Part shown: piece after piece, positions 1 to 64,000 of the stretch
Position numbering within the stretch: position 1 is the stretch's first letter
How the letters are laid out: every line of letters begins with the position of its first letter
Source: an uncultured Gammaproteobacteria bacterium
Lineage (GTDB): Bacteria; Patescibacteriota; Patescibacteriia; Patescibacteriales; UBA12465
NCBI GenBank assembly: GCA_964408775.1
Contig: CAYPAP010000001.1
Location: 225,839 to 289,838, forward strand
Reading direction: 5' to 3'
Length of the DNA: 64,000 nucleotides
The notes under the pieces: model-generated
What the model was told of the DNA's origin: nothing
Databases searched by the model: none
The model's input: only the letters and a program-made list of their open reading frames with translations
Program-made: the position numbers and the translations under genes

Positions 1-1177
1 CTTCAATAGCCCCAATAACTGTATATCTATTTTGGACAGCCTGACTAAACTCGTTATCAATAACACAATTATTGGGCATGGGGTTATCACTATCTAAACA
101 AATCACTAAATCAGACAACACATTAAAATCAGCTTTAACATCGAAGCGAGGTTTAATAACCTTTTTTAAAGAATCAACCATATAGGTTTGATTTGAGAAA
201 GACCTAGGATCAGCGTCAGGCGAGCTATGATTTGAACCAGAATAATCATCTGCGCTTCCCCTAGAAAGCATATCAACCAACCCACCCTCTCTAATATATT
301 TATTAAAAGCTGTTATAGCTACCTGATTAAGAAAAACATTAGCAGCATCTAAAAAAGCATTGCCAGTGAACTTGCCGAGACTTTGCACTTGAGTAGCGTC
401 AACCTTCTGTAGTTCTCTCTGGCCTTGCCCTGGTGGAGTAGTAGCTTTTCCGCCTATATTTCTAACATCCAACCAACCCTGATTTGCCTTTAACTGGTCT
501 TCCTTTTTTTTCTTTTCTTCACCAGCCTCTTCGTCTATGCGAGTAAATAAGGTCAAGGCTGTCCCAATATCATTAGAGGACGGATTAAACATTGTTCCAA
601 CTTTTTTTAAAAAACCAGCCGGATCACTAGAAATACTTTTCCACTTTTCATATTCGTTGGTCCAATTTTGACTTAACTCCTGCCAACCACAATCAATCCG
701 ACCAAAACCAGGATCGTTGAACTGTACTAACCCTAAGCCAATGCTGGCTTGAACAGAAAAATTAGGTCTACACAAATCTACTGCCCACTCTTTCGATAAA
801 TTTTGAATAGCATTAGAAACAAAAGTGTCCGCGGCTTTATTCCCAAAATCACTCCAATAATCATCAACAAAAAGAGGAGTTTGCCCAGCTCCTCCGCTAC
901 CAACCCAGGTAGCAGCATCAAAGGCAAGTTTATTAAGGACTGTTTGAGTAGCAGAAAAGAATGCTTTTGAACCAGCCTTTCCCAATTGTTCCAACACCTT
1001 CCCCACAACCGTCTTCTTTGTTTCAATCGCCGTTCTCTGCGCAACAGCTCCTGGGTCAGTAACAACTCCTGCCGCCCCAACACCAGAAGGATAAACAGCC
1101 AACCCAATAAAAAAAGAGAAAATTAAAAACAGAGTTAAAAACTTCCTCTTGTAAAAGTTGGGTTTAAACTTATTCAT
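1..1177 (-). CDS. secreted or membrane-anchored hypothetical protein (partial; 3' end lies beyond the left edge)
   Basis: Absent from the ORF track because it runs off the edge. A reverse-strand ATG at 1177-1175 opens a frame with no stop down to position 1 (MNKFKPNFYKRKFLTLFLIFSFFIGLAVYPSGVGAAGVVTDPG...). A basic N-terminus followed by a hydrophobic stretch suggests a signal peptide or anchor. No family recognised. Confidence 0.6.
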   Translation of the reverse strand, partial: MNKFKPNFYKRKFLTLFLIFSFFIGLAVYPSGVGAAGVVTDPGAVAQRTAIETKKTVVGKVLEQLGKAGSKAFFSATQTVLNKLAFDAATWVGSGGAGQTPLFVDDYWSDFGNKAADTFVSNAIQNLSKEWAVDLCRPNFSVQASIGLGLVQFNDPGFGRIDCGWQELSQNWTNEYEKWKSISSDPAGFLKKVGTMFNPSSNDIGTALTLFTRIDEEAGEEKKKKEDQLKANQGWLDVRNIGGKATTPPGQGQRELQKVDATQVQSLGKFTGNAFLDAANVFLNQVAITAFNKYIREGGLVDMLSRGSADDYSGSNHSSPDADPRSFSNQTYMVDSLKKVIKPRFDVKADFNVLSDLVICLDSDNPMPNNCVIDNEFSQAVQNRYTVIGAIE

Positions 1178-1199
1178 ATTTATTTTTTATTTGAAAATT

Positions 1200-1838
1200 T
1201 TAAAAATCAGCTAAAACCTCCTGATAGATAACCATTAAATCAGCGTCACTAATCTTGTCCAACTCCTCCTGAGAAATGCCCCCTTCCAATAACGCGCCTC
1301 TAATATATTCTGGACTAACATTATCAGGCTGAAGCTCATCAGGAAGCTGTTCAACACTTGGATCAGTGTCATAGTATTCATCCCAGCCCTCTAAAATATT
1401 TTCTAAATCTTTAACACCGTCAGTGGAGTCTCCTTGAGTAGTAGCCTGCCCAGAAGATCCTGAACAATTTTGTCCCTCCGGACATAGGGGATCAGTTTTA
1501 TAAACAAAAATTTCTTCATAATCAGTTAGACCATCGCCGTCAGTATCCTCTAAATAAGGAGATGTTCCATAAATAAATAACTCGTCCCAATCTGAAATTT
1601 TATCGTTATCGGTATCTAATAGTTTTAAATCTAAATTATCCTGATTCAAAGTAGAGGCGGAACAATTAGGTCCAGTACAGCCACTAAGATTAGGGGCAAC
1701 ATTGGACCCAGCAATAACATCACCTTGATACAAAAGAGGATTTTTTAAATTCTGTTTAAAATTCAAAAACCAAGCCGCTATTATTAGAACGCTAAAAACT
1801 CCCAAGATAGCAATGGCGGTCTTACGATTTTTATCCAT
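1200..1838 (-). CDS. membrane-anchored protein with thrombospondin type-3-like Ca-binding repeats
   Basis: N-terminal TM segment (TAIAILGVFSVLIIAAWFL). Repeated DxDxDxxxDxxE motifs (DTDNDKISDWDE, DTDGDGLTDYEE). Acidic C-terminus. Confidence 0.6.
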   Translation of the reverse strand: MDKNRKTAIAILGVFSVLIIAAWFLNFKQNLKNPLLYQGDVIAGSNVAPNLSGCTGPNCSASTLNQDNLDLKLLDTDNDKISDWDELFIYGTSPYLEDTDGDGLTDYEEIFVYKTDPLCPEGQNCSGSSGQATTQGDSTDGVKDLENILEGWDEYYDTDPSVEQLPDELQPDNVSPEYIRGALLEGGISQEELDKISDADLMVIYQEVLADF

Positions 1839-1910
1839 TTTTTTGGAATTAATACTATTGTCTTTCTTATTAAAATTATATAATAATTACCTAAAAAAGG
1901 CAAGAAAAAA

Positions 1911-2741
1911 TTAAAAAAGTTCAAAAAGCTTAAGCCAATTATCCAAGCTAAGTTGTTCGGCTCTAATTTTTTTATCTAAATTAACTTTTTCTAATTTTTT
2001 TTCAACCTCTTCTACTGAAATTTTTAAGCCCGTAGCTAAATTGTTTTTCAACATTTTTCTTTTGGCGCTGAAAGCTATGCGTAATAATTTAAAAAATTCT
2101 TTTTCGGATTTATAATCGGGTAATAACTTTTTATTAGGGGTTATTTTAATAACAGCGCTATCAACTTTAGGAGCTGGATAAAAATTGTCTCGGGAAACAT
2201 CAAACATTAACTCCGCCTGAGCATAAAATTGTACCGAAAGAGAAAGCAAGCTCATTTTAGGGGGCTGAGAAATTATTCTATCAACCACTTCTTTTTGTAA
2301 TAGCAAGATTATTATTTTTGGCTTATTCTCCAAGCTTAAAATTTTTCTTAAAAAAACAGAAGTGATATTATATGGTAAATTAGAAACAATTTTATAGGGA
2401 CTAATTTTCTTAAAATTTTCTCCCTTAGCAGTCAAAATATCTTTATTAAAAATTTTAATATTTTTCTGAGACTTACTTTTTATTAATATATTTAAAATGT
2501 CTACCAATTTACTATCGAGCTCTACTGCTATAACTTTTTTTGCTTTACTAGCCATTTTAAAAGTTAAAAATCCTAATCCTGGGCCAACCTCTAAAACTGT
2601 GTCTTTTGAACTTAGATCAGCCGATTCTATTATTCTTTCGTAGACCTCTTCGTTAATTAAAAAATTTTGCCCCTTAGACTTTTGGGGCTTGATTCCGTAC
2701 ATCTGGCACAATTCTAATGTTTGTTGAATAATTAAAGACAT
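1911..2741 (-). CDS. rsmA: 16S rRNA (adenine1518/1519-N6)-dimethyltransferase
   Basis: KsgA hallmarks are present: GQNFL, SAM motif VLEVGPGLGFLT, and SNLPYNIT. Confidence 0.9.
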   Translation of the reverse strand: MSLIIQQTLELCQMYGIKPQKSKGQNFLINEEVYERIIESADLSSKDTVLEVGPGLGFLTFKMASKAKKVIAVELDSKLVDILNILIKSKSQKNIKIFNKDILTAKGENFKKISPYKIVSNLPYNITSVFLRKILSLENKPKIIILLLQKEVVDRIISQPPKMSLLSLSVQFYAQAELMFDVSRDNFYPAPKVDSAVIKITPNKKLLPDYKSEKEFFKLLRIAFSAKRKMLKNNLATGLKISVEEVEKKLEKVNLDKKIRAEQLSLDNWLKLFELF

Positions 2742-2744
2742 ATT

Positions 2745-2993
2745 TTACTCCTCCCTCTTCATGCCTATTGCCTTGACGGGGCACTCTTTAGCGCAAAGAC
2801 CGCAGCCCTTACAATAATCGTAATTTATTTTAGCTTTTTTCTGTCCTTTTATTTTTGTTAGTTCCGCGGCACTATCAGGACAAATCTTGGCACAAATTCC
2901 GCAAGCAATACATTTTTCTAAATCTATTTCGGGACGATAAGAGCGCCAAGAACCGGTTTTATTTTTTAAAGATGAGTTTGGTTTAACATTCAT
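2745..2993 (-). CDS. porD: 2-oxoacid:ferredoxin oxidoreductase delta subunit (2x[4Fe-4S] ferredoxin)
   Basis: Two CxxCxxCxxxCP clusters (CIACGICAKICP, CKGCGLCAKECP). It lies adjacent to the gamma subunit gene. Confidence 0.8.
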   Translation of the reverse strand: MNVKPNSSLKNKTGSWRSYRPEIDLEKCIACGICAKICPDSAAELTKIKGQKKAKINYDYCKGCGLCAKECPVKAIGMKREE

Positions 2994-3028
2994 AATTATT
3001 TGATATAAAATTTATTATTAATTTTAGA

Positions 3029-3610
3029 TTATTTCATTTTTTTAATAGCTAAAATATTTTTAGCCACGATATCCTGACCTTTATCAGAAAATTTTTCTTT
3101 CACCGCCCTAAAACATCCTTCCATATTTAAAAGCCCCGGAACTCTAGTTAAAGCACCCAACATAGCAGTGTTAACCATGTTTTTACCAAATATTTCCAAG
3201 GCTACTTTACTAGCATCGAAAGAAAAAATATTACCAACCTTGAATCCATTAGGTAACTTCCCTATATTTTTTATTTCTAAAAAAATTTCTTTTGCTTCTT
3301 TATTAGAATTAATAATTATTTGGCTAGTTTTTTTTATTCCTAAAAAAATATCAGCCTTACCAATAAGGGAATCATCTAAAACTATTAGGACATCGGGACT
3401 GCTGACATGTTGGCGAGTTGAGATTACTTTGTCAGAGACCCTAACAAAAGACTGAATTGGAGCACCGCTTCTTTCTACCCCAAAATGAGGAAAGGCCTGA
3501 GCTATGCGACCATCATTAAAAAAAGCAATGGCCAAAATTTCAGCCATAGCTACAACACCCTGACCACCTCTTCCATGAATTCTTATTTCTTTGTTCGAAA
3601 ATTTGCTCAT
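3029..3610 (-). CDS. porC: pyruvate/2-oxoacid:ferredoxin oxidoreductase gamma subunit
   Basis: IRIHGRGGQGVV...FPHFGVERSGAP is the typical POR gamma N-terminus. Confidence 0.85.
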   Translation of the reverse strand: MSKFSNKEIRIHGRGGQGVVAMAEILAIAFFNDGRIAQAFPHFGVERSGAPIQSFVRVSDKVISTRQHVSSPDVLIVLDDSLIGKADIFLGIKKTSQIIINSNKEAKEIFLEIKNIGKLPNGFKVGNIFSFDASKVALEIFGKNMVNTAMLGALTRVPGLLNMEGCFRAVKEKFSDKGQDIVAKNILAIKKMK

Positions 3611-3623
3611 ATTTTATTTTAAA

Positions 3624-4412
3624 TTAATTTTTTAAATTTTGTTTACTATCTAAAACTTCATCTAATAATTCCGCCCAGACGGAAAAAGGAATAGCCCCCT
3701 CACCCACCTTTGCACCATTAATAAACCAGGCAGGAGTGCCCCCAACTTTTAAAAATTGGGCGTCTGAGGCGTCCTTAATAATATTATTTAAATATTTTTG
3801 ATTATCCACACAGTCATAAAACGCATCTATGTCTGATATACCAACCTCGTCAACGATAGCGCCGATACCAATATCTTTGTAAACTGCCTGTCTTTCAAAA
3901 AGCTTATAATACATTGGCCAATATTTATCTTGGTCACCGGCACAACGCGCCACCAAGGCCAAGCTCAAGGAGTCGTCACTTAAAATTGGGAAATCTCTAA
4001 TTATTATTTTAATATCAGAACCATATTTAATAGCCAGGCTAGCAATAGTATTGGAGGCCTCCTTGCAATAAGGGCAAGTAAAGTCAGAAAAAACAACAAT
4101 AGAGATCTCGGCATCTTCATTCCCTAGAAAATAATTATTAAAACCCTCAACCAACCTTTTATTCGACAAATATTCCTCTTGTAAATTTATTTCTATATTT
4201 TTGTTAACTGTCCCCGATTGCATAACCTGACCCAACTCTTCTGGATTATTTAAAAGACGAATTATCAAAAAAAGAAATGACAGGGCATAAACTAAAATAC
4301 CAGCCAAAATCAAGGCTAATAAAATTCCCCACCATTTTTTATACCACCGAGAAGAGGTCTTTTTATTAGCTCCTTTCCTTCTGAGATATTCAATTCTATC
4401 ATCAATACTCAT
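3624..4412 (-). CDS. DsbA-like thiol:disulfide oxidoreductase, N-terminally membrane anchored
   Basis: TM helix (WWGILLALILAGILVYALSFLFLII), a CPYC active-site motif, and a DsbA-like C-terminus (GGTPAWFING). Confidence 0.8.
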   Translation of the reverse strand: MSIDDRIEYLRRKGANKKTSSRWYKKWWGILLALILAGILVYALSFLFLIIRLLNNPEELGQVMQSGTVNKNIEINLQEEYLSNKRLVEGFNNYFLGNEDAEISIVVFSDFTCPYCKEASNTIASLAIKYGSDIKIIIRDFPILSDDSLSLALVARCAGDQDKYWPMYYKLFERQAVYKDIGIGAIVDEVGISDIDAFYDCVDNQKYLNNIIKDASDAQFLKVGGTPAWFINGAKVGEGAIPFSVWAELLDEVLDSKQNLKN

Positions 4413-4480
4413 TGCTTAATTGTCTAATTTATTATATTATAATATTAACATAAAATAAATAATTAGAGAAGTATAAGCAC

Positions 4481-5245
4481 ATGAAGATTATCTCCTGGAA
4501 TGTTAATGGAATAAGAGCCGTCCTGAAGAAAGGGTTTTTGGATTTTATCGAAAAAGAACAGCCTGATATTCTGGCTCTTCAAGAAATAAAAATATCATTA
4601 GCTAAGAAAGACTTAGAAAAATTTGATTTTGCTGGATATACCGAATTTTGGAATTCAGCCGACAGACCTGGCTATAGCGGAACATTAATATTATATAAGG
4701 AGGGTCTAAAAGTTTTGAACGAAAAAAATGGACTGGATATAAAAAAATTTGATATTGAAGGACGAGTTCAAACCATAGAACTAAAAAATTTTTACTTCGT
4801 AAACACTTACTTTCCTAACTCTAATCACGAATTAAGTCGCTTAGGCTATAAATTGGAATTTAACCAAGAATTAGAAAAATATTTAAAAAAATTAGAAAAA
4901 AATAAGCCTGTAATTTTGACTGGAGACCTAAACGTTGCTCACCAAGAAATAGATTTGGCTCGACCCAAAGAAAATATTGGAAATCCCGGCTTTACTTATG
5001 AAGAAAGAAACTGGATGACTGGATTTTTAAACAATGGTTTCATTGATACTTTTAGATATTTAAATCCTCAGAAAATAAAATACTCCTGGTGGAGTTTTCG
5101 TTCGGCGGCTAGAGTTAGAAATATTGGCTGGAGAATTGATTATTTTTGTATTTCTAAAAAATTAATTAAAAAGGTAAAGAGAGCCGATATTTTAGACCAG
5201 GTTACTGGCTCAGATCACGCCCCAATAGTCTTAGAGATTAACTAA
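4481..5245 (+). CDS. xth: exodeoxyribonuclease III (AP endonuclease)
   Basis: MKIISWNVNGIRA, LALQEIK, GDLNVAH and SDHAPI motifs of the ExoIII/EEP family. Confidence 0.9.
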   Translation: MKIISWNVNGIRAVLKKGFLDFIEKEQPDILALQEIKISLAKKDLEKFDFAGYTEFWNSADRPGYSGTLILYKEGLKVLNEKNGLDIKKFDIEGRVQTIELKNFYFVNTYFPNSNHELSRLGYKLEFNQELEKYLKKLEKNKPVILTGDLNVAHQEIDLARPKENIGNPGFTYEERNWMTGFLNNGFIDTFRYLNPQKIKYSWWSFRSAARVRNIGWRIDYFCISKKLIKKVKRADILDQVTGSDHAPIVLEIN

Positions 5246-5333
5246 GATCCCCTTCCTGCATTAGTTCTATCAAGTCATTAACAGGAACAACAACAAAAAT
5301 AACTTTAAAAAAATTATAAATAAAATAAAAGAT

Positions 5334-6446
5334 ATGAAAAATAAATCACAAATATTGGAGGGTTCTCGGGCTATTGCTCTAACTGTTAAAAATATTGAGC
5401 CAGCTGTTATTTCAGCTTACCCTATTACCCCACAAACACATATCGTGGAAGACCTAGCCAAATTTAAAGCTGATGGCCAGGCTAAATATGAATATGTTCG
5501 ATCCGAGAGTGAATTTGCAGCCGCTTCTATTGTTTTAGGGGCTTCGGCTAAGGGCGTGCGAGCCTATAGTGCTACCAGCTCTCAGGGATTATTATTAATG
5601 ACCGAGGTTTTATACAATATTTCTGGCATGCGTCTACCAGTAGTAATGACTCTGGCTAATAGGGCTGTTTCTGCTCCCATAAATATTTGGAATGATCACA
5701 GTGATGCCATGGCCGTACGTGACGCTGGATGGATAATGTTTTTTGCTGAAAATAATCAAGAAGCTGTTTGGCAACATTTATTGGCTTTTAAGATTGCCGA
5801 AAAAATGGCGCTACCGGCCATGGTTAATGTTGATGGCTTTATATTGACTCATTGTTATGAGCCGGTTTACGTTCCCGACAAAAAAACTATTAAAAAATTT
5901 CTGCCTACCTACAAGCCAACTAAGGGAACATTTTTAGACTCTAAAAATCCTTTTACCATGGGAGCCTTTATGACACCGGAGCATTATCAAGAAACCAGAA
6001 AAAAATTATCAGCTGATTTTGTGACCACTATTTCGGAAATCAAAAAAGAATACCAACTATTACAGAAGACTATGGGTATTAAAAAGGAAAAAAATACTAC
6101 TGATAATGGTCTATTAGAATATACTGGATCTAAAAATTCCAAAAAAATAATAATTGCTATGGGGTCGGTTATTGGAACTATAAAATCAGCCCTAGCTAGA
6201 GAAAAAAACATTGGAATTTTGAAAATAAAGTCATACCGTCCTTTTCCAGAAAAGGAAATTTATGATATAATTAAAAATGCTAGAGAAATTACAGTAGTAG
6301 AAAAAGCTATTAGCCCTGGAAATCATAGTCCATTATTTATAGACGTAAAAGCAATAGCTTCTGACAAACAAAAAGTTACTAGCTTTGTTAGCGGACTGGG
6401 AGGAAGAGACATTACCGAGGAAGAAATAAGAAAAATAATGAAATAA
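5334..6446 (+). CDS. porA: pyruvate:ferredoxin oxidoreductase alpha subunit
   Basis: G..AIA.....E..VISAYPITPQT..VE and SESEFAAAS..LGAS..G.RAY.ATSSQG match the POR alpha pattern. Confidence 0.85.
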   Translation: MKNKSQILEGSRAIALTVKNIEPAVISAYPITPQTHIVEDLAKFKADGQAKYEYVRSESEFAAASIVLGASAKGVRAYSATSSQGLLLMTEVLYNISGMRLPVVMTLANRAVSAPINIWNDHSDAMAVRDAGWIMFFAENNQEAVWQHLLAFKIAEKMALPAMVNVDGFILTHCYEPVYVPDKKTIKKFLPTYKPTKGTFLDSKNPFTMGAFMTPEHYQETRKKLSADFVTTISEIKKEYQLLQKTMGIKKEKNTTDNGLLEYTGSKNSKKIIIAMGSVIGTIKSALAREKNIGILKIKSYRPFPEKEIYDIIKNAREITVVEKAISPGNHSPLFIDVKAIASDKQKVTSFVSGLGGRDITEEEIRKIMK

Positions 6447-6456
6447 TTATAAATTT

Positions 6457-7317
6457 ATGTTAAATAAGAAAAGTTGGTTTATTTTAATATTTTTATTTTT
6501 CCTATTTGTTTTTTCACCGACGCTAAAAACCAAGGAAGCCGGAGCAACCAACTTTATTCCTCAAGTTACTATCCCTGGCTCTAACTTTCAGGCCGGAACT
6601 TCAACCAAAATCGAGGATAGTACAGCCTCAATTGGAATATATATTAAATCTATTTATAATTATCTTTTAGGGATTGTTGGAATAGTGGCTGCTATTGTTT
6701 TAATGTTAGCTGGAGTCATTTGGTTAACCGCCGGAGGAAGCCCTGACAAGGTTAGTCAAGCAAAAAATCTAATAGCAGGCAGTCTCACTGGTTTGGTTTT
6801 AGTCCTGGTTTCTTATGTGATACTTAGGACTATAAATCCTTATTTGGTAGATTTTAGAGACACAATAATACCAAGAATAGAACCGTCTGAAGATATTGTT
6901 TTTTGTGTTAAGTACAACGAAGGAGAAATGCCAGGAGAGTTAAAAGATGACGGCACAATTATTATTCTGAGAACACAGGCAGATATAGATAAAAATGAAA
7001 AAATAACAAAGGCCGGTGGCAGAATTGAAGACACCGCCTCTCAATGCAAGGAAGACGAAGTCTGTTCTAAAGTTAAATACGAATACCCAAATAATATTTT
7101 TGAATGCACAAAAAAAGGAGATCTAAAGTGCTGCCAATATGAAAAATATAGCACGATAGGAATAACCTGCAAAACAATAACTAATGGAGAATCGTGTCCG
7201 GATCCAAAAGAAAGCTATCCTGATATTAAATTAAAATATATATACGAAGGGGAAAAGTGTGACCCCGCCTACAATGATAGCGGAAGAAATCCTTGCGTCC
7301 CTGGAGGAAAACAATAA
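6457..7317 (+). CDS. Cys-rich secreted protein with a pilin-like two-TM module (TrbC/VirB2-type 'T4SS pilin-like', tentative)
   Basis: Signal peptide. Module IYIKSIYNYLLGIVGIVAAIVLMLAGVIWLTAGGSPDKVSQAKNLIAGSLTGLVLVLVSYVILRTINPYLV is paralogous to the module in ORF 8159-9571. The C-terminal domain is Cys-rich. The family name is from memory and needs an HMM check. Confidence 0.6.
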   Translation: MLNKKSWFILIFLFFLFVFSPTLKTKEAGATNFIPQVTIPGSNFQAGTSTKIEDSTASIGIYIKSIYNYLLGIVGIVAAIVLMLAGVIWLTAGGSPDKVSQAKNLIAGSLTGLVLVLVSYVILRTINPYLVDFRDTIIPRIEPSEDIVFCVKYNEGEMPGELKDDGTIIILRTQADIDKNEKITKAGGRIEDTASQCKEDEVCSKVKYEYPNNIFECTKKGDLKCCQYEKYSTIGITCKTITNGESCPDPKESYPDIKLKYIYEGEKCDPAYNDSGRNPCVPGGKQ

Positions 7318-7321
7318 AAAT

Positions 7322-8152
7322 ATGACGAAATTAAAATCAATATCTTCCGGCCACAACGCCTGTGCCGGATGTGGACAATTATCAGCCGTACAATCAGTAA
7401 TGCGCGCTTTAAACGACGACATTATTATTGCCAATGCTACCGGCTGTCTAGAAGTAACTACCACTGCCTACCCTCAAAGCTCTTGGGGTGTTCCTTGGAT
7501 ACATTCATTATTTGAAAATCCCTCAGCTGTAGCCACTGGCATATCCGCTGCTCTACGCCAACAAAAAAATAATAAAACTAAAGTCGTAGTAATGGCGGGA
7601 GATGGTGGAACATTTGATATTGGCTTGGGGCTAATCAGCGGGATGTGGGAAAGAAAAGAAAATATCCTATACATTTGCTATGATACTGAAAGTTATTCTA
7701 ATACTGGTTTTCAGGCCTCGGGGGCCACTCCTTACGGAGCTCATACTAGCACCTCACCCAAGGGAGATTGCCCAGTAGAAAAAGCACTTTGTAATACCAT
7801 TGGAAATCAATATCAAAAAAAAGACATGATTAGAATTGCTCTAGCCCATGATGTCCCTTACGTCGCTCAAGCTACCGCTGGCTATCCTGATGATATTTTT
7901 AATAAAGTTAAAAAAGCTCAGGAAATGAAAGGGCCGGGGTACATTCAAATTTTATCACCCTGTATTCCCGGTTGGGGACTAAAAACCGACGAAGCAGTAG
8001 AAGTCGGAAAAATGGCAGTCCAAAGCGATCTATATCCCCTACTCGAATACGTAAACGGAAAACTAACAGACAAAAGTGAAGCTTTAAAAAATTCTTCTGA
8101 AATAAAAAAAGAATATTTAAAAAAACAAAAACGTTTTAAACATTTGCTTTAA
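7322..8152 (+). CDS. porB: pyruvate:ferredoxin oxidoreductase beta subunit (TPP-binding)
   Basis: SGHNACAGCG and GDGGTFDIG (TPP motif). The start is moved to the ATG at 7322, 4 nt after the preceding stop. The track start at 7259 overlaps the upstream gene. Confidence 0.85.
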   Translation: MTKLKSISSGHNACAGCGQLSAVQSVMRALNDDIIIANATGCLEVTTTAYPQSSWGVPWIHSLFENPSAVATGISAALRQQKNNKTKVVVMAGDGGTFDIGLGLISGMWERKENILYICYDTESYSNTGFQASGATPYGAHTSTSPKGDCPVEKALCNTIGNQYQKKDMIRIALAHDVPYVAQATAGYPDDIFNKVKKAQEMKGPGYIQILSPCIPGWGLKTDEAVEVGKMAVQSDLYPLLEYVNGKLTDKSEALKNSSEIKKEYLKKQKRFKHLL

Positions 8153-8158
8153 ATTATT

Positions 8159-9571
8159 ATGTTTAAAAAAAATAATAAAAAAATATTTTTAAAAATACCG
8201 GTACTTATTTTTATTTTTTTACTCTCTCTTTTAGTTCTTCCTGGTGCTATAAGCGCTGGACCGATAGGTGAAGAGTGCACTACGTTCGAAGATTGCCCAC
8301 CCAATAATATGTGCATATCCACAAAGACGGGAGGAGATAGAAAATGCTATCCAAAAATAGGTGGTGGTTGCAACAACAATACTGATTGTTCTTATATAGA
8401 AAAAAATTCAGGAATACCGGGAGCTTTTTGCGACTCTACTAAAGCAATTTCAAATTACTCTGGCAGCTGTTTCAGCAACAAGGAAGCCCCTAAGACAACT
8501 ACCGACAGTGGATGTTCCTGGAGAATAGAGAAGCCAGTTCCTGGGGCAACCGGAACCTTCCAAGGAGGTTGCTATAGTATTGAAACTGAGTCCAATTGGG
8601 AAAAATGTAGTTCCATTTCTCAACCAGAAAAAAAATCAGGAGAAAAACTGCTTTGTTGTTGCGGAGAAAGTGGAGAAAATATAAATATTAAAAATAAAAC
8701 ACCCGATCTAAATCCCCTAGGAAATTTACAAATAAAAATACCTGGTCTAGACGAGATTGCTGAAAAACATCCCATTAAATGTGAGGGTGAAGGTGAAAGC
8801 CAAACTTGCAAAATTCCCTGGATAGCAATATATATACACGCTATTTATAATTACTTTTTAGCAATCGCTGGAATTTTGGCTGCCATAGCTTTAATGGTGG
8901 GAGGGGTTATTTGGCTGGTTTCTGCTGGAAATGCTAGCCGAGTTTCAGAGGCTAAAAGCTGGATAACAGGAAGTATTACTGGTTTAGTTATATTATTAAC
9001 CTCCTATGTTTTACTGTACCAAATAAATCCTGAATTAGTGGGAATGAGATATGTAAAACTAGCGGTTATTGACCCAATGGGATACTATGACACTAGTGTT
9101 GACGAAACCAACGAAAATCCCTATATAGATGCCTGCTTAGAAGCAAAAAAAGACAACCTAGGACCATGTAAAGCACTAGGAGAAACAAAGCCAAGTTATT
9201 TAGTTTATAACGCAAACTACCAAAAATATATACACCCCGAAACGTTAGATAAGTTCACCAAGGCTATGGAGTGTGTTAGAGGTAAAAATAATGGTGATAA
9301 TTTATTCTCTATTGTGTCAGCCTGGAGATCTCCAGCCAAACAAATAGAAATGAAGGAATATTGGATAGCCCAAGGAAAACCAGATAATGCTGCGCCCCCC
9401 TGTTGCTCTAATCATAGTTCAGGAAGAGCAATAGATATTTATCGCATCTCTGGAGATAGCATGGTTTGGGATTATAATGAAACAAGCGGTTTAAAAGAAT
9501 GTATGAATAATCAGGGACTATATGCAAACATCAGTGGTGAACCTTGGCATTGGTCTCCTACTGGGAAATAA
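8159..9571 (+). CDS. Cys-rich secreted protein: pilin-like two-TM module fused to a VanY/M15-type (LAS) peptidoglycan peptidase domain
   Basis: Signal peptide and a Cys-rich N-terminal domain. Module IYIHAIYNYFLAIAGILAAIALMVGGVIWLVSAGNASRVSEAKSWITGSITGLVILLTSYVLLYQINPELV. The C-terminus has SNHSSGRAIDI and EPWHW, the H-x-D and H zinc ligands of M15/LAS peptidases. Confidence 0.65.
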   Translation: MFKKNNKKIFLKIPVLIFIFLLSLLVLPGAISAGPIGEECTTFEDCPPNNMCISTKTGGDRKCYPKIGGGCNNNTDCSYIEKNSGIPGAFCDSTKAISNYSGSCFSNKEAPKTTTDSGCSWRIEKPVPGATGTFQGGCYSIETESNWEKCSSISQPEKKSGEKLLCCCGESGENINIKNKTPDLNPLGNLQIKIPGLDEIAEKHPIKCEGEGESQTCKIPWIAIYIHAIYNYFLAIAGILAAIALMVGGVIWLVSAGNASRVSEAKSWITGSITGLVILLTSYVLLYQINPELVGMRYVKLAVIDPMGYYDTSVDETNENPYIDACLEAKKDNLGPCKALGETKPSYLVYNANYQKYIHPETLDKFTKAMECVRGKNNGDNLFSIVSAWRSPAKQIEMKEYWIAQGKPDNAAPPCCSNHSSGRAIDIYRISGDSMVWDYNETSGLKECMNNQGLYANISGEPWHWSPTGK

Positions 9572-9980
9572 GAGAATTTTTGTCCATAGCGTCATTAGCC
9601 AGCCTATCCGCCTCCTTATTATTCTCCCGATAAACATGAGTAAAAGTTATTTTAGAAAAACTTAAAGATAAATTATAAACTTCCAAAAACAAGGGCGCCA
9701 AGTCCTTGTTTTTTACTTTATATTCACGGTTTAATTGTTTAACCACCAACTCGCTATCTAAAAAAACTTCGAGTTCCTGAGCCTGTAACTCTTTGGCTTT
9801 TTTTAAAGCTTCTATTAGGGCAGTATACTCCGCCTGATTATTAGTCTTTACTCCTAAAAATTTAGATATTTCAGCTACCTTTTCTTTTTTATCATTATAC
9901 AAAACCGCTCCAATTCCCGCTGGCCCTGGATTTCCCCGAGCTCCGCCGTCGGTAAAGATTATTAGCTTTTGTTTGTTCAT
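9558..9980 (-). CDS. rnhA: ribonuclease HI
   Basis: IFTDGGARGNPGPAGIG...NNQAEYTALIEAL. The start is taken at the ATG at 9980 (MNKQKL), which abuts the recJ stop. The track start at 10001 would overlap recJ. Confidence 0.85.
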   Translation of the reverse strand: MNKQKLIIFTDGGARGNPGPAGIGAVLYNDKKEKVAEISKFLGVKTNNQAEYTALIEALKKAKELQAQELEVFLDSELVVKQLNREYKVKNKDLAPLFLEVYNLSLSFSKITFTHVYRENNKEADRLANDAMDKNSLISQ

Positions 9981-9981
9981 A

Positions 9982-11739
9982 TTATTTAGTTTTAATATCA
10001 ATAATTTTCAATTGAATATCACAGCGACCATTAAATTTATTAAACTCTAAATTGTAAACAACATCAACATTATCTCCAATATTTAAATTTCCATATTTTT
10101 CACTACCGCCAAAAGAAATTCCCCAAAAATTTTTCATATCCCTGTCATCATGATTTAAAAACTTAATTTTAATATGTTGACTATCAAAGCCCATCTTAAC
10201 AATATCAATAATTTTTAAATTATAGGTAACAAATTTTGGAGTGGGATTATTTTGGCCAAAGGGACTCATTTTTTCAATAGCCTCTACTAATTCATCATTA
10301 ATATCTTCAAAACTAGTTTCAGCATCTATTCTTAATTTTGGTAATAACGACAAACCCAATAATTTTTTATGCGCCAATTTTTTAATACTCTCCGAAAAGG
10401 CCAAAAATTTTTCCTCTGATAAAATAGAAAAACCTCCGGCCATAGGATGACCACCGTATTTATACAAAAATTCTTTATTGTCCTCTAAGGCCTCTACTAA
10501 ATTTAACTCCTCAATGCTACGACCACTCCCCTTATACAGAAAATGGCTCTGCCCGTTTTCATCAATAACCTGCTCCTCTGTTTTTACAACCACTAGAACT
10601 GGCCGATAATATCTCTCTGTTAACCTACCCGCTACTAAACCAATAACTCCCTCATTCCAGGCATTATCAGAAAAATCAGTAACAATAATGATTTCTGGAA
10701 TATTATTTTTATCTATTTGACTTTCAGCTGAAGCCATCACCTCTTCGGTTATTTTTTGTCTTTCAATATTTTTATCATTTAAATCTTGGGCTAATTTTTC
10801 GGCCTCATCCTTATCCTTGCTAATAAGGAGATTTAGAGCTGAATTGGCATGCTTAATACGGCTAGCGGCATTAAGACGCGGACCTAATTGGAAGCCAACA
10901 TTAAAAGTATTTAAATCTCCATTGGCTCCAGTAACTTTTATGAGTTCTTGTAGCCCGACTCTTTTGGTCTCATTTAAAACTTTCAAACCCTCTTGAACTA
11001 TTAGACGATTTTCTCCCACCAAGGGAACCATATCAGCGACTGTTCCAATAACCGCCAAATCTAAACTACGAGACAACAATAATTTTTTATGATCATCTGA
11101 TAATTTTGATTTTTCAATTAAGGCGGAGGCTAACTTGAGAGCTACTCCCACCCCAGCTAAAAACCTAAAGGGGTAACCAGAAGATTTGTCTGAAGAATTA
11201 ATAATTAGACAGTCCGGCAAATCTTCTTTTTTTTCAGGATAAGCATGATGATCGGTTATTATAATATCTAAGCCCAAGCTCTTGGCATACGCAACTTCAT
11301 CCTTGCCCCTAATACCATTGTCTACTGTTATTATTAAATTAAAACCACCTTTTTTTATTTCTTCTATAGCCGGTTTGTTTAAGCCATAACCCTCACTAAC
11401 TCTGTCGGGCAAATAAAAATCAACCTTAGACCTAAATATTTTAAAAACATCATAAAGCAAAGCTGAGGAGGTAACTCCATCAGCATCATAATCACCATAT
11501 ATCATTATTTTATTACCCTCTTTGATGTGCTTAATGATTAAAGCTACTGCCTTATCCATATCCCCAAAAAGAAAGGGATCTAAAAATTTTATTTCCTCGT
11601 CTTCATTAAACCATTTCAAATCTTCGGACAACCTTATATCTCGATTATACAAAAGTTGAAGAATAAAGGGATTAAATTTTTCATTTTCATCCTTAAAGCT
11701 TTCTGGCATTTTAGGGTAAACCTGCCATATTTTATTCAT
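9982..11739 (-). CDS. recJ: single-stranded-DNA-specific exonuclease RecJ
   Basis: DHH motifs (IYGDYDADGVTS, ITVDNG, ITDHH) and the DHHA1 motif GGHPMAGG. Confidence 0.9.
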   Translation of the reverse strand: MNKIWQVYPKMPESFKDENEKFNPFILQLLYNRDIRLSEDLKWFNEDEEIKFLDPFLFGDMDKAVALIIKHIKEGNKIMIYGDYDADGVTSSALLYDVFKIFRSKVDFYLPDRVSEGYGLNKPAIEEIKKGGFNLIITVDNGIRGKDEVAYAKSLGLDIIITDHHAYPEKKEDLPDCLIINSSDKSSGYPFRFLAGVGVALKLASALIEKSKLSDDHKKLLLSRSLDLAVIGTVADMVPLVGENRLIVQEGLKVLNETKRVGLQELIKVTGANGDLNTFNVGFQLGPRLNAASRIKHANSALNLLISKDKDEAEKLAQDLNDKNIERQKITEEVMASAESQIDKNNIPEIIIVTDFSDNAWNEGVIGLVAGRLTERYYRPVLVVVKTEEQVIDENGQSHFLYKGSGRSIEELNLVEALEDNKEFLYKYGGHPMAGGFSILSEEKFLAFSESIKKLAHKKLLGLSLLPKLRIDAETSFEDINDELVEAIEKMSPFGQNNPTPKFVTYNLKIIDIVKMGFDSQHIKIKFLNHDDRDMKNFWGISFGGSEKYGNLNIGDNVDVVYNLEFNKFNGRCDIQLKIIDIKTK

Positions 11740-11764
11740 CTATTTATTTTTATTTTTTAAAAAA

Positions 11765-11872
11765 TTACATCAAAGCTAAAAAAACTGACCAAGCCACCAT
11801 TGAAAACATAATCAATATAGCCAAAATAGTCCAAGCTGTCTTAATAATTTTTTTCTTAGTTCTTTTTCTCAT
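11765..11872 (-). CDS. candidate 35-aa small membrane protein
   Basis: Below the track size cutoff. ATG at 11872 gives MRKRTKKKIIKTAWTILAILIMFSMVAWSVFLALM, then a stop. It has a basic N-terminus and one TM helix and fills the lepA-recJ gap. Confidence 0.3.
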   Translation of the reverse strand: MRKRTKKKIIKTAWTILAILIMFSMVAWSVFLALM

Positions 11873-11877
11873 GATTT

Positions 11878-13671
11878 TTATTTTTTTAATATTTTAACAA
11901 AAGTATCAGGCGGAATATCAACGCTTCCCTTGCCGGCAGCCATCATTTTCTTTTTACCCTTTTTCTGTTTTTCTAATAATTTTCTTTTACGTGAAACATC
12001 TCCTCCATATAATTTAGCGGTAACATCTTTTCTCATAGCTGATAGTCTTTCAGCGGCAATCACTTTTCCACCAATAGCCGCCTGCAATTTTAAAACAAAC
12101 ATTTGCTTAGACAAAGAATCTTTTAATATCTCAACAATTTCTTTACCGCGACGAAAGGCTTCATCACGATAAACAATAACCGCTAAAGCTTCAATCGGCT
12201 CCTCGGCTACTAATATATCCATCTTAACAACATCAGCCGTGCGATAATCTAAATAGTCATAATTAATAGAAGCATAGCCTGAACTAATGCTTTTAACCTT
12301 GTCATAAAAATCAGTTAAGATGGCAGACATTGGAATTTCATAATGTAAAACTACTCTTTGCTCGTCGCTACCGGAAGAAATAAATTCAGTGTTCTTATAT
12401 ATTCCTCTTTTTTCTTGGGCTAATTGCATAATATTGCCCATATAGTCCTTAGGTGAAATAATATCTAGGGCTACCCAAGGTTCTTCTATTTTTAAAATCT
12501 CGGTTGGATCGGGCAACCTTTGAGGAGTCCTAATAGTTATCTCTTCTCCATTTTTCTTGTAAACCCTATAGGCCACGCTGGGAAGAGTTACTATTAAATC
12601 TAAATTATATTCTCGCCTTAATCTTTCTTGAAAAATTTCTAAATGTAATAATCCTAAAAATCCACAACGAAAACCAAAGCCCAAGGCGTCAGATCTTTCT
12701 GCCTCAAAAACCAAGGAACTATCATTTAATTTTAATTTATCCATGGCATCACGCAAATCTTCTAAATCACTTCCCTCTTTAGGAAAAATTCCAGCAAAAA
12801 CCATCGGTTTAACCTCTTTATACCCATCTAAGGCCTCTACATTTTTAGAGGAAGATAAAATAATGGTATCTCCCACGCGACACTCTCCCACCTCCTTAAA
12901 TCCGGTAACTATATAGCCGATAGCTCCTGTCCCTAAAGATCCTGTCGGAAAATAATCAGGCTTAAAAACTCCGATATCTAAAACCTCACTCTCAGCCTTG
13001 GTAGCTATTAATTTAATTTTATCGCCTTTTTTAATAAGACCATCAAAAATCCGAACATAGGCTACAACCCCCTTATATTCATCGTACTTAGAATCAAAAA
13101 TCAAAGCCCGAGAAACACTCCCTTCTAAATTTTTTGGTGGCGGACCATTTTTAATAACCGCTTGTAAGATGTCCTCTACTCCCTCTCCAGTTTTACCAGA
13201 GGCTGATAAAATCTCCTCTTCAGCACAGCCCAATAATTTTATAATTTCCCTCTTAGTTTTTTCAGGGTTAGCTGCTGGTAAGTCAATTTTATTAATCACT
13301 GGAATTATATGTAAATCCTGCTCTAAGGCTAAATACAAATTAGCCAGGGTTTGAGCCTGGATTCCCTGGGTACAATCAACTAATAAAACAGCTGATTCTA
13401 CCGCCGCTAAAGACCGAGAAACCTCATAAGAGAAATCAACGTGGCCAGGAGTGTCTATCAAATTTAATTGATAACCCTGATGTTCCATAGTAACCGGTTG
13501 TAGCTTAATAGTAATGCCCCTTTCTCGCTCTATATCCATACCATCCAAAATCTGCTCCTTCATTTTTCTTTTATCTACTGTTTTAGTTATTTCTAGCATT
13601 CTATCAGCCAAAGTTGATTTTCCATGATCAATATGTGCTATTATGCAAAAATTTCTGATTTTTTCTGTCAT
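11878..13671 (-). CDS. lepA: translation elongation factor 4
   Basis: IRNFCIIAHIDHGKSTLADR, DTPGHVDF and NKIDL G-motifs. Length and C-terminus are typical of LepA. Confidence 0.95.
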   Translation of the reverse strand: MTEKIRNFCIIAHIDHGKSTLADRMLEITKTVDKRKMKEQILDGMDIERERGITIKLQPVTMEHQGYQLNLIDTPGHVDFSYEVSRSLAAVESAVLLVDCTQGIQAQTLANLYLALEQDLHIIPVINKIDLPAANPEKTKREIIKLLGCAEEEILSASGKTGEGVEDILQAVIKNGPPPKNLEGSVSRALIFDSKYDEYKGVVAYVRIFDGLIKKGDKIKLIATKAESEVLDIGVFKPDYFPTGSLGTGAIGYIVTGFKEVGECRVGDTIILSSSKNVEALDGYKEVKPMVFAGIFPKEGSDLEDLRDAMDKLKLNDSSLVFEAERSDALGFGFRCGFLGLLHLEIFQERLRREYNLDLIVTLPSVAYRVYKKNGEEITIRTPQRLPDPTEILKIEEPWVALDIISPKDYMGNIMQLAQEKRGIYKNTEFISSGSDEQRVVLHYEIPMSAILTDFYDKVKSISSGYASINYDYLDYRTADVVKMDILVAEEPIEALAVIVYRDEAFRRGKEIVEILKDSLSKQMFVLKLQAAIGGKVIAAERLSAMRKDVTAKLYGGDVSRKRKLLEKQKKGKKKMMAAGKGSVDIPPDTFVKILKK

Positions 13672-13760
13672 TTTTTTATATTACTTTCTAAGACTTGCAA
13701 GCAAGTTAATCTATTCTAATAGATTATCATTATTTTTTCAATATCTACCTGTTTTTAAAA

Positions 13761-15431
13761 CTATAAACCCCGAGCCTCACTCTGATCTCCAATTTCCTCA
13801 ATTTTCTTAGTTTTATGTCCAAGAGGCAATTTATTTTTAAGAACCCGAACAAAATCTAACATTTCTTCACTCTTCATTATATAACAAAGTAAAAAATAAA
13901 CACTCAATCCGATGACTCCGGCCACTGCCCCCTGGGTAAACACCCCCCAAAACTTGGTCATATCAATAAAGGGCCAAACAATTGACTTACTAATTTGAGC
14001 AAAGAACCCAGCGGACAATCCAGCTATGGAGAACTTAATAACTGATTTAATAATTCTTTTTTGATCTAATTCACCAATCTCAAAATAAAGCCACATCCAT
14101 AGTAGAACAAACTTTAAAATACTAGCTAAGGAAAACGCTAGAGCCAAACCCGCAACTCCCATTCTTTTTCCAAAGAATAGGGACAAGAAAATATTAACTA
14201 TAACTACAACCAACCCAACATAAAAAGGAGTTTTGGAGTTATGCCGAGCATAAAAAACTCTACTAAGCAAAGGCGTGGTAGCTTGAGCAAACAAGCTCAG
14301 AGCAAAAAATCCCAAGGTATCAACTGTCAAGACAGTATCTCTCCAGCTAAACTCTCCTGTTCCTAAAATAACTCTAATAATTTGAGCCCTTAGGACAATT
14401 AATAATACAGTGGAAGGAATTATAAAAAATAATATTTGACGAAGAGCATAAGAAAAATTATCTATCAACTTCTTACTATTAAAAGCGGCAGCTGATAAGG
14501 CAGGAAATGCAGCAATAGCAAAAGAAATACCAAATATCCCGATAGGAAAAGATTGCAAATTATTAGCCAGATTAAAAATAGTCAAGGAACCACTAGATAA
14601 AGTGGATGCTATTATTGTTATAACCAATAAATTTATTTGCGAGGTTGCCAGAGCCAAGGTGCGAGGAACCATCATGGCTATTATTGTTCTAAATTCTTTA
14701 TTTTTTAAATCAATAAAGGGCCGCCACTTAAAACCTAAAATTTTAACAGGAGGAACCTGAATAATCATATGGAGAAAGGCCCCCAAAACAACACCCCAAG
14801 CCAAACCAGCCACGCCAAAAAGGGGGAACAAGAATACAGCTCCAACAATTATTCCTAAATTATAAAAAATAGGGGCCAGGGAGAAAACTAAAAAATTTTT
14901 AAAAGACTGCAGAACCCCTCCTAGCAAGCTGGATATTCCTAAAAATATTGGTGACAAAAACATTATCCGAGTAAGCAAGGTGGTTGTTTCTTTTAATTCA
15001 TCAGAAAATCCTGGGGCAATTAAACTAACCAAAAATGGAGAAAAAATAAAACCTAGAATAGATAAAAAGGATAAAACAATAATCAAAACATTTAAAATAT
15101 TATTTACCAAATTCCAGCCCTCTCTGTTTTCGCCCTGGCTATAGCAAAAATAAAAATCGCCATCACATTTCATTTTCTTAATTAAAGAAGAAAAAACAGG
15201 AATAAAGCCAGCCGATAAAGCACCTAAAATAAGTAAATTATAAATTAAATCCGGAACACGAAAAGCGCTGTAATAAGCATCTAATATTGACCCAGCACCA
15301 AATTCTCCAGCCAAGATTCTGTCTCTAAACACACCTAAAACCCTAGAGACTAAAGAAAAAACACCGACTAAAATAGCGGCGGCAGCAATTCCCTTGCTTC
15401 TTTTTTGAAACACCTTTCTCAGTCTAAGCAT
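13761..15431 (-). CDS. murJ: lipid II flippase MurJ/MviN
   Basis: SRVLGVFRDRILAGEFGAG..DAYYSAFRVPD...GALSAGFIPVF. The protein is polytopic and 556 aa long. Confidence 0.85.
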   Translation of the reverse strand: MLRLRKVFQKRSKGIAAAAILVGVFSLVSRVLGVFRDRILAGEFGAGSILDAYYSAFRVPDLIYNLLILGALSAGFIPVFSSLIKKMKCDGDFYFCYSQGENREGWNLVNNILNVLIIVLSFLSILGFIFSPFLVSLIAPGFSDELKETTTLLTRIMFLSPIFLGISSLLGGVLQSFKNFLVFSLAPIFYNLGIIVGAVFLFPLFGVAGLAWGVVLGAFLHMIIQVPPVKILGFKWRPFIDLKNKEFRTIIAMMVPRTLALATSQINLLVITIIASTLSSGSLTIFNLANNLQSFPIGIFGISFAIAAFPALSAAAFNSKKLIDNFSYALRQILFFIIPSTVLLIVLRAQIIRVILGTGEFSWRDTVLTVDTLGFFALSLFAQATTPLLSRVFYARHNSKTPFYVGLVVVIVNIFLSLFFGKRMGVAGLALAFSLASILKFVLLWMWLYFEIGELDQKRIIKSVIKFSIAGLSAGFFAQISKSIVWPFIDMTKFWGVFTQGAVAGVIGLSVYFLLCYIMKSEEMLDFVRVLKNKLPLGHKTKKIEEIGDQSEARGL

Positions 15432-15435
15432 TTAT

Positions 15436-17505
15436 TTAATAATTAAAAATTCTAACATCTACAGCTAGAACCTTTTTGTCGTCTACTAATAGAGGATTTA
15501 TATCTAATTCCAAAACATCTTCACTCCTTTGAACTAATTTAGCAAAATTTAAAATAGTTTTAACTAGAAGTTCAAAATTAATTTTCTTTTTGCCCCGAGC
15601 TCCAGCCAATATTGGGTAAAACTTTAATTTCTTGATCATTCCCATAGCCCTGTTTTTATCTAAATCTGGGAGCTCTAAAGAAACATCATTATATATTTCA
15701 GTATAAATTCCCCCAACTCCCAATAAAATAATCGGCCCAAAAACTGGGTCTCTTTTTAACCCCAATATTAACTCGAAATCAGCTTTAATTTGAGGCTGAT
15801 AAACAATAGTGTTGGCTGAAGAAATCTTCTTTTGAATTATTTTTTTATTAAAATCAGCTAAAATATTTTTAGCTTCAGAAAAATTTTCTACATTCAAAAA
15901 TATAGCCTTGTCATCACTTTTATGAATAAAATCTGGCCCAGTATATTTAATAACTATAGGATATTTGGCCTTTTCTATATTGCTAGAAGTTAATTCATGG
16001 CAGGAAACCGTATTTATTCCACCCTTTTTTAAATAATCAAACGAGTCCAAGTAATGCCACATGACAGGACTAGCGCTTGCGCTGCTTTTTCTATTAGACT
16101 TAATAGCAGTGAATTCTTTTATCTTTTTTCTATTTTTTAGATAATTTAAAAACTTTGATAAAATTTTAATTCCGTCTTCCAAGGAATCAAAATTTGGTAT
16201 CAAATTTTCGGCTAATATTTTTTTACCCAAACCAACCTCGGTGCCCCCTAAAAAACAAGTTGTTATTAATTTATTTTTATGCTTATTTTTAATTTTTGCT
16301 ATTACCTTAGCTGTCTCTTGAACCTCGGTCATGCTCTGAGGCGTAAGCAAAACCAAAACAGCTGAAATATTTTTATCAGATAAAGCTATGTCCAAAGATT
16401 TTTCATAACGATAAGAATCGGCATCTCCCAGAATATCTAAAGGATTTTTAATATTAACAAATTCTGGTAAAAACTTTTTCAATTCCTTCCTTTTCTCAAC
16501 AGAAAAATTGACTAAATTTAAACCATTTTCATAGGCTTCATCAGCGACTAACACCGCCGGCCCACCAGCGTTTGAAATTACGGCTAAATCACCTGATAAA
16601 TCGCTAACCGGCTCTTTAACTAAGCGCATTAAATTATATATTTCATCAATGTTTTCCAAAACAATAGCGCCCGCTCTTTGTAGGGCTAAAGTTGTTATTT
16701 CATAAGATCCTGCCAAGCTTCCGGTATGAGATAAGGCCATTTGACTACCAAAACTAGTACGACCAGATTTTAGAATAGCGACTGGTTTAATTTTAGAAAG
16801 CCGGGAAACTATTCTTAAAAACTCTGGACCATTAGAAATCTCCTCTAAATAAGCTATAACTAAATCAGTTGACTTGTCTTTAATTAAAAATTCAAAAAAA
16901 TCATTTTCATTTAAAATCGCCTTATTGCCCAGGCTGACAAAATAAGACAAACCTATATTTTTATTACCGACCCAATCCAAGACAGCGCTACCAATGGCTC
17001 CTGACTGTGATAGAAAGGCAATATTATTTTTTCTTTTTATTTTTTTATCAATATTATAGTTGGAAAAAGTTAAATTTAATGAATTCTTATTATTAATAAA
17101 TCCCAAACAATTTGGACCTAAAATATTAATTTTATTATCCTGTGCGATTTTAATAATTTTTTCCTCTAAAACTAAACCTCCTCCTCCCAACTCTTTAAAA
17201 CCAGCACTAATAATTACTATGTTTTTTACACCTAATTTTGCACACTTTTCAACCTCCGACAACACTTTATCAGCCGGTATTACTATTACAACCAAAAGGT
17301 CTTCATATTTTTTTAAAGGAAGAGAAGAAATGTCAATGTAAGCCTGACGACCAGCGATTTTTTTGTCTTTTAGGTTAATTGGAAAGGCAATCGCCTTTTT
17401 ACTGGCAATAATATTATCAAAAACTAGGCGACCAACCTTCTTTTTGTCGCTAGAAGCACCAATAACGGCAATGTATTTAGGGTTTAAAAATTTTTCTAAT
17501 TTCAT
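15436..17505 (-). CDS. ADP-forming acetyl-CoA synthetase (fused alpha/beta; CoA-binding + ATP-grasp)
   Basis: N-terminal CoA-binding segment KYIAVIGAS..KKVG, GPNCLGFIN, a succinyl-CoA-ligase-like core with SHTGSLAG, and a C-terminal ATP-grasp domain. Confidence 0.8.
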   Translation of the reverse strand: MKLEKFLNPKYIAVIGASSDKKKVGRLVFDNIIASKKAIAFPINLKDKKIAGRQAYIDISSLPLKKYEDLLVVIVIPADKVLSEVEKCAKLGVKNIVIISAGFKELGGGGLVLEEKIIKIAQDNKINILGPNCLGFINNKNSLNLTFSNYNIDKKIKRKNNIAFLSQSGAIGSAVLDWVGNKNIGLSYFVSLGNKAILNENDFFEFLIKDKSTDLVIAYLEEISNGPEFLRIVSRLSKIKPVAILKSGRTSFGSQMALSHTGSLAGSYEITTLALQRAGAIVLENIDEIYNLMRLVKEPVSDLSGDLAVISNAGGPAVLVADEAYENGLNLVNFSVEKRKELKKFLPEFVNIKNPLDILGDADSYRYEKSLDIALSDKNISAVLVLLTPQSMTEVQETAKVIAKIKNKHKNKLITTCFLGGTEVGLGKKILAENLIPNFDSLEDGIKILSKFLNYLKNRKKIKEFTAIKSNRKSSASASPVMWHYLDSFDYLKKGGINTVSCHELTSSNIEKAKYPIVIKYTGPDFIHKSDDKAIFLNVENFSEAKNILADFNKKIIQKKISSANTIVYQPQIKADFELILGLKRDPVFGPIILLGVGGIYTEIYNDVSLELPDLDKNRAMGMIKKLKFYPILAGARGKKKINFELLVKTILNFAKLVQRSEDVLELDINPLLVDDKKVLAVDVRIFNY

Positions 17506-17527
17506 AGAATCATTATATCATAATTTA

Positions 17528-17746
17528 CTACTGTTTGTCATCCGTATTTTTAGGCGAAAAATCATTGGACTTTAAAACAAAAAACAAATTAATTAACCAG
17601 AAAAAAAGTAAAATATTAATATTAAAATAAGCTAAAACGATGTTAGGAAAAATCATTTCTAATAAAAAAAACCATAGCCAAGCTAGGCTTAAAAAATAAA
17701 AAAATTCATAACTAAACTTTTTAAAAAAATCTTTTTTATTATTCAT
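17528..17746 (-). CDS. small hypothetical membrane protein
   Basis: 72 aa with two hydrophobic helices. No family recognised. Confidence 0.4.
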   Translation of the reverse strand: MNNKKDFFKKFSYEFFYFLSLAWLWFFLLEMIFPNIVLAYFNINILLFFWLINLFFVLKSNDFSPKNTDDKQ

Positions 17747-17754
17747 AATTAATA

Positions 17755-19152
17755 TTAAAAACTTAAAATTCTTTTTTTTAATTTCATTTCTATTTCTTTT
17801 AACTCTATAAACCTATCATCCTTTAGGTCTTTGAGAAAAGGGGCTGAAATTATAAACTGATAGCCGTCTTTATCTTTAAAGGCTTTATTTAAATTAACCT
17901 CTACTTCGGAAACAAAATATTCATCCTCCATTTTTGTTTTTTTGTATTTAGCAACAACAAAGTCAAACTGATCTAAATTAATCCCCTCTTCCAACTCTTG
18001 AGGCAGGGGATTAAAAAATGATTCTGGGGTAAAGGAAAAAAGACCATTATTTTCAAACAAAAGACCACAGGAATTTGATTTTATTTTATTTAAATCATGA
18101 GAATTATCACTTAAAGAAAGATTAAATTGCTGATAAATTTTATCTATAATAAATTTTTCAGAATTAATGTCTATTTCACCTAAACAGTCAGCCTCTAATG
18201 CCTTTATTCTAAAATTATTTTTATTGGAAAAAATTTCCAGTCCATTTTTTAGGCCACTCAGCCAAGCTCTGTTTAAGAAAACCAATTTAGAGTTACTAGT
18301 GCTCAGCTTTTTGGTTATAAGATTGTCGCCTGACCTTATTTCCACTTTATATACTCCTTCCGGCAAGTCTGCTAAATTTAAATTATAGTCAAGATTATTA
18401 TTATTTAAGCCCTCTACGTTCAATAGATTTTGACTGAAAATAATATTGTTATGAAAATATACATACAAAGATAAATTATTCAATTCCTCTTTATAAGCAG
18501 AAAAATTAAAGTTAAAATTCAGGTCTTCATTTTTGATATAAGTTAAGAAAGAATAAGAACCTCTGATGTTTTCAATGTTTAAATAATTATCAGTCCGCTG
18601 AGGTTCATAATCGTTGATTATATAATCGTAATCTATATCATAATTATAAAAAGCGACCTTAGATAAATCACCTTGTTTTAGAAGATCTAGATAGCTATCA
18701 AATTTTCTTTCTCTTTGATAAAAAATTATCTCACCCTCTTCCTGGGAATCCCACTCTAAAAATAATTTTTCTAAATAATTATTAAAAACGGGATAAAGAG
18801 AAAAGCGCCAATTATCCTTATCCAATAAAACTCCGGCCCCTATATTTAAAAACTCGTCCGAATCTAATAATTCGGGACTAATTTTATATTTAATTTTTAA
18901 CTGGGCTAAAGAGAATTCGCTAGGAGTTCTCAGATAAAAATAAGCTGGGTCACCAATCACTTTGTTTTTATCTGCAATTCTTTCTGCCGGCCCTAATTTA
19001 TGAATAAATCCCTTACCACCCAAAAAATTATAATATTTCCTAGAAAAATCATGCTCATAAGTAATTTTCCCTAGTGGGCAAAAGTAAAAATAAGCCAAAA
19101 CTATAGTGATGACTGCTAAAAAACTATATAAAAAAAATCTAAGTCTTTTCAT
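17755..19152 (-). CDS. hypothetical protein, N-terminal TM anchor
   Basis: 465-aa ORF with an N-terminal TM segment (FFLYSFLAVITIVLAYFYF), Asn/Asp-rich. No family recognised. Confidence 0.6.
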   Translation of the reverse strand: MKRLRFFLYSFLAVITIVLAYFYFCPLGKITYEHDFSRKYYNFLGGKGFIHKLGPAERIADKNKVIGDPAYFYLRTPSEFSLAQLKIKYKISPELLDSDEFLNIGAGVLLDKDNWRFSLYPVFNNYLEKLFLEWDSQEEGEIIFYQRERKFDSYLDLLKQGDLSKVAFYNYDIDYDYIINDYEPQRTDNYLNIENIRGSYSFLTYIKNEDLNFNFNFSAYKEELNNLSLYVYFHNNIIFSQNLLNVEGLNNNNLDYNLNLADLPEGVYKVEIRSGDNLITKKLSTSNSKLVFLNRAWLSGLKNGLEIFSNKNNFRIKALEADCLGEIDINSEKFIIDKIYQQFNLSLSDNSHDLNKIKSNSCGLLFENNGLFSFTPESFFNPLPQELEEGINLDQFDFVVAKYKKTKMEDEYFVSEVEVNLNKAFKDKDGYQFIISAPFLKDLKDDRFIELKEIEMKLKKRILSF

Positions 19153-19190
19153 ACTTAGATTATGCCATATTTCAACAAAAAAAACAAAAA

Positions 19191-19664
19191 TTAAGATGAT
19201 ATAATATTAAGATTTTCCAGTCCTTCTAAGTCTTTTAATATTCGATCATACTGGGGTAACTTTAAAATAATCATACAAGAAGAACCCTCGGCTGTCGGTA
19301 ATTTTTTCATATAATCATAAAACCCTTTTATATCATCTTTATTTAAAAGACCTAAGCAATGTCTAGCTCTTTTTAAAGCTCCCATTAATCTCATTAACTC
19401 GTTAGCATCGATATCATTGTTTCTTCTTCTTAGATTTTCAGCAGACTTCTTCATTCGCTTGTAATCACCAACTTCATAAATGTCTGAGCTATTAGACAAA
19501 TACATCATCCTTTTTTGGATTGTTTTAATAATACCCTCCGTATCCCCCTGAATAGTGTTAATAATCTCTTCCTTTTCTTTTTCTTCGCTTTTATTCTCCC
19601 TTTTATCGCTACCATCATCAAAAAGGTCTAATTTAAGTTGATTTTCAGGTGTTTTTATATTCAT
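19191..19664 (-). CDS. hypothetical protein
   Basis: The track ORF begins at a TTG (19760). The first ATG (MNIKTPENQ) is at 19664. The middle is acidic and Lys-rich. No family recognised. Confidence 0.5.
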   Translation of the reverse strand: MNIKTPENQLKLDLFDDGSDKRENKSEEKEKEEIINTIQGDTEGIIKTIQKRMMYLSNSSDIYEVGDYKRMKKSAENLRRRNNDIDANELMRLMGALKRARHCLGLLNKDDIKGFYDYMKKLPTAEGSSCMIILKLPQYDRILKDLEGLENLNIISS

Positions 19665-19775
19665 TTTATTAATATTTAATAATAAGCCTTGATTTAATAA
19701 TACAGTATAAATCGCTCTTTTGTCAAAATTTATCGTTTTTAAAAGTAACTGCTCAAACAACCCCGCCTAGGATCT

Positions 19776-20156
19776 CTAAGTGATGTTTAAATTTTTTCTA
19801 ATTTTATCATCCAATGTGAAATCTTTAATTTTATTAGGTTTATTTAAAAAATTACTTACTCCCGACCTATCATAACGAGGAATAAGATGCCAATGAACAT
19901 GATTTATTTCATCCATATACAATAAATAGACCTTTTTAACCTTCAAAGTCTTGATCATGGCCCTCCTAATTTCATTAACAACAAACATTAAATGGCTATA
20001 ATCTTTTCTACTAAGTAAATTAATATCACTAACTAACTTGTTCCAAACGACAACGACATGTCCAGGAACCATTGGCTCATTAGCTAGGCAGGCATAAAGC
20101 TTGTTATCCTTAAAAATTATAGCATTTTTAAATGGCTTAGGCAGGTCTTTTTTCAT
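19776..20156 (-). CDS. HIT-family nucleotide hydrolase/transferase
   Basis: Histidine-triad motif HVHWHLIPR. Confidence 0.8.
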   Translation of the reverse strand: MKKDLPKPFKNAIIFKDNKLYACLANEPMVPGHVVVVWNKLVSDINLLSRKDYSHLMFVVNEIRRAMIKTLKVKKVYLLYMDEINHVHWHLIPRYDRSGVSNFLNKPNKIKDFTLDDKIRKNLNIT

Positions 20157-20261
20157 AAACTTATTAAAATATTATTAATAATTAGCCAGACTACAAAATA
20201 AACACAAAAAAATGTAAGCAAAATAATAGTGCGCCCAAAAAATAAACACAGCACAAAAATA

Positions 20262-21266
20262 TTAATTATTTAATACTTTAATATTTTTAAAAATAAAATC
20301 TTTGTATACCTCGGAGTCATTTAACTTTAGTTCGTTATTTTCTGAAAGATTGTATAAGGAAACTGCTTGAATCGCTGCACTATACACAAAATAAAATGTT
20401 TCATGATTTTCGTCCAATGATCCATAATAATCTTTATGGCCCTCCATAAAAACCCTGGCATATTTTTCTCCCATTAATATTAAGATATCAGACGCAGGTC
20501 TGTATATATTAATGCTTGGGGAAACAATGCCCCACTCCTCCTTAGGGGGATAAATATCTAGAAAAAAAACTTTCTTATCTTTATAAAAAATATTGTCAGA
20601 GTGATTGTCCAAAGAAATTACATACTTACTTTTATCAAAGCTGGTAAAATAATCCTTTTCTTTTTCTAAATATCCTCTTAGTATTTTAATAACACCGTCT
20701 GTTTCTTCTTTAGAGAAATAATTAGGGGCTGAATACATCCAGTTTTTTAGATCGTCTAGTCTTTCCTGGAAATAATCGTAATAAGAATTATTATATTTTG
20801 GTTGATGAGGATAATGTGCAATTAATTTAGTCTGCTGACGCCCCATAAATCTAAAGTCATCCTCTGTAAGCGATTTATCATGCAATAGCTGACTAAGATT
20901 ATATTTTAAATCAACTCTCTTCATTTTTATAACAGCATCCTCTGCCCCATCTATATCAGTGTTTAACACAACTCTGCCATCTTTAACATGAACTCCATAT
21001 AACTGCAAATAAATCTCCGGACTAAAATAATTATTTCGGAAAAAATCAGCTTTATAAAAAATAATTCTTGAATCTAGATCGCTTAAATCTCTAAAATGTT
21101 TATTAAAAAAAGTATTATTTCTTTTTGATATTTTATACACAAACTCAGGAAATAAAAAAATATGAGAAATTTGTGTTTCTAGATGCTCGGGTTTAACCCC
21201 GGAATTTTCAATTCCATCCACATCACCAAGCAAAAATGCTTCAATTATTTTAGTATAATTATCCAT
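20262..21266 (-). CDS. putative phosphotransferase (APH/kinase-like fold), tentative
   Basis: The N-terminal ETQISHIFLFPEFVYKISK resembles the ETHIS..L....YK.KKP signature of uncharacterised aminoglycoside-phosphotransferase-like proteins. Assignment is by pattern memory only. Confidence 0.45.
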   Translation of the reverse strand: MDNYTKIIEAFLLGDVDGIENSGVKPEHLETQISHIFLFPEFVYKISKRNNTFFNKHFRDLSDLDSRIIFYKADFFRNNYFSPEIYLQLYGVHVKDGRVVLNTDIDGAEDAVIKMKRVDLKYNLSQLLHDKSLTEDDFRFMGRQQTKLIAHYPHQPKYNNSYYDYFQERLDDLKNWMYSAPNYFSKEETDGVIKILRGYLEKEKDYFTSFDKSKYVISLDNHSDNIFYKDKKVFFLDIYPPKEEWGIVSPSINIYRPASDILILMGEKYARVFMEGHKDYYGSLDENHETFYFVYSAAIQAVSLYNLSENNELKLNDSEVYKDFIFKNIKVLNN

Positions 21267-21269
21267 ACA

Positions 21270-22061
21270 TTAATTGATTATAAAATTTCTTTTTTCTTTG
21301 TCAAAGATAATTCCATCTTTTGATTCCCCCCTAAACTCAACGCTAACGCTGGTATTTTTTGTGCCAGGATTATAATCAAAATTAAATTCAATATCTTCTC
21401 CCTTATTAATACCTTCATTTGTTTCAACTTTGGGTCCGAAAATATCTTCCATAATTGGATTCAAAAACTCAAAGTGACTAACCCCCACAATACACAGCCT
21501 CTTGCCCTTTAAGTTAATATGCTCAGCTAAATATCTGATATAATTAAAGACTCTCTCAGCTCGCTCCTTTACCTCTGGCTGACTTTCAAATTTATCATTC
21601 TTTTCTTGGAAATCGGAATCACGAGCATACATTAATTCAGGTGATTCCCCGGCAAGTGTCAACTTATTCCACAAATCATCCATATATTCTTTATCATAAT
21701 AATCAAAATTTTTCATCGAGCTAATAGCTCTGTCTTTGTAAACAGCGATTCCATTTTTTTTCAGCTCTTCCTTTATTATTTCCTCCGAACCCTGAGCCCT
21801 CCAAGCAGGCGAACTCCATAAAACAACAATATCATTTTCTGGATTAATCTTTTTTATAATTTTTTTAGCCGTCTCCCTCACCTCACTTTCTCCTTCAACG
21901 GTTAAGTCTCTTGGAAAGATCCCCTCCATCGAAGTCCTTTGCTCTTCTGAGGCCTTATTCTCTAAATATTCTGTCCTTCCATGTCTTAAAAAGTAAGCTG
22001 TGACCAAATTATGTTTTGGCTCGGCTTCTTTGTTCTCGAAAATAGCTTTTTCTTTGTTCAT
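21270..22061 (-). CDS. histidine phosphatase superfamily (phosphoglycerate-mutase-like) protein
   Basis: RHG catalytic motif (YFLRHGRTEY) and a downstream GVSHFEF. Confidence 0.7.
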   Translation of the reverse strand: MNKEKAIFENKEAEPKHNLVTAYFLRHGRTEYLENKASEEQRTSMEGIFPRDLTVEGESEVRETAKKIIKKINPENDIVVLWSSPAWRAQGSEEIIKEELKKNGIAVYKDRAISSMKNFDYYDKEYMDDLWNKLTLAGESPELMYARDSDFQEKNDKFESQPEVKERAERVFNYIRYLAEHINLKGKRLCIVGVSHFEFLNPIMEDIFGPKVETNEGINKGEDIEFNFDYNPGTKNTSVSVEFRGESKDGIIFDKEKRNFIIN

Positions 22062-22177
22062 ATAATAAACCTTAATTATATTACTTTAAAGTTACCATAA
22101 AATACAAATAAAATCAAAAAATAAGTAATTCTAAATAGGAAATACACTAAAAACAGAGTCTGGGTTAAAACTAACAA

Positions 22178-22476
22178 ACTATATTTTACTTTAACCACCT
22201 GGACCGCTTGATTAAGGGATAATTGCCCTTTATAAATTACACTCAAACCGCGCCGGCCATGACAATGGCCATCTTGGCCTCCGTGACTGTATCCATTGGT
22301 GAACTGATAATCGGAATCTGCAACTTAATATTACGCGAAAACTGACTTTTCAGGTCAGCCTCTCCAGGAAGGATTTCTGAGTGGTCTGTTTTAAGGCGGA
22401 GGTCATCAAAGCCAACCGCAAAAAACCGCTCTCTTTGAGCGTTAAAAAACGCATCACATACTCTTTCTTGTCTCAT
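22178..22476 (-). pseudogene. guaB: IMP dehydrogenase N-terminal relic (frameshifted and 3'-truncated)
   Basis: [56 protein letters not shown] matches the IMPDH N-terminus. A TGA falls at 22243. Similarity resumes in another frame (SVIYKGQLSLNQAVQVVKVKYS, compare IIHKNMSIEQQAEQVDKVKRS), then dissolves into AT-rich sequence. Confidence 0.75.
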
Positions 22477-22579
22477 AGCTTGTCATTTTTGGTTATTAAA
22501 TTATTAAAGAATGTTTAATCTTGTGAATTTTTCAATTCTAAAAACATTAACATAGGAAAAGAACTAAGATTAAGGTAAT

Positions 22580-22610
22580 AAAAAAACCCCAGAGCTTGAT
22601 AAGCTTGGGG
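22580..22610 (-). terminator. rho-independent terminator candidate
   Basis: The minus strand reads CCCCAAGCTT-ATC-AAGCTCTGGGG followed by TTTTTTT. It lies 30 nt downstream of the stop at 22641. Confidence 0.55.
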
Positions 22611-22640
22611 TTATATCTTTCAATGAAAGGGGTATCTTTT

Positions 22641-22958
22641 TTATTTAGGCCACCATTTATTGGGAATATCCCGAGTATTCTGGGCCATCGTGTCCTTAAA
22701 GGCTTGATAGCCCTGACACTCCTTATAATCCTCAATAAATCGATGAAATTTTTGCAACCATTTAATGATTGCTCGGAGTTCCTCATCATGATAGCTCTTT
22801 CTGTAGAGATAATTAAAGAGCTCCACGACATCTGATAATCCATTATCAAATATGATCTGTTTTTTGATCTTGGATATCAGGAAAAAATCCTTAGGGTCCA
22901 CTTGAGTTAGTGGCTCCACAATAATCTTTCCGGGATAAAGGTCTCGATGCTTAGCCAA
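22641..22958 (-). CDS. hypothetical protein (TTG start; frame open up to 23090)
   Basis: 105-aa ORF from a TTG. The same frame stays open for 44 more codons up to the TAA of the upstream gene. It has its own terminator. No family recognised; the AKHRDLYPGKI resemblance to a kinase loop is too weak to call. Confidence 0.45.
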   Translation of the reverse strand: MAKHRDLYPGKIIVEPLTQVDPKDFFLISKIKKQIIFDNGLSDVVELFNYLYRKSYHDEELRAIIKWLQKFHRFIEDYKECQGYQAFKDTMAQNTRDIPNKWWPK

Positions 22959-23090
22959 GAATATTAATTGCTTGGCGCTTATCCCGCCATCTTTCAGCGC
23001 AGCGGATACCTCCCTTAATCCCTCTTGGATTCTTTTCTTAGTCTCTGCTTCTTTGGTCTTTCTTTCATTCTCTAAGAGAGTCCGTCGCCT

Positions 23091-23906
23091 TTATTTTTCG
23101 GCCATTTCCGCCAGGACCCTTTTTTTATCTATTTGTAAGAGAATGAACCTGATCAACATAATCGCTGTTATCACCCCCAATCCAATAAGGATGTACATTA
23201 GATTAGAAGAATTAAGGCTAAAGATATAGTCCCAAGCATTCTGCATAGCCAAACCGATATTGTACCAGAACTGGCAGATAGTGCTCACAACAGCAACTGA
23301 GCAAAGGAGAAAGAAAAATACAAAGATAATATCCTCCCTCAAATCGAACTCTGCAAAACCTTCTGTCATGAAAGCTAGGGCAATAAACATCAGCACAGGA
23401 AGCCATATTAATTGTGAACCAAAGTACAGGTACACAAAGGTGACAATGGCCAACATAGTTACCGTACTCAGAAAAGCTCTGAGCTTCGCATAGGAGCCAT
23501 TATACTTTTTCAGCATGACAAAGCCATGTACAATAACTGCTACCAGACTGAAGATAATCAGACCGGATTTCCCGAAAGAATTCTGAACCTCATAGTTAAT
23601 GTAGATAAGGAACAAAACTGCCCAAACAGTCCACACCTTTACCAGGTTGACATAAATGTTCAAGAATTTTCCTTTAATGTGATACACTGTACCTCCCTTA
23701 AAAGATAATGAGCAAAATCTATTCCAGCTAAAATCTTCTTTAAAATGAAGCTTTTTACTGAGCACCAAAGAGGCAAGCAGTACCACCAAGCCGGTAGTAA
23801 AGTCCAAAAAATTGAGGGCCAGAACGGAAAGCCCCACAAAGAAAGAGGGGACCGAAAAAATTAAGGTTACAAGAACCTTCCGCAAAAGAATAAAAAATCT
23901 CTTCAT
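23091..23906 (-). CDS. polytopic membrane protein, unknown function
   Basis: 271 aa with about 7 hydrophobic helices. GC is higher than in the core genome. Confidence 0.6.
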   Translation of the reverse strand: MKRFFILLRKVLVTLIFSVPSFFVGLSVLALNFLDFTTGLVVLLASLVLSKKLHFKEDFSWNRFCSLSFKGGTVYHIKGKFLNIYVNLVKVWTVWAVLFLIYINYEVQNSFGKSGLIIFSLVAVIVHGFVMLKKYNGSYAKLRAFLSTVTMLAIVTFVYLYFGSQLIWLPVLMFIALAFMTEGFAEFDLREDIIFVFFFLLCSVAVVSTICQFWYNIGLAMQNAWDYIFSLNSSNLMYILIGLGVITAIMLIRFILLQIDKKRVLAEMAEK

Positions 23907-24180
23907 GGATTAAATTTTTGATTTTGTTAATGAACTGGGTTTTTCTGAGAGCTTTGAGAGCTCCTGGCTATTTCTAGCGTTTATCGTGCTACCCATTTTA
24001 CACGAATAGATTATTATACCATAAATTATAAATTATGTCAAGGATTATACCCTGCATTCTATTCCCAATCTTAATTTAATAAAATAAATTCTAATTACCA
24101 TTAAGGATATCAAAAAAGACCCAAATGGGATTCGAACCACTTAAGTCCTTTGTTTACTAGCAATTTATCCAATTTGACTG

Positions 24181-24210
24181 AAACAAAAAGAACTGGCATA
24201 AGCCAGCTCT
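24181..24210 (-). terminator. rho-independent terminator downstream of tRNA-Gln
   Basis: The minus strand reads AGAGCTGGC-TTAT-GCCAGTTCT (9 bp including one G-U) followed by TTTTGTTT. Confidence 0.5.
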
Positions 24211-24270
24211 TCTCATCTACCCCTATAAAATAATGATGTAAGTCGGTCTCTCACAAAAAAGAGACATCTG

Positions 24271-24341
24271 CTCGGGGACAGGGATTCGAACCCCGATAGC
24301 CAGGACCAAAACCTGGAGTCCTACCATTAGACGATCCCCGA
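24271..24341 (-). tRNA. tRNA-Gln (anticodon UUG)
   Basis: Hand-folded cloverleaf: TCGGGGA/TCCCCGA acceptor (U1-A72), D arm GTCT-AATGGTA-GGAC, anticodon arm CCAGG-TTTTGGT-CCTGG, T arm CGGGG-TTCGAAT-CCCTG, discriminator G. No CCA is encoded. Confidence 0.85.
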
Positions 24342-24486
24342 AAAAGTTAAATACCTATACAAAATATATTAATCCTAAAAAACAAAAGTTCAAGATACTT
24401 GCCCAGCCGCTTTAGCCGGACGGGCCATTAGACGATCCTCAAAAAACTAGAGTTATCTTAATAAACAAACATAAATAAGTCAAGAA

Positions 24487-25398
24487 TTAAACCTTAGAAT
24501 ACTTTCTAACAGCAATATAGCTAGCCACAATATTAATAAGGGCTATAACTAAAAACTGAACTCCGAAAATTAACCAAAAATTATCAACAAAATAGCTAGT
24601 CACATCAATATTATACCCTACGAAAAAAACCTCTAAATATGGCTGCAATAAACTCAAAAGTGGGAAAGAGATCAGAATTATAAGAATAACAGCTAAAAAT
24701 GTATAAATAATTGAGGATAACAAAAATGGGGAGTAAATAAAAGAATTGGAGGCCCCGACTAAACGCATTATTTCTATTTCTTTTTTATGAGTATAAATAG
24801 CCACTTTTATAGAGTTATATATAACCAATAAACTAGTTATTATAAAAACAGCAATAATAAAAAAGCCAACTTCATCTATTCTTTTGGTAATATTATTAAT
24901 CTTTTCTAATAACAATCTATTATCGTTAAAATCACGCGACTCTATAATATTACTATCTAATGCTCTTAGCTCCTCGATTAAATCCGGAACAGCGCTGGGG
25001 TCCTGAGGCGAAATTACCAGACTAGGAGATAAGGGATTTCTTCCTAATTCTAACAAGGCCTGTATAACCTCGGGGTTATCTTTGTTTTTATCTCTAAAAG
25101 AATCTAAAGCCTCTTGTCGGGAAACATATTGGACCTCGCTAACCCTTTCCATTTCACTAACCTTGAGCTGTAAAGAAAATATTTCACTCTCTGAAGAATC
25201 TGGTTTTAAATACAGGCTTAGATCGATTCTATCTTTAACAGCGTCAACAGCACTAGCACTAATAGCTCTTGTTAAAATTAAAGAATTAATAGAAAACATT
25301 GTTAAAACTAAAATTGTGATTGTAATAACTGACAACCAAATATTTCTACTAATATCTTGCAAACTAAATTTTAAAGCTCTAAATAATGATAAAAACAT
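24487..25398 (-). CDS. ftsX: cell division permease-like protein FtsX
   Basis: Four-TM topology with a large first extracytoplasmic loop. It lies immediately downstream of ftsE. Confidence 0.85.
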   Translation of the reverse strand: MFLSLFRALKFSLQDISRNIWLSVITITILVLTMFSINSLILTRAISASAVDAVKDRIDLSLYLKPDSSESEIFSLQLKVSEMERVSEVQYVSRQEALDSFRDKNKDNPEVIQALLELGRNPLSPSLVISPQDPSAVPDLIEELRALDSNIIESRDFNDNRLLLEKINNITKRIDEVGFFIIAVFIITSLLVIYNSIKVAIYTHKKEIEIMRLVGASNSFIYSPFLLSSIIYTFLAVILIILISFPLLSLLQPYLEVFFVGYNIDVTSYFVDNFWLIFGVQFLVIALINIVASYIAVRKYSKV

Positions 25399-25409
25399 AT
25401 TTTAAAAAA

Positions 25410-26090
25410 TTAAATAATATACTTTCCATTTTTTTGATCACTGACTATTTTCCCCTCATCAATACTAATCACCCTTTTTCCTAGCCTATTAACTATTTCT
25501 CTATTATGCGTAACTAAAATAACCGTTGTGCCAAAATTATTTATTTTTAATAATAAATCAATAACATCATTAGCATTAATTGCATCCAAATTTCCAGTGG
25601 GCTCATCAGCTAATAATATTTTAGGTTGATGAACCAAGGCCCTAGCTATGGCGACTCTTTGTTGTTCTCCTCCAGAAATTTCATTTGGATAACTATTCAT
25701 TTTATGATGAAGCCCAACTATCTTCATAACACTTTCAACAATCTTATTTATTTTGGATTGATTTTTTCCACAAACCTCTAAAGCAAAGGACACGTTTTCT
25801 TTTAAAGTTTTTTTAGGCAATAATTTAAAATCTTGAAAAATTACTCCAATTTGTCGTCTCAAATATGGAACCTCGGATTTACCTATTTTACTTATATCCC
25901 AGTCACCAACAAAGACCTTGCCGGAGCTGATTAACTCTTCCCCAATTAAAACTTTAACTAAAGTAGTTTTTCCACTTCCTGATTGGCCGACAATAGAAAC
26001 AAACTCTCCCGCTCTTATGCGCAAGTTAACTCCATCTAAAACTTTTATTTTGTTTTTATAGGCCTTGTCGACATTTACCAATTTTATCAT
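25410..26090 (-). CDS. ftsE: cell division ATP-binding protein FtsE
   Basis: Walker A GQSGSGKTT, ABC signature ISGGEQQRV, Walker B ILLADEPTGNLD. Confidence 0.9.
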   Translation of the reverse strand: MIKLVNVDKAYKNKIKVLDGVNLRIRAGEFVSIVGQSGSGKTTLVKVLIGEELISSGKVFVGDWDISKIGKSEVPYLRRQIGVIFQDFKLLPKKTLKENVSFALEVCGKNQSKINKIVESVMKIVGLHHKMNSYPNEISGGEQQRVAIARALVHQPKILLADEPTGNLDAINANDVIDLLLKINNFGTTVILVTHNREIVNRLGKRVISIDEGKIVSDQKNGKYII

Positions 26091-26099
26091 AGAAAATAT

Positions 26100-27701
26100 T
26101 TATTTATTTTTATAATAAGCATAATTTAACAAATCTATAGTTTCTGAAAAACTTCGAGCACGAGAGGAAGAATTTAATACTACAGCTAAATAGCTCTCCC
26201 CATCAATTTCGGCTTTAGTTATTAAGCAATAACCAGCCGCATCTAGGTATCCAGTTTTGGAGCCTGTTATTTTAAAATTTTTGTAATTATTTCTTAGAAC
26301 CAAATCACTACTATTATAACGTAATTTTAAAGAATTGTCATTTCTGGTAACAAAACTATAACTCTTAGCAATAGTAGCGTCAGATAATAATTGGTTTTTA
26401 AAAATTTTAGCAGCTAAAAAAGCAATGTCTTTGGCTGATCCAACATTGTTTTCGTCTAGACCAGTCGGTTCATAAATTTTTATTGTTGAAGCTCCATTTT
26501 CTTTGGCCCAGGAATTTATTTTTTCAATAAAAATTTCGCGATTTAATCCACTTATTCTAACTAGGGTTTCTACAGCGTTATTAGCTGAACGAACCAACGA
26601 GGAATAAATTAAATCTTTAACAGAAACTAAGTCCCCGTCCTTAAAATTTACCCGAGCTATCTCCCAGATTTTGAAATATTTCAAATTATGTTCTTCGTCT
26701 TTAGTGCTATAAGCGACTATTTCATCTACTCTATTAAAATTATTATTTTGATTTAAAAAAGTATACACGGAAAATATTTTAGTTAAACTAGCCATCGGCA
26801 AAACCTGATCAGCATTTTTTTCTAAAATTATTTTACCATCAGACTCTCTTATTAAAATACTGCTTATCGATTTTACTTCTGGACTAGCAGAAGAACCCCG
26901 ACTCTCTATTCCTAGCTTTCTACCCGAAGTATCCGGTAAAACATTTAATGGCTCTATTAAAACATCGACCAGTCCTTCGCTTCCGAATGATATTTTTTTA
27001 AAGGCTTCATAATCTAAATCTAAAACCCTATTAGGAAAACGACTTCTATCTGGGCCAAAATCATTCACAGTAACATCAACAAATTTATTATTAGCCAAAT
27101 TATGCACCCTCAGAGTAGATCCTGCTGGAAAATCGGTAGAGGCAGTGAAATTACCCCCTTTATGCTTATACCAGCTAGCCTGCCCAAAAGATAATATTTC
27201 TGGATAAGAAAAAACAGCAATACGAGCATAAGGGAGATGAATAAGAGAGCGGACAAATTTTTCTTTAGGAAAGTCTTGGGTTGGTAAAGGCCTCCAAGAA
27301 TCATAATTTTTATCATAAAAAAATACCTGCTTTAAATTATTACTATTATCATCATAAGAAAATTGGATATAAAAAGGTTTATGATCATCATAGGCTCGCT
27401 TATTCAAAAATTCAAATTGGAAAATTGCACTTTCCTTTTTTAGGTTCCAAGGATTAAACATTAATTCATCGGGGATTTCCTCAATTAAAACCCTAGTATC
27501 GGCTGATAAAATTCCCGGGACTAGAGATAGCTTTAAATGCTCATCAGCTGAAGAAACTGTATATCCTCGAGCAATAGTAGATTGATCTAAATAGATATCC
27601 GCGTTCCTATTTTGTCTTTCATTTTCCTGAGCTGTGGAATTTTTTATCCCAAAAAAAGAAATTAAAATAAAAAAAAGGAAAAAATAAAAAAATTTTTTCA
27701 T
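26100..27701 (-). CDS. secreted fusion: RlpA-like DPBB domain + serine DD-carboxypeptidase (peptidase S11/PBP5-like)
   Basis: Signal peptide. ASWYKHKGGNFTAST...VDVTVNDFGPD is a double-psi beta-barrel of RlpA type. The SxxK (MASLTK), SxN (RSANN) and KTG (GSKTGY) motifs are present. Confidence 0.75.
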   Translation of the reverse strand: MKKFFYFFLFFILISFFGIKNSTAQENERQNRNADIYLDQSTIARGYTVSSADEHLKLSLVPGILSADTRVLIEEIPDELMFNPWNLKKESAIFQFEFLNKRAYDDHKPFYIQFSYDDNSNNLKQVFFYDKNYDSWRPLPTQDFPKEKFVRSLIHLPYARIAVFSYPEILSFGQASWYKHKGGNFTASTDFPAGSTLRVHNLANNKFVDVTVNDFGPDRSRFPNRVLDLDYEAFKKISFGSEGLVDVLIEPLNVLPDTSGRKLGIESRGSSASPEVKSISSILIRESDGKIILEKNADQVLPMASLTKIFSVYTFLNQNNNFNRVDEIVAYSTKDEEHNLKYFKIWEIARVNFKDGDLVSVKDLIYSSLVRSANNAVETLVRISGLNREIFIEKINSWAKENGASTIKIYEPTGLDENNVGSAKDIAFLAAKIFKNQLLSDATIAKSYSFVTRNDNSLKLRYNSSDLVLRNNYKNFKITGSKTGYLDAAGYCLITKAEIDGESYLAVVLNSSSRARSFSETIDLLNYAYYKNK

Positions 27702-27714
27702 GTATATATAAAAA

Positions 27715-28158
27715 TTAATTATTAAAAAAATAATTTATCCATTTCTTAAAATTAGGGACATTATTTTCAATATTCTGATCGACATTATCTATGGTATTAA
27801 CTTCTGTTTTTTTATCCTTAATAACAACAACGCTTTCTCCCTCTCTTTGCAATCCTAAATTGACCCTAGCTTTTTCAACGATAGCCTGATCTGACTCTAG
27901 ATAAGACAAAAACTCTTTTAGCTCTTCGTTGGTTTTTTCATATTGGTGTATTTCTTCCTGAATCATGCTTATTTCTTTTTCTAGGTCCTTTCTTTTCTTG
28001 TAATTTTTAAAATAAGGTATGGCTAACAATATTATTATTCCTAAAATTAAAAAAGAGAACAAAATTTGTTTAAAAAATTTTCTTCCTTGACCCTTGATCT
28101 TTCCTTTTTCAACGTAGTTCAATTTTTCAGTTGGACTAAGATTATATTTGGATGACAT
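27715..28158 (-). CDS. FtsB/DivIC-like septum formation protein (tentative)
   Basis: Single TM helix followed by a coiled coil (KDLEKEISMIQEEIHQYEKTNEELKEFLSYLESDQ). It sits in a division gene context. Confidence 0.55.
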   Translation of the reverse strand: MSSKYNLSPTEKLNYVEKGKIKGQGRKFFKQILFSFLILGIIILLAIPYFKNYKKRKDLEKEISMIQEEIHQYEKTNEELKEFLSYLESDQAIVEKARVNLGLQREGESVVVIKDKKTEVNTIDNVDQNIENNVPNFKKWINYFFNN

Positions 28159-28215
28159 AGTAATAACATATTAGCAGTTTTTAAAAAATTTAGAAAGTAT
28201 TTTTTATTTAAAAAA

Positions 28216-29784
28216 TTATCTAGATTTTGGTGTCACCCAAAAACCCATGTAACGACCGAACATTAGCCTAATTTGAGCATCCAAACAAGGGATGGCTCCG
28301 AATATGATAATAGAAACCGGAACAAATATCCACTCTATTACCAATCTAATGCTCTTAAAAAATCCATAATTTTTTGGTTTTTTTGGTAAAAGCAAAGATG
28401 ATATGACAGCCGAAATAATTAATCCAATCATGGCTATAGTCATTAGTGTTTGAGTTATGAAAGGAAGATTTAAAGCCATAACATTTTCATTAAAACGATT
28501 ACCACCCAGAAGCATTGGCATCCATCCAATAACAGCTATTATTAGGGCCGTAGTAGCCCAAGAATGGAAACCATAAATTTGAATCCAAATATGCCTGATA
28601 GATTTTCTCTTTCTCATTTGTTTTCTTCTTTTTAAAAAATTGAAAATTAAATATGGGACATTTTCACTGCCCCAGGCCCAACGTCTTTGTTGTTTATATA
28701 GGCTTTTAACTGTCTTCCAAAAATTTTCATCACAAGTAGCATCCATGGATACTGGAAAATAAAGAGGCTCTACTCGATAGTCGCCGTTATAGTGCAAGAA
28801 ACAATGCCAAAAAATACGAGAGTCTTCACTGACCATATTGGGCGACCAAAAATCAATATCAACCAGGGCCCTAAAAGTCATCGAGTGAGACGAATAGGTG
28901 GCGAGCTTTTCAGGTCGAATTTGTTGCATCATTTGCCAAAAAGTATTAGAAGCAGAGGCAATTCTAGCAAAAAAAGGAACCCGCCAGACATTATTATGAT
29001 AAACTGGAATAGGCTGATAACTAGCCCTATAAGGATTTTCTACGGTTAAAAATTTATAAGTTAAACAATAAAAATAGTTATTAGTGGCTACAGTATCAAT
29101 ATCAAAAACACTAACTAAAATTTTATCATAATCAATCCCTTCTTGATCTATTACTTCGCGCTTAAATAATTTTGTAGCGTAAGCCTGGTTTGCTCCCTTT
29201 CCTTTTAGTTCTCCTTCGATGTTATCTGGATGAAAAGAAATAAAAAGTTTTCTAAAATAACTACCATACTCGGACTCTATTATTCTGGCCTTCTCCTTGG
29301 CTGACTCACCAGCCCTTTCTTCTATGGCCAGAATAACCATCATTTTTTTACTAGGATATCCATTATTAATCAAAGCATCAAAACTAGTTCTAACGACCTC
29401 CAGGCTTTCGTTGTAAGTAGGAAGAACAACCAGATGAATAACATCTTCCCAGCCCCAATCATTTCTAGCTAAAGAATCCTGAGGCAGATTATTTTTTTCT
29501 GTCGGTAATTCCTGACATTTTTTAAACCAATCAATTTTCTTATTATGTTTAAGCTTATGAAAAGAATTAATCAAGTAAATTGCTAAAAAAATAACTAGCA
29601 GTAAATAATAAACATTAAAGGCAATAATAAAATAAGCCGCCCAAATCGGAAGAAAGTAAGACAAAATAATTAGTCCTAGAAGGGTCCCTAAAGACAAAAA
29701 GCCAGGAAGAATTTCCAGGGCTCGATATATTTTTTTATCCCTACCAAAAAGATCGGTAGCTTTAGATACTTTTAAATAATTCAT
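28216..29784 (-). CDS. membrane-embedded processive family-2 glycosyltransferase (cellulose/chitin-synthase-like)
   Basis: VVLPTYNES (GT2 N-terminus), DIDT (DxD-like), and QQRRWAWG (the QxxRW motif of processive GT2 enzymes), flanked by TM helices. Confidence 0.7.
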   Translation of the reverse strand: MNYLKVSKATDLFGRDKKIYRALEILPGFLSLGTLLGLIILSYFLPIWAAYFIIAFNVYYLLLVIFLAIYLINSFHKLKHNKKIDWFKKCQELPTEKNNLPQDSLARNDWGWEDVIHLVVLPTYNESLEVVRTSFDALINNGYPSKKMMVILAIEERAGESAKEKARIIESEYGSYFRKLFISFHPDNIEGELKGKGANQAYATKLFKREVIDQEGIDYDKILVSVFDIDTVATNNYFYCLTYKFLTVENPYRASYQPIPVYHNNVWRVPFFARIASASNTFWQMMQQIRPEKLATYSSHSMTFRALVDIDFWSPNMVSEDSRIFWHCFLHYNGDYRVEPLYFPVSMDATCDENFWKTVKSLYKQQRRWAWGSENVPYLIFNFLKRRKQMRKRKSIRHIWIQIYGFHSWATTALIIAVIGWMPMLLGGNRFNENVMALNLPFITQTLMTIAMIGLIISAVISSLLLPKKPKNYGFFKSIRLVIEWIFVPVSIIIFGAIPCLDAQIRLMFGRYMGFWVTPKSR

Positions 29785-29791
29785 AAAATTA

Positions 29792-31534
29792 TTAACTTTC
29801 TATAACAACATTCTCTCCTTCTTCTAAATCTTTTTCTGCTATATTTTTATTTTTATCACTATCATTAACTTTGTTTTTCTGTCCATAAAAGCTAACGGGT
29901 TGAGTTTTTTTTAATTCTTCTAGTGTTATAGATAAAACATCGTCTTTTACATCCTCTTTTCTGTCATTTTTTTCCAATTTACTTTTTTCTGGAATATTTT
30001 TTTCAGTCTTAATGTATTTATCACTAGACACTTGTTTTTTCACAGTCGTCTTTATCTCTGGCTTCTTTTTTCTTTCAGCCGGGTTAATACTTAAACATTT
30101 TTTACAATAAACTGGACGAATTCCATCTGGTTTAAAAGGGGTAAAAACATCCACTCCACAAGAAGAACATTTTCCTGGGAATCCCCTGTTTTCATCTTCC
30201 CTACTTTTTTTAATACTTGAGCCCTGACCTGTGTCTTTTTTTTCTGTTTCCTTCTCATCTTGATGCCAACGAACAATTTTTTCCTCTACTATATTTTTCT
30301 TGGTGGCATATTTTTCTCTAGAATAAGCAATCACTTTTTCAGTATTATTAGTTCTTTCTTCTGAGGGTAAAGGAGGGAGACCAATGGCCGAAAACGGATC
30401 AGAGGAAATTCCGTCTATCATTAATTTTAAATACATCTCATACTTTGGTAAATTTACAATATCTTCTTCTGTAAAAACAGGGGTAAATTCTTTAACCAAC
30501 TCCTCGGCATCAGATGCTCCAACTCGGAAAACTATAATTGTGCCTACATTTCCAAAAACAGCCGGCTTAACTCTCTCGTCTAACTGCTCGATATATTGAT
30601 GAGCCATGATTAAATTTAAACGATATTTTCTGGCTTCTGATAAAATGTTGGCGAAACTTTCAGTTGAAAAATTTTGAAACTCATCAATGTATAAATAAAA
30701 ATCTCTTCTTTTTTCCTCAGCAATATCAACTCTACTCATAGCTGCTAATTGAATTTTGGTAATCATCATAGCACCTAATAAGGCTGAATTATCCTCTCCT
30801 ATTCTTCCCTTACTAAGATTCATGATCAAGATTTTTCCCTCATCCATTATTTCTCTCATATCAATAGATGATTTTACTTGACCAACAATATTTCTCATAA
30901 AAGAACTAGACAAAAACTGACCAACCTTATTTTGGATAGGAGAAACCGCTTCAGAAGCAAATTTATCAGCATAGCCAGCAAACTCTTTTTCCCAAAAAGA
31001 TTTTACTACCGGGTCCTTAATATTGGCAACAACTTTTTTACGATACTCCTTATCCGAAAGCATCCGAACCACACCTAAAAGAGTTGACCCTGGGAAATCT
31101 AAAATAGCTAATATTGAATTTCTTAAAATATACTCCAAGCGAGGTCCCCAAGAATCAGCCCATAACTTTTGGAAAACACCAATTAAACCAGAGGCCACCA
31201 AATGTCGAAGATGGGGCTCAACCTGTTCAACTAAATTAAAAGCTATAGGATAATCAATATCAGACGGATTAAAATAAACCACATCATTTATCCTATTATT
31301 GGGAACATATTGAATAATTTTTTCTGCTAAATCTCCATGAGGATCAACTACAGCAACACCCCTTCCGGCTCTAATGTCTTCTATTATCATATTTTCCAAG
31401 ACAGTAGATTTGCCCATACCGGTTTTACCAATCAAATACATGTGCCTTCTTCTGTCATCTACTTTAATACCAAAACGACGCATTTGATTGCGAAAGTTGG
31501 TTTGAGCGAAAAAAATTACATTATCATTATTCAT
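29792..31534 (-). CDS. TraD/VirD4-like (T4SS coupling-protein-like) P-loop ATPase with a C-terminal CxxC...CxxC zinc ribbon
   Basis: Walker A GKTGMGKST, Walker B LYIDEFQNF, and a C-terminal CSSCGVDVFTPFKPDGIRPVYCKKC. The start is set at the ATG at 31534 to avoid overlap with the upstream ORF. Confidence 0.65.
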   Translation of the reverse strand: MNNDNVIFFAQTNFRNQMRRFGIKVDDRRRHMYLIGKTGMGKSTVLENMIIEDIRAGRGVAVVDPHGDLAEKIIQYVPNNRINDVVYFNPSDIDYPIAFNLVEQVEPHLRHLVASGLIGVFQKLWADSWGPRLEYILRNSILAILDFPGSTLLGVVRMLSDKEYRKKVVANIKDPVVKSFWEKEFAGYADKFASEAVSPIQNKVGQFLSSSFMRNIVGQVKSSIDMREIMDEGKILIMNLSKGRIGEDNSALLGAMMITKIQLAAMSRVDIAEEKRRDFYLYIDEFQNFSTESFANILSEARKYRLNLIMAHQYIEQLDERVKPAVFGNVGTIIVFRVGASDAEELVKEFTPVFTEEDIVNLPKYEMYLKLMIDGISSDPFSAIGLPPLPSEERTNNTEKVIAYSREKYATKKNIVEEKIVRWHQDEKETEKKDTGQGSSIKKSREDENRGFPGKCSSCGVDVFTPFKPDGIRPVYCKKCLSINPAERKKKPEIKTTVKKQVSSDKYIKTEKNIPEKSKLEKNDRKEDVKDDVLSITLEELKKTQPVSFYGQKNKVNDSDKNKNIAEKDLEEGENVVIES

Positions 31535-31538
31535 AAAA

Positions 31539-31862
31539 TTATTTCTTATAACTATCAATTAAATCGGCATTTTCATTAATAATTCCAAAAGATCCAGTTA
31601 AATCCTGGAAAGAACTAAAAGCTCCTTTTAAAAACGGTGGTAAATAAACTATAGCTAAAATTAATGGGACTAAAATAAAGACTAATTTAACCCAAAAAAA
31701 TATTTTTTGCCAAACTATATATTTTTTAATATATCGGCTCAATCTCAAAACCTCTTGATTGGTTTTTAGATTTTCTTGCATTAAATTAATCAAAATCTCA
31801 TTATTATCTTCTATTTTCTTTTCATTGTCCTCTATTTTCTTTTCTTCTAATACATTTTCCAT
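31539..31862 (-). CDS. hypothetical membrane protein
   Basis: 107 aa with an acidic N-terminus and one long hydrophobic helix. Confidence 0.45.
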   Translation of the reverse strand: MENVLEEKKIEDNEKKIEDNNEILINLMQENLKTNQEVLRLSRYIKKYIVWQKIFFWVKLVFILVPLILAIVYLPPFLKGAFSSFQDLTGSFGIINENADLIDSYKK

Positions 31863-31925
31863 AAAAATTAAATAAATTATACTAAGAAAATTATAGCAAA
31901 TACAGGCAGAAAAATCAAACCAAGA

Positions 31926-32783
31926 CTAAGCCTTGATTTTACTAAAAAAATCCAAAGAATTATCAAAAAGAAGGTCTTCCACCTCCCCTAAAGGAATATC
32001 TTTAATTTTAGCAATTTTTTCAGCTACTTTTTTAACATAAAGAGGCTCATTTCTTTGCCCTCGATAAGGAACCGGTGATAAATAAGGTGAGTCGGTCTCT
32101 ATCATTAATTTTTCAATAGGAGATTTCTTTATAACTTCATCCCAATCATTAACAAAAGTGATAAGACCAGTGAAAGAAATTTTTAATCCTAAGGAAAAAT
32201 ATTTTTTAGCCATTTCGTAATCTCCCGAGAAACAATGAACCACCCCCCAGTCTTGAGAAAAATTATTTCTATCAGAAAAATCTTTTAAGATCTTATACAA
32301 ATCATCATGGGCCTCTCGACAATGAATAATTACTGGTAAATTATTATTTTTTGCCAAATTCAATTGTTCTAAAAAAACTTCTTTCTGCAAATCTTTAATT
32401 TCTTTTTCTGTTTGACCCAAGGAAGTATTAATATGATAATAATCTAAACCAATTTCCCCCACTGCTACTATTTTTTTATTCTTATCAATTAGCCCTTGGT
32501 ATTTCTGGGAATCAAATTTTTCACCACGACTTTTAAATTCATATTTTCCGTTCTCATTATCATTTTTTATTAAAAAATCTTGCAAATGAATAGGATGCAG
32601 TCCAACAGCCGAATAAACTCCTTTATCAAATTTTTCAGATAAAAAAACAGCTCTCTCAGAGGTCTTGAATTCTGAACCTATAACTATCATATAGACATTG
32701 TTTTCTAGAGATCTGTTAGTCACTTCTAAAAAATCGTCTTGAAAATCCTTGAAATTTAAATGGCAATGAGTATCTATATACAT
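31926..32783 (-). CDS. tatD: TatD-family metal-dependent hydrolase/DNase
   Basis: YIDTHCHLNF, GEIGLDY, IHCREA and VHCFSG motifs. Confidence 0.85.
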   Translation of the reverse strand: MYIDTHCHLNFKDFQDDFLEVTNRSLENNVYMIVIGSEFKTSERAVFLSEKFDKGVYSAVGLHPIHLQDFLIKNDNENGKYEFKSRGEKFDSQKYQGLIDKNKKIVAVGEIGLDYYHINTSLGQTEKEIKDLQKEVFLEQLNLAKNNNLPVIIHCREAHDDLYKILKDFSDRNNFSQDWGVVHCFSGDYEMAKKYFSLGLKISFTGLITFVNDWDEVIKKSPIEKLMIETDSPYLSPVPYRGQRNEPLYVKKVAEKIAKIKDIPLGEVEDLLFDNSLDFFSKIKA

Positions 32784-32787
32784 AAAA

Positions 32788-33870
32788 CTAAAAATTAATT
32801 TCTTCTAATATTTTTTTATCTTTTCTAGAAATACTTTTAGGAATATCAACAATAACTTCAACCAAATGATCTCCCTGACCAGTCCCTCTAAGTTTTGGCA
32901 CTCCCTTGCCTTTTATTTTGAACTTGGTCCCAGATTGAGTTCCTTCAGGAATTTTTAAAACAACCTCTCCATGAACAGTATTAATATTTATTTTATCGCC
33001 CAAGATCGCTTGCTTAACATTAATCTTCTCCTTAGTATAAATATCATATCCAGCTCTGTTAAATTCAATACTAGGCTTAACCCTAATTCGTAAAATTAAA
33101 TCGCCAGAACCTGAGCCCTTTAAACCACTATGCCCCTTGCCTGATAATCGAATCGCCTCTCCTTCATTAATGCCGGCTGGAATTTTTATCTTCATTTTTT
33201 CTTGACCCTCATAAATACCATGTCCCTTGCATTTAGAGCATTTTTTGGAATAAGTCTTTCCCTCGCCCTGACAATCAGAACAGATTGATTCTGCCTGCAT
33301 AGCACCAAAAATAGTTCTTTGAACTTTAAGAACTCGCCCTCGTCCCTTACAGGTAGGACATGTTTCAATTTTACTACCCGGCTCTGCTCCGTTACCATTA
33401 CATTTTTCACATTTTATATTTTTATCTACAAGTATTTCTTTCTCTACTCCAAAAACGGCTTCCTTAAAATCAATAATTAAAATAGCTTCTAAATCATCTC
33501 CTCTCATTGAAGCACTTCTACCTCTAGAAGAATTTTGAGAAAAGCCAAACATATCGCCGAAGCCACCAAACAAGTCACCTAAATCTTCGAAATTGACATT
33601 TGCGCCCGAAAAGCCCCCACCCTGAAATCCAGAAAAATCAAAACCAGCCCCATTCATATTTTCAAAACCGGAGCCGAACTGATCATATTGTTTTCTTTTT
33701 TGCTCATTTCCTAAAACCTGATAAGCCTCATTAATCTTCTTAAACTCATTAGCATCACCCCCTTTGTCGGGATGATGCTTATGAGCTAATTTTCTAAAGG
33801 CAGTTTTAATTTCAGCTTGACTAGCACCCTTAGATACGCCTAAGATGCTATAATAATCTTTATTAGACAT
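32788..33870 (-). CDS. dnaJ: chaperone DnaJ
   Basis: J domain with HPD (HKHHPDKGG), a G/F region, and four CxxCxGxG repeats. Confidence 0.95.
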   Translation of the reverse strand: MSNKDYYSILGVSKGASQAEIKTAFRKLAHKHHPDKGGDANEFKKINEAYQVLGNEQKRKQYDQFGSGFENMNGAGFDFSGFQGGGFSGANVNFEDLGDLFGGFGDMFGFSQNSSRGRSASMRGDDLEAILIIDFKEAVFGVEKEILVDKNIKCEKCNGNGAEPGSKIETCPTCKGRGRVLKVQRTIFGAMQAESICSDCQGEGKTYSKKCSKCKGHGIYEGQEKMKIKIPAGINEGEAIRLSGKGHSGLKGSGSGDLILRIRVKPSIEFNRAGYDIYTKEKINVKQAILGDKININTVHGEVVLKIPEGTQSGTKFKIKGKGVPKLRGTGQGDHLVEVIVDIPKSISRKDKKILEEINF

Positions 33871-33894
33871 TAGTTTTTTATTAATCTTAAAGTA

Positions 33895-35829
33895 TTACTT
33901 TTCCTCAACCTCTCCCTCAACAACATTATCATCCGAGTTTTTTGACTCTTTGTCATCGGATTTACTCGAAGCCCCTTCTTCTGAACTTGCTTCTGGACCA
34001 GCCTGAGTTGTATCACCCGGAGTAGGTCCCTGATTTTGATACATCGCTGCGCCAATCTTTTGAGCAATATCATTTAGTTCTTCCATTTTTTTCTTCATGT
34101 CATCATACTGATCACCGTCTTTTATTTTCTTTAATTCCTCTAATTTAGCTTCTAATTCTTTTTTATCCTCTTCCTTCATTTTTTCACCAGACTCTTTTAA
34201 TAATTTTTCTGTAGTGAAAACAACGGCATCAGCTTGATTTTTAATTTCAATGTTTTCTTTTTTCTTTTTATCCTCTTCAGCATGAATTTCAGCTTCTTTT
34301 TGCATTTTTTCAATCTCTTCTTTACTTAAACCAGAAGAAGATGTGATGGTAATTTTCTGCTCTTTATTAGTAGCCTTATCCTTAGCGGTAACATTTAAAA
34401 TACCGTTAGCATCAATGTCGAAAATAACCTCAACCTGAGGGACACCTCGAGGAGCTGGCGGGATACCGTCCAAAATAAAGCGCCCTAAAGTCTTGTTGTC
34501 AGAAGCCATAGGTCTTTCTCCTTGTAAAACATGAATTTCCACGCTGGGCTGATTATCAGCAGCTGTTGAAAAAATTTGTGATTTAGAATGAGGTATGGTA
34601 GTATTTCTATCAATTAAAGGAGTAGCAACTCCACCCAATGTTTCTATACCCAAAGTTAAAGGGGTAACATCTAAAAGCAACACATCTTTAACGTCCCCCT
34701 GCAAAACTCCAGCCTGGACAGCAGCACCAATAGCCACTACTTCATCTGGGTTAACACTCAAGTTTGGCTCTTTGCCAAAAAATTCCTTAACCTTTTTTTG
34801 CACCAACGGCATTCTAGTCATTCCACCAACTAAAATAACTTCTTCGATCTCAGAGGTGCTTAAACCAGCATCTGATAGGGCTTTCTTACAGGGCTCTATA
34901 GTTCTGTCAACTAAGTCGGAAATTAATTCCTCTAATTTTGACCTAGTTAATTTCATTACTAAATGCTTAGGACCATTTTCATCAGTACTAATAAACGGCT
35001 GATTAATTTCTGTTTCCATAGAAGTGGATAATTCTATTTTTGCTTTTTCAGCTGATTCTTTAATTCTCTGCAAGGCTAAAGAATCTTTAGATAAATCTAT
35101 CCCCTGGTCTTTTTTAAATTCATTAATGATCCAGGAAATAATAACCTGGTCAAAATCTTCTCCTCCTAAATGAGTATCACCATTGGTAGCCTTTACCTCT
35201 ACTGTGTCTTCTGAAATATCCAAAATAGAGACGTCAAAAGTTCCCCCTCCTAAATCATAGACAGCTACTTGCTGACCTTTTTTCTTATCAAAGCCATAAG
35301 CTAGGGCAGCGGCAGTTGGTTCATTTATAATTCTTTTGACATCCAATCCTGCGATTTTCCCAGCGTCCTTAGTCGCCTGTCTTTGAGCATCATCAAAATA
35401 GGCTGGAACAGTGATAATAGCCTCAGTTATTTTTTCTCCAATCTTATTTTCAGCATCAGCTTTTAATTTCGCCAAAACCATAGCCGAAATTTCCTGTGGA
35501 GTGTATTCTTTGTCCCCCATTTTAACTTTAACACCCTCGCCTGACTGAATCATTTTATAAGAGACCATCTCTAGATCTTTTTTAACTTCAGCGTCCTCAA
35601 ACTTACGACCGATCAAACGCTTAACTGAGTGAATAGTGTTTTCTGGGTTAGTAACAGCCTGCCTTTTAGCTGACTGACCAACTAGACGCTCACCACTCTT
35701 AGAAATAGCCACTATAGAGGGGGTTGTGCGATTACCTTCAGCATTTTCTAAAATCTTAGGTTGACCACCCTCAATAATAGCCATGGCTGAATTAGTTGTT
35801 CCCAAGTCGATTCCTAATATTTTTCCCAT
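33895..35829 (-). CDS. dnaK: chaperone DnaK (Hsp70)
   Basis: [17 protein letters not shown] and [10 protein letters not shown] signatures across the full length. Confidence 0.97.
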
Positions 35830-35925
35830 ATCTTTTGTTTTTGAAATTTTCCGAAATTTTTAAGATTTAATTAATACAGAAAATTTCAATATTTTTATAA
35901 TTAATTTTAATAAAATTGTCCAAGT

Positions 35926-35950
35926 CAGAAACACAGTGAATGTGTTTCTG
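35926..35950. other. perfect 10-bp hairpin between hsp20 and dnaK
   Basis: CAGAAACACA-GTGAA-TGTGTTTCTG. A T-run follows only on the plus strand (TTTT). On the coding (minus) strand there is no U-run, so this may be an attenuator or processing site rather than a full terminator. Confidence 0.35.
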
Positions 35951-35962
35951 TTTTAGAAAATC

Positions 35963-36397
35963 TTATTTTTTGTTAGTTTTAATTTTAATTGATTTTGGTT
36001 TAGATTCTGGTGCTTTAGGAATGGATATTTTTAAAATTCCTCCATCTGCTAAAGCCGAAGCATGGTCTCCTAAAACCCTGGCTGGAAGAGGAATAGAGCG
36101 ATAAAAACCACCTCGGCGAATCTCTTTGCGATAATAATTTTTTTCTTCTACCTCAGTTTTTTTCTCACCCTCACCCTTAATACACAAAACATCATTTTCA
36201 ATAGAAATATCAATTTTTTCTGGATCTATACCGGCTAATTGAGTTTCCACGATCACGTTATCGTCATCTTCGTACATATCAATAGCTGGCATAAAACCAT
36301 TGTTGCTACGAACAGCTGGTAAAAACTCGGACATCATTTTGTCCATTTCATCAAAATAATTGTCCCCTAAAAATGGGCTCCATTTTACAAGTGACAT
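35963..36397 (-). CDS. small heat-shock protein (Hsp20/alpha-crystallin)
   Basis: Alpha-crystallin domain pattern (PAIDMYEDDDNVIVETQLAGIDPEKIDISIENDVLCIKGE...F.RSIPLP...GILKI.IPK). Confidence 0.9.
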   Translation of the reverse strand: MSLVKWSPFLGDNYFDEMDKMMSEFLPAVRSNNGFMPAIDMYEDDDNVIVETQLAGIDPEKIDISIENDVLCIKGEGEKKTEVEEKNYYRKEIRRGGFYRSIPLPARVLGDHASALADGGILKISIPKAPESKPKSIKIKTNKK

Positions 36398-36468
36398 ATC
36401 TTTAAATATCTTTTATCAAAACAACTTTTCAGTTGTAGATGAAAAAAGATTAAAAATTAATAAAACAT

Positions 36469-36984
36469 TTACTCGTCTTTATTTTTATTTTTTGTAGATA
36501 AAGCTACCTTGGCGGGAATAATTACTTTATCATTTAAAATATACCCGGTTCGAATCTCTGACACAACATCATTGCCATCACCCTCTACTGCTTCCATGGT
36601 GTTATAATCAAATTTTTCTCCAACAGTCTTTATTTCTCTTAAACCATTAGCGGTAAAAATATCCTGAAACTGTTTAATAACATGTCTGACCCCCTCTACC
36701 CAAGGGCTTTTTTCTTCCTCCTTATTTAATGTCTTAATAGACATTTTTAAATTTTCATAAACTGGTAAAATTTCTAGAAGAAACCCTTTTAAAGAATATT
36801 TTAAGAATTCTGATTTTTCATTAACACTATTTTTCAACAAATTTTGATAATCTGCTAAAGCTCTTTTATATTTACCGTCTAATTCTGAGATCTCTTGTTT
36901 TAAATTCTCAATGAGTTCCTGGTTATCACCATGGTTGTTTTCATCTTTTTTTGTCTTTTTGAAATCTTTTTTTTCTTTACTCAT
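36469..36984 (-). CDS. grpE: nucleotide exchange factor GrpE
   Basis: The coiled-coil N-terminus with RALADYQN and the C-terminal beta domain (G..L.DKVIIPAKV) are both consistent with GrpE. The gene sits in the hrcA/dnaK operon context. Confidence 0.85.
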   Translation of the reverse strand: MSKEKKDFKKTKKDENNHGDNQELIENLKQEISELDGKYKRALADYQNLLKNSVNEKSEFLKYSLKGFLLEILPVYENLKMSIKTLNKEEEKSPWVEGVRHVIKQFQDIFTANGLREIKTVGEKFDYNTMEAVEGDGNDVVSEIRTGYILNDKVIIPAKVALSTKNKNKDE

Positions 36985-36989
36985 AAATT

Positions 36990-37682
36990 TTAATTATTCT
37001 CTAATTTATTTTTTAAAAATCTGATTAATCCTAAGTTTTTTTCATAATCGCTTCTTAGTGGCCCCAATATTCCTACCACTGAACTCTGATTTTTATTACT
37101 ATATTTTAATAAAGTTGTACTCAAAAAATTTCCAAAAGGATTATTTTCACCGATAAAAATACTTTCTCCAAAATCTAAGTCATCAAAAATTTCAGCAATT
37201 ATTTCCTCCATTCTATCTATTATAATAGATACATCAAAAATTATTTCACTAGAACGAAACTCCGGCTGAATAAATAGATTAGAAATACCGGTATAATATA
37301 GGTCATTTTTATGGAAAGCCCAGAAAACAGCATTTTTAGATATCTCGGCCATGGCTTTGGCAGATTTTTTAAAACCTTCTTCTGATTGAGAGAAAGACTT
37401 GTCTAGAGCACTAAAAGAATGTTTTTTCTCTTTTTGATCAATAATGTAGTTTTTTACGTAATAATCATAGGCCTTAGAAGTCGGAACTCGTCCAGCTGAG
37501 GTGTGGGGCTGATAAATATAGCCCCTATCCTCTAATTCAGCCATCTCATTTCTGGCAGTAGCAGAAGAAATATCAAGCTTGTATTTCTCAACTAAAAAGC
37601 CAGAACTAACCGGCTGAGCCGTTTTTATGTGTTCCTTAATTAACGTTATTAAAATATGTTCTTGTCTAGCGCTAATATCCAT
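36990..37682 (-). CDS. hrcA: heat-inducible transcription repressor HrcA (compact, 230 aa)
   Basis: N-terminal winged HTH (RQEHILITLIKEHIKTAQPVSSGFLVEKY...SSATARNEMAELEDRGYIYQPHTSAGRVPT). A CIRCE operator lies directly upstream. Confidence 0.8.
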   Translation of the reverse strand: MDISARQEHILITLIKEHIKTAQPVSSGFLVEKYKLDISSATARNEMAELEDRGYIYQPHTSAGRVPTSKAYDYYVKNYIIDQKEKKHSFSALDKSFSQSEEGFKKSAKAMAEISKNAVFWAFHKNDLYYTGISNLFIQPEFRSSEIIFDVSIIIDRMEEIIAEIFDDLDFGESIFIGENNPFGNFLSTTLLKYSNKNQSSVVGILGPLRSDYEKNLGLIRFLKNKLENN

Positions 37683-37722
37683 AAAATTTAAGTTGTTATA
37701 AAAACAACCTTATTATATAAAA

Positions 37723-37749
37723 TTAGCACTCTTATGTCAAGAGTGCTAA
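37723..37749. promoter_or_regulatory. CIRCE operator (HrcA binding site)
   Basis: TTAGCACTC-TTATGTCAA-GAGTGCTAA is an exact match to the TTAGCACTC-N9-GAGTGCTAA consensus. It lies 41 nt upstream of the hrcA start. Confidence 0.85.
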
Positions 37750-37824
37750 AAAGTGATAGTTTTAGTCTATTCTATAAGCAGGGCGCTCCCTATACTATAT
37801 ACCGTAGATTGGCGAATTACAGTG

Positions 37825-38544
37825 CTACTCCCTAAATTTACAGCCAGGAATTTTTTCATTAACTCTAAGAACCGCCTCTTTAATCTCTAAATCTAAAAAT
37901 GGTTTTTTATCTTTAAAATCATTATTAACCAAATCCGTATCTGATTTAAATTTTTGTAAAAACCATTTTTTAACCCCCATTAATTCCTCCGCCATTACAA
38001 AAATATCACTTATCTCATGTAAGCCCGGAACTAAGGTTGTTCTCAACTCGTAATCAACTCTATCTTCTAATAAAAAATCAATTGATTCTCTTATTTTTTT
38101 TATATCTGTTTTAACACTAACAATTTCCTCGTACTTATCCAGGGGTCCCTTAACATCCATAGCAATATAATCCAATAATTTATTTTCAACCAAGTCTTTA
38201 ACCATTTCTGGGTTTGTTCCGTTGGTGTCTAATTTAACCTTAAATCCAAGATCTTTAACTTTTATTATAAAGTCCTTTAGGTCTGGCTGTAGGGTCGGCT
38301 CCCCCCCAGAAATAACAACTCCATCGATCTTGCCGTGACGACTTTCTAAAAAAAGAAAAAGGTCATCCTCTGGAATCAAAGGATGACTTTCTTCATATTT
38401 ACCCTCGCCTTCACCATTGGCCAAGACAAGCATGGGGTTGTAACAAAAATGGCAACGGAAATTACAAGCTTTAGTAAAAATAATTGTTGCAATATTACCT
38501 GGAAAATCAATCATGCTAATTTTCTCCCATCCTCCTATTACCAT
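37825..38544 (-). CDS. nrdG: anaerobic ribonucleotide reductase activating protein (radical SAM)
   Basis: IGGWEKISMIDFPGNIATIIFTKACNFRCHFCYNP (CxxxCxxC). The start is taken at the ATG at 38544. The track start at 38631 overlaps the upstream minigene. Confidence 0.85.
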   Translation of the reverse strand: MVIGGWEKISMIDFPGNIATIIFTKACNFRCHFCYNPMLVLANGEGEGKYEESHPLIPEDDLFLFLESRHGKIDGVVISGGEPTLQPDLKDFIIKVKDLGFKVKLDTNGTNPEMVKDLVENKLLDYIAMDVKGPLDKYEEIVSVKTDIKKIRESIDFLLEDRVDYELRTTLVPGLHEISDIFVMAEELMGVKKWFLQKFKSDTDLVNNDFKDKKPFLDLEIKEAVLRVNEKIPGCKFRE

Positions 38545-38584
38545 TTTTAAAAACCAAAAACTAACGGAAATAAAAAATTTAGTA

Positions 38585-38740
38585 TTATTCGCTAATCTTT
38601 TCGGTGTTAATTTTATAAGTTTTGCGGTCATTGTACTCAGCTACCTTTCCCTTGTTGTAGCATTTAGTAGGGGTAAGCCAGCCAACCACTCGGCTATAAA
38701 CAATGCACTCTGTTCTCTTGTTAGTTTGTATTGGACTCAT
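38585..38740 (-). CDS. stand-alone NrdD C-terminal glycyl-radical segment (51-codon minigene)
   Basis: Below the track cutoff. ATG at 38740 gives MSPIQTNKRTECIVYSRVVGWLTPTKCYNKGKVAEYNDRKTYKINTEKISE. This matches the usual NrdD C-terminal pattern (SR-x-x-G-Y/W-x-x-P...N-x-GK..E..DRK). The large nrdD ORF lacks this region. Confidence 0.6.
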   Translation of the reverse strand: MSPIQTNKRTECIVYSRVVGWLTPTKCYNKGKVAEYNDRKTYKINTEKISE

Positions 38741-38789
38741 ATTCTTTTCGTCAGGATATATTTAAAAATATAGCGCCTGTTTTTTAATT

Positions 38790-38818
38790 ATTATAATATA
38801 TAAATTTATAAAAATCAA
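38790..38818 (-). promoter_or_regulatory. candidate sigma70-type promoter in the nrdD / glycyl-radical-minigene spacer
   Basis: The minus strand reads TTGATT-N17-TATAAT. The AT-rich context makes a chance occurrence plausible. Confidence 0.3.
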
Positions 38819-38827
38819 TTTGAAAAA

Positions 38828-40891
38828 CTATAAAGAACTATCGCTGACACCCTGGTTAGCCTCTCTGGCTGAGAGTACCATATGCTCTCTTTCTTCGTCG
38901 CATTTAGGGCAATATTTGTGCTCGCCCGCCAAATAACCATGAATAGGGCAAACAGAGAAGGTTGGTGTTATAGTAAAGTATGGTAAATGATAATTTTCTA
39001 CAATAGTTTTTACTAATTTTTTAGTAATTTCAGGGTCGCTAATTCTTTCTCCTAAAAATCCATGCAAAACTGTTCCTCCGGTGTATTTTGTTTGTAACTC
39101 ATCCTGAAGATCTAGGGCTGTAAAAATATCATCTGTGAAGCCAACTGGTAAATGAGTAGAATTAGTATAATAAGGGTTGGCACCATCCTCTCTAACTAAT
39201 TTATCGTTAGCGCAAATAATTTCTGGGTAAGTTTCTTTATCTTTTTTAGCGAAACGATAGGTGCAACCTTCAGCTGGAGTAGCTTCGAGATTATATAAAT
39301 CTCCAGTTTCTTCTTGAAATCCAGAAATATGGTCCCTCATGAAATCCATTATTTCTAAAGCAAACTTATAGCCTCGAGCGCTAGAGATATCCTCTCCTAA
39401 TAGATTTAAAGCGGCTTCATTCATTCCGTTTAAACCAATGGTATTAAAATGATTCTTCCAATAAGAACCAAACTGGTCTTTTATTGTCTCTAGATAAAAC
39501 TTAGAATAGGGATAAAGCCCTTCTTCAGTAAATTTTTCTACTACTTTTCTTTTTATTTCTAAGCTCTCCTTAGCCAGATTCATTAATTTTAATAATCTTT
39601 CCTTAAATTCTTTTTCATCTTTAGATAAATAACCCAGTCTAGCCAAATTCATAGTGACTACCCCCAGGCTACCGGTTAAAGGATTAGCACCAAATAAACC
39701 GCCACCTCTTTTTCGCAATTCACGGTTATCTAGTCTTAGGCGACAACACATACTTCTGGCATCATCCCTATCCATGTCTGAATTTACAAAGTTAGAGAAA
39801 TAAGGAATACCATATTTAGAAGTCATCTCCCACATTGGCCTCAAACTCTCTCTATCCCAATCAAATTCTTTGTCGATATTATATGTTGGTATAGGGAAGG
39901 CAAAAACCCTTCCAGTAGCATCGCCCTCTATCATAACCTCAGAAAAAGCCTTGTTGAACAAATCCATTTCCATCTGAAAATCGCCATATTTTTCATCCAT
40001 AATTTTTCCCCCAATAATAACATTTTCTTGAGACATTAGTTTTGAGGGGGTAACATCTAGGGTAACGTTGGTAAATGGTGTTTGAAAGCCAACTCGAGTT
40101 GGAACATTTACATTAAAAACAAATTCTTGAAGAGCTTGTTTAATTTCCTTGTAAGACAAGTCATCGTATCGAATAAACGGAGCTAAATAGGTGTCAAAAT
40201 TAGAAAAAGCCTGAGCTCCAGCTGCTTCTCCTTGCATGGTGTAGAAAAAATTTACAATTTGCCCTAAAGCACTTCTAAAATGCTTTGGTGGTTTGCTCTG
40301 AATTTTAGTATCAACGCCACCGAAGCCTTTGAGTAATAAGTCCTTTAAATCCCAACCACAACAATAAGGGGCTAATAAACCTAGGTCATGAATATGAAAA
40401 TCTCCTTCGACATGAGCTTTTCTGATATTTTCTGGATATAGTTTGTTTAACCAGTACTTAGCTGAAATTGCTGAAGCAATATAATTATTTAAGCCTTGGA
40501 CTGAAAAACTCATATTACTATTTTCTTTTAGTCTCCAGTCAGCCTTACCCAAATAATCTTCCATTAACTTTTCCTCGTTACTTTGGTTTATCTCCCTAAC
40601 CTGTCTCCTTTGGTCTCTGTATAAAATATATGTCTTCGCTACTTTAATTAATTTGTTTTCAATTAAAGTTTCCTCCACCACATCCTGGACCTCCTCCACA
40701 GCGGGAATCGTTTTATGATGGAATTTTTTGCTAAGCTTATCTAAAACTTGATCGCTCAATTTTTTGGCTAACTCTTCATTTTCTTCGTCAACTGCCTTCA
40801 TGGCGCCCAATATAGCCTTAAATATTTTCTCAATTTTAAAATCGGCAATATCACCGGAGCGTTTCAAAATTTTAGTTATGCTTTCTGACAT
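38828..40891 (-). CDS. nrdD: anaerobic ribonucleoside-triphosphate reductase (class III), large fragment lacking the glycyl-radical tail
   Basis: N-terminal ATP cone, NrdD core, and a C-terminal Zn-site region CPIHGYLAGEHKYCPKCDEE. The ORF stops (TAG 38830-38828) before any RxxGY/W motif. Confidence 0.9.
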   Translation of the reverse strand: MSESITKILKRSGDIADFKIEKIFKAILGAMKAVDEENEELAKKLSDQVLDKLSKKFHHKTIPAVEEVQDVVEETLIENKLIKVAKTYILYRDQRRQVREINQSNEEKLMEDYLGKADWRLKENSNMSFSVQGLNNYIASAISAKYWLNKLYPENIRKAHVEGDFHIHDLGLLAPYCCGWDLKDLLLKGFGGVDTKIQSKPPKHFRSALGQIVNFFYTMQGEAAGAQAFSNFDTYLAPFIRYDDLSYKEIKQALQEFVFNVNVPTRVGFQTPFTNVTLDVTPSKLMSQENVIIGGKIMDEKYGDFQMEMDLFNKAFSEVMIEGDATGRVFAFPIPTYNIDKEFDWDRESLRPMWEMTSKYGIPYFSNFVNSDMDRDDARSMCCRLRLDNRELRKRGGGLFGANPLTGSLGVVTMNLARLGYLSKDEKEFKERLLKLMNLAKESLEIKRKVVEKFTEEGLYPYSKFYLETIKDQFGSYWKNHFNTIGLNGMNEAALNLLGEDISSARGYKFALEIMDFMRDHISGFQEETGDLYNLEATPAEGCTYRFAKKDKETYPEIICANDKLVREDGANPYYTNSTHLPVGFTDDIFTALDLQDELQTKYTGGTVLHGFLGERISDPEITKKLVKTIVENYHLPYFTITPTFSVCPIHGYLAGEHKYCPKCDEEREHMVLSAREANQGVSDSSL

Positions 40892-40913
40892 AGATTTAAA
40901 TTTTAATTATTAA

Positions 40914-41381
40914 TTATTTTTTGTTTTTCTTGTTTTTTAATAATTTTTCTAACTCTTCAGCAAATTCTTCTACACATTCAAATGATTGATAAACTGAGGC
41001 GTATCTAATATAGGCAACTTTGTCTATTTTTTTTAAATTTTTCATAACGATATCTCCTACATCCTTAGAATCAATTTCATTTTTATTTAAAACCTGCAAA
41101 TCTCTTTCTATGCAATAAATAAGCTTCTTGAATTTTTCCTCGTCAACGTCCCTTTTTTCTAAAGCCTTTTTAAGGCCGCTAGATAATTTGTCTCTATTAT
41201 AATTTTCTCGACGACCATCTCTTTTTAATATTACTAAATCTAAAAGCTCCATCTCCTCGTGAGTAGAAAAGCGAAACTCACATTTTAAACACTCCCGACG
41301 ACGTCTAATTAAAAGTCCGTCCCCAGACATTCTAGAGTCAACTACCTTAGTGTCTTCAAAGTTGCAAACTGGGCATTTCAT
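40914..41381 (-). CDS. nrdR: transcriptional repressor NrdR
   Basis: MKCPVCNFEDTKVVDSR...CLKC zinc ribbon followed by an ATP cone. Confidence 0.9.
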   Translation of the reverse strand: MKCPVCNFEDTKVVDSRMSGDGLLIRRRRECLKCEFRFSTHEEMELLDLVILKRDGRRENYNRDKLSSGLKKALEKRDVDEEKFKKLIYCIERDLQVLNKNEIDSKDVGDIVMKNLKKIDKVAYIRYASVYQSFECVEEFAEELEKLLKNKKNKK

Positions 41382-41414
41382 TGGCTTTTTTAATAATTTT
41401 TAAACTTAGTCTAA

Positions 41415-41463
41415 ACACAATATATAGTATAGTAAAATATTATTTAACCACTATATGTTGTTA
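41415..41463. promoter_or_regulatory. two candidate NrdR boxes upstream of nrdR
   Basis: ACACAATATATAGTAT (41415-41430) and CCACTATATGTTGTTA (41448-41463) compared with the remembered consensus acaCwAtATaTwGtgt. The boxes are offset by 33 bp. Confidence 0.5.
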
Positions 41464-41641
41464 TTATGAATTATAGCAAAATTTTGGATTTCTGCCAAAT
41501 AAGCAAAAATTGGCTAAAATTAAATAAAATATAAACTAAAATTAAGAAAAGGGTAAATAAAAAAAATTATCCTGTGGATAACTTTTTAAAAAACGTAAAA
41601 CGAATAGGCTGATCTTACAAATTTAAATTTTAAAACTACTT

Positions 41642-42367
41642 TTATCCGACTAAATTACTGTAATAATCACTAACATCCTCTAAATCGTCCAGCTCTTCAG
41701 TAAACTTAGCTATCTTTTCTTGTTGCTCGGCTGAAATTTCTTGTTTTTCCTTTGGCAAATACTCAATTTCGGCTGATTCTATGTTCAGGCCCTTAGATTC
41801 TATATTATTTTTTATTTTTTGTAGATCCTCTACCCTGGTGTAGATTAAAACGAGCTCTTCTTCGGATTTAAAATCATCTATTCCCGCATCTATCAATTCT
41901 AATTGAAAATCATCTATGTTGATATTTTTGTTTTTTAGCTCTTCTTTGGTGATCACCACTACTCCTTTTTGTTCAAAGTTCCACATTACCGATCCCAAGC
42001 TTCCACCGCTCTTTGACAAGGCATGTCGAACCATAGAAGCGCTTCTATTTTTATTATCTGTTAAACATTTAATAATAAACTGGATATTATTTGGTAAAAT
42101 TCCCTCATAATAAAGTTCTTCTACCGCATCACCCGCTAGCTCTCCCGTTCCTCGCTTAATTGCCCTCTCGATGTTATCTTTAGGCATATTAACGGCCCTG
42201 GCTTTATCCATAGCCATGCGCAAAGAAGGGTTGGCGTTAGGATCGCCACCTTTTTCTCGAGCTGCTATGGTAATAATATTTCCTAGCTTAGTAAAGATTG
42301 CTCCTCTTTTTGAATCTGTTACAGCCTTCGCTCTTTTAATTGTTGCCCATTTAGAATGTCCAGACAT
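41642..42367 (-). CDS. yebC: YebC/PmpR-family DNA-binding regulator
   Basis: MSGHSKWATIKRAKAVTDSKRGAIFTKL is the family signature. Confidence 0.9.
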   Translation of the reverse strand: MSGHSKWATIKRAKAVTDSKRGAIFTKLGNIITIAAREKGGDPNANPSLRMAMDKARAVNMPKDNIERAIKRGTGELAGDAVEELYYEGILPNNIQFIIKCLTDNKNRSASMVRHALSKSGGSLGSVMWNFEQKGVVVITKEELKNKNINIDDFQLELIDAGIDDFKSEEELVLIYTRVEDLQKIKNNIESKGLNIESAEIEYLPKEKQEISAEQQEKIAKFTEELDDLEDVSDYYSNLVG

Positions 42368-42373
42368 AAAATT

Positions 42374-42418
42374 GAGATTATTGGGATCATTGGGATCCTT
42401 AAGATCTTAAAAATCTTA
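42374..42418. repeat. five degenerate tandem 9-mers containing three GATC sites
   Basis: GAGATTATT GGGATCATT GGGATCCTT AAGATCTTA AAAATCTTA, located directly upstream of the yebC start. Confidence 0.6.
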
Positions 42419-42451
42419 TTCCTATTGCTTTATATAAAGACTAATTTTTAA

Positions 42452-43372
42452 TTAATTTCCGGGGACTATTAAATCAAACTTCCCCTTACTGCCATAGGCC
42501 TTAGGACCATAATCTTGGCAATATTTTTTGATATTGTTTTTAAAATAGGGCGGCTTATTTTTTTGTATTTTGCCAACCAGACAATAAGTTAAACATAAAA
42601 CAAAAGCAAAATCAACCTTAGATGTTAACTTTATTTGCCAACGACTCTGAGGGTCCCCAAAATACATATTTTTTTCATTTCCCAAAGTAATTACTAGCTC
42701 TTTTTTATCCCTAATAACAAACTTAGCATGCCGAGCATGGCCAAAGCTAAAGGCTCTTAAGGATAATTTAGGACCAAATAACTCGCTTTTTTTAATATCT
42801 ATCATTGGGGTTATGGCGATAAAATCATCAGGCAAGACAAAGGAATAGGAGTTATAATCCTTAAAATTTGTTTTTAATTTTAAGCTTTTAATAAACTTTA
42901 AAATGCTTTTGGGGTTTTCTCCGGTGGCAGATAAAATCATCCCTAAGTAAGTAGAGATGTTATAAGTATAGGGCTCGGAAATTTTAGGATAAACAATAAC
43001 CTTATCGGCTATTTTACTAGCGCTTGAGTTAGGTGAGCAGGTCAATAAAGTTGTTTTTAACTTATACTTCTGAGCTAATTTAATTTCCCAAATAGAATCT
43101 TTTTCACCCGAAGCTGAAATAACCACAACTTCTTTTATTATTTTTTTATTAATCAAATCCTTATAACTTTCTATTATTTTTTTAAAAGTACTTTCATCAG
43201 CAATAATAGCCTTACGTCCAGAAAATAAAATATGGCCGGTGTTGTAAGCATTCCCGCTGCCAACCACAATAGGAAAATTGAAATTATTTAACTTTAATTT
43301 AGGTAATTTGTTTTTGCTAAAAAACTCTAGTGCATTAACAACTCCCTGATCCAAACTTATTATATTTTTCAT
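42452..43372 (-). CDS. SIS-domain-like sugar-phosphate isomerase/binding protein (tentative)
   Basis: VVVISASGEKDSIWEIKLAQKYKLKTTLLTC resembles the SIS motif (S-x-SG-x-T...). The assignment is weak. Confidence 0.35.
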   Translation of the reverse strand: MKNIISLDQGVVNALEFFSKNKLPKLKLNNFNFPIVVGSGNAYNTGHILFSGRKAIIADESTFKKIIESYKDLINKKIIKEVVVISASGEKDSIWEIKLAQKYKLKTTLLTCSPNSSASKIADKVIVYPKISEPYTYNISTYLGMILSATGENPKSILKFIKSLKLKTNFKDYNSYSFVLPDDFIAITPMIDIKKSELFGPKLSLRAFSFGHARHAKFVIRDKKELVITLGNEKNMYFGDPQSRWQIKLTSKVDFAFVLCLTYCLVGKIQKNKPPYFKNNIKKYCQDYGPKAYGSKGKFDLIVPGN

Positions 43373-43397
43373 AACTTTATACTTTAATAATTTAAAA

Positions 43398-44138
43398 TTA
43401 CTTAATTGTCCCCTGATCCTTCACTTCTTCAACTATTTTTTTAATTTTTTTTTGATCACCTAAATAATACCATCTTATAACTTTGAAATTTTTATCTAGT
43501 TCGTAAACCATAGGAATAGCATAGGGGATATTAAGATCAACAATATCTTCTTCTGAAATATTATTTAATTTTTTTATAATAGCTCGCAAACTATTTCCAC
43601 TAGCAGAAATTAATATTTTTTCTCCCAGCTTTATTCTAGGAATAATCATCTTATTCCAGAAAGACATAGTTCGAGCAACAACATCCTCTAAAGACTCCCC
43701 TAAAATTGGTTTTTTTATAAAACTATATTTAGCATCATCTATTTGATTATAGCGATTACTTTTTTTAATTTCTGGGGGCCTAACATCATAAGATCGACGC
43801 CACAACAAAACCTGCTCCTCTCCGACTTTTTTAGCTGTATCTTTTTTATTCAAGCCCTGCAAGTCTCCATAATGTCTTTCATTTAGTCTCCAGTCCTTAA
43901 CAACTGGGATCCACATTAAATCCATTTCTTCTAAAATAATATCTGACGTTCTAATGGCTCTCTTCAAAAAGGATGTATAGCATAAATCAAAAGAAAATTT
44001 ATTCTTTTTTAAAGTTTGGCCAGCTTCTTTGGCCTGCTTGAGTCCTAGTGGAGTTAAGTCTACATCAGTCCACCCGGTAAACAGCCCTTTTTTATTCCAC
44101 TCACTTTCTCCATGACGGATTAAAACAATTTTATACAT
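43398..44138 (-). CDS. gpmA: 2,3-bisphosphoglycerate-dependent phosphoglycerate mutase
   Basis: YKIVLIRHGESEWNKKGLFTGWTDVDL and ERHYGDLQGLNK. Confidence 0.9.
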   Translation of the reverse strand: MYKIVLIRHGESEWNKKGLFTGWTDVDLTPLGLKQAKEAGQTLKKNKFSFDLCYTSFLKRAIRTSDIILEEMDLMWIPVVKDWRLNERHYGDLQGLNKKDTAKKVGEEQVLLWRRSYDVRPPEIKKSNRYNQIDDAKYSFIKKPILGESLEDVVARTMSFWNKMIIPRIKLGEKILISASGNSLRAIIKKLNNISEEDIVDLNIPYAIPMVYELDKNFKVIRWYYLGDQKKIKKIVEEVKDQGTIK

Positions 44139-44313
44139 ATTTTTTTAAATTGACTAAAAAACTTAGAAATGCTAAGCTTTTAGAGTTAATTTTAAACATA
44201 TTTGGCTTAAAAGAATATCAACTAAAATACTAATATTATTAATAAAACTACTACTTTTATTAAAAAAAGTAGTAACTTTTATTTTAAAAATAGCAAAGAA
44301 TATTGTTGTTTCT

Positions 44314-45558
44314 GTGCTTAGTTTTTTATTTTTCAAAATACTAGTAAAGCTATACTACAATTATATCCTAATTTACAAAAAAATAAAAGAAATTAATAAA
44401 AAAAACAATTCTAGGCTATACCTTTTTAAAAAAAATATTTCTATATTTATAATCATCCTTTTATCAGTCGCTATAATATTAGGTAATAAAATTAGAAAAA
44501 CCGAGGCCCAAAGCCTTTCAAATCAGATATATAAAACAACCTTAGCCCAAAATATTGAATCAGATTTTGAAGACTTTGAACCAGAGGAGTTAATAGTGGA
44601 GACGATTGACGATCAAAACTCTGGAATTATCAGCTCACCTAAATATCTAGGTCAGGCTGGAGTTTTAACCCCTAAAATACAAACGGGACAAGGTTCTACG
44701 GAGGAAAGTAATGTTTTTATCTTCTCTGATCACGGAGACACTCTTTCTGGGACGGGTATAATTAATACCGAAGGAGAAAGTATAAAAGAAAGAAATGAGC
44801 CTGTAGAATATATAGTTCAGATTGGAGACACTGTCAGCAGTATTTCTAATAACTTTGGCATAAGTGTTAACACTATATTATGGGAGAATAAATTGACCGC
44901 ACGAAGCATTATCAAGCCGGGGAGTAAATTGGTTATACTACCAGAAGATGGTGTTGTTCATACCGTATCTAGAAATGAAAATATCGGCTCTATCGCTAAA
45001 AAATATTCAGTTGAAATTGACGAAATATTAGAAAAAAATGGGATAACCATAAATGACCCAATAAAAATAGCTCAAACATTGTTTATCCCTGGGGGTAAAA
45101 AAATAGTAGAGACAAGTACCGTGGTAAGCAGATCTTATTCTGGCACAACAATAACTCAAACAACTCCATCAACAAACACTCAACAACCAACTTATACTGG
45201 AGGCAAGCTTCTTTGGCCGACAGTTGGAAATAGAATTACACAATACTACTCATGGAGCCATCGAGGATTAGATGTCGCCAATAAAACGGGCACCCCTCTT
45301 TATGCTTCTGAGGCTGGAACAGTCGAAAGGTCTGGTTGGAGTAATGGATATGGTTATAATGTAATAATAAACCATGGCGGAGGAATGAAAACATTATATG
45401 CTCATGCCTCGAAACTTCGCGTTGTTGCTGGGACCAAGGTTAATCGTGGTGATATTATTGCCGACATGGGATCGACTGGTTGGTCAACTGGACCTCATAT
45501 CCACTTCGAAGTTATAGTTAACGGAGTAAAACAAAACCCCTTAAATTATCTGCGTTAA
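44314..45558 (+). CDS. LysM-domain M23 metallopeptidase (peptidoglycan endopeptidase)
   Basis: Two LysM repeats (YIVQIGDTVSSISNNFGIS; HTVSRNENIGSIAKKYSV). M23 motifs HRGLDV and GSTGWSTGPHIHFEV. GTG start as in the track. Confidence 0.85.
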   Translation: MLSFLFFKILVKLYYNYILIYKKIKEINKKNNSRLYLFKKNISIFIIILLSVAIILGNKIRKTEAQSLSNQIYKTTLAQNIESDFEDFEPEELIVETIDDQNSGIISSPKYLGQAGVLTPKIQTGQGSTEESNVFIFSDHGDTLSGTGIINTEGESIKERNEPVEYIVQIGDTVSSISNNFGISVNTILWENKLTARSIIKPGSKLVILPEDGVVHTVSRNENIGSIAKKYSVEIDEILEKNGITINDPIKIAQTLFIPGGKKIVETSTVVSRSYSGTTITQTTPSTNTQQPTYTGGKLLWPTVGNRITQYYSWSHRGLDVANKTGTPLYASEAGTVERSGWSNGYGYNVIINHGGGMKTLYAHASKLRVVAGTKVNRGDIIADMGSTGWSTGPHIHFEVIVNGVKQNPLNYLR

Positions 45559-45634
45559 TATTTTCTTTTTTAAAAAAATTTATTATAATAGATATAGATA
45601 AATAAATATTTTATATTTTAAAAAATAAAAAAAT

Positions 45635-45880
45635 ATGAGAATAATAGGAGGTTTAATTCTAATAGCTATTGGGACTCTGATAGTTATGAGGTCTGAAGAT
45701 TTATTTCGAAACTTTGGAAGAATAGCCTGGTTCGAAAAAAACCTAGGAACAGAAGGTGGTTCTAGGTTGGGCTATAAATTAATTGGCTTAATTGTGATAT
45801 TCTTTGGGCTACTTATAACTACCGGAACATTTGATGGTTTTATAAAGACCATCCTCTCTCCGCTGACCAGACGAGGCTAG
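45635..45880 (+). CDS. small hypothetical membrane protein
   Basis: 81 aa with two hydrophobic helices. Confidence 0.45.
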   Translation: MRIIGGLILIAIGTLIVMRSEDLFRNFGRIAWFEKNLGTEGGSRLGYKLIGLIVIFFGLLITTGTFDGFIKTILSPLTRRG

Positions 45881-45936
45881 ACTTCTTGACTTTAAAAAAA
45901 TATTGAACTAATATATCAAAACAATATTATTATGTG

Positions 45937-46013
45937 GGGCCCTTAGCTCAGTTGGCTAGAGCACCTGCTTTGCAAGCAGGGGGTCAAGGGTTCGAGTCCC
46001 TTAGGGTCCACCA
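45937..46013 (+). tRNA. tRNA-Ala (anticodon UGC), CCA encoded
   Basis: Hand-folded: acceptor GGGCCCT/AGGGTCC with G3-U70, D arm GCTC-AGTTGGCTA-GAGC, anticodon arm CCTGC-TTTGCAA-GCAGG, T arm AAGGG-TTCGAGT-CCCTT, then ACCA. Confidence 0.9.
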
Positions 46014-47520
46014 TAGATGACTTCTCACTTAGAGAAGTCATTTTTGTATCTAAAATTAGCGCGGTTCTTTGGGTTCGTAATTTATTTCCATCAAATAGAA
46101 TTCCTTCGGGAAATAGGAACCATTGCAAATCCTGTCTTTGTTTGATTTTTAACGTTTCAATTTCTTTAGATAAATTCTGCATAAAGTTAAGACTGCAATC
46201 TAAAACATCCTGAATATTCTCAGTTCCCTCATAATCTTGTATTTTTATCATTAAACCAGAAATCTCATTCTTTATTTTAGATAATTGCTCTCTTGCTAAA
46301 TCATCGTCAATAATATCTTTTAAATTTTTATTGATAATTAACTCCTGTCTTAATTTAAGCTCTGAAATTTTCTTTTCTGTCAGCCTTTTTAATTGTTTAT
46401 TGGACTGATTGCGATGTTCCCAATTTACAACCAGACTTTCTTTGAGTAATTCAATAAAATCTTTTTTAAATTCAAAGTCTTTAAGATAAACCTTAAACTT
46501 GTCTTCTAGTACATCCCTCTTTGTATTATAACCATTAAGCCCTCTAAAGCGGTAATATGGCAATCTTTGTCTACCATTACCTTTAGACCAACTACCGTCC
46601 AATTTGTGGCCCTTGTCGCTTCTTATAAGGCCCTTTAATGGAAAGTCTGGGTTATTTGTATTGTATCCTGCTTTAGTTTTACCATTTTTACATAAAACAA
46701 ACTGAACTTTATCAAAAAGCTCTTCACTAATGATTGGCTCAAAAGAGCCTTTTACCTCCCCCAAATCAAAACCATTTATATCTATAATTCCTTTGTATAC
46801 CTTATTTCTTATAATTCTATGAAAATACTGTTTACTTATTCTTTTATTCGAACCGAGCATTGCTCCTTCTGCAGTTATAATTTTACGAACTTCTTCTGGT
46901 AAATAAAGACCTGTAGCTAGTAATTCATAAATACGTTTTACGAAAGGAGATTTTTCTTTATCAATAATTATATTTTTTTCACCATTTAAAACACCATTCT
47001 TGTATCCGACTGGAGCTATAAAAACATATCTCCCCGCTCTAACACCATCAATCATCCCCCCTCTACATCTCTCAGCTCTAACATCATTATCAAGTTGAGC
47101 TACATTAGCTAACATATTTTCAACAAAACGGCCAACTGAATTGTTTTCAAACCTTTCCGATGTTGAAACTATTTTTATGCCCAAACTATTAAAAAATACC
47201 CTGAGCTGAGAATAGTCATCTGTATTTCTAGACAACCTGTCTATCTTGTAAATAATCAAAGTATCTATGCTTTTACGGTTAAGCGTACAGTATTTCATCA
47301 TTTTCTGTAATTCTGGTCTTAGAGCGGTTTTTGCGCTTTCACCTTCTTCAACAAAAATACTAGCTATCTCATAGTCATTTTTGTTAGCATAGTCTAGACA
47401 AACCCTTTCTTGGGTATTTAAGCTATTACCCTCATCGACCTGCTCCTTAGTGGAAACTCGGCAATAAATAACAGCTCTACTAGTCTTTTTTAATTCTTTT
47501 TTTATCATAAAATAGTGCAA
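45943..47520 (-). CDS. large serine recombinase (integrase)
   Basis: The resolvase catalytic domain shows AVIYCRVSTKEQ (Ser nucleophile) and IYKIDRLSRN. A recombinase domain and a C-terminal coiled coil follow. The last ~23 codons are the antisense of tRNA-Ala. Confidence 0.85.
   Translation of the reverse strand: MHYFMIKKELKKTSRAVIYCRVSTKEQVDEGNSLNTQERVCLDYANKNDYEIASIFVEEGESAKTALRPELQKMMKYCTLNRKSIDTLIIYKIDRLSRNTDDYSQLRVFFNSLGIKIVSTSERFENNSVGRFVENMLANVAQLDNDVRAERCRGGMIDGVRAGRYVFIAPVGYKNGVLNGEKNIIIDKEKSPFVKRIYELLATGLYLPEEVRKIITAEGAMLGSNKRISKQYFHRIIRNKVYKGIIDINGFDLGEVKGSFEPIISEELFDKVQFVLCKNGKTKAGYNTNNPDFPLKGLIRSDKGHKLDGSWSKGNGRQRLPYYRFRGLNGYNTKRDVLEDKFKVYLKDFEFKKDFIELLKESLVVNWEHRNQSNKQLKRLTEKKISELKLRQELIINKNLKDIIDDDLAREQLSKIKNEISGLMIKIQDYEGTENIQDVLDCSLNFMQNLSKEIETLKIKQRQDLQWFLFPEGILFDGNKLRTQRTALILDTKMTSLSEKSSMVDPKGLEPLTPCLQSRCSSQLS
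45994..46011 (+). repeat. attL core (3' end of tRNA-Ala)
   Basis: GAGTCCCTTAGGGTCCAC, identical to 54210-54227. Confidence 0.8.
46017..46045 (+). terminator. rho-independent terminator after tRNA-Ala (element-borne)
   Basis: ATGACTTCTC-ACTTA-GAGAAGTCAT (perfect 10-bp stem) followed by TTTT. It lies inside the 3' end of the recombinase ORF on the other strand. Confidence 0.6.
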
Positions 47521-48352
47521 ATTTTTTTTCTTTACTTGTGAATTTTATAATCCAATCATTAATGTCATCCGTATTTTTCTTTTTAAGAATATCGCAATCA
47601 ATCAAATAAGTAGTTAAAAGTAATATAAATAATATATTTCTAACAATCCAGAAACCTTCATTACCAAAAGAATATTTATTGAGAATATTGCCGTGCGAAT
47701 ATTCCGAAAAACTACCATAAATTAGATAAAATTTATCAGCAACATCAATTTCTTGATTAAAACCAACTGGTTTAAACTTATCTAAATAAGTACGATTTTC
47801 TATAATCTGTTTAACTTTTGGGAAAAGATACCCTCTCACTTTTTTCTGTGAAAAGGTATCGTAATCAGGAATAGAGTATCCCCTGTCATCAAGATAGGGT
47901 TTGTAGTTTAAATATTGTTTTTCAAATTCTTGTCGAGCTAGTCGCTTCTTAAGATAATAAAGTCTTTCATAAACACAATTAAGCATTTGCTCATCTAAAC
48001 TATGATTGGCTAAGTATAATAACTTTACATATATATCAAACAGCGTTCTGACGCTTGGAAGATAAAATTTCAAATCTTCTTTTTTTTCTGTCTTAACTTT
48101 CCTTAATAGAAAATCAGCTACTTGATAAAAAAAATCTAAACTGTTCTTTTTCGTAATTAACAACTCAGCCCACATTAATTCATTAGCCAAATCTTTTTCT
48201 TTAATATTATTCCCTATGAGGTCTATATCATCCATTTGTTTTTTTATTATTACCAAAGCTTCCGAAATTAATTCAAATTGTTCAGATAATACATCTCCTT
48301 CTTCTGGGTGAGAAATATTCTTCTTTAAGTTTTTTTTAAAATGATTAAACAT
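47480..48352 (-). CDS. hypothetical protein (island cargo)
   Basis: 290-aa ORF that overlaps the recombinase start by about 30-40 nt. No family recognised. Confidence 0.5.
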   Translation of the reverse strand: MFNHFKKNLKKNISHPEEGDVLSEQFELISEALVIIKKQMDDIDLIGNNIKEKDLANELMWAELLITKKNSLDFFYQVADFLLRKVKTEKKEDLKFYLPSVRTLFDIYVKLLYLANHSLDEQMLNCVYERLYYLKKRLARQEFEKQYLNYKPYLDDRGYSIPDYDTFSQKKVRGYLFPKVKQIIENRTYLDKFKPVGFNQEIDVADKFYLIYGSFSEYSHGNILNKYSFGNEGFWIVRNILFILLLTTYLIDCDILKKKNTDDINDWIIKFTSKEKKFALFYDKKRIKKD

Positions 48353-48494
48353 TTTTATTAGCTAAATAAATATCGATTAAAAAGTTAGACAGATAATTAA
48401 GCTCAGCCACTAAATTATCCTCTTCATTTTCGTCAATGTTTAACTTTTTAAATTTATTTTTTAATGACTTTTTTAGTATCTCATTATCCAACAT
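48345..48494 (-). CDS. candidate 49-aa ORF translationally coupled to the 290-aa gene
   Basis: ATG at 48494 gives MLDNEILKKSLKNKFKKLNIDENEEDNLVAELNYLSNFLIDIYLANKNV. Its stop overlaps the downstream ATG (AAATGTTTAA). Below the track cutoff. Confidence 0.25.
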   Translation of the reverse strand: MLDNEILKKSLKNKFKKLNIDENEEDNLVAELNYLSNFLIDIYLANKNV

Positions 48495-48604
48495 ATAGAC
48501 CAAAGATAAAATTATCTTTTAGCCCAAGTACTCCTTGATACCAAAAAAATTGTTATTAAGTAAAACTAATTATCTGCAATTTTTTCTCGCTCAATAATAA
48601 GTTT

Positions 48605-49429
48605 TTAAATTTTAAAAATTTCCTCAACTTTTATGTTAACAATATTTCCGTCTCTCTTAACTATATTAATATCAGCAAACTTTTTTTCTTTTATCATTTT
48701 CAATAATTCTTTTTCGTCAACAGCTTTTATTTTCTCCCCCTTAACCAAATACTCCTCATCTTTATTATTTTTAATAGTAATTGATTTATAACCTTTATCA
48801 CGAATAAAATTTAGAATGCTCTCCTCTTTTTTAGTCGCATCAGCCCTTTTTGTCATAAAATATAATTCATCCTTATAATCAATACCTTTTCTTCCTATTT
48901 TATCTAAAATTTCAAATACAATTTCATTTAAATTAATATTAATGTGAGATTTAACCCTTTGATGGAAAATAACATAGTTTGGAAGATTGTAAAAAAAGAA
49001 ACCACATTTATTCTTAAGCACTAAAACTATTTTTTTACCTCTCAGGGCCGATAATAAATTTTCCTCTGTACGTTGAGTTCGTCCTTCCGAAAAGAAAATT
49101 GTATTTAAATCCTTTAGCTGTTTATTAGCAACCCCATAAAACCTTAACTCTTTTATTAACGATAAATAAACAAGTTCTTTTATACTAAATTTTCTCCAAT
49201 TATTTTTTTCTTTTCTATTTTCTTCTAACAAGCCGTCGGCATCAAGAAAATTAATTTGCCTATACGTTAAAAATGTATCTGCAACTCTAAACATCCTTTT
49301 ATTTAATAAAGCCCTTGCCTGTTTAACTTTTAGCGTACCCCTCTGGGACATAAAATTATCATCCAACTCTTGAACCCAGGGCAATATTTCTTTTTTAGTG
49401 ATATTTTTAGTCATAAAAAAATTATACAC
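48605..49429 (-). CDS. hypothetical protein with an N-terminal MerR-like HTH (tentative)
   Basis: FRVADTFLTYRQINFLDADGLL....WRKFSIKELVYLSLIKELRFYGV follows the MerR-type HTH and wing pattern. The C-terminal ~150 aa are unknown. Confidence 0.45.
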   Translation of the reverse strand: MYNFFMTKNITKKEILPWVQELDDNFMSQRGTLKVKQARALLNKRMFRVADTFLTYRQINFLDADGLLEENRKEKNNWRKFSIKELVYLSLIKELRFYGVANKQLKDLNTIFFSEGRTQRTEENLLSALRGKKIVLVLKNKCGFFFYNLPNYVIFHQRVKSHININLNEIVFEILDKIGRKGIDYKDELYFMTKRADATKKEESILNFIRDKGYKSITIKNNKDEEYLVKGEKIKAVDEKELLKMIKEKKFADINIVKRDGNIVNIKVEEIFKI

Positions 49430-49525
49430 ATATGTATAATTTAATTATAACATTAACCCAATAAAAGTCAAGTGACGAAATAGTATAAATTGAGTAAATT
49501 TAGCTAATTATTAATAAATAATAAT

Positions 49526-50626
49526 TTATAAATCATACTCTTTTATTAAATCATTTAGTTTAGTTTTATGTATCGTTTTTAATTCAGCATCTTTTTCAAC
49601 TAGCTCTATATATTCATTGAAGAATTCCTTAGGATTTGAGATTAAACGAAGATAATACTTTAATGTATATAGCAATCCATTAACAATTAACTGACATCCG
49701 TGATTTTCTTTAATTTCAAAAATTAACTCATCAATCGCCTCTCGGTCGCTTTCCTGCGTTCCAATATGTGAAAGAATATAATATCTCTCTGGATTGAACC
49801 TGGCAATTTTCTCATAAGCAATTCTAGCTATATTTATATCAATCATCTTATCCAGCTTTACCTCAACTGCTTCAAATATTCTATCGCCTTTAATTATTTC
49901 AATATCACCAGAGCTTTTTGAGGTTCTGTCTGATGCAGTATGGCTACCGAGAGGGGCAAGGGTACAATCTTTATATCTTCCAACTTCTTTAATTAGGGCC
50001 TTATAAATAGCATAAAAAGCTAAAACCGGAAGCTTTGACCCACCGTGAGTGCCATATTTATGCGTAAAATGTTGTTCTAAAATTACAGTTACCACTGAGA
50101 TTAAAACTTCATCACCGTTATCCATTTTTTTGATTTCAACGTGATTTTTCTTTTTAAATAAAATGGCACTATTTAATACCAATCTTAAAAGATTTTCTGT
50201 TAATACATTATTATTTTGAATTGCATCTACAATTCTTAAAAATGCCTCTTTCATTCCTGCGCCAGAAATCTCACCCTTATAGTCCATTGTATACGGGTAA
50301 GGCTGTTCTAAGCTTCTAGTAAGCCATCCACTTTCCGCCATAGACAACAGCCCTAATTCTTTTAGTGTTGGCGTAATGTACTTAGTGTCAACAGTTCTTG
50401 CAGAAAAACCATTTTTCATTTTACCTTGAAAGTATCGGATATCCTGTTTTGGTTCTAAGAGTTTATGTACCATCAGTGTTACAAGAACGGTATAAACGCC
50501 TTTATTTCTGTCCATATTGTCTATAATTTTTTGCAAAAAAATCATAGTTTTTTTTGGTATATTATCTATATCAGATATATCGAATGATTTTTTGTAGACT
50601 TCTAATAGCGTCTCTTTGTGGTTCAT
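49526..50626 (-). CDS. candidate type II restriction endonuclease (PD-(D/E)xK)
   Basis: It lies 4 nt downstream of the C5-MTase gene. SGDIEIIKGDRIFEAVEVKLD fits a D...E-x-K nuclease core. No named family recognised. Confidence 0.55.
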   Translation of the reverse strand: MNHKETLLEVYKKSFDISDIDNIPKKTMIFLQKIIDNMDRNKGVYTVLVTLMVHKLLEPKQDIRYFQGKMKNGFSARTVDTKYITPTLKELGLLSMAESGWLTRSLEQPYPYTMDYKGEISGAGMKEAFLRIVDAIQNNNVLTENLLRLVLNSAILFKKKNHVEIKKMDNGDEVLISVVTVILEQHFTHKYGTHGGSKLPVLAFYAIYKALIKEVGRYKDCTLAPLGSHTASDRTSKSSGDIEIIKGDRIFEAVEVKLDKMIDINIARIAYEKIARFNPERYYILSHIGTQESDREAIDELIFEIKENHGCQLIVNGLLYTLKYYLRLISNPKEFFNEYIELVEKDAELKTIHKTKLNDLIKEYDL

Positions 50627-50630
50627 ATAA

Positions 50631-51638
50631 TTATAATAGTTGTGAGATTATTTGCTCTCCAACTTTTTTTATCATTGGAATTGCTACAGCATTGCCAATT
50701 TGGTTATAACAAGAGCCATTTTTACTTATTTTTTTAAAATTATCTGGAAAACCTTGTAATCTGTAGCATTCTGTCAATGTTAATTTTCTAACTTTTTTAC
50801 CGTCATAAATCCAAAATCTGCCAGATGTTTCTTGTGACGGTATTGTCGGATGCGTTCCATTAATATAATATATTCTGTTTGGTTGCTTGTGAACCCTTGA
50901 TAAATGCTCAGTATTGGGTCTAGCTCCATTAATTCTTATAGATTTATTTCTATAACCACAAAAAATTAAGCCAGAAATTTGTTTTTTCCATTTATCTTTA
51001 GGAATTATTGTATATTCGCTTGGTTTTAAATATTCAAAATCAACCCCTGTCTGCATAATGTCTTTAATAGTCTTATTCTCAATTTTTTCTATTTTTGAAA
51101 AATCAAACTTTTTTTTCTTATTTCCTACAATAATAACCCTTTCTCTGTTCTGTGATAAACCAAAATCTTTTGCATTTAATATATGCCACTCTGTTTTATA
51201 TCCTAATTCCTCAAGATGACGTATGATAGTTTTTAAAGTTTTACCGCTGTTATGGTCTTTAAGATGTTTTACATTTTCAAGGAATACAACGCTTGGGCTT
51301 TTTGCTTTTATTATTTCAAGTATATTAAAAAATAAAGTTCCCCTTGTATCTTCAAACCCTTTCATTCTTCCTGATATGCTAAATGGCTGACAAGGAAAAC
51401 CTCCACACAATATATCGTGTTTTGGTATACTACTTGGCTTAATTTTAGTTATATCTCCTTTTGGATACTCCCCGAAGTTTGCTTCATAAGTTTTCGCACA
51501 CTCTACGTCGATTTCAGATGAAAATACACATTTACCGTTAAGCTCTTGGAGTGCAATATGAAATCCCCCTATGCCAGCGAAGAGGTCTATAAAAGTAAAT
51601 TTTTTATTTTTATCATTTTTCTTTTTTATCGGTGTCAT
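50631..51638 (-). CDS. DNA (cytosine-5)-methyltransferase
   Basis: Motifs I FIDLFAGIGGF, IV GGFPCQPFS, VI FLENVKHL, VIII QNRERV and X GNAVAIPM, in canonical order. Confidence 0.9.
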   Translation of the reverse strand: MTPIKKKNDKNKKFTFIDLFAGIGGFHIALQELNGKCVFSSEIDVECAKTYEANFGEYPKGDITKIKPSSIPKHDILCGGFPCQPFSISGRMKGFEDTRGTLFFNILEIIKAKSPSVVFLENVKHLKDHNSGKTLKTIIRHLEELGYKTEWHILNAKDFGLSQNRERVIIVGNKKKKFDFSKIEKIENKTIKDIMQTGVDFEYLKPSEYTIIPKDKWKKQISGLIFCGYRNKSIRINGARPNTEHLSRVHKQPNRIYYINGTHPTIPSQETSGRFWIYDGKKVRKLTLTECYRLQGFPDNFKKISKNGSCYNQIGNAVAIPMIKKVGEQIISQLL

Positions 51639-51641
51639 ATT

Positions 51642-51824
51642 TCATTTTGTACTTATCTTTTTTAGAAAGGATAAAAAATCGGAATTATCAATTCGAAACT
51701 CTTTACCAAATTTATAAGCCTTTAATTTTCCAGATTTAATATATCTATAAATGGTCATTATGTTAAAGTCGAGCATTATAGCTAGTTCCTGGGCGGTATA
51801 AAACTGTTTTTTATTTCCACTCAT
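51642..51824 (-). CDS. excisionase-type (MerR-superfamily) HTH DNA-binding protein
   Basis: YTAQELAIMLDFNIMTIYRYIKSGKLKAYKFGKEFRI matches the 'excisionase family DNA-binding domain' pattern. It could be an RDF or an R-M controller. Confidence 0.7.
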   Translation of the reverse strand: MSGNKKQFYTAQELAIMLDFNIMTIYRYIKSGKLKAYKFGKEFRIDNSDFLSFLKKISTK

Positions 51825-51826
51825 AT

Positions 51827-52021
51827 TTATTTTTTGATTATCTTAAAGTTTTTTTGTAGATATAATAAATCTTTTATTATTCTTTTAAAACATCCATTAT
51901 TAAGCTCTCTGGGCTTTCCATCAAAATATTCAGGTTTTTCATTTATTAAAGTCAAAATTGTAGCTAATGTTCCAAAATAATCATTTGATTTAATATGAAA
52001 GTCTGTAGATTTCTTAGACAT
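51827..52021 (-). CDS. hypothetical 64-aa protein
   Basis: Packed with 2-nt gaps between the HNH and HTH genes. No family recognised. Confidence 0.35.
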   Translation of the reverse strand: MSKKSTDFHIKSNDYFGTLATILTLINEKPEYFDGKPRELNNGCFKRIIKDLLYLQKNFKIIKK

Positions 52022-52023
52022 AA

Positions 52024-52941
52024 TTATTTCTTATTCATTCTTTTTTGGAACTCTTCTGTTGTTCCAAAATGAATGACCTTATGACAATTTGCACACACGC
52101 AAATCATATCATTAGGATTATCAATCTTGGTTTTAGAAAGTTCACTTTTATGATGAGCCTCTGCGTAAGGTAATCCATTTTTCTGTATAAAAGGATTTTC
52201 TCCACAAATCTCACATACATATTTTACTTTCTCTTTAACCAAACGAGCAAATTTAGGATTTCTCACCAACATTCTTGCCGTTTTTATTTTTTCTTTTACA
52301 GGAACATCTTTTATTTCTTGTGAGATACGAGCTATCTCTGCGGTCGCCTCTTCTACATTATTCGGCTCTTTAATTTTTTTATAAAAAGAAACTTCTTCTT
52401 CTTCAGTTGGCTCTATACTATCTTCATTAAAGTTGGAACCCTCGTTTTCTTCAATATACTTTTTCATAGCATTGGCGTTTTCACCTACAAGAAGTAAGGC
52501 TCCTTGCACTATGTAGTTTGAAGCGTAATTTGTTAAATCATTTTTTATTAATATCTCAGGAGTAAATTTTAATTGAACAGATTTGCCATCTTTTATAAAA
52601 AACATATACTCCCAAGTCCTTTCCTTATCATCAGTCCCCCAAAGGCTATTAGCAATATCTTTATTATGTATTTTTGTATAAACAGTTGCTAAATAGAAAA
52701 ATCCTTTGTTTGCATAAAATAAAACAAGGTCACCCTCTTTAAGTTTTTCCCATTCTTTTACTTTTGTGTTTGGAACAAAGCCCCAGGCTTTAACAATGCT
52801 TGTTTTAAGTTCTTTAAGTTTATTAAACTCTTTTTCATCAATCTTTCCATCCAAATAACTTAATGGCAAGCCATTTACTACGGTATCCTCGAAGTGTTCC
52901 ATCGGTCTCTTACCCGAGCAAGATTGTAATAATATATTCAT
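52024..52941 (-). CDS. HNH endonuclease with an uncharacterised N-terminal (possibly PUA-like/EVE-like) domain
   Basis: The C-terminus CEICGENPF...YAEAHHKSELSK...CVCANCHKVIHFG is an HNH/McrA-like zinc-finger nuclease. The N-terminal ~150 aa (KAWGFVPNTKVKEWEKLKEGDLVLFYANKGFFYLATV) is a beta-rich candidate reader domain; this is an inference. Confidence 0.75.
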   Translation of the reverse strand: MNILLQSCSGKRPMEHFEDTVVNGLPLSYLDGKIDEKEFNKLKELKTSIVKAWGFVPNTKVKEWEKLKEGDLVLFYANKGFFYLATVYTKIHNKDIANSLWGTDDKERTWEYMFFIKDGKSVQLKFTPEILIKNDLTNYASNYIVQGALLLVGENANAMKKYIEENEGSNFNEDSIEPTEEEEVSFYKKIKEPNNVEEATAEIARISQEIKDVPVKEKIKTARMLVRNPKFARLVKEKVKYVCEICGENPFIQKNGLPYAEAHHKSELSKTKIDNPNDMICVCANCHKVIHFGTTEEFQKRMNKK

Positions 52942-53291
52942 AGTTTATTATATTTTATAGCGTTACCCTTTGACTTTTCTACTGGATATTTTTTCTTCAC
53001 CTTGTCTAATTTGTCAAAAATTATTTTTTGAACATCTAAATCTAGCGTATTTGTCATTTGGATGCAATAAGTTAAAACATCAGCTAATTCATCTGATATT
53101 TTTTGTCTAAACTCTTCGTCATTTTTGATTTCTTCTTCTATCTGCTGTTTGTTTTTCCATAAAAACAACTCCAAAAGTTCACTCGCCTCTATCGATATTG
53201 CTTCGGCTAAATTTTTTGGGTCGTGAAACTTAGACCAATCTCTTTCTTCCCTAAATTTCAATAATTCCTTTTTAATATATTCTAGGCTCAT
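52938..53291 (-). CDS. MazG-like / DCTPP1-like nucleoside-triphosphate pyrophosphohydrolase
   Basis: FREERDWSKFHDPKNLAEAISIEASELLELFLWK....ELADVLTYCIQ....LD......K..KKYP matches the all-alpha NTP-PPase (MazG-like) pattern. Its stop overlaps the HNH start by 4 nt. Confidence 0.8.
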   Translation of the reverse strand: MSLEYIKKELLKFREERDWSKFHDPKNLAEAISIEASELLELFLWKNKQQIEEEIKNDEEFRQKISDELADVLTYCIQMTNTLDLDVQKIIFDKLDKVKKKYPVEKSKGNAIKYNKL

Positions 53292-53344
53292 ATTTAAAAA
53301 TATTTAATCTAAATTTTTATTTTATTAATCATTTATTTACTAAT

Positions 53345-53373
53345 ATTATACTTTACTTTTCTTTACAAGTAAA
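53345..53373 (-). promoter_or_regulatory. candidate promoter of the MazG-to-REase operon, overlapped by an 8-bp inverted repeat
   Basis: The minus strand reads TTTACT-N17-TATAAT. The inverted repeat CTTTACTT (53351-58) / AAGTAAAG (53367-74) spans the spacer and the -35 element. Confidence 0.3.
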
Positions 53374-53393
53374 GCATATTTTAAAAAGCATTT

Positions 53394-53894
53394 TTACGAA
53401 ACGAACCCATTTTTAGATTGAATAGTCATCAACATATTAAAGGCTTTATATATACTTTTTTCAATAGAGACTTCATACCTTAACAACTTATCTATCTGAT
53501 TACTATCAATGATGTTTATATTATTTTGATGCTTTACCATTTCTTCAGGATTATCATACCCCAAACCCCTATTATCAAAATGGTTTGGCTCTTTTTTTAA
53601 GCTTATTAAGCTTTTTTCTATATTTATGATGCGTTTTAATCTCCAGTAGTTTGAAACAATTCTATCGACTAATAGTTTTTCTAGAAATCCTTGCGGAGAT
53701 AAAGCTTCATAAATTTCATCCTGTAAATTTTCAAAACACTCCTTATCCTCATCATCAAGTATAATATTCTTGGATAAAATTCCGTGTTTTATTGCGTTCA
53801 TCTTGCTAACCTCCTTACCCTCTTCTGTTTTTACTCCTCCTAATTGAGCATTTTTACGATTAGCTTCTAGTTGTTGCTGAGTTATGTTTTCCAT
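53394..53894 (-). CDS. hypothetical protein (island cargo)
   Basis: 166 aa. N-terminal ANRKNAQLGGVKTEEGKEVSKMNAIKHGILSK is a widespread uncharacterised motif (from memory). Confidence 0.5.
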   Translation of the reverse strand: MENITQQQLEANRKNAQLGGVKTEEGKEVSKMNAIKHGILSKNIILDDEDKECFENLQDEIYEALSPQGFLEKLLVDRIVSNYWRLKRIINIEKSLISLKKEPNHFDNRGLGYDNPEEMVKHQNNINIIDSNQIDKLLRYEVSIEKSIYKAFNMLMTIQSKNGFVS

Positions 53895-54027
53895 ATATTT
53901 ATGGTTGTAATAAAGTAAAGTATTAATTTAAAGTTAATATAAGCATTAGAAATTTTAAGTACTATTTGCATTAGTAATAATATATAGCTGTTTTAATTCG
54001 TTAATAAACTGGTTCCAAATTGGTAAA

Positions 54028-54045
54028 CTTAGGTCCACAAAAAAG
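54028..54045 (+). repeat. degenerate att-like repeat (tRNA-Ala 3' fragment + AAAAAAG)
   Basis: CTTAGGTCCACAAAAAAG compared with CTTAGGGTCCACAAAAAAG at 54216-54234 (one G missing). It is followed by a hairpin, AAAAAAGCTGC-GTTA-GCAGTTTTTTTT. Confidence 0.6.
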
Positions 54046-54209
54046 CTGCGTTAGCAGTTTTTTTTTGGAGCCTAAGCAAGCCAACTGCTTGGCTTGCGTA
54101 GGGACGAGAAAGCCGGAGTCATGTGCACGAAGTGCACGGGCGAGGCCGGGTCGGGGCGCTTAGCGAGTGATTGAGCGTAGCGAAAGAACGAGGCTTAGCG
54201 ACCGTGACA
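54046..54209. other. GC-rich hairpin-dense segment between the two right-hand att-like repeats (candidate ncRNA or element relic)
   Basis: Contains GCAAGCCAA-CTGC-TTGGCTTGC (54076-54097), GTGCAC-GAA-GTGCAC (54123-54137), and three spaced copies of GC(T/G)TAGCGA (starting at 54158, 54175 and 54193). No ORF is present. Confidence 0.4.
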
Positions 54210-54227
54210 GAGTCCCTTAGGGTCCAC
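54210..54227 (+). repeat. attR core
   Basis: GAGTCCCTTAGGGTCCAC, identical to 45994-46011. It is followed by AAAAAAG plus an imperfect hairpin AAGACTTCC-GACG-GGAGCTCTT and a T-run, probably the native tRNA terminator. Confidence 0.8.
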
Positions 54228-54333
54228 AAAAAAGAAAGACTTCCGACGGGAGCTCTTTTTTATTTTTAAAAGTTTGCTATAATAATTCTAGAAAGAATAA
54301 TAAAAATTAACAAATAAAACTTAAACCAATTCT

Positions 54334-55269
54334 ATGAAAATAATAGCCATAATAAGCCTGCTTATTTTATTTTTAGCTCTAAGCAAGTTTGCTGACTTAA
54401 TTGTTTTAAACATAAGAAAGATAGGAGAGAAACTAGGTATAAAAATATTTGTGCTGGGTATGATACTCGGAATAATGACTGGCCTACCAGAAATGGCCAT
54501 TGGAATAAACTCCATAGTCAATGACATAGCTATTATATCTTTTGGAAATTTAATGGGCGGAATTATTGTTTTATTTGGATTGATTTTATCTATTAGTATA
54601 ATATTAAATCGAAAAATACACACTGAAAAAAAATCATGGCCCTTTTTAATTATTCTATCATTCTTGTTTCTCCCTTTAATCCTAAGCTTAAAAGGAGAAT
54701 TAAATTTTTTTGATGGTCTAATATTAATATCTGGTTACATCGCACTTATTTATTACTTATATAAAAAAAATAATAAAAACACCTCTCCTGAAATAAAAAT
54801 AGTAAATAAAAAAGATATTAACCGCCACATTTTTTTTATAATAATAGGAATGATCGGCTTGGTAGTGTCTTCAGAATTAATAGTTAAAACTACTCTTTTT
54901 ATATTAAAAGACTATAACATATCTGCCTTTATTATAGGCTTAATCTTTTATTCAGTAGGGACAAATTTACCAGAATTAATTATTGCCGTTAGGTCATTTA
55001 AAAGAAAGATCGGGGAACTATCTTTTAGCAACCTAATTGGCTCAGCTATGGGCAATGTCTTGATGTTAGGAATTTTAAGTTTTATTAAAAACATAGAAAT
55101 AAAAATAGGACCTTCTTATTTGTTTTTAGTTATTTTTGTTTTAATATTCTTTTCTTTTTTATACTTTTTCTACCGCAGCGACAGACTTCTAAGCCGCCGA
55201 GAAGGGTTTGCTATTCTTTTTATGTATCTAATATTTATCTTCGGGCAAATTTTTATACAAATAACCTAA
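54334..55269 (+). CDS. Ca2+/Na+ antiporter (CaCA family, YrbG-like)
   Basis: Ten or so TM helices with the two alpha-repeat motifs GLPEMAIGI..... and GTNLPELIIAV. Confidence 0.8.
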   Translation: MKIIAIISLLILFLALSKFADLIVLNIRKIGEKLGIKIFVLGMILGIMTGLPEMAIGINSIVNDIAIISFGNLMGGIIVLFGLILSISIILNRKIHTEKKSWPFLIILSFLFLPLILSLKGELNFFDGLILISGYIALIYYLYKKNNKNTSPEIKIVNKKDINRHIFFIIIGMIGLVVSSELIVKTTLFILKDYNISAFIIGLIFYSVGTNLPELIIAVRSFKRKIGELSFSNLIGSAMGNVLMLGILSFIKNIEIKIGPSYLFLVIFVLIFFSFLYFFYRSDRLLSRREGFAILFMYLIFIFGQIFIQIT

Positions 55270-55341
55270 TTGAATATTCTTTTAAAAAAACAGTCCCTGA
55301 GGGACTGTTTTTTAAATTTACAATATGCTTTTTAGTAAAAT

Positions 55342-56085
55342 CTAGAATCTTTCTCCTGGATCCTCACAAGAATTTTCAGAACATTCTTTTAATTTAGCCT
55401 CCATTTCTGCGCCAAGAGCATCTGAAAAGCCAACCCAATATTTATCCCCGATAAAAGTCATAGGAACACCTTGAACTGAGGTTCCATAAGAAGCTGCTAG
55501 GCTTTCCAAAGAATCTCTATTTTCTGGGTTATTCCAAGTTTCAAAATCTTTTATTTCAATATTGGGGTATTTACTAAGCCAAGAATCCATAGCCTCTTTC
55601 TGTCTTTCACAGTAAGGACAGCCATCTCCCCAGAAAAAATAAACTAAAACTTTTTCATCCCCTAAAGATCCTTCTAGCACTTGCGAATTATCATCGTTAT
55701 TAATAGCATCAGCGTCTTCAATAAATTCTTGCTCGCCTAAAGACTCGCCCTCACTATCATTTAAGGTCTCTTCTAACTCGCTTATATTATATGCCTGAGG
55801 AAATAAAACTTCACCATCGCTACTAATATAAGATTCTACTAATTCACCGTCCCCTAAGTCAATATAAAATTTATAAAGACCAGTTTGGGCATCCTTTTCA
55901 ATTTTCTGAATGCTTACCGGATAAGCTGGGTCCATGAAGTTAGTATTAATAAATTGCTCTGCTTTAACCTGAGCCTCTTCTGGCGTTAATTCTTTTTCTT
56001 TTTTCAGCCCACAGGCTGATAAAAAAACCAGAGAAAGAATTGCTACCAAGAAAATAGACTTCTTTAACATTCTTTTTTTAAACAT
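55342..56085 (-). CDS. thioredoxin-fold lipoprotein
   Basis: Signal peptide with lipobox (LVFLSAC), and a CPYC redox motif in the C-terminal thioredoxin-like domain. Confidence 0.65.
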   Translation of the reverse strand: MFKKRMLKKSIFLVAILSLVFLSACGLKKEKELTPEEAQVKAEQFINTNFMDPAYPVSIQKIEKDAQTGLYKFYIDLGDGELVESYISSDGEVLFPQAYNISELEETLNDSEGESLGEQEFIEDADAINNDDNSQVLEGSLGDEKVLVYFFWGDGCPYCERQKEAMDSWLSKYPNIEIKDFETWNNPENRDSLESLAASYGTSVQGVPMTFIGDKYWVGFSDALGAEMEAKLKECSENSCEDPGERF

Positions 56086-56197
56086 AAGTTATTTCACTCC
56101 TTAAAAAAATTAAAGAGCTTAAAATTAATTATAAATACTTTTAAAATTCCTAAAAAATTATATCACAAAGCCAAAAAAACAACAAATTTTTACTGGG

Positions 56198-57598
56198 CTA
56201 CTCTTTCTTCCCGTGAATTTTTTTATTTTTTCGAACTGTAACCTTTACTGGTGTCCCAAAAAATCCAAAATGCTCTCTAATTCTATTTTCTAAAAATCGA
56301 AGATAAGATTTATGTAAATCCTCCTTCGAACCAATCTTTATTTCAAATTTTGGCGGATTAACCCAGAACTGTTTTAAGCTATAAACACGAGGATGTTTGA
56401 TACCTTTGCCCTTAGAGGGTTTGTGAATTTTTATCATCTTAGAGAGAAAGCGATCTAATGTGTTTTCATTTATTTCCATTTTTCTAGATTCATCTATTTT
56501 TAAAACCAAATCGAAGATCTTATTAGTTTTTTCTCCGGTTAAAGACGAAACAAATAAAATTGGCGCCCATAAAATAAACGGGAAATGCATATTAATATGA
56601 TGGGTCCATTTTTTTGTATCACGCTCTTTAATCAAGTCCCACTTATTAGCAATAACGATAAAACTTTTTCCTAAGTCTACAATTTCTTCTATTATTTTAG
56701 AGTCCTGTTTGGTTATCTCTTCATTTATATCTACTACCAACAAAACGATATCAGCCTTTCTCAGGGTTTGCATTGATTTTATTATTCCATATTTCTCAAG
56801 CCCTTTAGTTTTTTGACCTTTTCGGCTAATTCCGGCTGTATCAATAATATTTATTTCCTTATTTTTATAAATAATTTCGGTATTTTGTGGTTCTCTGGTA
56901 GTGTGAGGCATATCACTAACAATAACTCGCTCGTAACCCAGAAGTGAATTTAAAAGAGAGGATTTCCCAACATTTGGTTTACCAATTATACATAAATTAA
57001 TTTTATCTAATTCATTCTTAGCCTCTTCTTTTTTCTTTTTAATTTTATTTTTTTCAAAGAATGAAACAGCTAGATCCAAGAGGTCTCCCAAGCCAGACCC
57101 AGTTGTGGCGGAAACCATTACGGGCTCACCCAAAGATAATTTATTAAAGCTACTGGCATCTAATCTTTGCTTGAAATTATCAACTTTATTAACAACTAGA
57201 ATTGTTTTTTTCTGATAATCTCTCTTTTTAATAAACTTAACCATTTCTTTATCTTCCGGTAACAACCCCGTCTTATTATCGACTACAAAAAAAAGCAAGT
57301 CCGCTCTATTTATAAGTTCATAAACTTGCTTTTGTGATTTTTGCTCTACTTTTTCTAGTCCAACAAGTTCTTGATCCATCTTCTTTTTCAGCCCCTCAAT
57401 TTTTATAACTCCCGCCGTATCTATTAACTGAAAGTCTATTGTTCGCCAATTTAAAATATTATAATTAAAATCCCTGGTGGTATTTTCGACGGGCGAAACT
57501 ATAGCTTGATTTTTTTCTATCAAACGATTAAAAAGAGTCGATTTCCCAACATTGGTTCGACCAATTATTACTATTAAAGGTAGGTTGTCTTTTATCAT
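56198..57598 (-). CDS. der: ribosome-associated GTPase Der (EngA)
   Basis: Two tandem G domains (GRTNVGKSTLFN; GKPNVGKSSLLN) plus a KH-like C-terminus. Confidence 0.9.
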   Translation of the reverse strand: MIKDNLPLIVIIGRTNVGKSTLFNRLIEKNQAIVSPVENTTRDFNYNILNWRTIDFQLIDTAGVIKIEGLKKKMDQELVGLEKVEQKSQKQVYELINRADLLFFVVDNKTGLLPEDKEMVKFIKKRDYQKKTILVVNKVDNFKQRLDASSFNKLSLGEPVMVSATTGSGLGDLLDLAVSFFEKNKIKKKKEEAKNELDKINLCIIGKPNVGKSSLLNSLLGYERVIVSDMPHTTREPQNTEIIYKNKEINIIDTAGISRKGQKTKGLEKYGIIKSMQTLRKADIVLLVVDINEEITKQDSKIIEEIVDLGKSFIVIANKWDLIKERDTKKWTHHINMHFPFILWAPILFVSSLTGEKTNKIFDLVLKIDESRKMEINENTLDRFLSKMIKIHKPSKGKGIKHPRVYSLKQFWVNPPKFEIKIGSKEDLHKSYLRFLENRIREHFGFFGTPVKVTVRKNKKIHGKKE

Positions 57599-57604
57599 AA
57601 CTGT

Positions 57605-59080
57605 TTAAAATTTATTCTTACTAGCATTTTCTCCTAATATAATAAGGAAATCGGGGACCTCTCGCTCTTCTGGCCCAGATTCATTTTTAATTTCTTCGGC
57701 CAACCAAGCGGGCAAATTCAATTGAACATCAGCCTGTAAAAAATCTTTTAAGTATTTTAAAGCATCTTTTTTGCCACCATAGGTAAGGTCATATATAACT
57801 GATTCTTTAAGGTCTCTTTGGCTAGAGTTACTTATTCTAAGAATTTCAAAATTATTTTTATCTAAATCTATTGCTGTTTGATTAGCCAAACCATTTATCC
57901 AAGTTCCATTTTTTATTTCTAGCTTAGCTGACTGAACATTTTCCAAAACAACTTCGTCAATTGAAGGAGATTTGGTTGAAGATGTCTTGCTTGTTTTTTC
58001 AGGGAAAAAAGTATTTACTAAATATCTAATTTCGCTATAGTCTCCCCCTCTAGGGGTTAGGATGTAAGCTCCGGCTTCGCTGCGACCTGGCACCAAAAGC
58101 CCACTAGGGCCATCATCTAAAACATAATTAGAAATATCATCACTAGTAACATCTTTAAACATTTGCCAAAGTTTCAACCCCTCCCAAACTTTTAAATTAA
58201 AAAGTAAGTTGTCGTTTAATTCTGAAATAATAGAGGCTACCATAGACGGGCGCAATAGATTTTCAGTCGATAATAACTTGTCTTTAACAGCTTGGATGAT
58301 TTTTTGCTGTCTCTTGGCGCGAGCGAAATCAGAACCTTCAACACCCAAGGCATGACGAGATCGAGCATATTTTAAGGATAAACTTCCGTCCATTTTTTGC
58401 CAACCTTTTTCAATGTGTAAATGTTCATAACGAGCATAATAATCTTCATAATCCTCTCTTCCGGAGATTGGATAACGATAATCTGATAAAGTATTTTCAA
58501 CATAAACCTCAACACCACCCAAGTGATCAATAATATTAATAAAACCGCTAAAATCAATTCTAAAATAATAGTGAATAGGGATATCTAAAATATCACTAAC
58601 AGCCTGGGAAACAGCTTCTCCTCCGCTACCTGTTTTTTTTCTCTCCGCTAAGGCGTTGATGGCATTTATTTTTTGCCAGCCCATTCCTTCGACCATAATC
58701 ATCATGTCTCGAGGTATGGACATCATAGCTACTTCCTTAGTAGAGGGCTTTAAACTAGCCAATATAATAGTGTCTGTCAGATACCCACCATCATGATTTT
58801 TTCCTCCCATTCCTAGAAGTAAAACATTTATTCTATCTTGAGGCTCTCCTTTTAATTTTTTATCAGAGCTATCTACTAGTCCTATTAATTTTCCGAGAAT
58901 TGGCACTTTTCCAGCCCAGGATTCTGAGGCGTCACCGGAAATAAGGGCAGTGGCAGTGAATAAAATGAAAAAAGCCAGTAAAAAACCGGTTATTTTTAAG
59001 CCCAATCTCTTTTTACGAGGGGCTTTTTTCTGTATGTTTCGCATCAATTCTTCTTCCATTTTTTTCTTAAAATCAATCAT
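57605..59080 (-). CDS. LytR-CpsA-Psr (LCP) family cell-wall glycopolymer transferase
   Basis: TM anchor and LCP core (INVLLLGMGG...DTIILASL...SIPRD...R.R). Confidence 0.85.
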   Translation of the reverse strand: MIDFKKKMEEELMRNIQKKAPRKKRLGLKITGFLLAFFILFTATALISGDASESWAGKVPILGKLIGLVDSSDKKLKGEPQDRINVLLLGMGGKNHDGGYLTDTIILASLKPSTKEVAMMSIPRDMMIMVEGMGWQKINAINALAERKKTGSGGEAVSQAVSDILDIPIHYYFRIDFSGFINIIDHLGGVEVYVENTLSDYRYPISGREDYEDYYARYEHLHIEKGWQKMDGSLSLKYARSRHALGVEGSDFARAKRQQKIIQAVKDKLLSTENLLRPSMVASIISELNDNLLFNLKVWEGLKLWQMFKDVTSDDISNYVLDDGPSGLLVPGRSEAGAYILTPRGGDYSEIRYLVNTFFPEKTSKTSSTKSPSIDEVVLENVQSAKLEIKNGTWINGLANQTAIDLDKNNFEILRISNSSQRDLKESVIYDLTYGGKKDALKYLKDFLQADVQLNLPAWLAEEIKNESGPEEREVPDFLIILGENASKNKF

Positions 59081-59120
59081 ATTTAAACAATAAAAATTCC
59101 AATTAAATTGGCTTAATACT

Positions 59121-59149
59121 ATTATAATTTAAAAAATATGTTTTGGCAA
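59121..59149 (-). promoter_or_regulatory. candidate promoter for the LCP gene
   Basis: The minus strand reads TTGCCA-N17-TATAAT, 41 nt upstream of the start at 59080. Confidence 0.3.
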
Positions 59150-59218
59150 ACTGATATAAATATGCTATAATCAAAAAGAAGGAAGACCTGCTTTTTATCA
59201 AGTTTTGGAACAATCATT

Positions 59219-59446
59219 TTAGGCTTTTACCTGTTTATGGTCGTGATCATAAATATTAAAAGCTGAGGCAAATTCGTTTGGAAATATATGAAATGGATTT
59301 TCTATTTTAATAGTTTTTACTCGACTCCATGTAAATGGAGACTCGTTATACTGAGTTTGCCAAAATCTTGATAAAACAAGCAGGCTTTCTTTGTTTTTTT
59401 TAAATAAACAGAAAATTAAAAATAAAGTAGCCACTACAGAAGTCAT
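59219..59446 (-). CDS. hypothetical small protein
   Basis: 75 aa with an N-terminal hydrophobic helix. No family recognised. Confidence 0.3.
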   Translation of the reverse strand: MTSVVATLFLIFCLFKKNKESLLVLSRFWQTQYNESPFTWSRVKTIKIENPFHIFPNEFASAFNIYDHDHKQVKA

Positions 59447-59456
59447 TTTCTAAAAA

Positions 59457-61304
59457 CTATTCTACGGTTACTGACTTAGCTAAATTTCTTGGTTGGTCAA
59501 CGTTACAACCACGAAGTACAGCGATGTGATAAGCTAAAAGCTGTAAGGGAATAATTGTTAACAGTGGACTAAACATCTCATCAACATTAGGAACCTCGAT
59601 AACATGATCTGCTAATTCTTTAATCTTAATATCTCCTTCACTAACAATGGCTATCACCTTGCCTTTACGAGCTTTGATTTCGCAAATATTACTAATAACT
59701 TTTTCATAAATATTATCATGTGGAGCAATAACAATCACTGGCATGTTTTCGTCGATTAAGGCAATGGGTCCGTGCTTCATTTCTGCAGCAGGATAACCCT
59801 CGGCATGAATATATGATATTTCTTTTAGCTTCAAAGCTCCCTCCAACGCTACCGGAAAACTAACTCCGCGCCCCAAGAATAAGCAATTACTTACATCTTT
59901 GTATTGCTGCGCAATTTTATAAGCGACATCATTAGTTTTTAGGGTTTTCTCTATTAACTTAGGTATATTTTCAAGTTCGCTGAGCCAAATGCTCATTTTT
60001 TCTTTGCTCAAACTGCCTCTAACCTGGGCCACTGCCAAGGCCATTAAGGCTAATACTGAAACTTGAGCCGTAAAAGACTTTGTAGAGGCCACACCAATCT
60101 CTGGCCCAGCATGAGTATAGGCTCCAGTATGACTATTTCTAGGGATAGAAGACCCCACAACATTACACAAGCCAAAAATAGTAGCCCCCTTTTCTTTAGC
60201 AAGATCCATCGCAGCCAAGGTGTCAGCTGTTTCACCGCTTTGAGAAATAGCAACAACTAAATCATCGGGATAAATTATTGGATTACGATAGCGAAACTCA
60301 GAAGCATACTCAACGTCCACTGGCAAGCGAGCGATTTCTTCAAAAAGATAACGTCCAACCAAACCGGCGTGCCAACTAGTTCCGCAACCAATCATTATTA
60401 GTCTTTTTATTGATTTTAATTTTTCAGCATAATCTTGCAGACTACGCATTTCTACACTAACATCTTTCAAATTTATTCTGCCTCTAATAGAATCAAAAAC
60501 TGATTTAGCTTGCTCATTAATTTCTTTAATCATAAAATGAGGAAAACCACCTTTTTCAATTTGCTCCAAGTTTAATTCTAATTTTTCAACGTAAGTACTT
60601 TTTAAAACGTTCTGAATTGTTTTAATTTGCAAATCATTGTTTTTAATAATCGCCATTTCTCCATCTTTTAAATAAACAACATCTTGAGTATATTCAGCTA
60701 TGGGGGTGGCGTCGCTAGCTAAAAAATACTCTCCCTTTTCATGCCCTACTCCAATAACTAAGGGACTGCCTTTTCTAGCAGCAATCAACTTATGCGCTTC
60801 ATTTTTATCAAGGACTACAATAGCGTAAGCACCAATAACATTATTTAAGGCTAATCGCACCGCTTCTTCAGTAGAAGTTTTTTCATTTTTTTTAATATCT
60901 TCGATTAGATAAACCAAGACCTCGGTGTCTGTTTGAGAGATAAAATTATATCCCCTGGAGATTAACTCCTCTTTCAAGGAGCTGTAGTTTTCAATAATCC
61001 CGTTATGAATAATGGCCAAGTCACCAGACTGAGAAACGTGAGGATGAGCATTAACATCATTTGGCTCGCCGTGTGTTGCCCAGCGAGTATGAGCTATCCC
61101 AATATTACCACTAACATCCATTTTTTCTGCCTCAATTTTATTTTCTAAATCAATAACCTTGCCTTTGGTTTTATAGGTGTTCAAAGTGTCAGAGATTATG
61201 GCTATCCCGGCACTATCATAACCACGGTATTCTAAGCGCTTTAGCCCTTTTATCAAAATAGGGTAAGCAGCTGAAGGACCAATATATGAAACAATGCCAC
61301 ACAT
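59457..61304 (-). CDS. glmS: glutamine--fructose-6-phosphate aminotransferase
   Basis: MCGIVSYIG (Cys nucleophile), two SIS domains, and the C-terminal NLAKSVTVE. Confidence 0.95.
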   Translation of the reverse strand: MCGIVSYIGPSAAYPILIKGLKRLEYRGYDSAGIAIISDTLNTYKTKGKVIDLENKIEAEKMDVSGNIGIAHTRWATHGEPNDVNAHPHVSQSGDLAIIHNGIIENYSSLKEELISRGYNFISQTDTEVLVYLIEDIKKNEKTSTEEAVRLALNNVIGAYAIVVLDKNEAHKLIAARKGSPLVIGVGHEKGEYFLASDATPIAEYTQDVVYLKDGEMAIIKNNDLQIKTIQNVLKSTYVEKLELNLEQIEKGGFPHFMIKEINEQAKSVFDSIRGRINLKDVSVEMRSLQDYAEKLKSIKRLIMIGCGTSWHAGLVGRYLFEEIARLPVDVEYASEFRYRNPIIYPDDLVVAISQSGETADTLAAMDLAKEKGATIFGLCNVVGSSIPRNSHTGAYTHAGPEIGVASTKSFTAQVSVLALMALAVAQVRGSLSKEKMSIWLSELENIPKLIEKTLKTNDVAYKIAQQYKDVSNCLFLGRGVSFPVALEGALKLKEISYIHAEGYPAAEMKHGPIALIDENMPVIVIAPHDNIYEKVISNICEIKARKGKVIAIVSEGDIKIKELADHVIEVPNVDEMFSPLLTIIPLQLLAYHIAVLRGCNVDQPRNLAKSVTVE

Positions 61305-61320
61305 ATTATTTATATTAATT

Positions 61321-61827
61321 TTAAAATTTACGACTATCGTAGGCCCAGTGTAAAACTGCCTGTCTTTGACGAGGACGGCAATTTAAATCTCCGCGACGAC
61401 AATTATTTATAATAGCACTGATATGTCTTTTGATGGCCCGCCATCTTTTTATTTGTCTTTTATCTTCAAGTTCTAATCTCCGACCCATATAATAACGACA
61501 ATACCACTGAAACCAACCACGTGGATCATCTTTGTGTATCCAGCCTTTTTCTCGCCAAATTTTTAGAGACTGACTAGCTCCAACCTGGAAATAATTTAGC
61601 TTAACATCGTGCTTTTGCGGTGATAATTTGGCCTTTTTGAACCAAGAAGCCGGAAATTCTTTTTGACAATCGGTCATATATTTTCCACCAAAAACTCCCA
61701 GTTCTAGCATTTCTTGAGGGCTGAGTTCTGGTTTAAAATCGGGAGAAAAATTTTTCCCAATTGGCTCGGTTAAATAATAACGATAATTTTTTTGCATTTT
61801 ATCGTTGACGATGATTAGTTTTTTCAT
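61321..61827 (-). CDS. conserved hypothetical protein
   Basis: 168 aa, Trp/Arg-rich (GWFQWYCRYYMGRR...RQIKRWRAIKRH). No name recalled. Confidence 0.55.
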   Translation of the reverse strand: MKKLIIVNDKMQKNYRYYLTEPIGKNFSPDFKPELSPQEMLELGVFGGKYMTDCQKEFPASWFKKAKLSPQKHDVKLNYFQVGASQSLKIWREKGWIHKDDPRGWFQWYCRYYMGRRLELEDKRQIKRWRAIKRHISAIINNCRRGDLNCRPRQRQAVLHWAYDSRKF

Positions 61828-61835
61828 ACAGGATG

Positions 61836-61906
61836 TCGGAATGCCCGGAATCGAACCGGGGCTACATGCACCCCATGCACGCGTACTACCATTATACTAC
61901 ACTCCG
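61836..61906 (-). tRNA. tRNA-Pro (anticodon GGG)
   Basis: Hand-folded: acceptor CGGAGTG/CATTCCG (C1-G72, one G-U), D arm GTAT-AATGGTA-GTAC, anticodon arm CGTGC-ATGGGGT-GCATG, T arm CCCGG-TTCGATT-CCGGG, discriminator A. Confidence 0.85.
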
Positions 61907-61913
61907 CTTATTA

Positions 61914-63086
61914 TTATTTTTCTAAAACAACTATTTCGCGCCAAACCTTTTGCTCGTCTCGGCCATAAACCACAGATGAAGAAATTTTAAAGCCTCCCAC
62001 CTCAGGATTCATTTTCCAAACTTTTCCCTCGGCTCTAAATTGGGGCCAAATCATCACTACTCTCCCCTTGGCTTTCAAAATTTTATAAAAAACAGTTATC
62101 GCTTTTGAATATAATTCGTTTAATTCACTAACAACCTCATCAAATTTCTTGTAACCCCTCTGCGGACCTAAATACGGCTCACAAACAATATAATCAACAG
62201 AACTTTCTTCTATTTTATCATCAAGATTTAAAACATCAGATTGAAAAACTTCAAAAATATTTTTTTCTTTTTCTTGTCCCTCTCCTTTATTAGCCCAATC
62301 AATAATCCAATCGATATTTTTAATACTATCTGAAACAGCTTTGTCTGATAAATCTGAACCAATAATTTTTTTAAAATTCATCAGGTAAGCTTCGGTTAAA
62401 ATTGTACCTGAACCACAGAAAGGATCTAATAATATTTTTTTATCATAATCTTTATCATCTCGGCGGGCTAAATTTATCATTATTTGAGCTAATTTTGGTG
62501 GAATCATGCCGGAATGATCATCTCTTTGAGGACGACCGAAGTCTCGACTCGACAAGGCCTTAAAAGGTTGAACCGCTAAAGTTTTTCCTACAAAAACTCC
62601 TTTTTTATCGGTTATTAAACATAATTCCACTCCTTTAGAGATTAAATTATTTTGTTCCACCACAACACTAGAAAGAATTTTTTCTCTAGAAGTAACCATT
62701 CGACTAGAAATCCCAATGCTTTTTAAGTCTTTTTTAACAGCTAAGCCTAATTTAAAAAAATCTCCTGGAACTCTATTATCTTCATAAAAAGAAAAGCCAA
62801 AATTAAATTTTCCTTCGGCTTCATTTTTTTTGGCACTTAAAATTATTTCATTTTTAACACCATCGGAAAGAGCTCGACGATTAGCTAAGCTAAATTCGCT
62901 CACAATTTCACCAATTTTAATAATTCCCCCTAAGGAGTTTATTAAATTAGCTATATTTAGCTCTGCTTGAAATTCAGAAATTGCCACTGTTCCATATTTA
63001 TACCAAGTATTATTAGGAAAAAGGGCTTTTATTTCAGCTAGAGACAAGTCGTTATTTGAGCCTAAGACAAAAAAGTATTTTTTCAT
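61914..63086 (-). CDS. class I SAM-dependent RNA (guanine-N2/Trm11-RlmL-like) methyltransferase, tentative specificity
   Basis: Motif I LLDPFCGSGTILTEA and motif IV variant VCEPYLG, with an N-terminal non-catalytic domain. Confidence 0.65.
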   Translation of the reverse strand: MKKYFFVLGSNNDLSLAEIKALFPNNTWYKYGTVAISEFQAELNIANLINSLGGIIKIGEIVSEFSLANRRALSDGVKNEIILSAKKNEAEGKFNFGFSFYEDNRVPGDFFKLGLAVKKDLKSIGISSRMVTSREKILSSVVVEQNNLISKGVELCLITDKKGVFVGKTLAVQPFKALSSRDFGRPQRDDHSGMIPPKLAQIMINLARRDDKDYDKKILLDPFCGSGTILTEAYLMNFKKIIGSDLSDKAVSDSIKNIDWIIDWANKGEGQEKEKNIFEVFQSDVLNLDDKIEESSVDYIVCEPYLGPQRGYKKFDEVVSELNELYSKAITVFYKILKAKGRVVMIWPQFRAEGKVWKMNPEVGGFKISSSVVYGRDEQKVWREIVVLEK

Positions 63087-63164
63087 GAAATTAAGATTAT
63101 TATATGTTTACATTATAACAGCCCAAGACAAAATTAATCAATAGGCGCCACAATATCTTTTTCT

Positions 63165-63198
63165 AAAAAAGAAAAGGGACACCATAAGTGGTATCCCC
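63165..63198 (-). terminator. rho-independent terminator candidate downstream of the GC-rich gene
   Basis: The minus strand reads GGGGATACCA-CTTA-TGGTGTCCC (one mismatch) followed by TTTTCTTTTTT. Confidence 0.45.
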
Positions 63199-63258
63199 AA
63201 AAAAATTCGAACACAAGGATCAAGAGAACAAAAAATTCAAACGTTCAAATTTCCAGTA

Positions 63259-63921
63259 TCAGTTTTGCGAAGCAAACGCCGAAACTGAACCAAAGTTAGC
63301 GCTGGCAAAGAACACATCGCACGCGTCGAACTCAAGCTCGCCATCGCTGGAGTAGAAGAGCGGAGCCTCCGAGAACACGCCATCAGCATCAGGAGCAAAT
63401 TCGTCACCTGCACAATCGACATCAAGTTCCTCCCAACAAACGTAACGATCGGGGTGAACCAATGACATACAGCCAAGAGCAAATGTTCCTAAGCCGAATT
63501 CGTTGCTTGCGAAGGTTTCCCTTGCTCTGCGAACGGATTTGCCACGGTGACGCATGCCGTGTTGTGCTGCGATAATCAGAATATCACCCCGTTGTTCGGC
63601 TTCCAGATGTTCCAGGAAGCCAACAGTACGAATATGCTGGCGCAATTTGCTCGGCACAATTTCACCGTTGTAGTAGTTTATAAAACTACGACTTTCGGCT
63701 AACTTCGTTTGTACCAGTTTTACTGCTTCGCAATACTGCTCAGCAGAATCGGTAATCTCAGGAAAATGTTTCTTTGCAACCGATGATACTTTTGGAATAG
63801 CGAACCATCCTTCAGCACCTTCAGGTAATGCGGGTAACACTTTGCTAAACTCCAATGCTTGTGTCGGATCAAGTCCGAACTTTTCGGCAATGAATTTTAC
63901 CTGTTCTTCGATCGGTTTCAT
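63259..63921 (-). CDS. hypothetical protein encoded in a sharply GC-rich segment
   Basis: Long ORF. The preferred start is the ATG at 63921 (MKPIEEQ), preceded by AAGGAA. Codon composition is unlike the rest of the window. No family recognised. Confidence 0.55.
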   Translation of the reverse strand: MKPIEEQVKFIAEKFGLDPTQALEFSKVLPALPEGAEGWFAIPKVSSVAKKHFPEITDSAEQYCEAVKLVQTKLAESRSFINYYNGEIVPSKLRQHIRTVGFLEHLEAEQRGDILIIAAQHGMRHRGKSVRRARETFASNEFGLGTFALGCMSLVHPDRYVCWEELDVDCAGDEFAPDADGVFSEAPLFYSSDGELEFDACDVFFASANFGSVSAFASQN

Positions 63922-64000
63922 CTTGTATTCCTTTGGGTAGGCATAGCTTGAGCTTACCACCTCATTGGCATACTGGTTTGAAGTCGAATGCTTTTGAATC

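Follow-up and report, generated by a model that had tools for sequence, protein, structure and literature searches.

Two neighbouring Patescibacteria envelope proteins share a pilin-type hairpin with interchangeable outer domains, one of them a predicted M15 peptidase

Two proteins encoded next to each other in an ultra-small (Patescibacteria) bacterium, ORF1 and ORF2, contain the same pilin-type hairpin, which in ORF2 is followed by a peptidase domain of the kind that acts on peptidoglycan. This raises the question of what a pilin-like element does when it is joined to a wall enzyme, and whether such a pair serves type IV secretion, a pilus or the maintenance of the cell's own wall. The whole stretch of DNA analysed, 64 kb in length, is called the window below; its relevant features are collected in Table 1.

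Table 1. Features of the hairpin locus and of the two hairpin proteins (positions in the window)
Feature	Position	Strand	Evidence or remark
DsbA/MdbA-like thiol-disulfide oxidoreductase, membrane-anchored	3624..4412	-	Pfam Thioredoxin_4 E=1e-23, DSBA E=8e-16
porA, pyruvate:ferredoxin oxidoreductase (PFOR) alpha subunit	5334..6446	+	POR_N E=3.5e-68, PFOR_II
ORF1, 286 aa	6457..7317	+	signal peptide, short N-segment, pilin-type hairpin, Cys-rich C-terminal ectodomain
ORF1 signal peptide, aa 1-30	6457..6546	+	hydrophobic aa 5-26; cleavage inferred after AGA
ORF1 T4SS_pilin-type two-helix module, aa 56-135	6622..6861	+	PF18895 36.4 bits; AF2 helices 56-91, 96-126
ORF1 C-terminal ectodomain, 10 Cys, beta-rich	6862..7314	+	AF2 pLDDT about 80
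porB, TPP-binding beta subunit, between both hairpin genes	7322..8152	+	TPP_enzyme_C E=3.5e-17
ORF2, 470 aa	8159..9571	+	signal peptide, Cys-rich N-ectodomain, hairpin, linker, M15 peptidase
ORF2 variable N-terminal Cys-rich ectodomain, aa 34-175, 14 Cys	8258..8683	+	weak Cys-rich Pfam hits only
ORF2 conserved juxtamembrane segment NPLGNLQIKIPGL...C208...C217, aa 176-218	8684..8812	+	conserved in differently headed fusions
ORF2 T4SS_pilin-type two-helix module, aa 219-298, C-terminal end QINPELVGMRY	8813..9052	+	PF18895 27.1 bits
ORF2 flexible linker, aa 299-320 (~25 residues)	9053..9118	+	pLDDT <50 at aa 304-313
ORF2 predicted VanY/LdcB-like M15B (LAS) zinc peptidase head, aa 321-470	9119..9568	+	pLDDT >90 (AF2)
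rnhA, convergent on ORF2, overlapping ORF2 3' end	9558..10001	-	
Type IV coupling-protein-like ATPase, possible distant partner, ~20 kb off, link uncertain	29792..31558	-	Pfam TrwB_AAD_bind

A preliminary description of this DNA had noted a homologous module of about 75 residues in the two ORFs. Both ORFs and their homology were confirmed: residues 59-143 of ORF1 and 222-306 of ORF2 are identical at 47 of 85 positions (55%, BLASTP E=6e-21), no further significant similarity was found by BLASTP outside the module, and only these two copies were detected in the window by tblastn. The conserved unit is longer than had been described. It extends upstream into a juxtamembrane segment (LQIKIPGL...C...C.IPW in ORF2; PQVTIPGS in ORF1, directly after the signal peptide) and downstream into NPxLVxF/M(R/K). 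Hydropathy and AF2 models give both proteins the same design, a signal peptide followed by a hydrophobic hairpin whose two helices are joined by a short polar/basic loop; in ORF2 the helices span residues 221-254 (34 residues) and 259-289 (31 residues).

Both modules pass the gathering score of the T4SS_pilin family PF18895 (26.6 bits; Table 1), and the ORF1 module matched NCBIfam NF045849, 'Mbov_0395 family pilin-like conjugal transfer protein', under the cut-off (E=5e-7). These profile matches support membership of the hairpin in the CPR/Patescibacteria T4SS_pilin family. The earlier assignment to a TrbC/VirB2-like 'T4SS pilin' family was thus upheld for PF18895, but not for TrbC/VirB2 proper, which received no direct support: PF04956 scored 10.4 bits against a threshold of 27.9 (E=0.79), hhalign of the module with A. 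tumefaciens VirB2 gave a probability of 4.8%, and a profile search of solved structures (PDB) returned no conjugative pilin. The sole connection to TrbC/VirB2 is transitive, through P0251/P0254 and SEML1_0018/0019, which match PF18895 and PF04956 on the same stretch.

ORF1 and ORF2 each have three hydrophobic segments, the signal peptide, helix 1 and helix 2, and the signal peptides of ORF1 orthologues terminate in AxA-like sites. Cysteines are confined to the flanking domains, in even numbers; of the 22 in ORF2, 16 belong to the N-terminal and six to the C-terminal domain, and the hairpin has none. A signal peptide, two membrane helices and cysteines only in the flanks together place both flanks outside the membrane, which supports the predicted external location of the ORF2 peptidase proposed earlier. 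The DsbA gene conserved beside the hairpin genes agrees with this topology. The C-terminal ectodomain of ORF1 gave no Pfam hit and no PDB fold match under E=0.5. The N-ectodomain of ORF2 was modelled by AF2 with a pLDDT of 80-92 at residues 111-170.

The identification of the C-terminal domain of ORF2 as a LAS/M15 zinc peptidase withstood closer analysis. The motifs SNHSSGRAIDI and EPWHW are both found in ORF2, and R390, Q395, S417-N418-H419, D426, E461, W463 and H464 do not vary among 33 orthologues, and neither do the six cysteines of the head. The M15B signature is complete, with H-x6-D (H419-x6-D426), E-x2-H (E461-P-W-H464) and the upstream R390; from these motifs we infer that H419, D426 and H464 bind zinc and that E461 is catalytic, alongside the conserved R390/Q395. 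Foldseek matched the predicted head to VanXYc (4mus, E=3e-6), BaLdcB (E=2e-5) and VanY-B (E=5e-5) with prob 1.00, and the orthologue profile matched Ply500 (E=2e-3) and VanXYc (E=2.8e-3) in the PDB, motif to motif, the head aligning with SNH..D of Ply500 and EPWH of VanXYc. ORF2 alone stays under the Pfam gathering scores, with 20.5 bits against 25 for VanY and 16 against 25 for M15_4; VanY matches are stronger in some ORF2 relatives, down to E=1e-14 among 102 homologues. Sequence and model together support a peptidase of the M15/LAS type whose catalytic set is intact and whose fold is that of VanY/LdcB. As a predicted enzyme, the head is small, modelled with confidence and has readily recognised active-site residues.

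Carboxypeptidases, themselves membrane- or lipid-anchored, give the best fold matches, which favours a housekeeping role. ORF2 would then be a membrane-anchored DD-/LD-carboxypeptidase like VanY, DdcY or LdcB, with the hairpin as a plain two-pass anchor, and would trim the cell's own stem peptides, for example feeding L,D-transpeptidases, with no link to type IV secretion. The gene context bears on this explanation. The tightly packed run porA-ORF1-porB-ORF2 opens with porA; the porA-ORF1 spacer is 10 nt, and the ATG of porB, preceded by GGAGG, lies 4 nt past the ORF1 stop. The hairpin genes appear to be co-transcribed with PFOR subunits amid housekeeping genes. The locus is chromosomal and conserved, with murJ, recJ and lepA in its flanks, another point in favour of a housekeeping enzyme, and the order dsbA-porG-porD-porA-[ORF1]-porB-[ORF2]-rnhA was found again in more than 20 species-level genomes. 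In almost every related locus the hairpin genes have a DsbA gene beside them, and this holds for three loci without por genes (L017, L019 and L055).

A housekeeping role is also favoured by the absence of T4SS genes: neither the window nor the 10 kb on either side of it showed a VirB4, VirB6 or short pilin gene. The distant coupling-protein-like ATPase gave weak matches to TraG-D_C and DUF87 and an NCBIfam TraD subfamily match far under the cut-off (E=2e-12). In two related loci (L030 and L033), arrays of hairpin fusions adjoin an L,D-transpeptidase (YkuD), TagA and an M23 peptidase, and no T4SS genes were found among the upstream ORFs scanned; these surroundings fit ordinary wall metabolism and speak against service to a T4SS. 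A Kerfeldbacteria locus (L035) argues the other way. There, a VirB3-like gene and VirB4 (P-loop_TraG E=5e-29) are followed by a hairpin protein with a Cys-rich head, DsbA and a hairpin-M15 protein, so that the trio adjoins VirB4. Both hairpin genes of L035 carry a frame break within helix 1, and this MAG locus may therefore be misassembled or decayed.

The hairpin-peptidase fusion had been presented as a single case, and a survey of such fusions had been proposed; it proved instead to belong to a large class with interchangeable heads. Among the 102 homologues retrieved with full-length ORF2 as the query, all have extensions on both the N-terminal and the C-terminal side of the hairpin, and many end in a hydrolase-type head (VanY/M15, NlpC/P60, C39-like (C39_2), Amidase_2, SLT, M23 or 3D), the C39_2 heads being putative peptidoglycan hydrolases. 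The same order of N-extension, hairpin and C-extension, again with varied heads, was observed in an independent set of 118 cluster representatives; PF18895 was matched at E<=1e-3 by 98 of the 102 homologues and by 114 of the 118 further representatives. We found no published description of such hairpin-head proteins. Across the 102 proteins, whose flanks are unrelated, the mean pairwise identity of the hairpin is 58%, and Y, G, W, A-K and N-P positions hardly vary.

Depending on the genome, the slot between porB and rnhA holds an M15, C39_2, NlpC/P60 or 3D-like head. The closest relative (L047; RecJ 93% and LepA 98% identical in amino acids, flanks 84-86% identical in nucleotides) retains both hairpins, and all three of its outer domains are without nucleotide similarity to the window: none was found across 6879-7307 for the ORF1 C-ectodomain or across 8146-8699 for the ORF2 N-ectodomain, and a C39-like head stands in place of M15. 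The ORF2 hairpin is 76% identical in nucleotides between the two genomes, with unrelated flanks on either side. A more distant relative (RecJ 78%) is colinear with the window throughout. These alignments show head swapping that is independent of phylogeny. The homology of ORF2 with differently headed relatives stops in the linker, as in the alignment with P0007, which is 66% identical to residue 305 and then ends. Head swapping between near-identical genomes is a more informative feature than the single fusion, and a hairpin with changeable heads suggests a modular device at the cell surface for work on the wall.

Head swapping counts against the housekeeping explanation: a specific trimming enzyme is not expected to be replaceable in situ by C39-like, NlpC/P60 or 3D heads, and the replacement is seen in a genome whose housekeeping proteins are 93-98% identical. 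In addition, the hairpin is conserved well above the needs of a simple anchor. We give a housekeeping wall enzyme perhaps one chance in a few.

A constant stalk with fast-exchanged heads is the pattern of polymorphic or evolved effectors, and it suggests that the hairpins might be 'evolved pilins', which would polymerise, alone or sparsely among short PF18895 pilins, into a VirB2-like T4SS pilus, or would insert into or nucleate it, with heads along the filament or at its tip, remote from the cell surface, binding and cutting the host wall. Homologues of the module include short stand-alone pilins (97-140 aa), whose arrays are essential in a cultivated relative, and both ORF2 helices exceed the ~20 residues needed for a membrane span; the range of helix lengths in conjugative pilins covers such values. 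With the two hairpin ends pointing outward, added domains would stick out from a filament. However, domains of ~185 aa and ~170 aa on the ends of each subunit would be expected to crowd a packed filament, no direct similarity links the module to TrbC/VirB2 or to conjugative pilins of solved structure, and T4SS genes were not found nearby. Of the features of polymorphic toxins, a constant N-terminal part with recombining C-terminal heads is present, but no cognate immunity gene lies directly downstream of ORF2, where the converging and overlapping rnhA leaves no room for an intervening ORF. Moreover, a pilus has not yet been demonstrated in any Patescibacterium (PMC12857230). We regard this explanation as improbable. 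If it were true, these proteins would be to the T4SS what evolved VgrG/PAAR effectors are to the T6SS, with ORF1-type adhesion heads and ORF2-type wall-degrading heads, exchangeable and brought to the host surface, and head turnover would track host wall chemistry.

Head homology breaks directly past the NPxL segment, as would also be expected if the hairpin were an export or maturation carrier. Cleavage near the conserved PQ(V/I)xIPG and/or NPxLVxF(R/K) would then free a soluble hydrolase, with the N-domain, into the wall or medium and leave a short mature pilin. Short pilins have an IPG-type segment right after the signal peptide and an NPxL segment near the C-terminus, so that the fusions resemble a short pilin with domains added past both mature ends, and processing of both termini is a feature of conjugative pilins such as RP4 TrbC. 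Nevertheless, the locus encodes no conserved candidate maturation peptidase, and the conserved segments could equally be structural; we consider such a pro-protein very unlikely.

The explanation that we favour, and to which we give about an even chance, is that ORF1 and ORF2 are a conserved stalk pair with a wall-cutting head that serves a Patescibacteria type IV secretion or pilus apparatus. The two would be Sec-exported envelope proteins whose common PF18895-type hairpin lies within the cytoplasmic membrane, both ends outside, as a constant stalk; because it is conserved far beyond the needs of a plain anchor, the hairpin is probably also a docking element. The stalk would bear disulfide-rich outer domains exchanged by recombination, their disulfides formed in ORF1 and ORF2 by the neighbouring DsbA-like oxidoreductase. 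The ORF1 head would be non-enzymatic and might be a binding domain, whereas the M15B head, on its flexible linker, could reach peptidoglycan stem peptides just outside the membrane. Its most likely job would be local wall cutting for the T4SS or pilus, as for VirB1-type hydrolases elsewhere, on the cell's own wall, on that of a partner cell at the contact site, or on both. Of the two uses suggested earlier, breaching a host wall and remodelling the organism's own wall at an appendage, either may apply. Against wall opening counts that the nearest structural relatives, VanY, VanXY and LdcB, are carboxypeptidases, which cut back stem peptides without opening the wall.

In the sole genetically tractable Patescibacterium, the T4SS and a pilin array are essential for epibiotic growth (PMC10633639; PMC11665869). 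The essential T4SS cluster of Southlakia epibionticum includes an M15B/DD-peptidase-like and a lysozyme/Cys-peptidase protein beside VirB4, and six short PF18895 pilins (PMC10633639, PMC12102498). Most Patescibacteria genomes that encode VirB2-like proteins are without a recognisable VirB1 (PMC12102498), and the pilin-hairpin class with interchangeable hydrolases is a concrete candidate for this absent activity, as well as a possible handle on how these cells treat a wall, their own or a host's. It is also a warning that surveys that score every PF18895 hit as a 'VirB2 pilin' count membrane-tethered enzymes too.

Compared with known systems, the closest to the hairpin are the short T4SS_pilins of Patescibacteria (SEML1_0014-0019 of Southlakia epibionticum; Wang 2023, PMC10633639; Quinonero-Coronel 2025, PMC12102498), which belong to the same Pfam family, likewise have a signal peptide, a two-helix hairpin, a short basic loop and an NPxL end, and are 30-55% identical to the ORF1/ORF2 hairpin. 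They differ in having 100-190 aa and no extra domains and in lying mostly in arrays near virB4, whereas the hairpin treated here has an ectodomain on each side (30-220 aa and 150-170 aa) and is encoded in a housekeeping/PFOR locus that lacks a nearby virB4; they are also mutually divergent (about 25% identity; PMC12102498), whereas the hairpin here is strongly conserved. TrbC/VirB2 pilins (A. tumefaciens VirB2, RP4 TrbC, F TraA) share the design of a signal peptide and two hydrophobic helices, the basic loop facing the cytoplasm or lumen and the two ends lying outside. We know of no classical VirB2 protein with a fused enzymatic domain. T6SS VgrG/PAAR/Hcp fusions and polymorphic toxins also combine a constant part with a C-terminal enzymatic head and swap heads at sharp breakpoints, a likeness that is an analogy only, given another machine, no immunity gene and a delivery that is hypothetical here.

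The ORF2 head has the fold of VanY/VanXY/LdcB (DacB) and Ply500-type domains (Foldseek E=3e-6 to 1e-4, TM-score about 0.5 on target) and shares with M15B enzymes SxHxxGxAxD, ExxH, the upstream R...Q and, as predicted, action outside the membrane from a membrane tether. It is only about 20% identical to them and is distinguished by a PCCSNH motif and the six invariant cysteines, and its tether is a pilin-type hairpin in place of the single helix or lipid of known M15B enzymes. VirB1-type hydrolases (PrgK of pCF10, TraG of pIP501, TcpG and CD419/TrsG from monoderm systems, and SEML1_0006 and SEML1_0007 of S. epibionticum) have no pilin hairpin and are encoded inside a T4SS cluster, whereas ORF2 lies outside any visible one; they are membrane-tethered and serve the secretion machine with varied catalytic domains (SLT, CHAP/NlpC, M23 or M15B), SEML1_0007 being M15B-like and encoded beside VirB4.

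The two neighbouring genes lie in an AT-rich window (GC about 33%), whose relatives are Patescibacteria (CPR) labelled Falkowbacteria, Parcubacteria or 'Patescibacteria group', and they encode, as delimited in the preliminary description, proteins of 286 aa (ORF1, 6457-7317) and 470 aa (ORF2, 8159-9571). The homology noticed between them is real: aa 59-143 of ORF1 and aa 222-306 of ORF2 share 47 of 85 residues (E=6e-21), and similarity is confined to this common stretch. No third copy was found in the 64-kb window. A gene-call artefact or chance similarity was ruled out by this E-value and by conservation in more than 20 species-level loci. The proposed assignment to the Pfam T4SS_pilin family (PF18895) was upheld, with 36.4 bits for ORF1 and 27.1 bits for ORF2 (gathering score 26.6); the ORF1 module also resembled, under the cut-off, the NCBIfam 'Mbov_0395 family pilin-like conjugal transfer protein' of Mycoplasma ICEs (E=5e-7).

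The accompanying assignment to TrbC/VirB2 was not directly supported. PF04956 was matched with only 10 bits, hhalign against Agrobacterium tumefaciens VirB2 gave 4.8% probability, and the module profile matched no solved pilin among PDB sequences. Given these three negatives, the module was not filed in that family. Some proteins that match the module profile at E<1e-30 match PF04956 as well, on the stretch that matches PF18895 (P0251, a relative with tandem modules, E=1e-42), and two Southlakia pilins likewise hit PF04956 and PF18895; as far as these comparisons go, the module-VirB2 link is transitive only.

The conserved unit outreaches the Pfam model, with an upstream segment (L/P)Q(I/V)xIPG...C...C.(I/V)PW and a downstream segment NPxLVx(F/M)(R/K). 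Among 102 homologous proteins, the mean pairwise identity of the hairpin is 58% despite unrelated flanks, and when the whole proteins are aligned, nearly every near-invariant position falls inside the module, which suggests that the hairpin may be more than an anchor. All 102 show the order N-extension, hairpin, C-extension, in a set biased to fusions because the full-length ORF2 query favours long proteins. N-extensions measure 1-287 aa (the shortest in apparently truncated entries) and C-extensions 145-295 aa. The outer C-terminal domains, or heads, matched VanY (19), Peptidase_M15 (10), NlpC/P60 (10), Peptidase_C39_2 (8), Amidase_2 (4), SLT (3), M15_4 (3), M23 (2), 3D (1) and SLT_3 (1), counts that are not additive because the families overlap. 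An exhaustive profile search found the module in 47,686 cluster representatives (9,296 at E<=1e-10); only 3 of the best 150 were shorter than 200 aa. The same hydrolase families appeared again in 118 previously unseen representatives, with 57 family matches in total, from fewer proteins since families overlap. Short stand-alone members (97-140 aa) are 30-55% identical to the module. A metagenome scan with a narrower module alignment returned only 12 loci.

Two kinds of entry call for care. The 'short pilin' P0107 is in fact a fragment of a fusion (locus L046, GCA_964214775.1, OZ173682.1), from a 917-kb assembly in which many genes are fragmented (tRNA synthetase, ksgA, hairpin fusions); short PF18895 matches from such assemblies can be artefacts. 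Five predicted proteins of up to 1,147 aa (P0250, P0251, P0254, P0256, P0289) carry tandem T4SS_pilin modules, six to eight or more each, and P0254 matches TrbC/VirB2 strongly (E=2e-28). They could be real poly-hairpins, or pilin arrays fused by gene calling, for example through stop read-through in a recoded lineage.

Both ORF1 and ORF2 have an N-terminal signal-type hydrophobic segment followed by two more helices; by parity, both flanks are therefore outside and the short basic loop is cytoplasmic. All Cys residues are in the flanks, 22 in ORF2 (16 + 6) and 10 in ORF1, and none in the hairpin; 33 ORF2 orthologues keep the six Cys of the C-domain and the two juxtamembrane ones without exception. 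A gene for a membrane-anchored DsbA/MdbA-like protein is conserved alongside. The outside flanks, the Cys distribution and this neighbour therefore place the peptidase outside the cell, as first supposed, and not in the cytoplasm. A Sec-exported, N-out/C-out hairpin of pilin type is thus well supported. That these are real pilus subunits taking heads to a host seems to us improbable.

The C-terminal 150 residues of ORF2 scored below threshold against Pfam VanY (20.5 bits, threshold 25), and as a single sequence the domain matched nothing in the PDB, so that an orthologue profile and a fold search were required. R390, Q395, P414-C-C-S-N-H419, D426, E461, W463 and H464 are invariant in the 33 orthologues; they are the counterparts of the R...Q, SxHxxGxAxD and ExxH motifs known from VanY-type LAS peptidases, a family that includes carboxypeptidases and endopeptidases. 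The orthologue profile matched, with motifs aligned, the Listeria phage Ply500 L-Ala-D-Glu peptidase (E=2e-3), VanXYc (E=2.8e-3) and LdcB/DacB. The AlphaFold2 model has pLDDT >90 across aa 321-470, and its fold search returned VanXYc (E=3e-6), BaLdcB, LdcB and VanY-B. These results confirm the VanY/M15-type head, despite the sub-threshold Pfam score, and it is well supported that ORF2 carries an intact extracellular M15B peptidase on a flexible linker. A pro-protein that sets this enzyme free is a reading to which we give very little weight.

The other outer domains are less familiar. Neither Pfam nor NCBIfam recognised the C-terminal domain of ORF1, and no PDB fold matched it below E=0.5; the N-terminal domain of ORF2 had only weak similarity to families of small Cys-rich proteins (Nodulin_late, DUF7107), and its fold matches stayed at noise level. 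That ORF1 is a paralogous partner of ORF2 with a non-enzymatic Cys-rich head is well supported.

The slot between porB and rnhA holds an M15 head in the window and in many loci (a frequency inflated because genome-collection loci were retrieved with M15 motifs), a C39_2 head in L047, L049, L050 and L051, and in L048 an NlpC/P60 form followed by a 3D-like form. ORF2 and its homologue P0007 are 66% identical over aa 36-305; similarity ends there, and beyond this breakpoint P0007 has a C39_2 domain. L047 is the closest relative found (RecJ 93%, LepA 98% and PorB 89% identical). Its flanks are 84-86% identical to the window at the nucleotide level and its hairpins 84% and 76%, whereas no nucleotide similarity was detectable in three window segments (see table). 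In the more distant L003 (RecJ 78%), all heads are colinear with the window, at 74%. The stalk thus stays constant while its heads are exchanged by recombination, whatever the descent of the organisms, and the conclusion that they are modular and rapidly exchanged is well supported. This fast replacement between near-identical genomes argues against the fixed role of a plain housekeeping carboxypeptidase, but it could also stem from pressure on any exposed surface protein, by phages for example; we consider a housekeeping enzyme rather unlikely.

Spacers along porA, ORF1, porB and ORF2 are only 10, 4 and 6 nt long and contain nothing that resembles a terminator, which suggests an operon. The order dsbA-porG-porD-porA-[ORF1-like]-porB-[ORF2-like]-rnhA-recJ-lepA-murJ was found in more than 20 distinct species-level loci. 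L017 and L019 have no por genes and retain dsbA-hairpin-hairpin-rnhA; in further loci, such as L055, dsbA precedes whole arrays of hairpin fusions. DsbA and the hairpin proteins thus make up the stable core, and DsbA as partner of the ORF1/ORF2 pair is well supported. A phage holin/endolysin or prophage origin was ruled out by the conserved chromosomal synteny, and a holin also by the signal peptide and N-out/C-out topology.

Features of the window
Feature	Position	Strand	Remark
Giant gene, 3' part	1-1107	-	about 2,721 aa; faint CBM_4_9
TSP3-repeat protein	1200-1838	-	after giant gene
PFOR subunit genes, first part	2745-3610	-	four genes in all, split
PFOR subunit genes, second part	5334-8152	+	porA/porB parted by ORF1, then ORF2
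ORF1 head	6879-7307		without nucleotide similarity to L047
ORF2 signal peptide and N-domain	8146-8699		without nucleotide similarity to L047
M15 head	9055-9579		without nucleotide similarity to L047
T4CP-like ATPase	29792-31558	-	TrwB_AAD_bind; TraG-D_C weak; DUF87 weak; NCBIfam TraD E=2e-12
LysM + Peptidase_M23 wall hydrolase	44314-45558	+	directly adjoins integrated element
Probable integrated element	~45943-53300		low GC (27-30%); also unknown ORFs and MazG-like gene
Large serine recombinase	45943-47520	-	in probable integrated element
SacI-like restriction enzyme	49526-50626	-	in probable integrated element
C5 DNA methylase	50631-51638	-	in probable integrated element
HTH_17 excisionase-like gene	~51642-51824		in probable integrated element

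The interleaving of PFOR, a central enzyme of fermentation, with envelope genes, with spacers of 4-10 nt, is kept in more than 20 species-level genomes (L001-L031, L047-L054); the dsbA-porG-porD block is inverted in the closest relatives of the window compared with other loci. Relatives also have the giant gene and the TSP3-repeat gene upstream of this locus. The LysM/M23 enzyme is a conventional hydrolase of the same genome, in contrast to the hairpin-tethered one.

Apart from the T4CP-like ATPase, no VirB4, VirB6 or other T4SS gene was found in the window or within 10 kb past each end. This ATPase has a CxxC-x17-CxxC zinc ribbon, and its neighbours are not other T4SS genes: a glycosyltransferase, DivIC, a PBP (Peptidase_S11 + DPBB) and FtsE/FtsX. 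In another Patescibacteria lineage, three-fusion arrays (L030, 3834-9362; L033, 186-5746) lie downstream of an FG-GAP + YkuD L,D-transpeptidase, a TagA/WecG-NUDIX fusion, gltX and an M23 peptidase, with no T4SS gene among the upstream ORFs scanned; this conserved cell-wall context counts against a T4SS link. In favour of such a link is locus L035 of a Kerfeldbacteria MAG, where a VirB3-like gene and a VirB4 in two pieces (P-loop_TraG, E=5e-29) are directly followed by a hairpin protein whose head is Cys-rich, by DsbA and by a fusion of hairpin and M15. In both hairpin genes of L035 the reading frame breaks within helix 1 (6680-6900 and 9850-10040), at a matching position, and the sequence beyond the break is identical in the two; a collapsed assembly repeat, decay or programmed frameshifting may account for it.

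At roughly even chances, we propose that the ORF1/ORF2 pair works with a T4SS or pilus apparatus, alongside which it would cut the wall locally, a VirB1-like job. We found no literature description of pilin-hydrolase fusions, head swapping or the PFOR-interleaved locus, although domain databases would display the architectures; the PF18895 family and its T4SS association are already known. This family has been described as VirB2-like pilins of Patescibacteria T4SS akin to monoderm conjugation systems, often arrayed near virB4, and VirB1 is missing from most such genomes (PMC12102498). In the cultivated relative Southlakia epibionticum, essential genes include those for the T4SS, for its six short pilins and for two proteins encoded beside VirB4, one with an M15B/DD-peptidase-like C-terminal domain and the other a lysozyme/Cys-peptidase protein (PMC10633639).

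Follow-up and report, generated by a model that had tools for sequence, protein, structure and literature searches.

The locus analyzed here raises the question of whether a class III ribonucleotide reductase (RNR) can operate with its radical glycine on a separate polypeptide. Glycyl radical enzymes are described with the radical glycine at the C terminus of the catalytic chain; YfiD and T4 Y06I, both spare parts of PFL, are the sole exceptions known so far (PMC8683613; PMC13450708). In the window, the 64-kb stretch of DNA that was analyzed, a preliminary description had noted a large nrdD ORF without the glycyl-radical motif, followed in the same frame and past two stops by a minigene, and had offered fresh pseudogenization, an assembly error, and a functional two-piece enzyme as explanations. 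Both ORFs were recovered with the extents, shared frame, and two intervening stops first described (Table 1), and comparative evidence supported the third explanation. The sequences indicate, with a probability of about 0.8, that nrdD is stably split into two independently translated genes, which would make a working two-piece class III RNR whose radical subunit acts in trans. A literature search found no published description of a split NrdD with a separate radical peptide; a Tn7 preprint that matched both "NrdD" and "separate polypeptide" concerned Tn7 att sites and not a split enzyme.

Table 1. Coordinates of the features of the split nrdD operon in the window
Feature	Position	Strand	Description
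Promoter-like TTGGCA-17-TATAAT	41498-41470	minus	11/12 matches; 5' of the NrdR-box-like sites
Two NrdR-box-like sites	41415-41430, 41448-41463	minus	33 bp apart; between the promoter-like element and the nrdR start
nrdR	40914-41381	minus	155 aa; first operon gene; PF22811 Zn_ribbon_NrdR, E 1.9e-18; ATP-cone, E 5e-18
nrdD-large	38828-40891	minus	687 aa; ATP-cone, alpha/beta barrel with SMCCR finger-loop motif, Zn-ribbon CPIH...CPKC
Spacer	38741-38827	minus	87 nt; non-coding; 17% G+C
nrdD-small	38585-38740	minus	51 codons; glycyl-radical loop YSRVVG20W and WNxGK...R segment, the usual NrdD C terminus
nrdG (radical-SAM activase)	37825-38544	minus	239 aa from the homology-supported start; TIGR02495 NrdG2, 198.7 bits, cutoff 131
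Terminator-like hairpin	37723-37749	minus	12-bp stem, then T-run; closes the operon

The product of the large ORF was identified as the class III RNR catalytic subunit NrdD by barrel matches above curated cutoffs (TIGR02487, 538.9 bits with a cutoff of 326; NF006126, 1051 bits with a cutoff of 548), and the best Foldseek matches of its structural model were class III RNR structures. The chain ends in ...CPKCDEEREHMVLSAREANQGVSDSSL at a TAG stop (38830-38828). It was matched by PF13597 (NRDD) over profile positions 1-532 of 562 (Pfam, E 4e-188) and by TIGR02487 over positions 1-549 of 581. It stops after the Zn-ribbon, at profile position 532/562, and the RxxG[YWF] glycyl-radical motif was absent from it. 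Barrel and radical motif thus do not share one polypeptide, as they do in NrdD, the motif being located on the separate 51-aa ORF.

The remaining landmarks of the catalytic subunit were retained. By sequence, the predicted Zn-ribbon, CPIH-x9-CPKC, follows the last barrel strand and precedes the radical loop, and the pattern CxxH...CxxC was present in 68/68 split loci. The finger-loop motif reads DARSMCCRLRLD, and its residues M381, C382, C383, and R384 were invariant in 70 large subunits. SCCR or MCCR before the finger loop defines the NrdDh subclass, of the T. maritima type (PMC4493059); nrdD-large carries this motif and may belong to group NrdDh4, an assignment made by motif. The tail cysteine was invariant in 68/68 split loci, compared with 5/12 one-piece relatives, and may be a Zn ligand, but the published T. 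maritima ligand set sits upstream of it (PMC4493059). The 120 best homologues were approximately 675 to 700 aa in length, except for two with inteins; inteins were seen in the relatives L079, P0022, and P0036.

The 51-aa translation of the minigene (MSPIQTNKRTECIVYSRVVGWLTPTKCYNKGKVAEYNDRKTYKINTEKISE) was matched by PF13597 over positions 530-562 of 562 (E 8.7e-7; 28.4 bits, cutoff 26.2) and by TIGR02487 over positions 549-580 of 581. The two ORFs therefore cover both NrdD profiles in a complementary manner, which bears out the original reading of the large ORF as lacking the RxxG(Y/W) motif and of the minigene as the NrdD C terminus. The codon of the radical glycine, Gly20, is GGC at 38683-38681. 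Residues R9, E11, C12, Y15, R17, V18, G20, P24, N29, K32, E35, and R39 were invariant, Met1, Ser2, and Pro3 were conserved at ≥90%, and the minigene's own ATG was kept. In lineages using such sites, a canonical Shine-Dalgarno sequence, AGGAGG, was found 6 to 9 nt 5' of the minigene. Comparison of the window with L003, L004, and L006 gave dN/dS values of 0.04 to 0.09, with dS >1, and on these ratios nrdD-small is under strong purifying selection.

Searches of the databases with the small protein returned 53 homologues, every one of them stand-alone and 40 to 69 aa long. Proteins matching the minigene at an E value of ≤1e-10 numbered 613, and the stand-alone peptides formed at least 150 clusters at 50% identity, of which the best 150 were all 47 to 115 aa. 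One protein listed in a minigene cluster, P0183 (396 aa), was an unrelated kinase-like protein. Pfam and NCBIfam scans of nrdD-small at E ≤ 0.1 produced NrdD models only, with no PFL-domain or GrcA-family match, and no dedicated family model was matched in the NCBIfam scan. A phmmer search of PDB sequences returned nothing at E ≤ 1, the query being too short. Current annotation names the large ORFs complete NrdD, while the small ORFs appear as "hypothetical protein" or, at 42 to 51 aa, as "anaerobic ribonucleoside-triphosphate reductase."

In terms of one-piece NrdD, the split point corresponds to the place where the Zn-ribbon meets the C-terminal radical loop. T. maritima NrdD has its Zn-ribbon after the last barrel strand and before the Gly621 loop (PMC4493059), and hence the split falls at a domain junction. 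When the two products were concatenated and modeled with AlphaFold, residues 644 to 709 had a pLDDT of <50, and neither the junction nor the radical loop was confidently placed; therefore, no structural conclusion on docking or on the invariant Cys12 was drawn from the model. The spacers of relatives (6 to 17% G+C) could not be aligned and had no conserved sequence or structure, and an Rfam scan of 38300-41700 revealed no intron or ribozyme, with chance-level matches only, among them a RAGATH-1 hammerhead match inside the minigene (E 2.9). The TTGATT-N17-TATAAT element reported earlier was indeed present in the spacer at 38818-38790 (10/12 matches), but is at most a putative promoter: 21 promoter-like sites were observed in 4 kb against 14.6 expected, and the element weighs little because the region is AT rich with many such sites. 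The spacer TATAAT was common to the closest relatives, the −35 element not always so, and this retention hints at separate expression of the minigene.

The neighboring genes are those of an anaerobic RNR operon. The NrdR boxes mentioned in the preliminary description were located upstream of nrdR as NrdR-box-like sites, with 1 mismatch to ACACWANATNTWGTGT at 41415-41430 and 3 mismatches at 41448-41463, and may function as such. Only two sites in the 64-kb window had as few as 1 mismatch to the NrdR box. A site at 51405-51420, inside a DNA methyltransferase-like ORF, is probably a chance match. The longest ORF of nrdG starts at 38631, overlapping the minigene, but the homology-supported start (MVIGGWEKISMIDFPG) lies at 38544, which is 40 nt past the minigene stop.

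The same split was found in 67 of 79 related species-level GTDB genomes with assessable loci, and hence it is not unique to the window. It always occurred within the nrdD-nrdG operon, where the two genes are adjacent, and no radical domain was present on the neighboring large subunit in any of 68 split loci from cells. The pieces were separated by 0 to 411 nt, or by more where nrdG intervenes, and stood in all three frame relationships. The gene order was large-small-nrdG at 56 loci and large-nrdG-small at 11, the latter including cultured isolates of the halophiles Halanaerobium and Orenia; RefSeq WP_ records exist for the small proteins in several isolates of these genera. In 67/68 split loci, nrdG was on the same strand, and the one other locus had too short a flank for nrdG to be assessed. 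One locus, L059, showed an apparent natural re-fusion (CPKCDEDDMSPQKLERQKCEVYSRVVGY), with the MSP start of the minigene kept inside the protein, which indicates that split and fused states interconvert. A homologue search with the re-fused L059 C terminus gave fragments of <400 aa only and no full-length one-piece relative. The resolution of a neighbor-joining tree of 280 aa was too low to count the origins of the split, which may be one or more.

Minigenes were also detected on 24 viral contigs. Among these phage-like contigs, 23 of 24 carry the minigene alone: within 10 kb on each side, neither a large subunit nor nrdG nor nrdR was present, and a check of the rest of each contig for two sequence motifs showed the invariant large-subunit motifs to be absent. 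The neighbors of these orphans include terminase, endolysins, tail fibre, and homing endonucleases. Twenty orphan copies were intact and kept all invariant residues, in at least 10 different phage contexts, and the index of the assembly collection listed one of them, P0144, in 38 blocks. Three phage copies (L099 to L101) had an in-frame stop inside the motif, so some orphans are disrupted. No close copy of the orphan peptide was found among GenBank isolated phages.

Two explanations would deny that the locus makes a two-piece enzyme at all. The two in-frame stops between the parts and the missing Shine-Dalgarno sequence before the minigene could suggest recent pseudogenization or a sequencing or assembly error, in which case the locus would yield no working NrdD. 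Error is countered by the occurrence of the split in independently assembled relatives and in isolates with RefSeq proteins, and a fresh pseudogene by the purifying selection at saturated synonymous sites together with the conserved start codon and N terminus and the ribosome-binding site of lineages that use one. Shine-Dalgarno sites are generally missing from the window genome, with none before dnaK, grpE, hrcA, nrdD, nrdR, or nrdG. Both of these early suggestions are thus ruled out for practical purposes. Rejoining of the parts into one polypeptide, by a small intron or by readthrough, ribosomal bypass, or frameshift, was considered since the ORFs share a frame in the window and introns and inteins are known to target RNR genes (PMC3653736). 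It is equally implausible: the frame relationship varies with gap length, the spacers have neither conserved features nor an Rfam intron, every minigene brings an ATG of its own, along with a Shine-Dalgarno sequence in lineages that use one, and orphan minigenes occur in phages. The presence of a whole nrdG between the pieces, as in Halanaerobium and Orenia, excludes an intron or ribosomal bypass.

Two further explanations accept two separate proteins and differ in what the small one does. The split may be a neutral fission, giving a permanent 1:1 complex that acts exactly like one-piece NrdD and plays no part in exchange, repair, or dosage, with the phage copies as hitch-hiking fragments. The break lies at a domain junction, this clade has a longer linker there, the two pieces could be kept together by a buried loop, re-fusion has been seen, the genes stay next to each other in every operon, and three phage copies are disrupted. 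Against this stand the hint of separate expression from the TATAAT of the closest relatives and the intact phage orphans, including the repeatedly indexed P0144, whose retention in at least 10 contexts would be difficult to account for if the peptide did not act in trans; neutral fission is therefore rated as unlikely, although it deserves to be kept in view. Alternatively, the small peptide might be a regulator, decoy, or inhibitor of NrdD or NrdG, from which a phage might benefit by manipulating the host RNR, with the large subunit inactive or using another radical source. This appears improbable, as the peptide retains all canonical residues of the radical loop and the WNxGK...R segment, the large subunit has no alternative radical site, and the barrel, SMCCR finger loop, Zn-ribbon, and partner NrdG are intact and highly conserved.

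Under the two-piece reading, the small peptide would be the sole source of the radical glycine for the adjacent large subunit in cells, obligatory rather than spare. It would dock non-covalently, with its radical loop entering the barrel to face the finger loop, much as the covalent C terminus does in T. maritima NrdD. NrdG would then take the H atom from Gly20 of the small peptide, and the resulting complex would reduce NTPs; we infer this assembly and activation, as well as an exchange of the peptide. Because the radical carrier is a separate polypeptide of 5 to 6 kDa, its synthesis in excess, its activation off the enzyme, and its replacement after exposure to oxygen are possible in principle, and replacing an oxygen-cleaved peptide would spare re-synthesis of the 687-aa subunit. 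Phages that encode only the peptide would supply it to the large subunit of their host. More tentatively, and at somewhat under even odds, the peptide may be a free-standing, exchangeable, and consumable "radical cartridge," a 5-kDa peptide armed by NrdG, inserted into the large subunit, and replaced once oxygen or loss of the radical has destroyed it, with phages of Patescibacteria encoding the cartridge alone. The phage copies, often located beside lysis genes, would in that case keep the host anaerobic RNR armed during infection.

The nearest functional parallels are GrcA/YfiD of E. coli and Y06I of phage T4. Like nrdD-small, as proposed here, these are small stand-alone glycyl-radical-loop proteins, presumably activated by the cognate radical-SAM activase, that act as in-trans partners of a large subunit without a functional radical domain, and in both cases a phage-encoded version exists (PMC8683613). 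In contrast to GrcA, nrdD-small is homologous to the NrdD C terminus (PF13597) and not to the PFL or GrcA radical domain, measures ∼45 to 60 aa compared with ∼127 aa for GrcA/YfiD, and is encoded within the nrdD-nrdG operon; its adjacent large subunit is encoded without a radical domain, so it would be no backup of a full-length enzyme. The GrcA/YfiD analogy drawn at the outset hence holds as a mode of action, and is strengthened by the phage orphans, but does not extend to family membership or to a role as a spare. The phage orphans themselves may resemble spare parts, their partner being host encoded. Reviews state that no spare parts are known outside the formate lyases (PMC13450708).

One-piece NrdDh, represented by T. 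maritima NrdD (PDB 4COI, 4U3E), shares with the split protein the ATP-cone or barrel architecture, the (S/M)CCR finger-loop motif, the Cys/His Zn-ribbon ligand set, the CEVYSRVVGY radical loop, and the NrdG partner. It differs in that the chain here is interrupted after the Zn-ribbon and before the radical loop, within a longer linker (CDEE(I/M)GY... then ...KRQxC) that holds the stop, the spacer, and the new start codon. RNR catalytic subunits made from two adjacent genes whose products form an active enzyme, as proposed here, are known in class II NrdJa/NrdJb (PMC9669993) and in the "genes in pieces" NrdA-a/NrdA-b of phage Aeh1 (PMC3653736, PMC3045599), but these belong to other RNR classes and have other split points, and their radical-bearing element is not a separate mini-protein; the Aeh1 split was caused by a homing endonuclease gene. 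Interrupted nrdD genes with mobile endonucleases nearby, again as here, occur with the T4 nrdD/I-TevII group I introns and the inteins of Clostridium phage c-st. Splicing removes those elements and yields a single polypeptide again, whereas split nrdD shows no sign of splicing, varies in spacer length and frame without any Rfam intron, and can have nrdG between its pieces.

Authors in the field have openly asked if any other glycyl radical enzymes have spare parts (PMC8683613; PMC13450708). Split NrdD would be a natural RNR system with the radical domain as a separate peptide of 45 to 60 residues, available in the cultured hosts Halanaerobium and Orenia, and nrdD-small would be a minimal peptide substrate for NrdG. 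Access of the activase to a barrel-buried glycine, off-enzyme radical loading, and the repair of oxygen damage would all be testable with it. The split also bears on dNTP supply in ultra-small Patescibacteria, and the peptide-only phage copies would represent a novel type of auxiliary metabolic gene. If the cartridge reading is true, an obligately separate radical subunit would be seen for the first time in a glycyl radical enzyme, spare parts would for the first time extend beyond formate lyases, and no smaller viral auxiliary metabolic gene for nucleotide synthesis would be known.

The class III ribonucleotide reductase (RNR) NrdD of this operon was found to be divided between two genes. In the Pfam scan, nrdD-large covered positions 1 to 532 of the 562 in the NRDD domain, together with an ATP-cone, and the minigene (nrdD-small) covered positions 530 to 562 at a score of 28.4 bits, which exceeds the gathering cutoff. 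Coverage by the two open reading frames (ORFs) was again complementary in the NCBIfam scan, with nrdD-large reaching 1051 bits on NF006126. The C-terminus of nrdD-large comprised a Zn-ribbon (CPIH...CPKCDEE), 20 variable residues and a stop, and the minigene product, MSPIQTNKRTECIVYSRVVGWLTPTKCYNKGKVAEYNDRKTYKINTEKISE, carried Gly20 in a canonical radical loop and, after the loop, a WNxGK...R segment. The preliminary description was thus accurate as to the ORF ends, the radical loop on the minigene, the common frame with two stops between the ORFs and, as the profile alignment that it proposed bears out, their complementarity. The TTGATT-N17-TATAAT element that it reported was present at 38818-38790 in the spacer, as a promoter-like consensus match in AT-rich DNA; the weaker, putative NrdR box of the window is likewise a consensus match in such DNA.

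Features of the nrd operon, in operon order
Feature	Coordinates	Strand	Remarks
nrdR	40914-41381	minus	first in operon
nrdD-large	38828-40891	minus	687 aa; NRDD and ATP-cone
spacer		minus	87 nt, between nrdD-large and minigene
minigene (nrdD-small)	38585-38740	minus	51 codons; matches C-terminal part of Pfam NRDD
nrdG	37825-38544	minus	homology-supported start

The longest nrdG ORF (37825-38631, 268 aa) begins within the minigene, and alignment with other NrdG proteins placed the true start at 38544. An AGGAGG at this start was rejected as a ribosome-binding site, as it codes for Gly-Gly. The genes directly downstream of the operon (33895-37682) form a heat-shock cluster: hrcA, grpE, a small HSP20-like gene and dnaK. 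In front of this cluster, a perfect TTGACA-17-TATAAT (37740-37712) overlaps the hairpin of the nrd terminator. Elsewhere in the window (49526-51638), a 335-aa ORF with C5 DNA methyltransferase-like motifs (FAGIGG, GFPCQPFS) adjoins a 366-aa ORF, and the two may make up a restriction-modification pair. Inside the 335-aa ORF, an NrdR-box-like palindrome (51405-51420) is near-perfect but probably due to chance.

With the minigene as query, 53 proteins were retrieved, every one of 40 to 69 aa, with identity down to 54%, and the best 120 matches to nrdD-large were of about 675 to 700 aa, except for two with inteins. The Zn-ribbon and radical loop were then located in 80 loci from species-representative genomes, 79 of which were assessable. 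NrdD was split in 67 and one-piece in 12. Wherever NrdD was split, the large ORF stopped after a variable tail, and the new ORF always started with ATG (GTG in two) 4 to 15 codons before the motif (K/Q)R(Q/T)xC-E/I-V-Y-S-R-V-V-G. The distance from stop to start was 0 to 411 nt, longer with nrdG in between, and all three frame relationships occurred. The split loci represented many Patescibacteria lineages, with the labels Falkow-, Uhr-, Buchanan-, Kuenen- and Magasanikbacteria, Parcubacteria and Microgenomates; the split was also found in two bins labelled DPANN archaea and in Halanaerobiales. The small proteins are RefSeq WP_ records in isolates of Halanaerobium congolense, H. saccharolyticum, H. 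salsuginis, H. kushneri, Orenia marismortui and O. metallireducens, named "anaerobic ribonucleoside-triphosphate reductase" though only 42 to 48 aa long. Among 1.84 billion representative proteins, a profile of the minigenes matched 613 at E ≤ 1e-10; the best 150 of these, clusters at 50% identity, were all 47 to 115 aa, with a Met start in 122 and a Cys before the motif in 122. Just upstream of the nrdR-nrdD operon in relatives (L161, 526-1677; L165, 8-1159), an RVT_1 reverse transcriptase and a bAvd-like gene resemble a diversity-generating retroelement.

Residues Met1, Ser2 and Pro3 were at least 90% conserved among the 53 minigene sequences, and R9, E11, C12, Y15, R17, V18, G20, P24, N29, K32, E35 and R39 were invariant in all. 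Between the window and three related loci (L003, L004, L006), minigene dN/dS was 0.04 to 0.09, values that are only approximate because dS exceeded 1 (saturated). Of the three explanations offered in the preliminary description, fresh pseudogenization and assembly error were rejected, given the split in related loci and RefSeq isolates and the selection on the minigene; the functional two-piece enzyme was best supported by the comparative data.

A Shine-Dalgarno (SD) sequence was found at 0/10 gene starts inspected between 33895 and 43372 (dnaK, hsp20, grpE, hrcA, the long nrdG ORF, nrdD-small, nrdD-large, nrdR, a 241-aa ORF and a 306-aa ORF), nor was one found before the nrdG start at 38544. 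The leaders were A/T-rich, and translation in this genome seems to start independently of SD pairing. As other window genes also lack an SD, its absence before the minigene is the norm here. An SD-like motif preceded the minigene in 29/68 loci, and in SD-using lineages (all Halanaerobiales-type loci and several Patescibacteria) a canonical (A)GGAGG lay 6 to 9 nt before its start.

In Thermotoga maritima NrdD, the last barrel strand is followed by an inserted Zn-ribbon and then by the C-terminal loop with Gly621, and the region of the Zn-ribbon was proposed to meet the activase (PMC4493059); the split thus coincides exactly with this junction. The SMCCR motif places the window's large subunit in the NrdDh subclass, within which the MCCR variant defines group NrdDh4 (PMC4493059). 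AlphaFold models of nrdD-large alone (mean pLDDT, 69.9) and of both products concatenated (76.2) resembled solved class III RNRs. Junction and radical loop were of low confidence in the concatenated model, so docking of the peptide is inferred from homology. In 30 of the best 120 large-subunit relatives, the very last part of the chain is a Cys pair (CxC, CC or CxxC), reminiscent of the C-terminal cysteines that serve as a redox shuttle in RNRs of classes I and II. Across 68 split loci, the pair was at the large-subunit end in 8 and the small-peptide end in 10, never both; the window's large subunit (…SDSSL) has none.

Joining of the two pieces through an intron, bypass or readthrough was also considered. 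The order was large-small-nrdG in 56 loci versus large-nrdG-small in 11, including H. saccharolyticum and O. metallireducens, always on one strand. With nrdG between the pieces, spacers of the closest relatives (6 to 17% G+C) barely alignable and no Rfam match in the nrdD region, this explanation was rejected. Large insertions were seen in the barrel of split large subunits from H. saccharolyticum (L079, 101-3418, 1105 aa) and two Patescibacteria relatives (P0022 and P0036, 1049 and 1079 aa). Pfam showed intein and LAGLIDADG domains in P0036; for the other two, length and sequence were the only grounds for calling the insertion an intein. One one-piece NrdD (L059, 1064-3244) reads CPKCDEDDMSPQKLERQKCEVYSRVVGY, keeping the minigene's MSP start internally behind the Zn-ribbon, and looks like a natural secondary re-fusion. 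The NrdD tree was too weak for fission events to be counted.

A full-text search of open-access papers found no NrdD with its radical domain as a separate gene product; earlier mention elsewhere is possible, and public databases already list the small ORFs, with generic names. Known split RNRs (NrdJa/NrdJb and Aeh1 NrdA-a/b) and intron- or intein-interrupted phage nrdD genes are of another kind. According to a 2021 paper, YfiD and Y06I are the only validated spare parts, those for other glycyl radical enzymes being no more than a possibility (PMC8683613).

Scanning IMG/VR with the minigene profile gave 24 contigs. One (L103, also L127 and L129) has the gene order nrdR-large-small-nrdG and probably stems from a cell. 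The remaining 23 (L081-L102 and L104, also numbered L105-L126 and L128) showed neither an NrdD large subunit nor nrdG or nrdR in the 10 kb to each side (or on the whole contig, if shorter), and the invariant large-subunit motifs APYCCGW/VGFQTPF occurred in 0/23. Judged by gene content, these orphan contigs are phage-like: L119 and L120 encode terminase large subunits and L109 a tail fiber, and an Amidase_2 or Peptidase_M23 endolysin immediately followed the minigene on L085, L093, L095, L097 and L102. All phage copies had the form ...C-x-[VI]-[YF]-S-R-V-V-G-[WY], most sharing the ECIVYSRVVGW version of the window's own clade; most phage NrdDh genes, unlike these orphans, are one-piece. Twenty of the 23 copies were intact with the invariant residues kept. 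Three related contigs from different samples (L099, about 1433-1492; L100 and L101, 3012-3071) shared an identical 6-nt insertion, GTTTAA, placing a TAA inside the motif (YSRVV*VGW), which would mean disruption of the copy or else recoding. Another copy (P0144), indexed in 38 blocks of the assembly collection, was surrounded by RtcB, T4_Y16D and LAGLIDADG, HNH and GIY-YIG endonucleases. Free-standing GIY-YIG SegE-like, LAGLIDADG and HNH genes with RtcB and T4_Y16D were located at L081 1792-2388 and L167 5104-7187 and 13336-13713; such homing endonucleases may account for the mobility of the orphan minigene.

The evidence is best explained by a class III RNR that works with two subunits, in which the small peptide would supply the radical loop in trans, dock into the barrel of the large subunit and be activated by NrdG. 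For the cellular loci, neutral fission with a fixed heterodimer is a serious alternative. The orphan phage copies, which parallel T4 Y06I for pyruvate formate-lyase in being a radical part encoded by a phage (PMC8683613), are the strongest hint that the peptide works as an exchangeable part. A separate carrier of the radical would permit over-production, off-enzyme activation or cheap replacement after cleavage by oxygen.

Follow-up and report, generated by a model that had tools for sequence, protein, structure and literature searches.

The window analysed here, a 64,000-nt stretch of a Patescibacteria genome, carries a tRNA-Ala(UGC) gene at 45937-46013 on the plus strand, identified by ARAGORN and by Rfam (RF00005, 71 bits); a scan of the whole window at Rfam gathering thresholds returned three tRNAs and nothing else. 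This confirms the gene that an earlier, sequence-only reading had placed at the left end of an integrative island. The tRNA is identical through 46011 in L036, the genome of a sister species, and its last two bases (CA, 46012-46013) are element-derived. All nine integrated relatives that were inspected likewise adjoin tRNA-Ala(UGC).

The integrase gene and the contents of the island

Immediately inside this end lies a minus-strand ORF (45943-47520), int, encoding 525 residues from a TTG start or 521 from the ATG at 47508. It meets no stop codon until it is within the antisense strand of the tRNA, so that its last 20 residues (PKGLEPLTPCLQSRCSSQLS) are the product of the antisense tRNA. The predicted large serine recombinase with a tail antisense to the tRNA was borne out by Pfam matches to Resolvase (7.6e-31) and Recombinase (2.1e-10), and the failure to match serine recombinase models that would have counted against it did not occur. 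A match to the zinc-ribbon recombinase model had also been anticipated; this part did not hold, as Zn_ribbon_recom gave no match in int and none of the ZD cysteines is invariant in the 50-sequence family alignment.

The enzyme has an N-terminal resolvase-type catalytic domain with the serine nucleophile motif: the PF00239 match spans residues 16-164, the motif YCRVSTKEQ is present, and R14, S16 and Q20 are invariant among 50 homologues. An AlphaFold2 model of a free-form homologue, P0006 (pLDDT 86), shows a helix at residues 121-154 followed by an alpha/beta domain, which fits a recombinase domain (PF07508, 2.1e-10) after alpha-E. In the zinc-ribbon region it has beta strands (299-327) and then a long helical hairpin (346-421). 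The model matched full-length SPbeta, Bxb1, phiC31 and LI integrases in a fold search, with about 540 columns aligned by Foldseek to the SPbeta integrase (E 1.8e-19) and Bxb1 also aligned. More than 1,400 homologues of int were found in Patescibacteria, and more distant ones on viral contigs.

The reported ten minus-strand ORFs of at least 60 aa, plus one small ORF, were confirmed between the two copies of an 18-bp repeat; the small one (48345-48503) encodes 52 or 49 aa. Three genes accompany int as a backbone shared among related elements: a 290-aa, weakly DUF5677-like protein (47480-48352, minus strand) shared with L030 and L031; the 52-aa protein, kept next to int in relatives (56-57% identity to 57-aa ORFs in L029 and in a circular relative); and a 274-aa protein (48605-49429, minus strand) found in every element examined, whose N-terminus resembles a MerR/GlnR winged helix, the only part of it matched in a fold search. 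A directionality factor was not recognised among the element genes, and XisF membership was rejected on NCBIfam cutoffs; the 52-aa protein may serve as one, the 274-aa protein being the other candidate.

The remaining genes, all on the minus strand, are cargo that varies between related elements. A 366-aa protein (49526-50626) is a probable type II restriction endonuclease with a SacI-like N-terminal domain (PF09566), an assignment taken from the precomputed Pfam annotation of the identical gene in L033; it was not matched when we searched Pfam, PADLOC and PDB ourselves. It is followed by a C5 cytosine DNA methyltransferase (50631-51638; Pfam 1.3e-95, PADLOC MTase_II, TIGR00675). Directly upstream of the methylase is a 60-aa excisionase-family HTH protein (HTH_17, 51642-51824), missing from the gene lists of relatives and not part of the family backbone. 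A 64-aa ORF without a family match (51827-52021) precedes a 305-aa protein with a C-terminal HNH nuclease domain (52024-52941; Pfam HNH, PADLOC mREase_IV 1.2e-11, phrog_14240), which resembles type IV methyl-directed restriction enzymes, and a MazG-like nucleotide pyrophosphohydrolase (52938-53291; Pfam 1.8e-16, phrog_3301). A 166-aa ORF (53394-53894) had no matches in family, PADLOC, PHROGs or NCBIfam searches. PADLOC matched only the methylase, the HNH nuclease and, weakly, a Mad1-like HTH. Judged by these gene families, the cargo is of the defence type, comprising the SacI-like enzyme with its m5C methylase, the HNH nuclease and the MazG-like protein. A PHROGs search of the element found no virion genes, and a prophage was therefore rejected.

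Boundaries, empty site and circular relative

The sequence-only reading had described an 8.2-kb island bounded by an exact 18-bp direct repeat. The repeat, GAGTCCCTTAGGGTCCAC, is indeed present at 45994-46011 and 54210-54227 on the plus strand, where none is expected by chance; the left copy covers the 3' part of the T-loop, the T stem, the acceptor 3' strand, A73 and C74. The island itself was upheld by an empty site. L036 (~81% nucleotide identity) is collinear with the window on both flanks of the island and lacks the insert, homology stopping exactly at 46011 and restarting at 54298. What did not stand is the 18-bp boundary: int does not recombine at the two repeat copies, and the right junction lies at 54028-54038.

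The only sequence common to both junctions is GTCCAC, at 46006-46011 (attL) and 54033-54038 (attR). On the tRNA it runs from the fourth-last base of the acceptor 3' strand through the discriminator A to the C beyond it, and it occurs at both junctions in the 7 elements with both ends recovered, as well as in the free circle. The true right end is thus 189 bp inward of the end defined by the repeat, and the element occupies 46012-54038; the excised circle would measure 8,027 bp. The sequence-only reading had itself found 18 bp unusually long for a serine integrase, and rightly; the true common core spans 6 bp. Reconstruction of this core and its P/P' and B/B' arms drew on 7 elements, one circle and 2 empty sites. 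Short identity between attP and attB, with hybrid attL and attR, is as expected of a serine integrase. The crossover lies within GTCCAC, and the quasi-symmetry of attP suggests CC as the central dinucleotide. As in Islander-type elements, an intact tRNA regenerated by the element stands at one end with int adjacent; the tyrosine integrase and the displaced tRNA 3' fragment at the other end are not found, the enzyme being a serine recombinase and the far end carrying GTCCAC with loose similarity only, the 18-bp fragment 172 bp farther out.

A close relative was found in free circular form. The integrase P0006, 71% identical to int, is encoded by a circular element of 7,754 bp that recurs in the assemblies of many samples: contigs of 7,895 and 7,881 nt have terminal overlaps of 141 and 127 nt, respectively, and 24 contigs show circular permutations of the gene order. 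The circle belongs to a relative with 71% identity and the empty site to a sister species, neither coming from the exact element or species. A junction reconstructed from the window, rc(46012..) + GTGGAC + rc(..54032), can be aligned with the circle and matches it exactly over the 35 nt TCTATGGTGGACCTAAGTTTACCAATTTGGAACCA. Another homologue, P0124, proved to lie in a genome of different synteny, and its context was uninformative.

At the left end, a hairpin with a T-run (46015-46043, plus strand, terminator scan) forms the P' arm. Its minus strand codes for the int linker KMTSLSEKSS. A hairpin is kept at this position in all relatives, with GACTTCTC..GAGAAGTC in 5/9 integrated loci, and on the plus strand it resembles an intrinsic terminator that would plausibly end the re-formed tRNA transcript. 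It had been proposed that the element supplies both the CCA end and a new terminator. The CA does come from the element and the hairpin is plausibly a terminator; provision of CCA as a design feature was rejected as incidental, since just 5 of 10 related junctions do so and CCA is not encoded in host tRNA genes.

Beyond the right junction, the B' arm (54039-54066, plus strand) consists of AAAAAAG, a hairpin and T9 with A-run and T-run flanks, and has a homologous hairpin in L031; it is the terminator that stood behind the tRNA before the island inserted. The sequence-only reading had assigned that role to a hairpin with a T-run after the right repeat copy. Such a hairpin is present (54235-54262, hairpin 54240-54252, plus strand, terminator scan), a second terminator-like structure upstream of a Na/Ca-exchanger gene. 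The right repeat copy and the AAAAAAG that follows it repeat the 25 bp that ended the pre-island tRNA locus. A metagenome scan for an empty site with AAAAAAG directly behind the tRNA end recovered just a more distant organism and not the same species. In that organism an A-run and terminator after the tRNA are the native layout.

Between the two hairpins lies a structured element of 161 nt and 61% GC (54067-54227; fold z -4.8), whose 5' end pairs with its tRNA-like 3' end, the right repeat copy. It has homologues in L031 (80% identity) and L029 (65%) and belongs to no Rfam family. Rfam E-value scans in three genomes found no recurring family and excluded tmRNA, RNase P, SRP and 6S RNA. By blastn the element matched nothing among phages and plasmids, an nhmmer search of all retrieved loci revealed copies in the three genomes only, and scans of viral contigs for the 18-bp core and the GC-element motif returned nothing. 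This element is a separate unit outside the island.

Exchange of the integrase C-terminus

The position of the right junction places attP, by sequence comparison, within the 3' end of the element's own int gene. Because the gene holds its attP, insertion swaps the last 25 residues of the enzyme. Joining 46012 to 54038 restores a 530-aa int with a conserved C-terminal helix (LSLPIWNQFINELKQLYIITNANST), and in the integrated state 20 residues from the antisense tRNA stand in place of this native tail helix. The displaced 3' end of int remains at 53955-54038 on the minus strand as an 84-nt piece encoding VDLSLPIWNQFINELKQLYIITNANST*, the tail also obtained from the reconstructed junction; the corresponding C-terminus of P0006 is VDLSLPIWNQYINELKQVYLITKSNLVEI. 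A tail HMM found this piece as its sole strong match in the window (E 8.9e-14). The HMM gave one match per integrated locus, on the int strand and at the far end, in the window, L029, L030, L031, L040, L041 and L044, and a partial match at the contig end in L038. Among the best 120 homologues, about 93 have antisense-tRNA tails and about 20 have native-type tails. As in self-splitting integrases, the attachment site lies inside the integrase ORF, with only the C-terminal 25 residues exchanged.

The tail is conserved. Codon differences between copies fall mainly at third positions (6 synonymous and 0 nonsynonymous between the window and L031), the amphipathic helix W-x2-F/I-x2-E-x3-L-x2-IL is kept at 41-46% overall identity, and in the AlphaFold2 model it occupies residues 501-519, behind a flexible linker. 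Over its first ~30 nt, which form the P arm of attP, the tail piece is nearly invariant at the DNA level, so tail conservation may partly reflect an int binding site and not protein function. The more distant clade on viral contigs has the same design and targets tRNA-Arg, tRNA-His and tRNA-Ala(GGC); an ssrA-like -AA terminates 8 of its 13 free-form tails.

These observations are best explained by an 8,027-bp serine-integrase element in tRNA-Ala(UGC) with a 6-bp core and attP within int, next to a separate unit that bears the outer 18-bp copy (probability about 0.85). The recombinase would insert the element into the 3' end of the tRNA gene by recombination within GTCCAC, leaving one core at each end. 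In the circle, int encodes the 530-aa enzyme ending in the amphipathic helix; after integration it reads into the antisense tRNA, unrelated residues replacing the helix, and the tail-coding piece stays at the far end of the island, to rejoin int in the circle. The P' hairpin encodes the linker on one strand and would end the tRNA transcript on the other. Int and the 274-aa, 52-aa and 290-aa proteins form the backbone of the element, with the type II restriction-modification pair, HNH nuclease and MazG-like enzyme as cargo. The adjoining 189-bp unit, terminator and GC-rich element together, would have lain between the tRNA and the next gene beforehand.

It is improbable that a single 8.2-kb element extends to the 18-bp copy, with attR at 54210-54227. 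The exact repeat speaks for such an element; so does L036, from which 46012-54297 is missing whole, so that the GC-rich unit and the island could have come together, and the unit lies beside attR in 3 of 6 cases but is missing from all 3 empty tRNA-Ala sites. A join across the 18-bp copy, however, gives an int ending in ...GLCHGR*, without homology in the family, and the circular relative continues into the 54028-54038 sequence and not the GC-rich one. Moreover, L030, L040 and L041 share attR without the unit, the L029 unit ends in sequence unlike its own tRNA, and the common cores of known serine recombinases are short. The smaller, 8,027-bp element could also be a fixed remnant that records a past insertion and has lost excision, which we consider unlikely but a good deal less so. 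The independent assemblies recovered for the host species show no differences in the island, the 90% cluster of int (one member) holds no free-form protein, and a directionality factor was not recognised. Against this, the int ORF is undisrupted, the orphan tail remains an open frame with mostly synonymous changes, close relatives circulate as free circles in many samples, and cargo differs wholly between related hosts at the same site; this copy of the 8,027-bp element is probably still mobile.

Whether or not the element moves today, the tail swap could be neutral, a side effect of housing attP within the gene. We entertain only tentatively the alternative that it is functional, an integration-state switch in which circle and chromosomal enzymes differ in activity, stability or direction. 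The conserved helix behind its flexible linker, the synonymous changes in the orphan tail, the same design with its -AA endings in the viral-contig clade, and the integration-dependent truncation in mycobacteriophage BPs (PMC4557955) all favour such a switch, while the Patescibacteria tails lack the -AA ending, overlap of attP and gene may just save space in small elements, and the conservation is partly at the DNA level. The broader proposal, that across a large clade of serine integrases with attP in the 3' end of their own gene and tRNA 3' ends as targets the difference between free and integrated C-termini controls recombination direction, activity or stability, without or besides a directionality factor, is more doubtful still.

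Relation to known systems

Control of direction by a separate factor is what makes serine integrases valued genome-engineering tools. An integration state that rewrites the enzyme's C-terminus would be a new way of controlling direction or dosage. The tRNA 3' end, a classic target of tyrosine integrases, is used systematically by one serine-integrase clade. Few mobile elements of Patescibacteria have, to our knowledge, been characterised; small elements of this kind carry defence genes (restriction-modification, toxin-antitoxin) between their reduced genomes, and the short defined att sites, universal tRNA target and compact backbone could seed genetic tools for these bacteria.

The phiC31, Bxb1, A118/LI and SPbeta integrases share with int the resolvase and recombinase domains, a predicted long coiled coil, a full-length fold match, short attP/attB identity (here 6 bp) and site-specific integration with the integrase gene at one end. 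They target protein-coding genes, whereas the present element targets the 3' end of a tRNA gene, has no invariant zinc-ribbon cysteines in its integrase family and no recognised directionality factor, and measures only ~8 kb, without virion or conjugation genes. Unlike theirs, its attP lies within the int ORF, and the C-terminus of the enzyme consequently changes with integration state. The SCCmec Ccr enzymes, to which the element had been likened, are also large serine recombinases that move a small cargo island. That resemblance holds at the family level, while target and att sites differ and membership is rejected by NCBIfam (CcrB 95 bits and CcrC 56 bits, each against a cutoff of 900).

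The Ralstonia filamentous phage phiRSM also pairs a serine recombinase with a tRNA, its core being 13 nt of the tRNA-Ser 3' end in reverse orientation (PMC3816273). Its enzyme is of the small resolvase/invertase type and its attP lies between genes, in a filamentous phage of Proteobacteria, unlike the arrangement here. In the mycobacteriophages BPs and Brujita, attP falls within a gene whose product has a C-terminal segment replaced or removed upon integration (PMC4557955); there the repressor gene is affected and the integrase is a tyrosine enzyme, whereas here the integrase itself is altered. There is also a parallel in design with the archaeal SSV-type "suicidal" tyrosine integrases, whose recombination site lies in the integrase gene, which integration splits (PMC8371274). 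Those genes are cut into two large parts and probably inactivated, whereas here the ORF stays open and the last 25 residues are exchanged. A 2021 review described self-disrupting recombinases as exclusive to archaea (PMC8371274). Int works like these self-splitting integrases but is a bacterial serine enzyme and not a member of the archaeal tyrosine family, and self-altering serine integrases in bacteria would parallel them.

Limits of the element and its attachment sites

Both ARAGORN and Rfam place tRNA-Ala(UGC) at 45937-46013, and the 18-mer GAGTCCCTTAGGGTCCAC occurs exactly twice in the window (45994-46011 and 54210-54227), with no copy expected in shuffled sequence. The tRNA and exact direct repeat described in the sequence-only reading were thus recovered, as was its minus-strand gene block, since every sizeable ORF between the two copies lies on that strand. 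The leftmost ORF, int (45943-47520, minus strand), matched the Resolvase (7.6e-31) and Recombinase (2.1e-10) models expected of a serine recombinase; the zinc-ribbon model, also anticipated, gave no match. As had been noted, the int tail is antisense to the tRNA: the ORF has no stop before the tRNA, runs across a hairpin (46015-46043) and the 18-mer, and terminates inside the antisense tRNA.

The 18-bp repeat had been taken as the boundary of the island, which was not borne out: the true right end lies within the 54028-54045 region, at 54038. Here the tRNA end recurs in a shorter form (CTTAG-GTCCAC-AAAAAAG), with a hairpin and T-run of its own behind it. Minus-strand translation downward from 54038 gives VDLSLPIWNQFINELKQLYIITNANST and a stop, the same tail as that of P0006, a 71%-identical homologous integrase carried on a free circular element. 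Two P0006 contigs (7,895 nt and 7,881 nt, with end overlaps of 141 nt and 127 nt) both close into a 7,754-bp circle, and 24 contigs from many samples carry the same genes in circularly permuted order. The junction reconstructed from window sequence, rc(46012..) + GTGGAC + rc(..54032), aligns to this circle with 35 nt identical across the joint. Furthermore, searching with a native-tail profile gave exactly one strong match in each integrated locus, on the int strand and at the element's far end; these loci are the window (E 8.9e-14) and the relatives L029, L030, L031, L040, L041 and L044. An attR at the 18-bp copy was rejected, as joining there produces a protein ending in ...GLCHGR and a stop, unlike anything in the integrase family. 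These sequences place the element at 46012-54038, and its circle would be 8,027 bp. The original observation was sound and its core interpretation right, while its right boundary and att assignment were wrong.

The host genome is small (33% GC), and its closest relatives carry a Patescibacteria label. The flanking housekeeping genes encode class III ribonucleotide reductase, NrdR, YebC, a LysM/M23 peptidase, Der, an LCP protein and GlmS. An empty site was found at the sister-species level in L036, a 901-kb contig collinear with the window on both sides at ∼81% nucleotide identity. Homology to L036 ends exactly at 46011, the end of the tRNA core, and restarts at 54298; only 381 bp, containing an unrelated 80-aa ORF, separate its identical tRNA-Ala from a Na/Ca-exchanger gene.

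Across both junctions of seven elements (integrases 45-100% identical), the circle and two empty sites, the sole sequence common to attL and attR is GTCCAC. The B arm consists of the tRNA T arm and acceptor strand, and the B' arm of an A-rich stretch followed by the host terminator. The P arm is ggttccaaattggtaaacttag and the P' arm a hairpin, of the form GACTTCTC..GAGAAGTC in most elements. The predicted junction sequences are GGTAAACTTAG-GTCCAC-CATAGATGAC for attP and CCCTTAGG-GTCCAC-AAAAAAGCTGCG for attB, in place of the circular junction ...CGTGACA-GAGTCCCTTAGGGTCCAC-CATAGATG and the empty site with the tRNA directly joined to AAAAAAGAAAGACTTCC that had been proposed. Because attP is quasi-symmetric around the central CC of the core, this CC is likely the crossover dinucleotide.

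The P' hairpin has a double role, encoding the integrase linker KMTSLSEKSS on one strand and forming a terminator-like hairpin on the other after integration. A terminator scan recovered both of the terminator-like hairpins described earlier, and the idea of an element-supplied terminator holds because the P' hairpin, itself terminator-like, comes to lie directly behind the tRNA after integration. The parallel idea that the element supplies the CCA end failed as a matter of design, as only 5 of 10 related junctions give CCA. In these genomes CCA is not part of the tRNA genes anyway: it is missing from all 14 Patescibacteria-type tRNA-Ala genes with the same 3' end (L001-L016), and from the window's tRNA-Gln (24270-24341) and tRNA-Pro (61835-61906).

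The integrase and its changing C-terminus

A search at E<=1e-20 gave more than 1,400 homologues of the integrase. Among the best 120, ∼93 have C-termini that are antisense-tRNA translations (e.g., VDPTGLEPATPSLQMRCSTR), and ∼20 end instead in the conserved tail VD..FWNQF.KE...L..ILK. The AlphaFold model of the free-form P0006 (pLDDT 86) contains, in order, a catalytic domain, a long E helix, a recombinase domain, a beta region, a long helical hairpin (346-421), a low-confidence linker (490-498) and a final helix (501-519). In Foldseek, this model aligns full-length with the SPbeta, Bxb1, phiC31 and LI integrases, identifying the modeled enzyme as a large serine recombinase even though it lacks the zinc-binding cysteines. 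NCBIfam cutoffs ruled out its being a Ccr or XisF equivalog.

The crossover falls at the VD codons and the final helix is encoded beyond attP, so this helix belongs to the enzyme only in the circular element. In integrated copies, the orphan tail-coding piece stays open, has a similar end point and differs mainly at third codon positions; between the window and L031, the tail codons show 6 synonymous and 0 nonsynonymous differences. Such a pattern speaks for continued passage of the elements through the circular form, in which the tail is translated. Over its first ∼30 nt the tail piece hardly varies at the DNA level, and this stretch probably also serves as an integrase binding site. The amphipathic tail pattern, retained in homologues at just 41-46% identity, argues for a protein-level role as well. 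That the tail swap is regulatory, acting on direction, activity or stability, is a tentative proposal to which we give about one chance in three.

Cargo, hot spot and GC-rich segment

Only a backbone is common to all elements, namely a ∼270-aa protein, a 52-57-aa and/or a 283-290-aa protein, and int. In the window's 274-aa protein, the N-terminal part is a MerR/GlnR-like winged helix and the rest is without a match. The cargo comprises a SacI-like restriction enzyme (precomputed Pfam, identical gene), a C5 methylase (1.3e-95) with an excisionase-family HTH gene just upstream, an HNH nuclease similar to restriction enzymes of type IV, a MazG-like pyrophosphohydrolase and two further ORFs without an assigned function. 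No virion or conjugation genes were found in the island. In relatives the cargo includes other restriction-modification pairs, toxin-antitoxin genes or a peptidase. In one relative (L044, GCA_964596525.1; serine integrase 45% identical), a tyrosine integrase gene (8629-9768) lies directly upstream of the serine integrase gene, and the element also carries an AAA_15/21 ATPase and a PD-(D/E)XK and Dam-type methylase pair.

All nine integrated relatives fetched occupy tRNA-Ala(UGC), with int reading into the tRNA, although L031 abuts just a 24-nt fragment of it. Because L012, L029 and L030 share the upstream synteny while their genes 3' of the tRNA are entirely different, these comparisons identify the 3' side of tRNA-Ala as a hot spot for insertion.

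Several neighboring observations were made. In L012 (JAQICS010000062.1), a two-gene module (4542-6068), AbiEi/AbiEii toxin-antitoxin-like by eye and with no integrase in view, directly follows an identical tRNA-Ala. Beyond the tRNA fragment, L031 (11470-14798) carries genes for a 124-aa, a DUF3800 and a 439-aa protein as well as a LOOT RNA (RF03000, 13273-13378, 55 bits), which looks like several insertions stacked in tandem at one tRNA-Ala. In the window, an ORF in a 43% GC stretch (63259-64000) between a methyltransferase gene and rpsF corresponds to a 325-aa gene in L033, is absent from L036, where rpsF follows directly, and may be another insertion.

The right 18-bp copy ends a GC-rich element of 161-188 nt (∼61% GC) found in three AT-rich genomes, immediately downstream of the terminator of tRNA-Ala: the window (54067-54227), L031 (3908-4072, minus strand; 80% identity) and L029 (5151-5338, minus strand; 65%). 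The window's 161-nt segment (61% GC) folds well (z -4.8). All three copies form a stem between the 5' end and the tRNA-like 3' end. In L029 this stem has a different sequence on both strands and yet keeps its pairing, and in L031 it contains a G3:U70-like pair; compensatory changes are seen at five internal pairs. L036, L027, L030, L040 and L041 lack the segment, which has no Rfam family match and no counterpart in phage or plasmid collections. Before the island arrived, the locus ran from tRNA-Ala through AAAAAAG and terminator 1 to the 161-nt segment, ending in GAGTCCCTTAGGGTCCAC, and then to AAAAAAG and terminator 2, which makes a 189-bp unit with a direct repeat of 25 bp on either side. 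The segment would be either a remnant or miniature of an earlier insertion at the same tRNA, or a small structured-RNA gene born of a partial tRNA duplication; L031 shows that insertions can accumulate there. In an independent assembly (L035, ERZ27252295 k141_290124; window 54202-55843) the contig ends 8 nt upstream of the repeat's right copy, perhaps because the population is heterogeneous or the GC-rich element is poorly covered.

Spread of the design and relation to known systems

Scanning IMG/VR with the family alignment recovered remoter integrases (26-38% identity) on 7-59-kb viral contigs. The contigs showing the design include L048, L050, L053/L071, L055, L058, L069, L078 and L081. Three integrases are integrated and run into, or stop just short of, an antisense tRNA (L049 11483-11559, L051 11474-11547 and L056 11471-11547), the targets in this set being Arg(TCT), Ala(GGC) and His(GTG). 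Free forms carry a homologous tail (e.g., LVDLLTPSWNPTLAWLRHLYDTLPRAA), and 8 of 13 such tails end in -AA (LAA, RAA, AAA, PAA, GAA and others), in the manner of ssrA degradation tags, an ending that would be lost upon integration into a tRNA. The same layout in such remote integrases indicates that the design is older and wider than the Patescibacteria family.

The integrase and att arrangement beneath the island is more interesting than the island itself. Full-text literature searches (Patescibacteria with serine recombinase; serine integrase with tRNA-Ala) returned no description of this integrase family, and a large LSR survey, which sorts attB sites according to the overlapping protein-coding genes, makes no mention of tRNA. 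The element falls among the large-serine-recombinase integrative elements and is set apart from them by three features: its tRNA 3' end target, an attP inside the int ORF and an integration-dependent C-terminus. For the first, the literature searched gave only two precedents: phage phiRSM, with its small serine recombinase (PMC3816273), and tycheposons, a minority of which share the feature (10.1101/2020.12.28.424599). The second is shared with SSV-type integrases, whose att site also lies inside the integrase ORF and which a review calls exclusive to archaea (PMC8371274); those are archaeal tyrosine enzymes, whereas the enzyme here is a serine recombinase. The third recalls mycobacteriophage BPs, in which the C-terminus that changes upon integration is that of the repressor (PMC4557955), whereas here it is that of the integrase.
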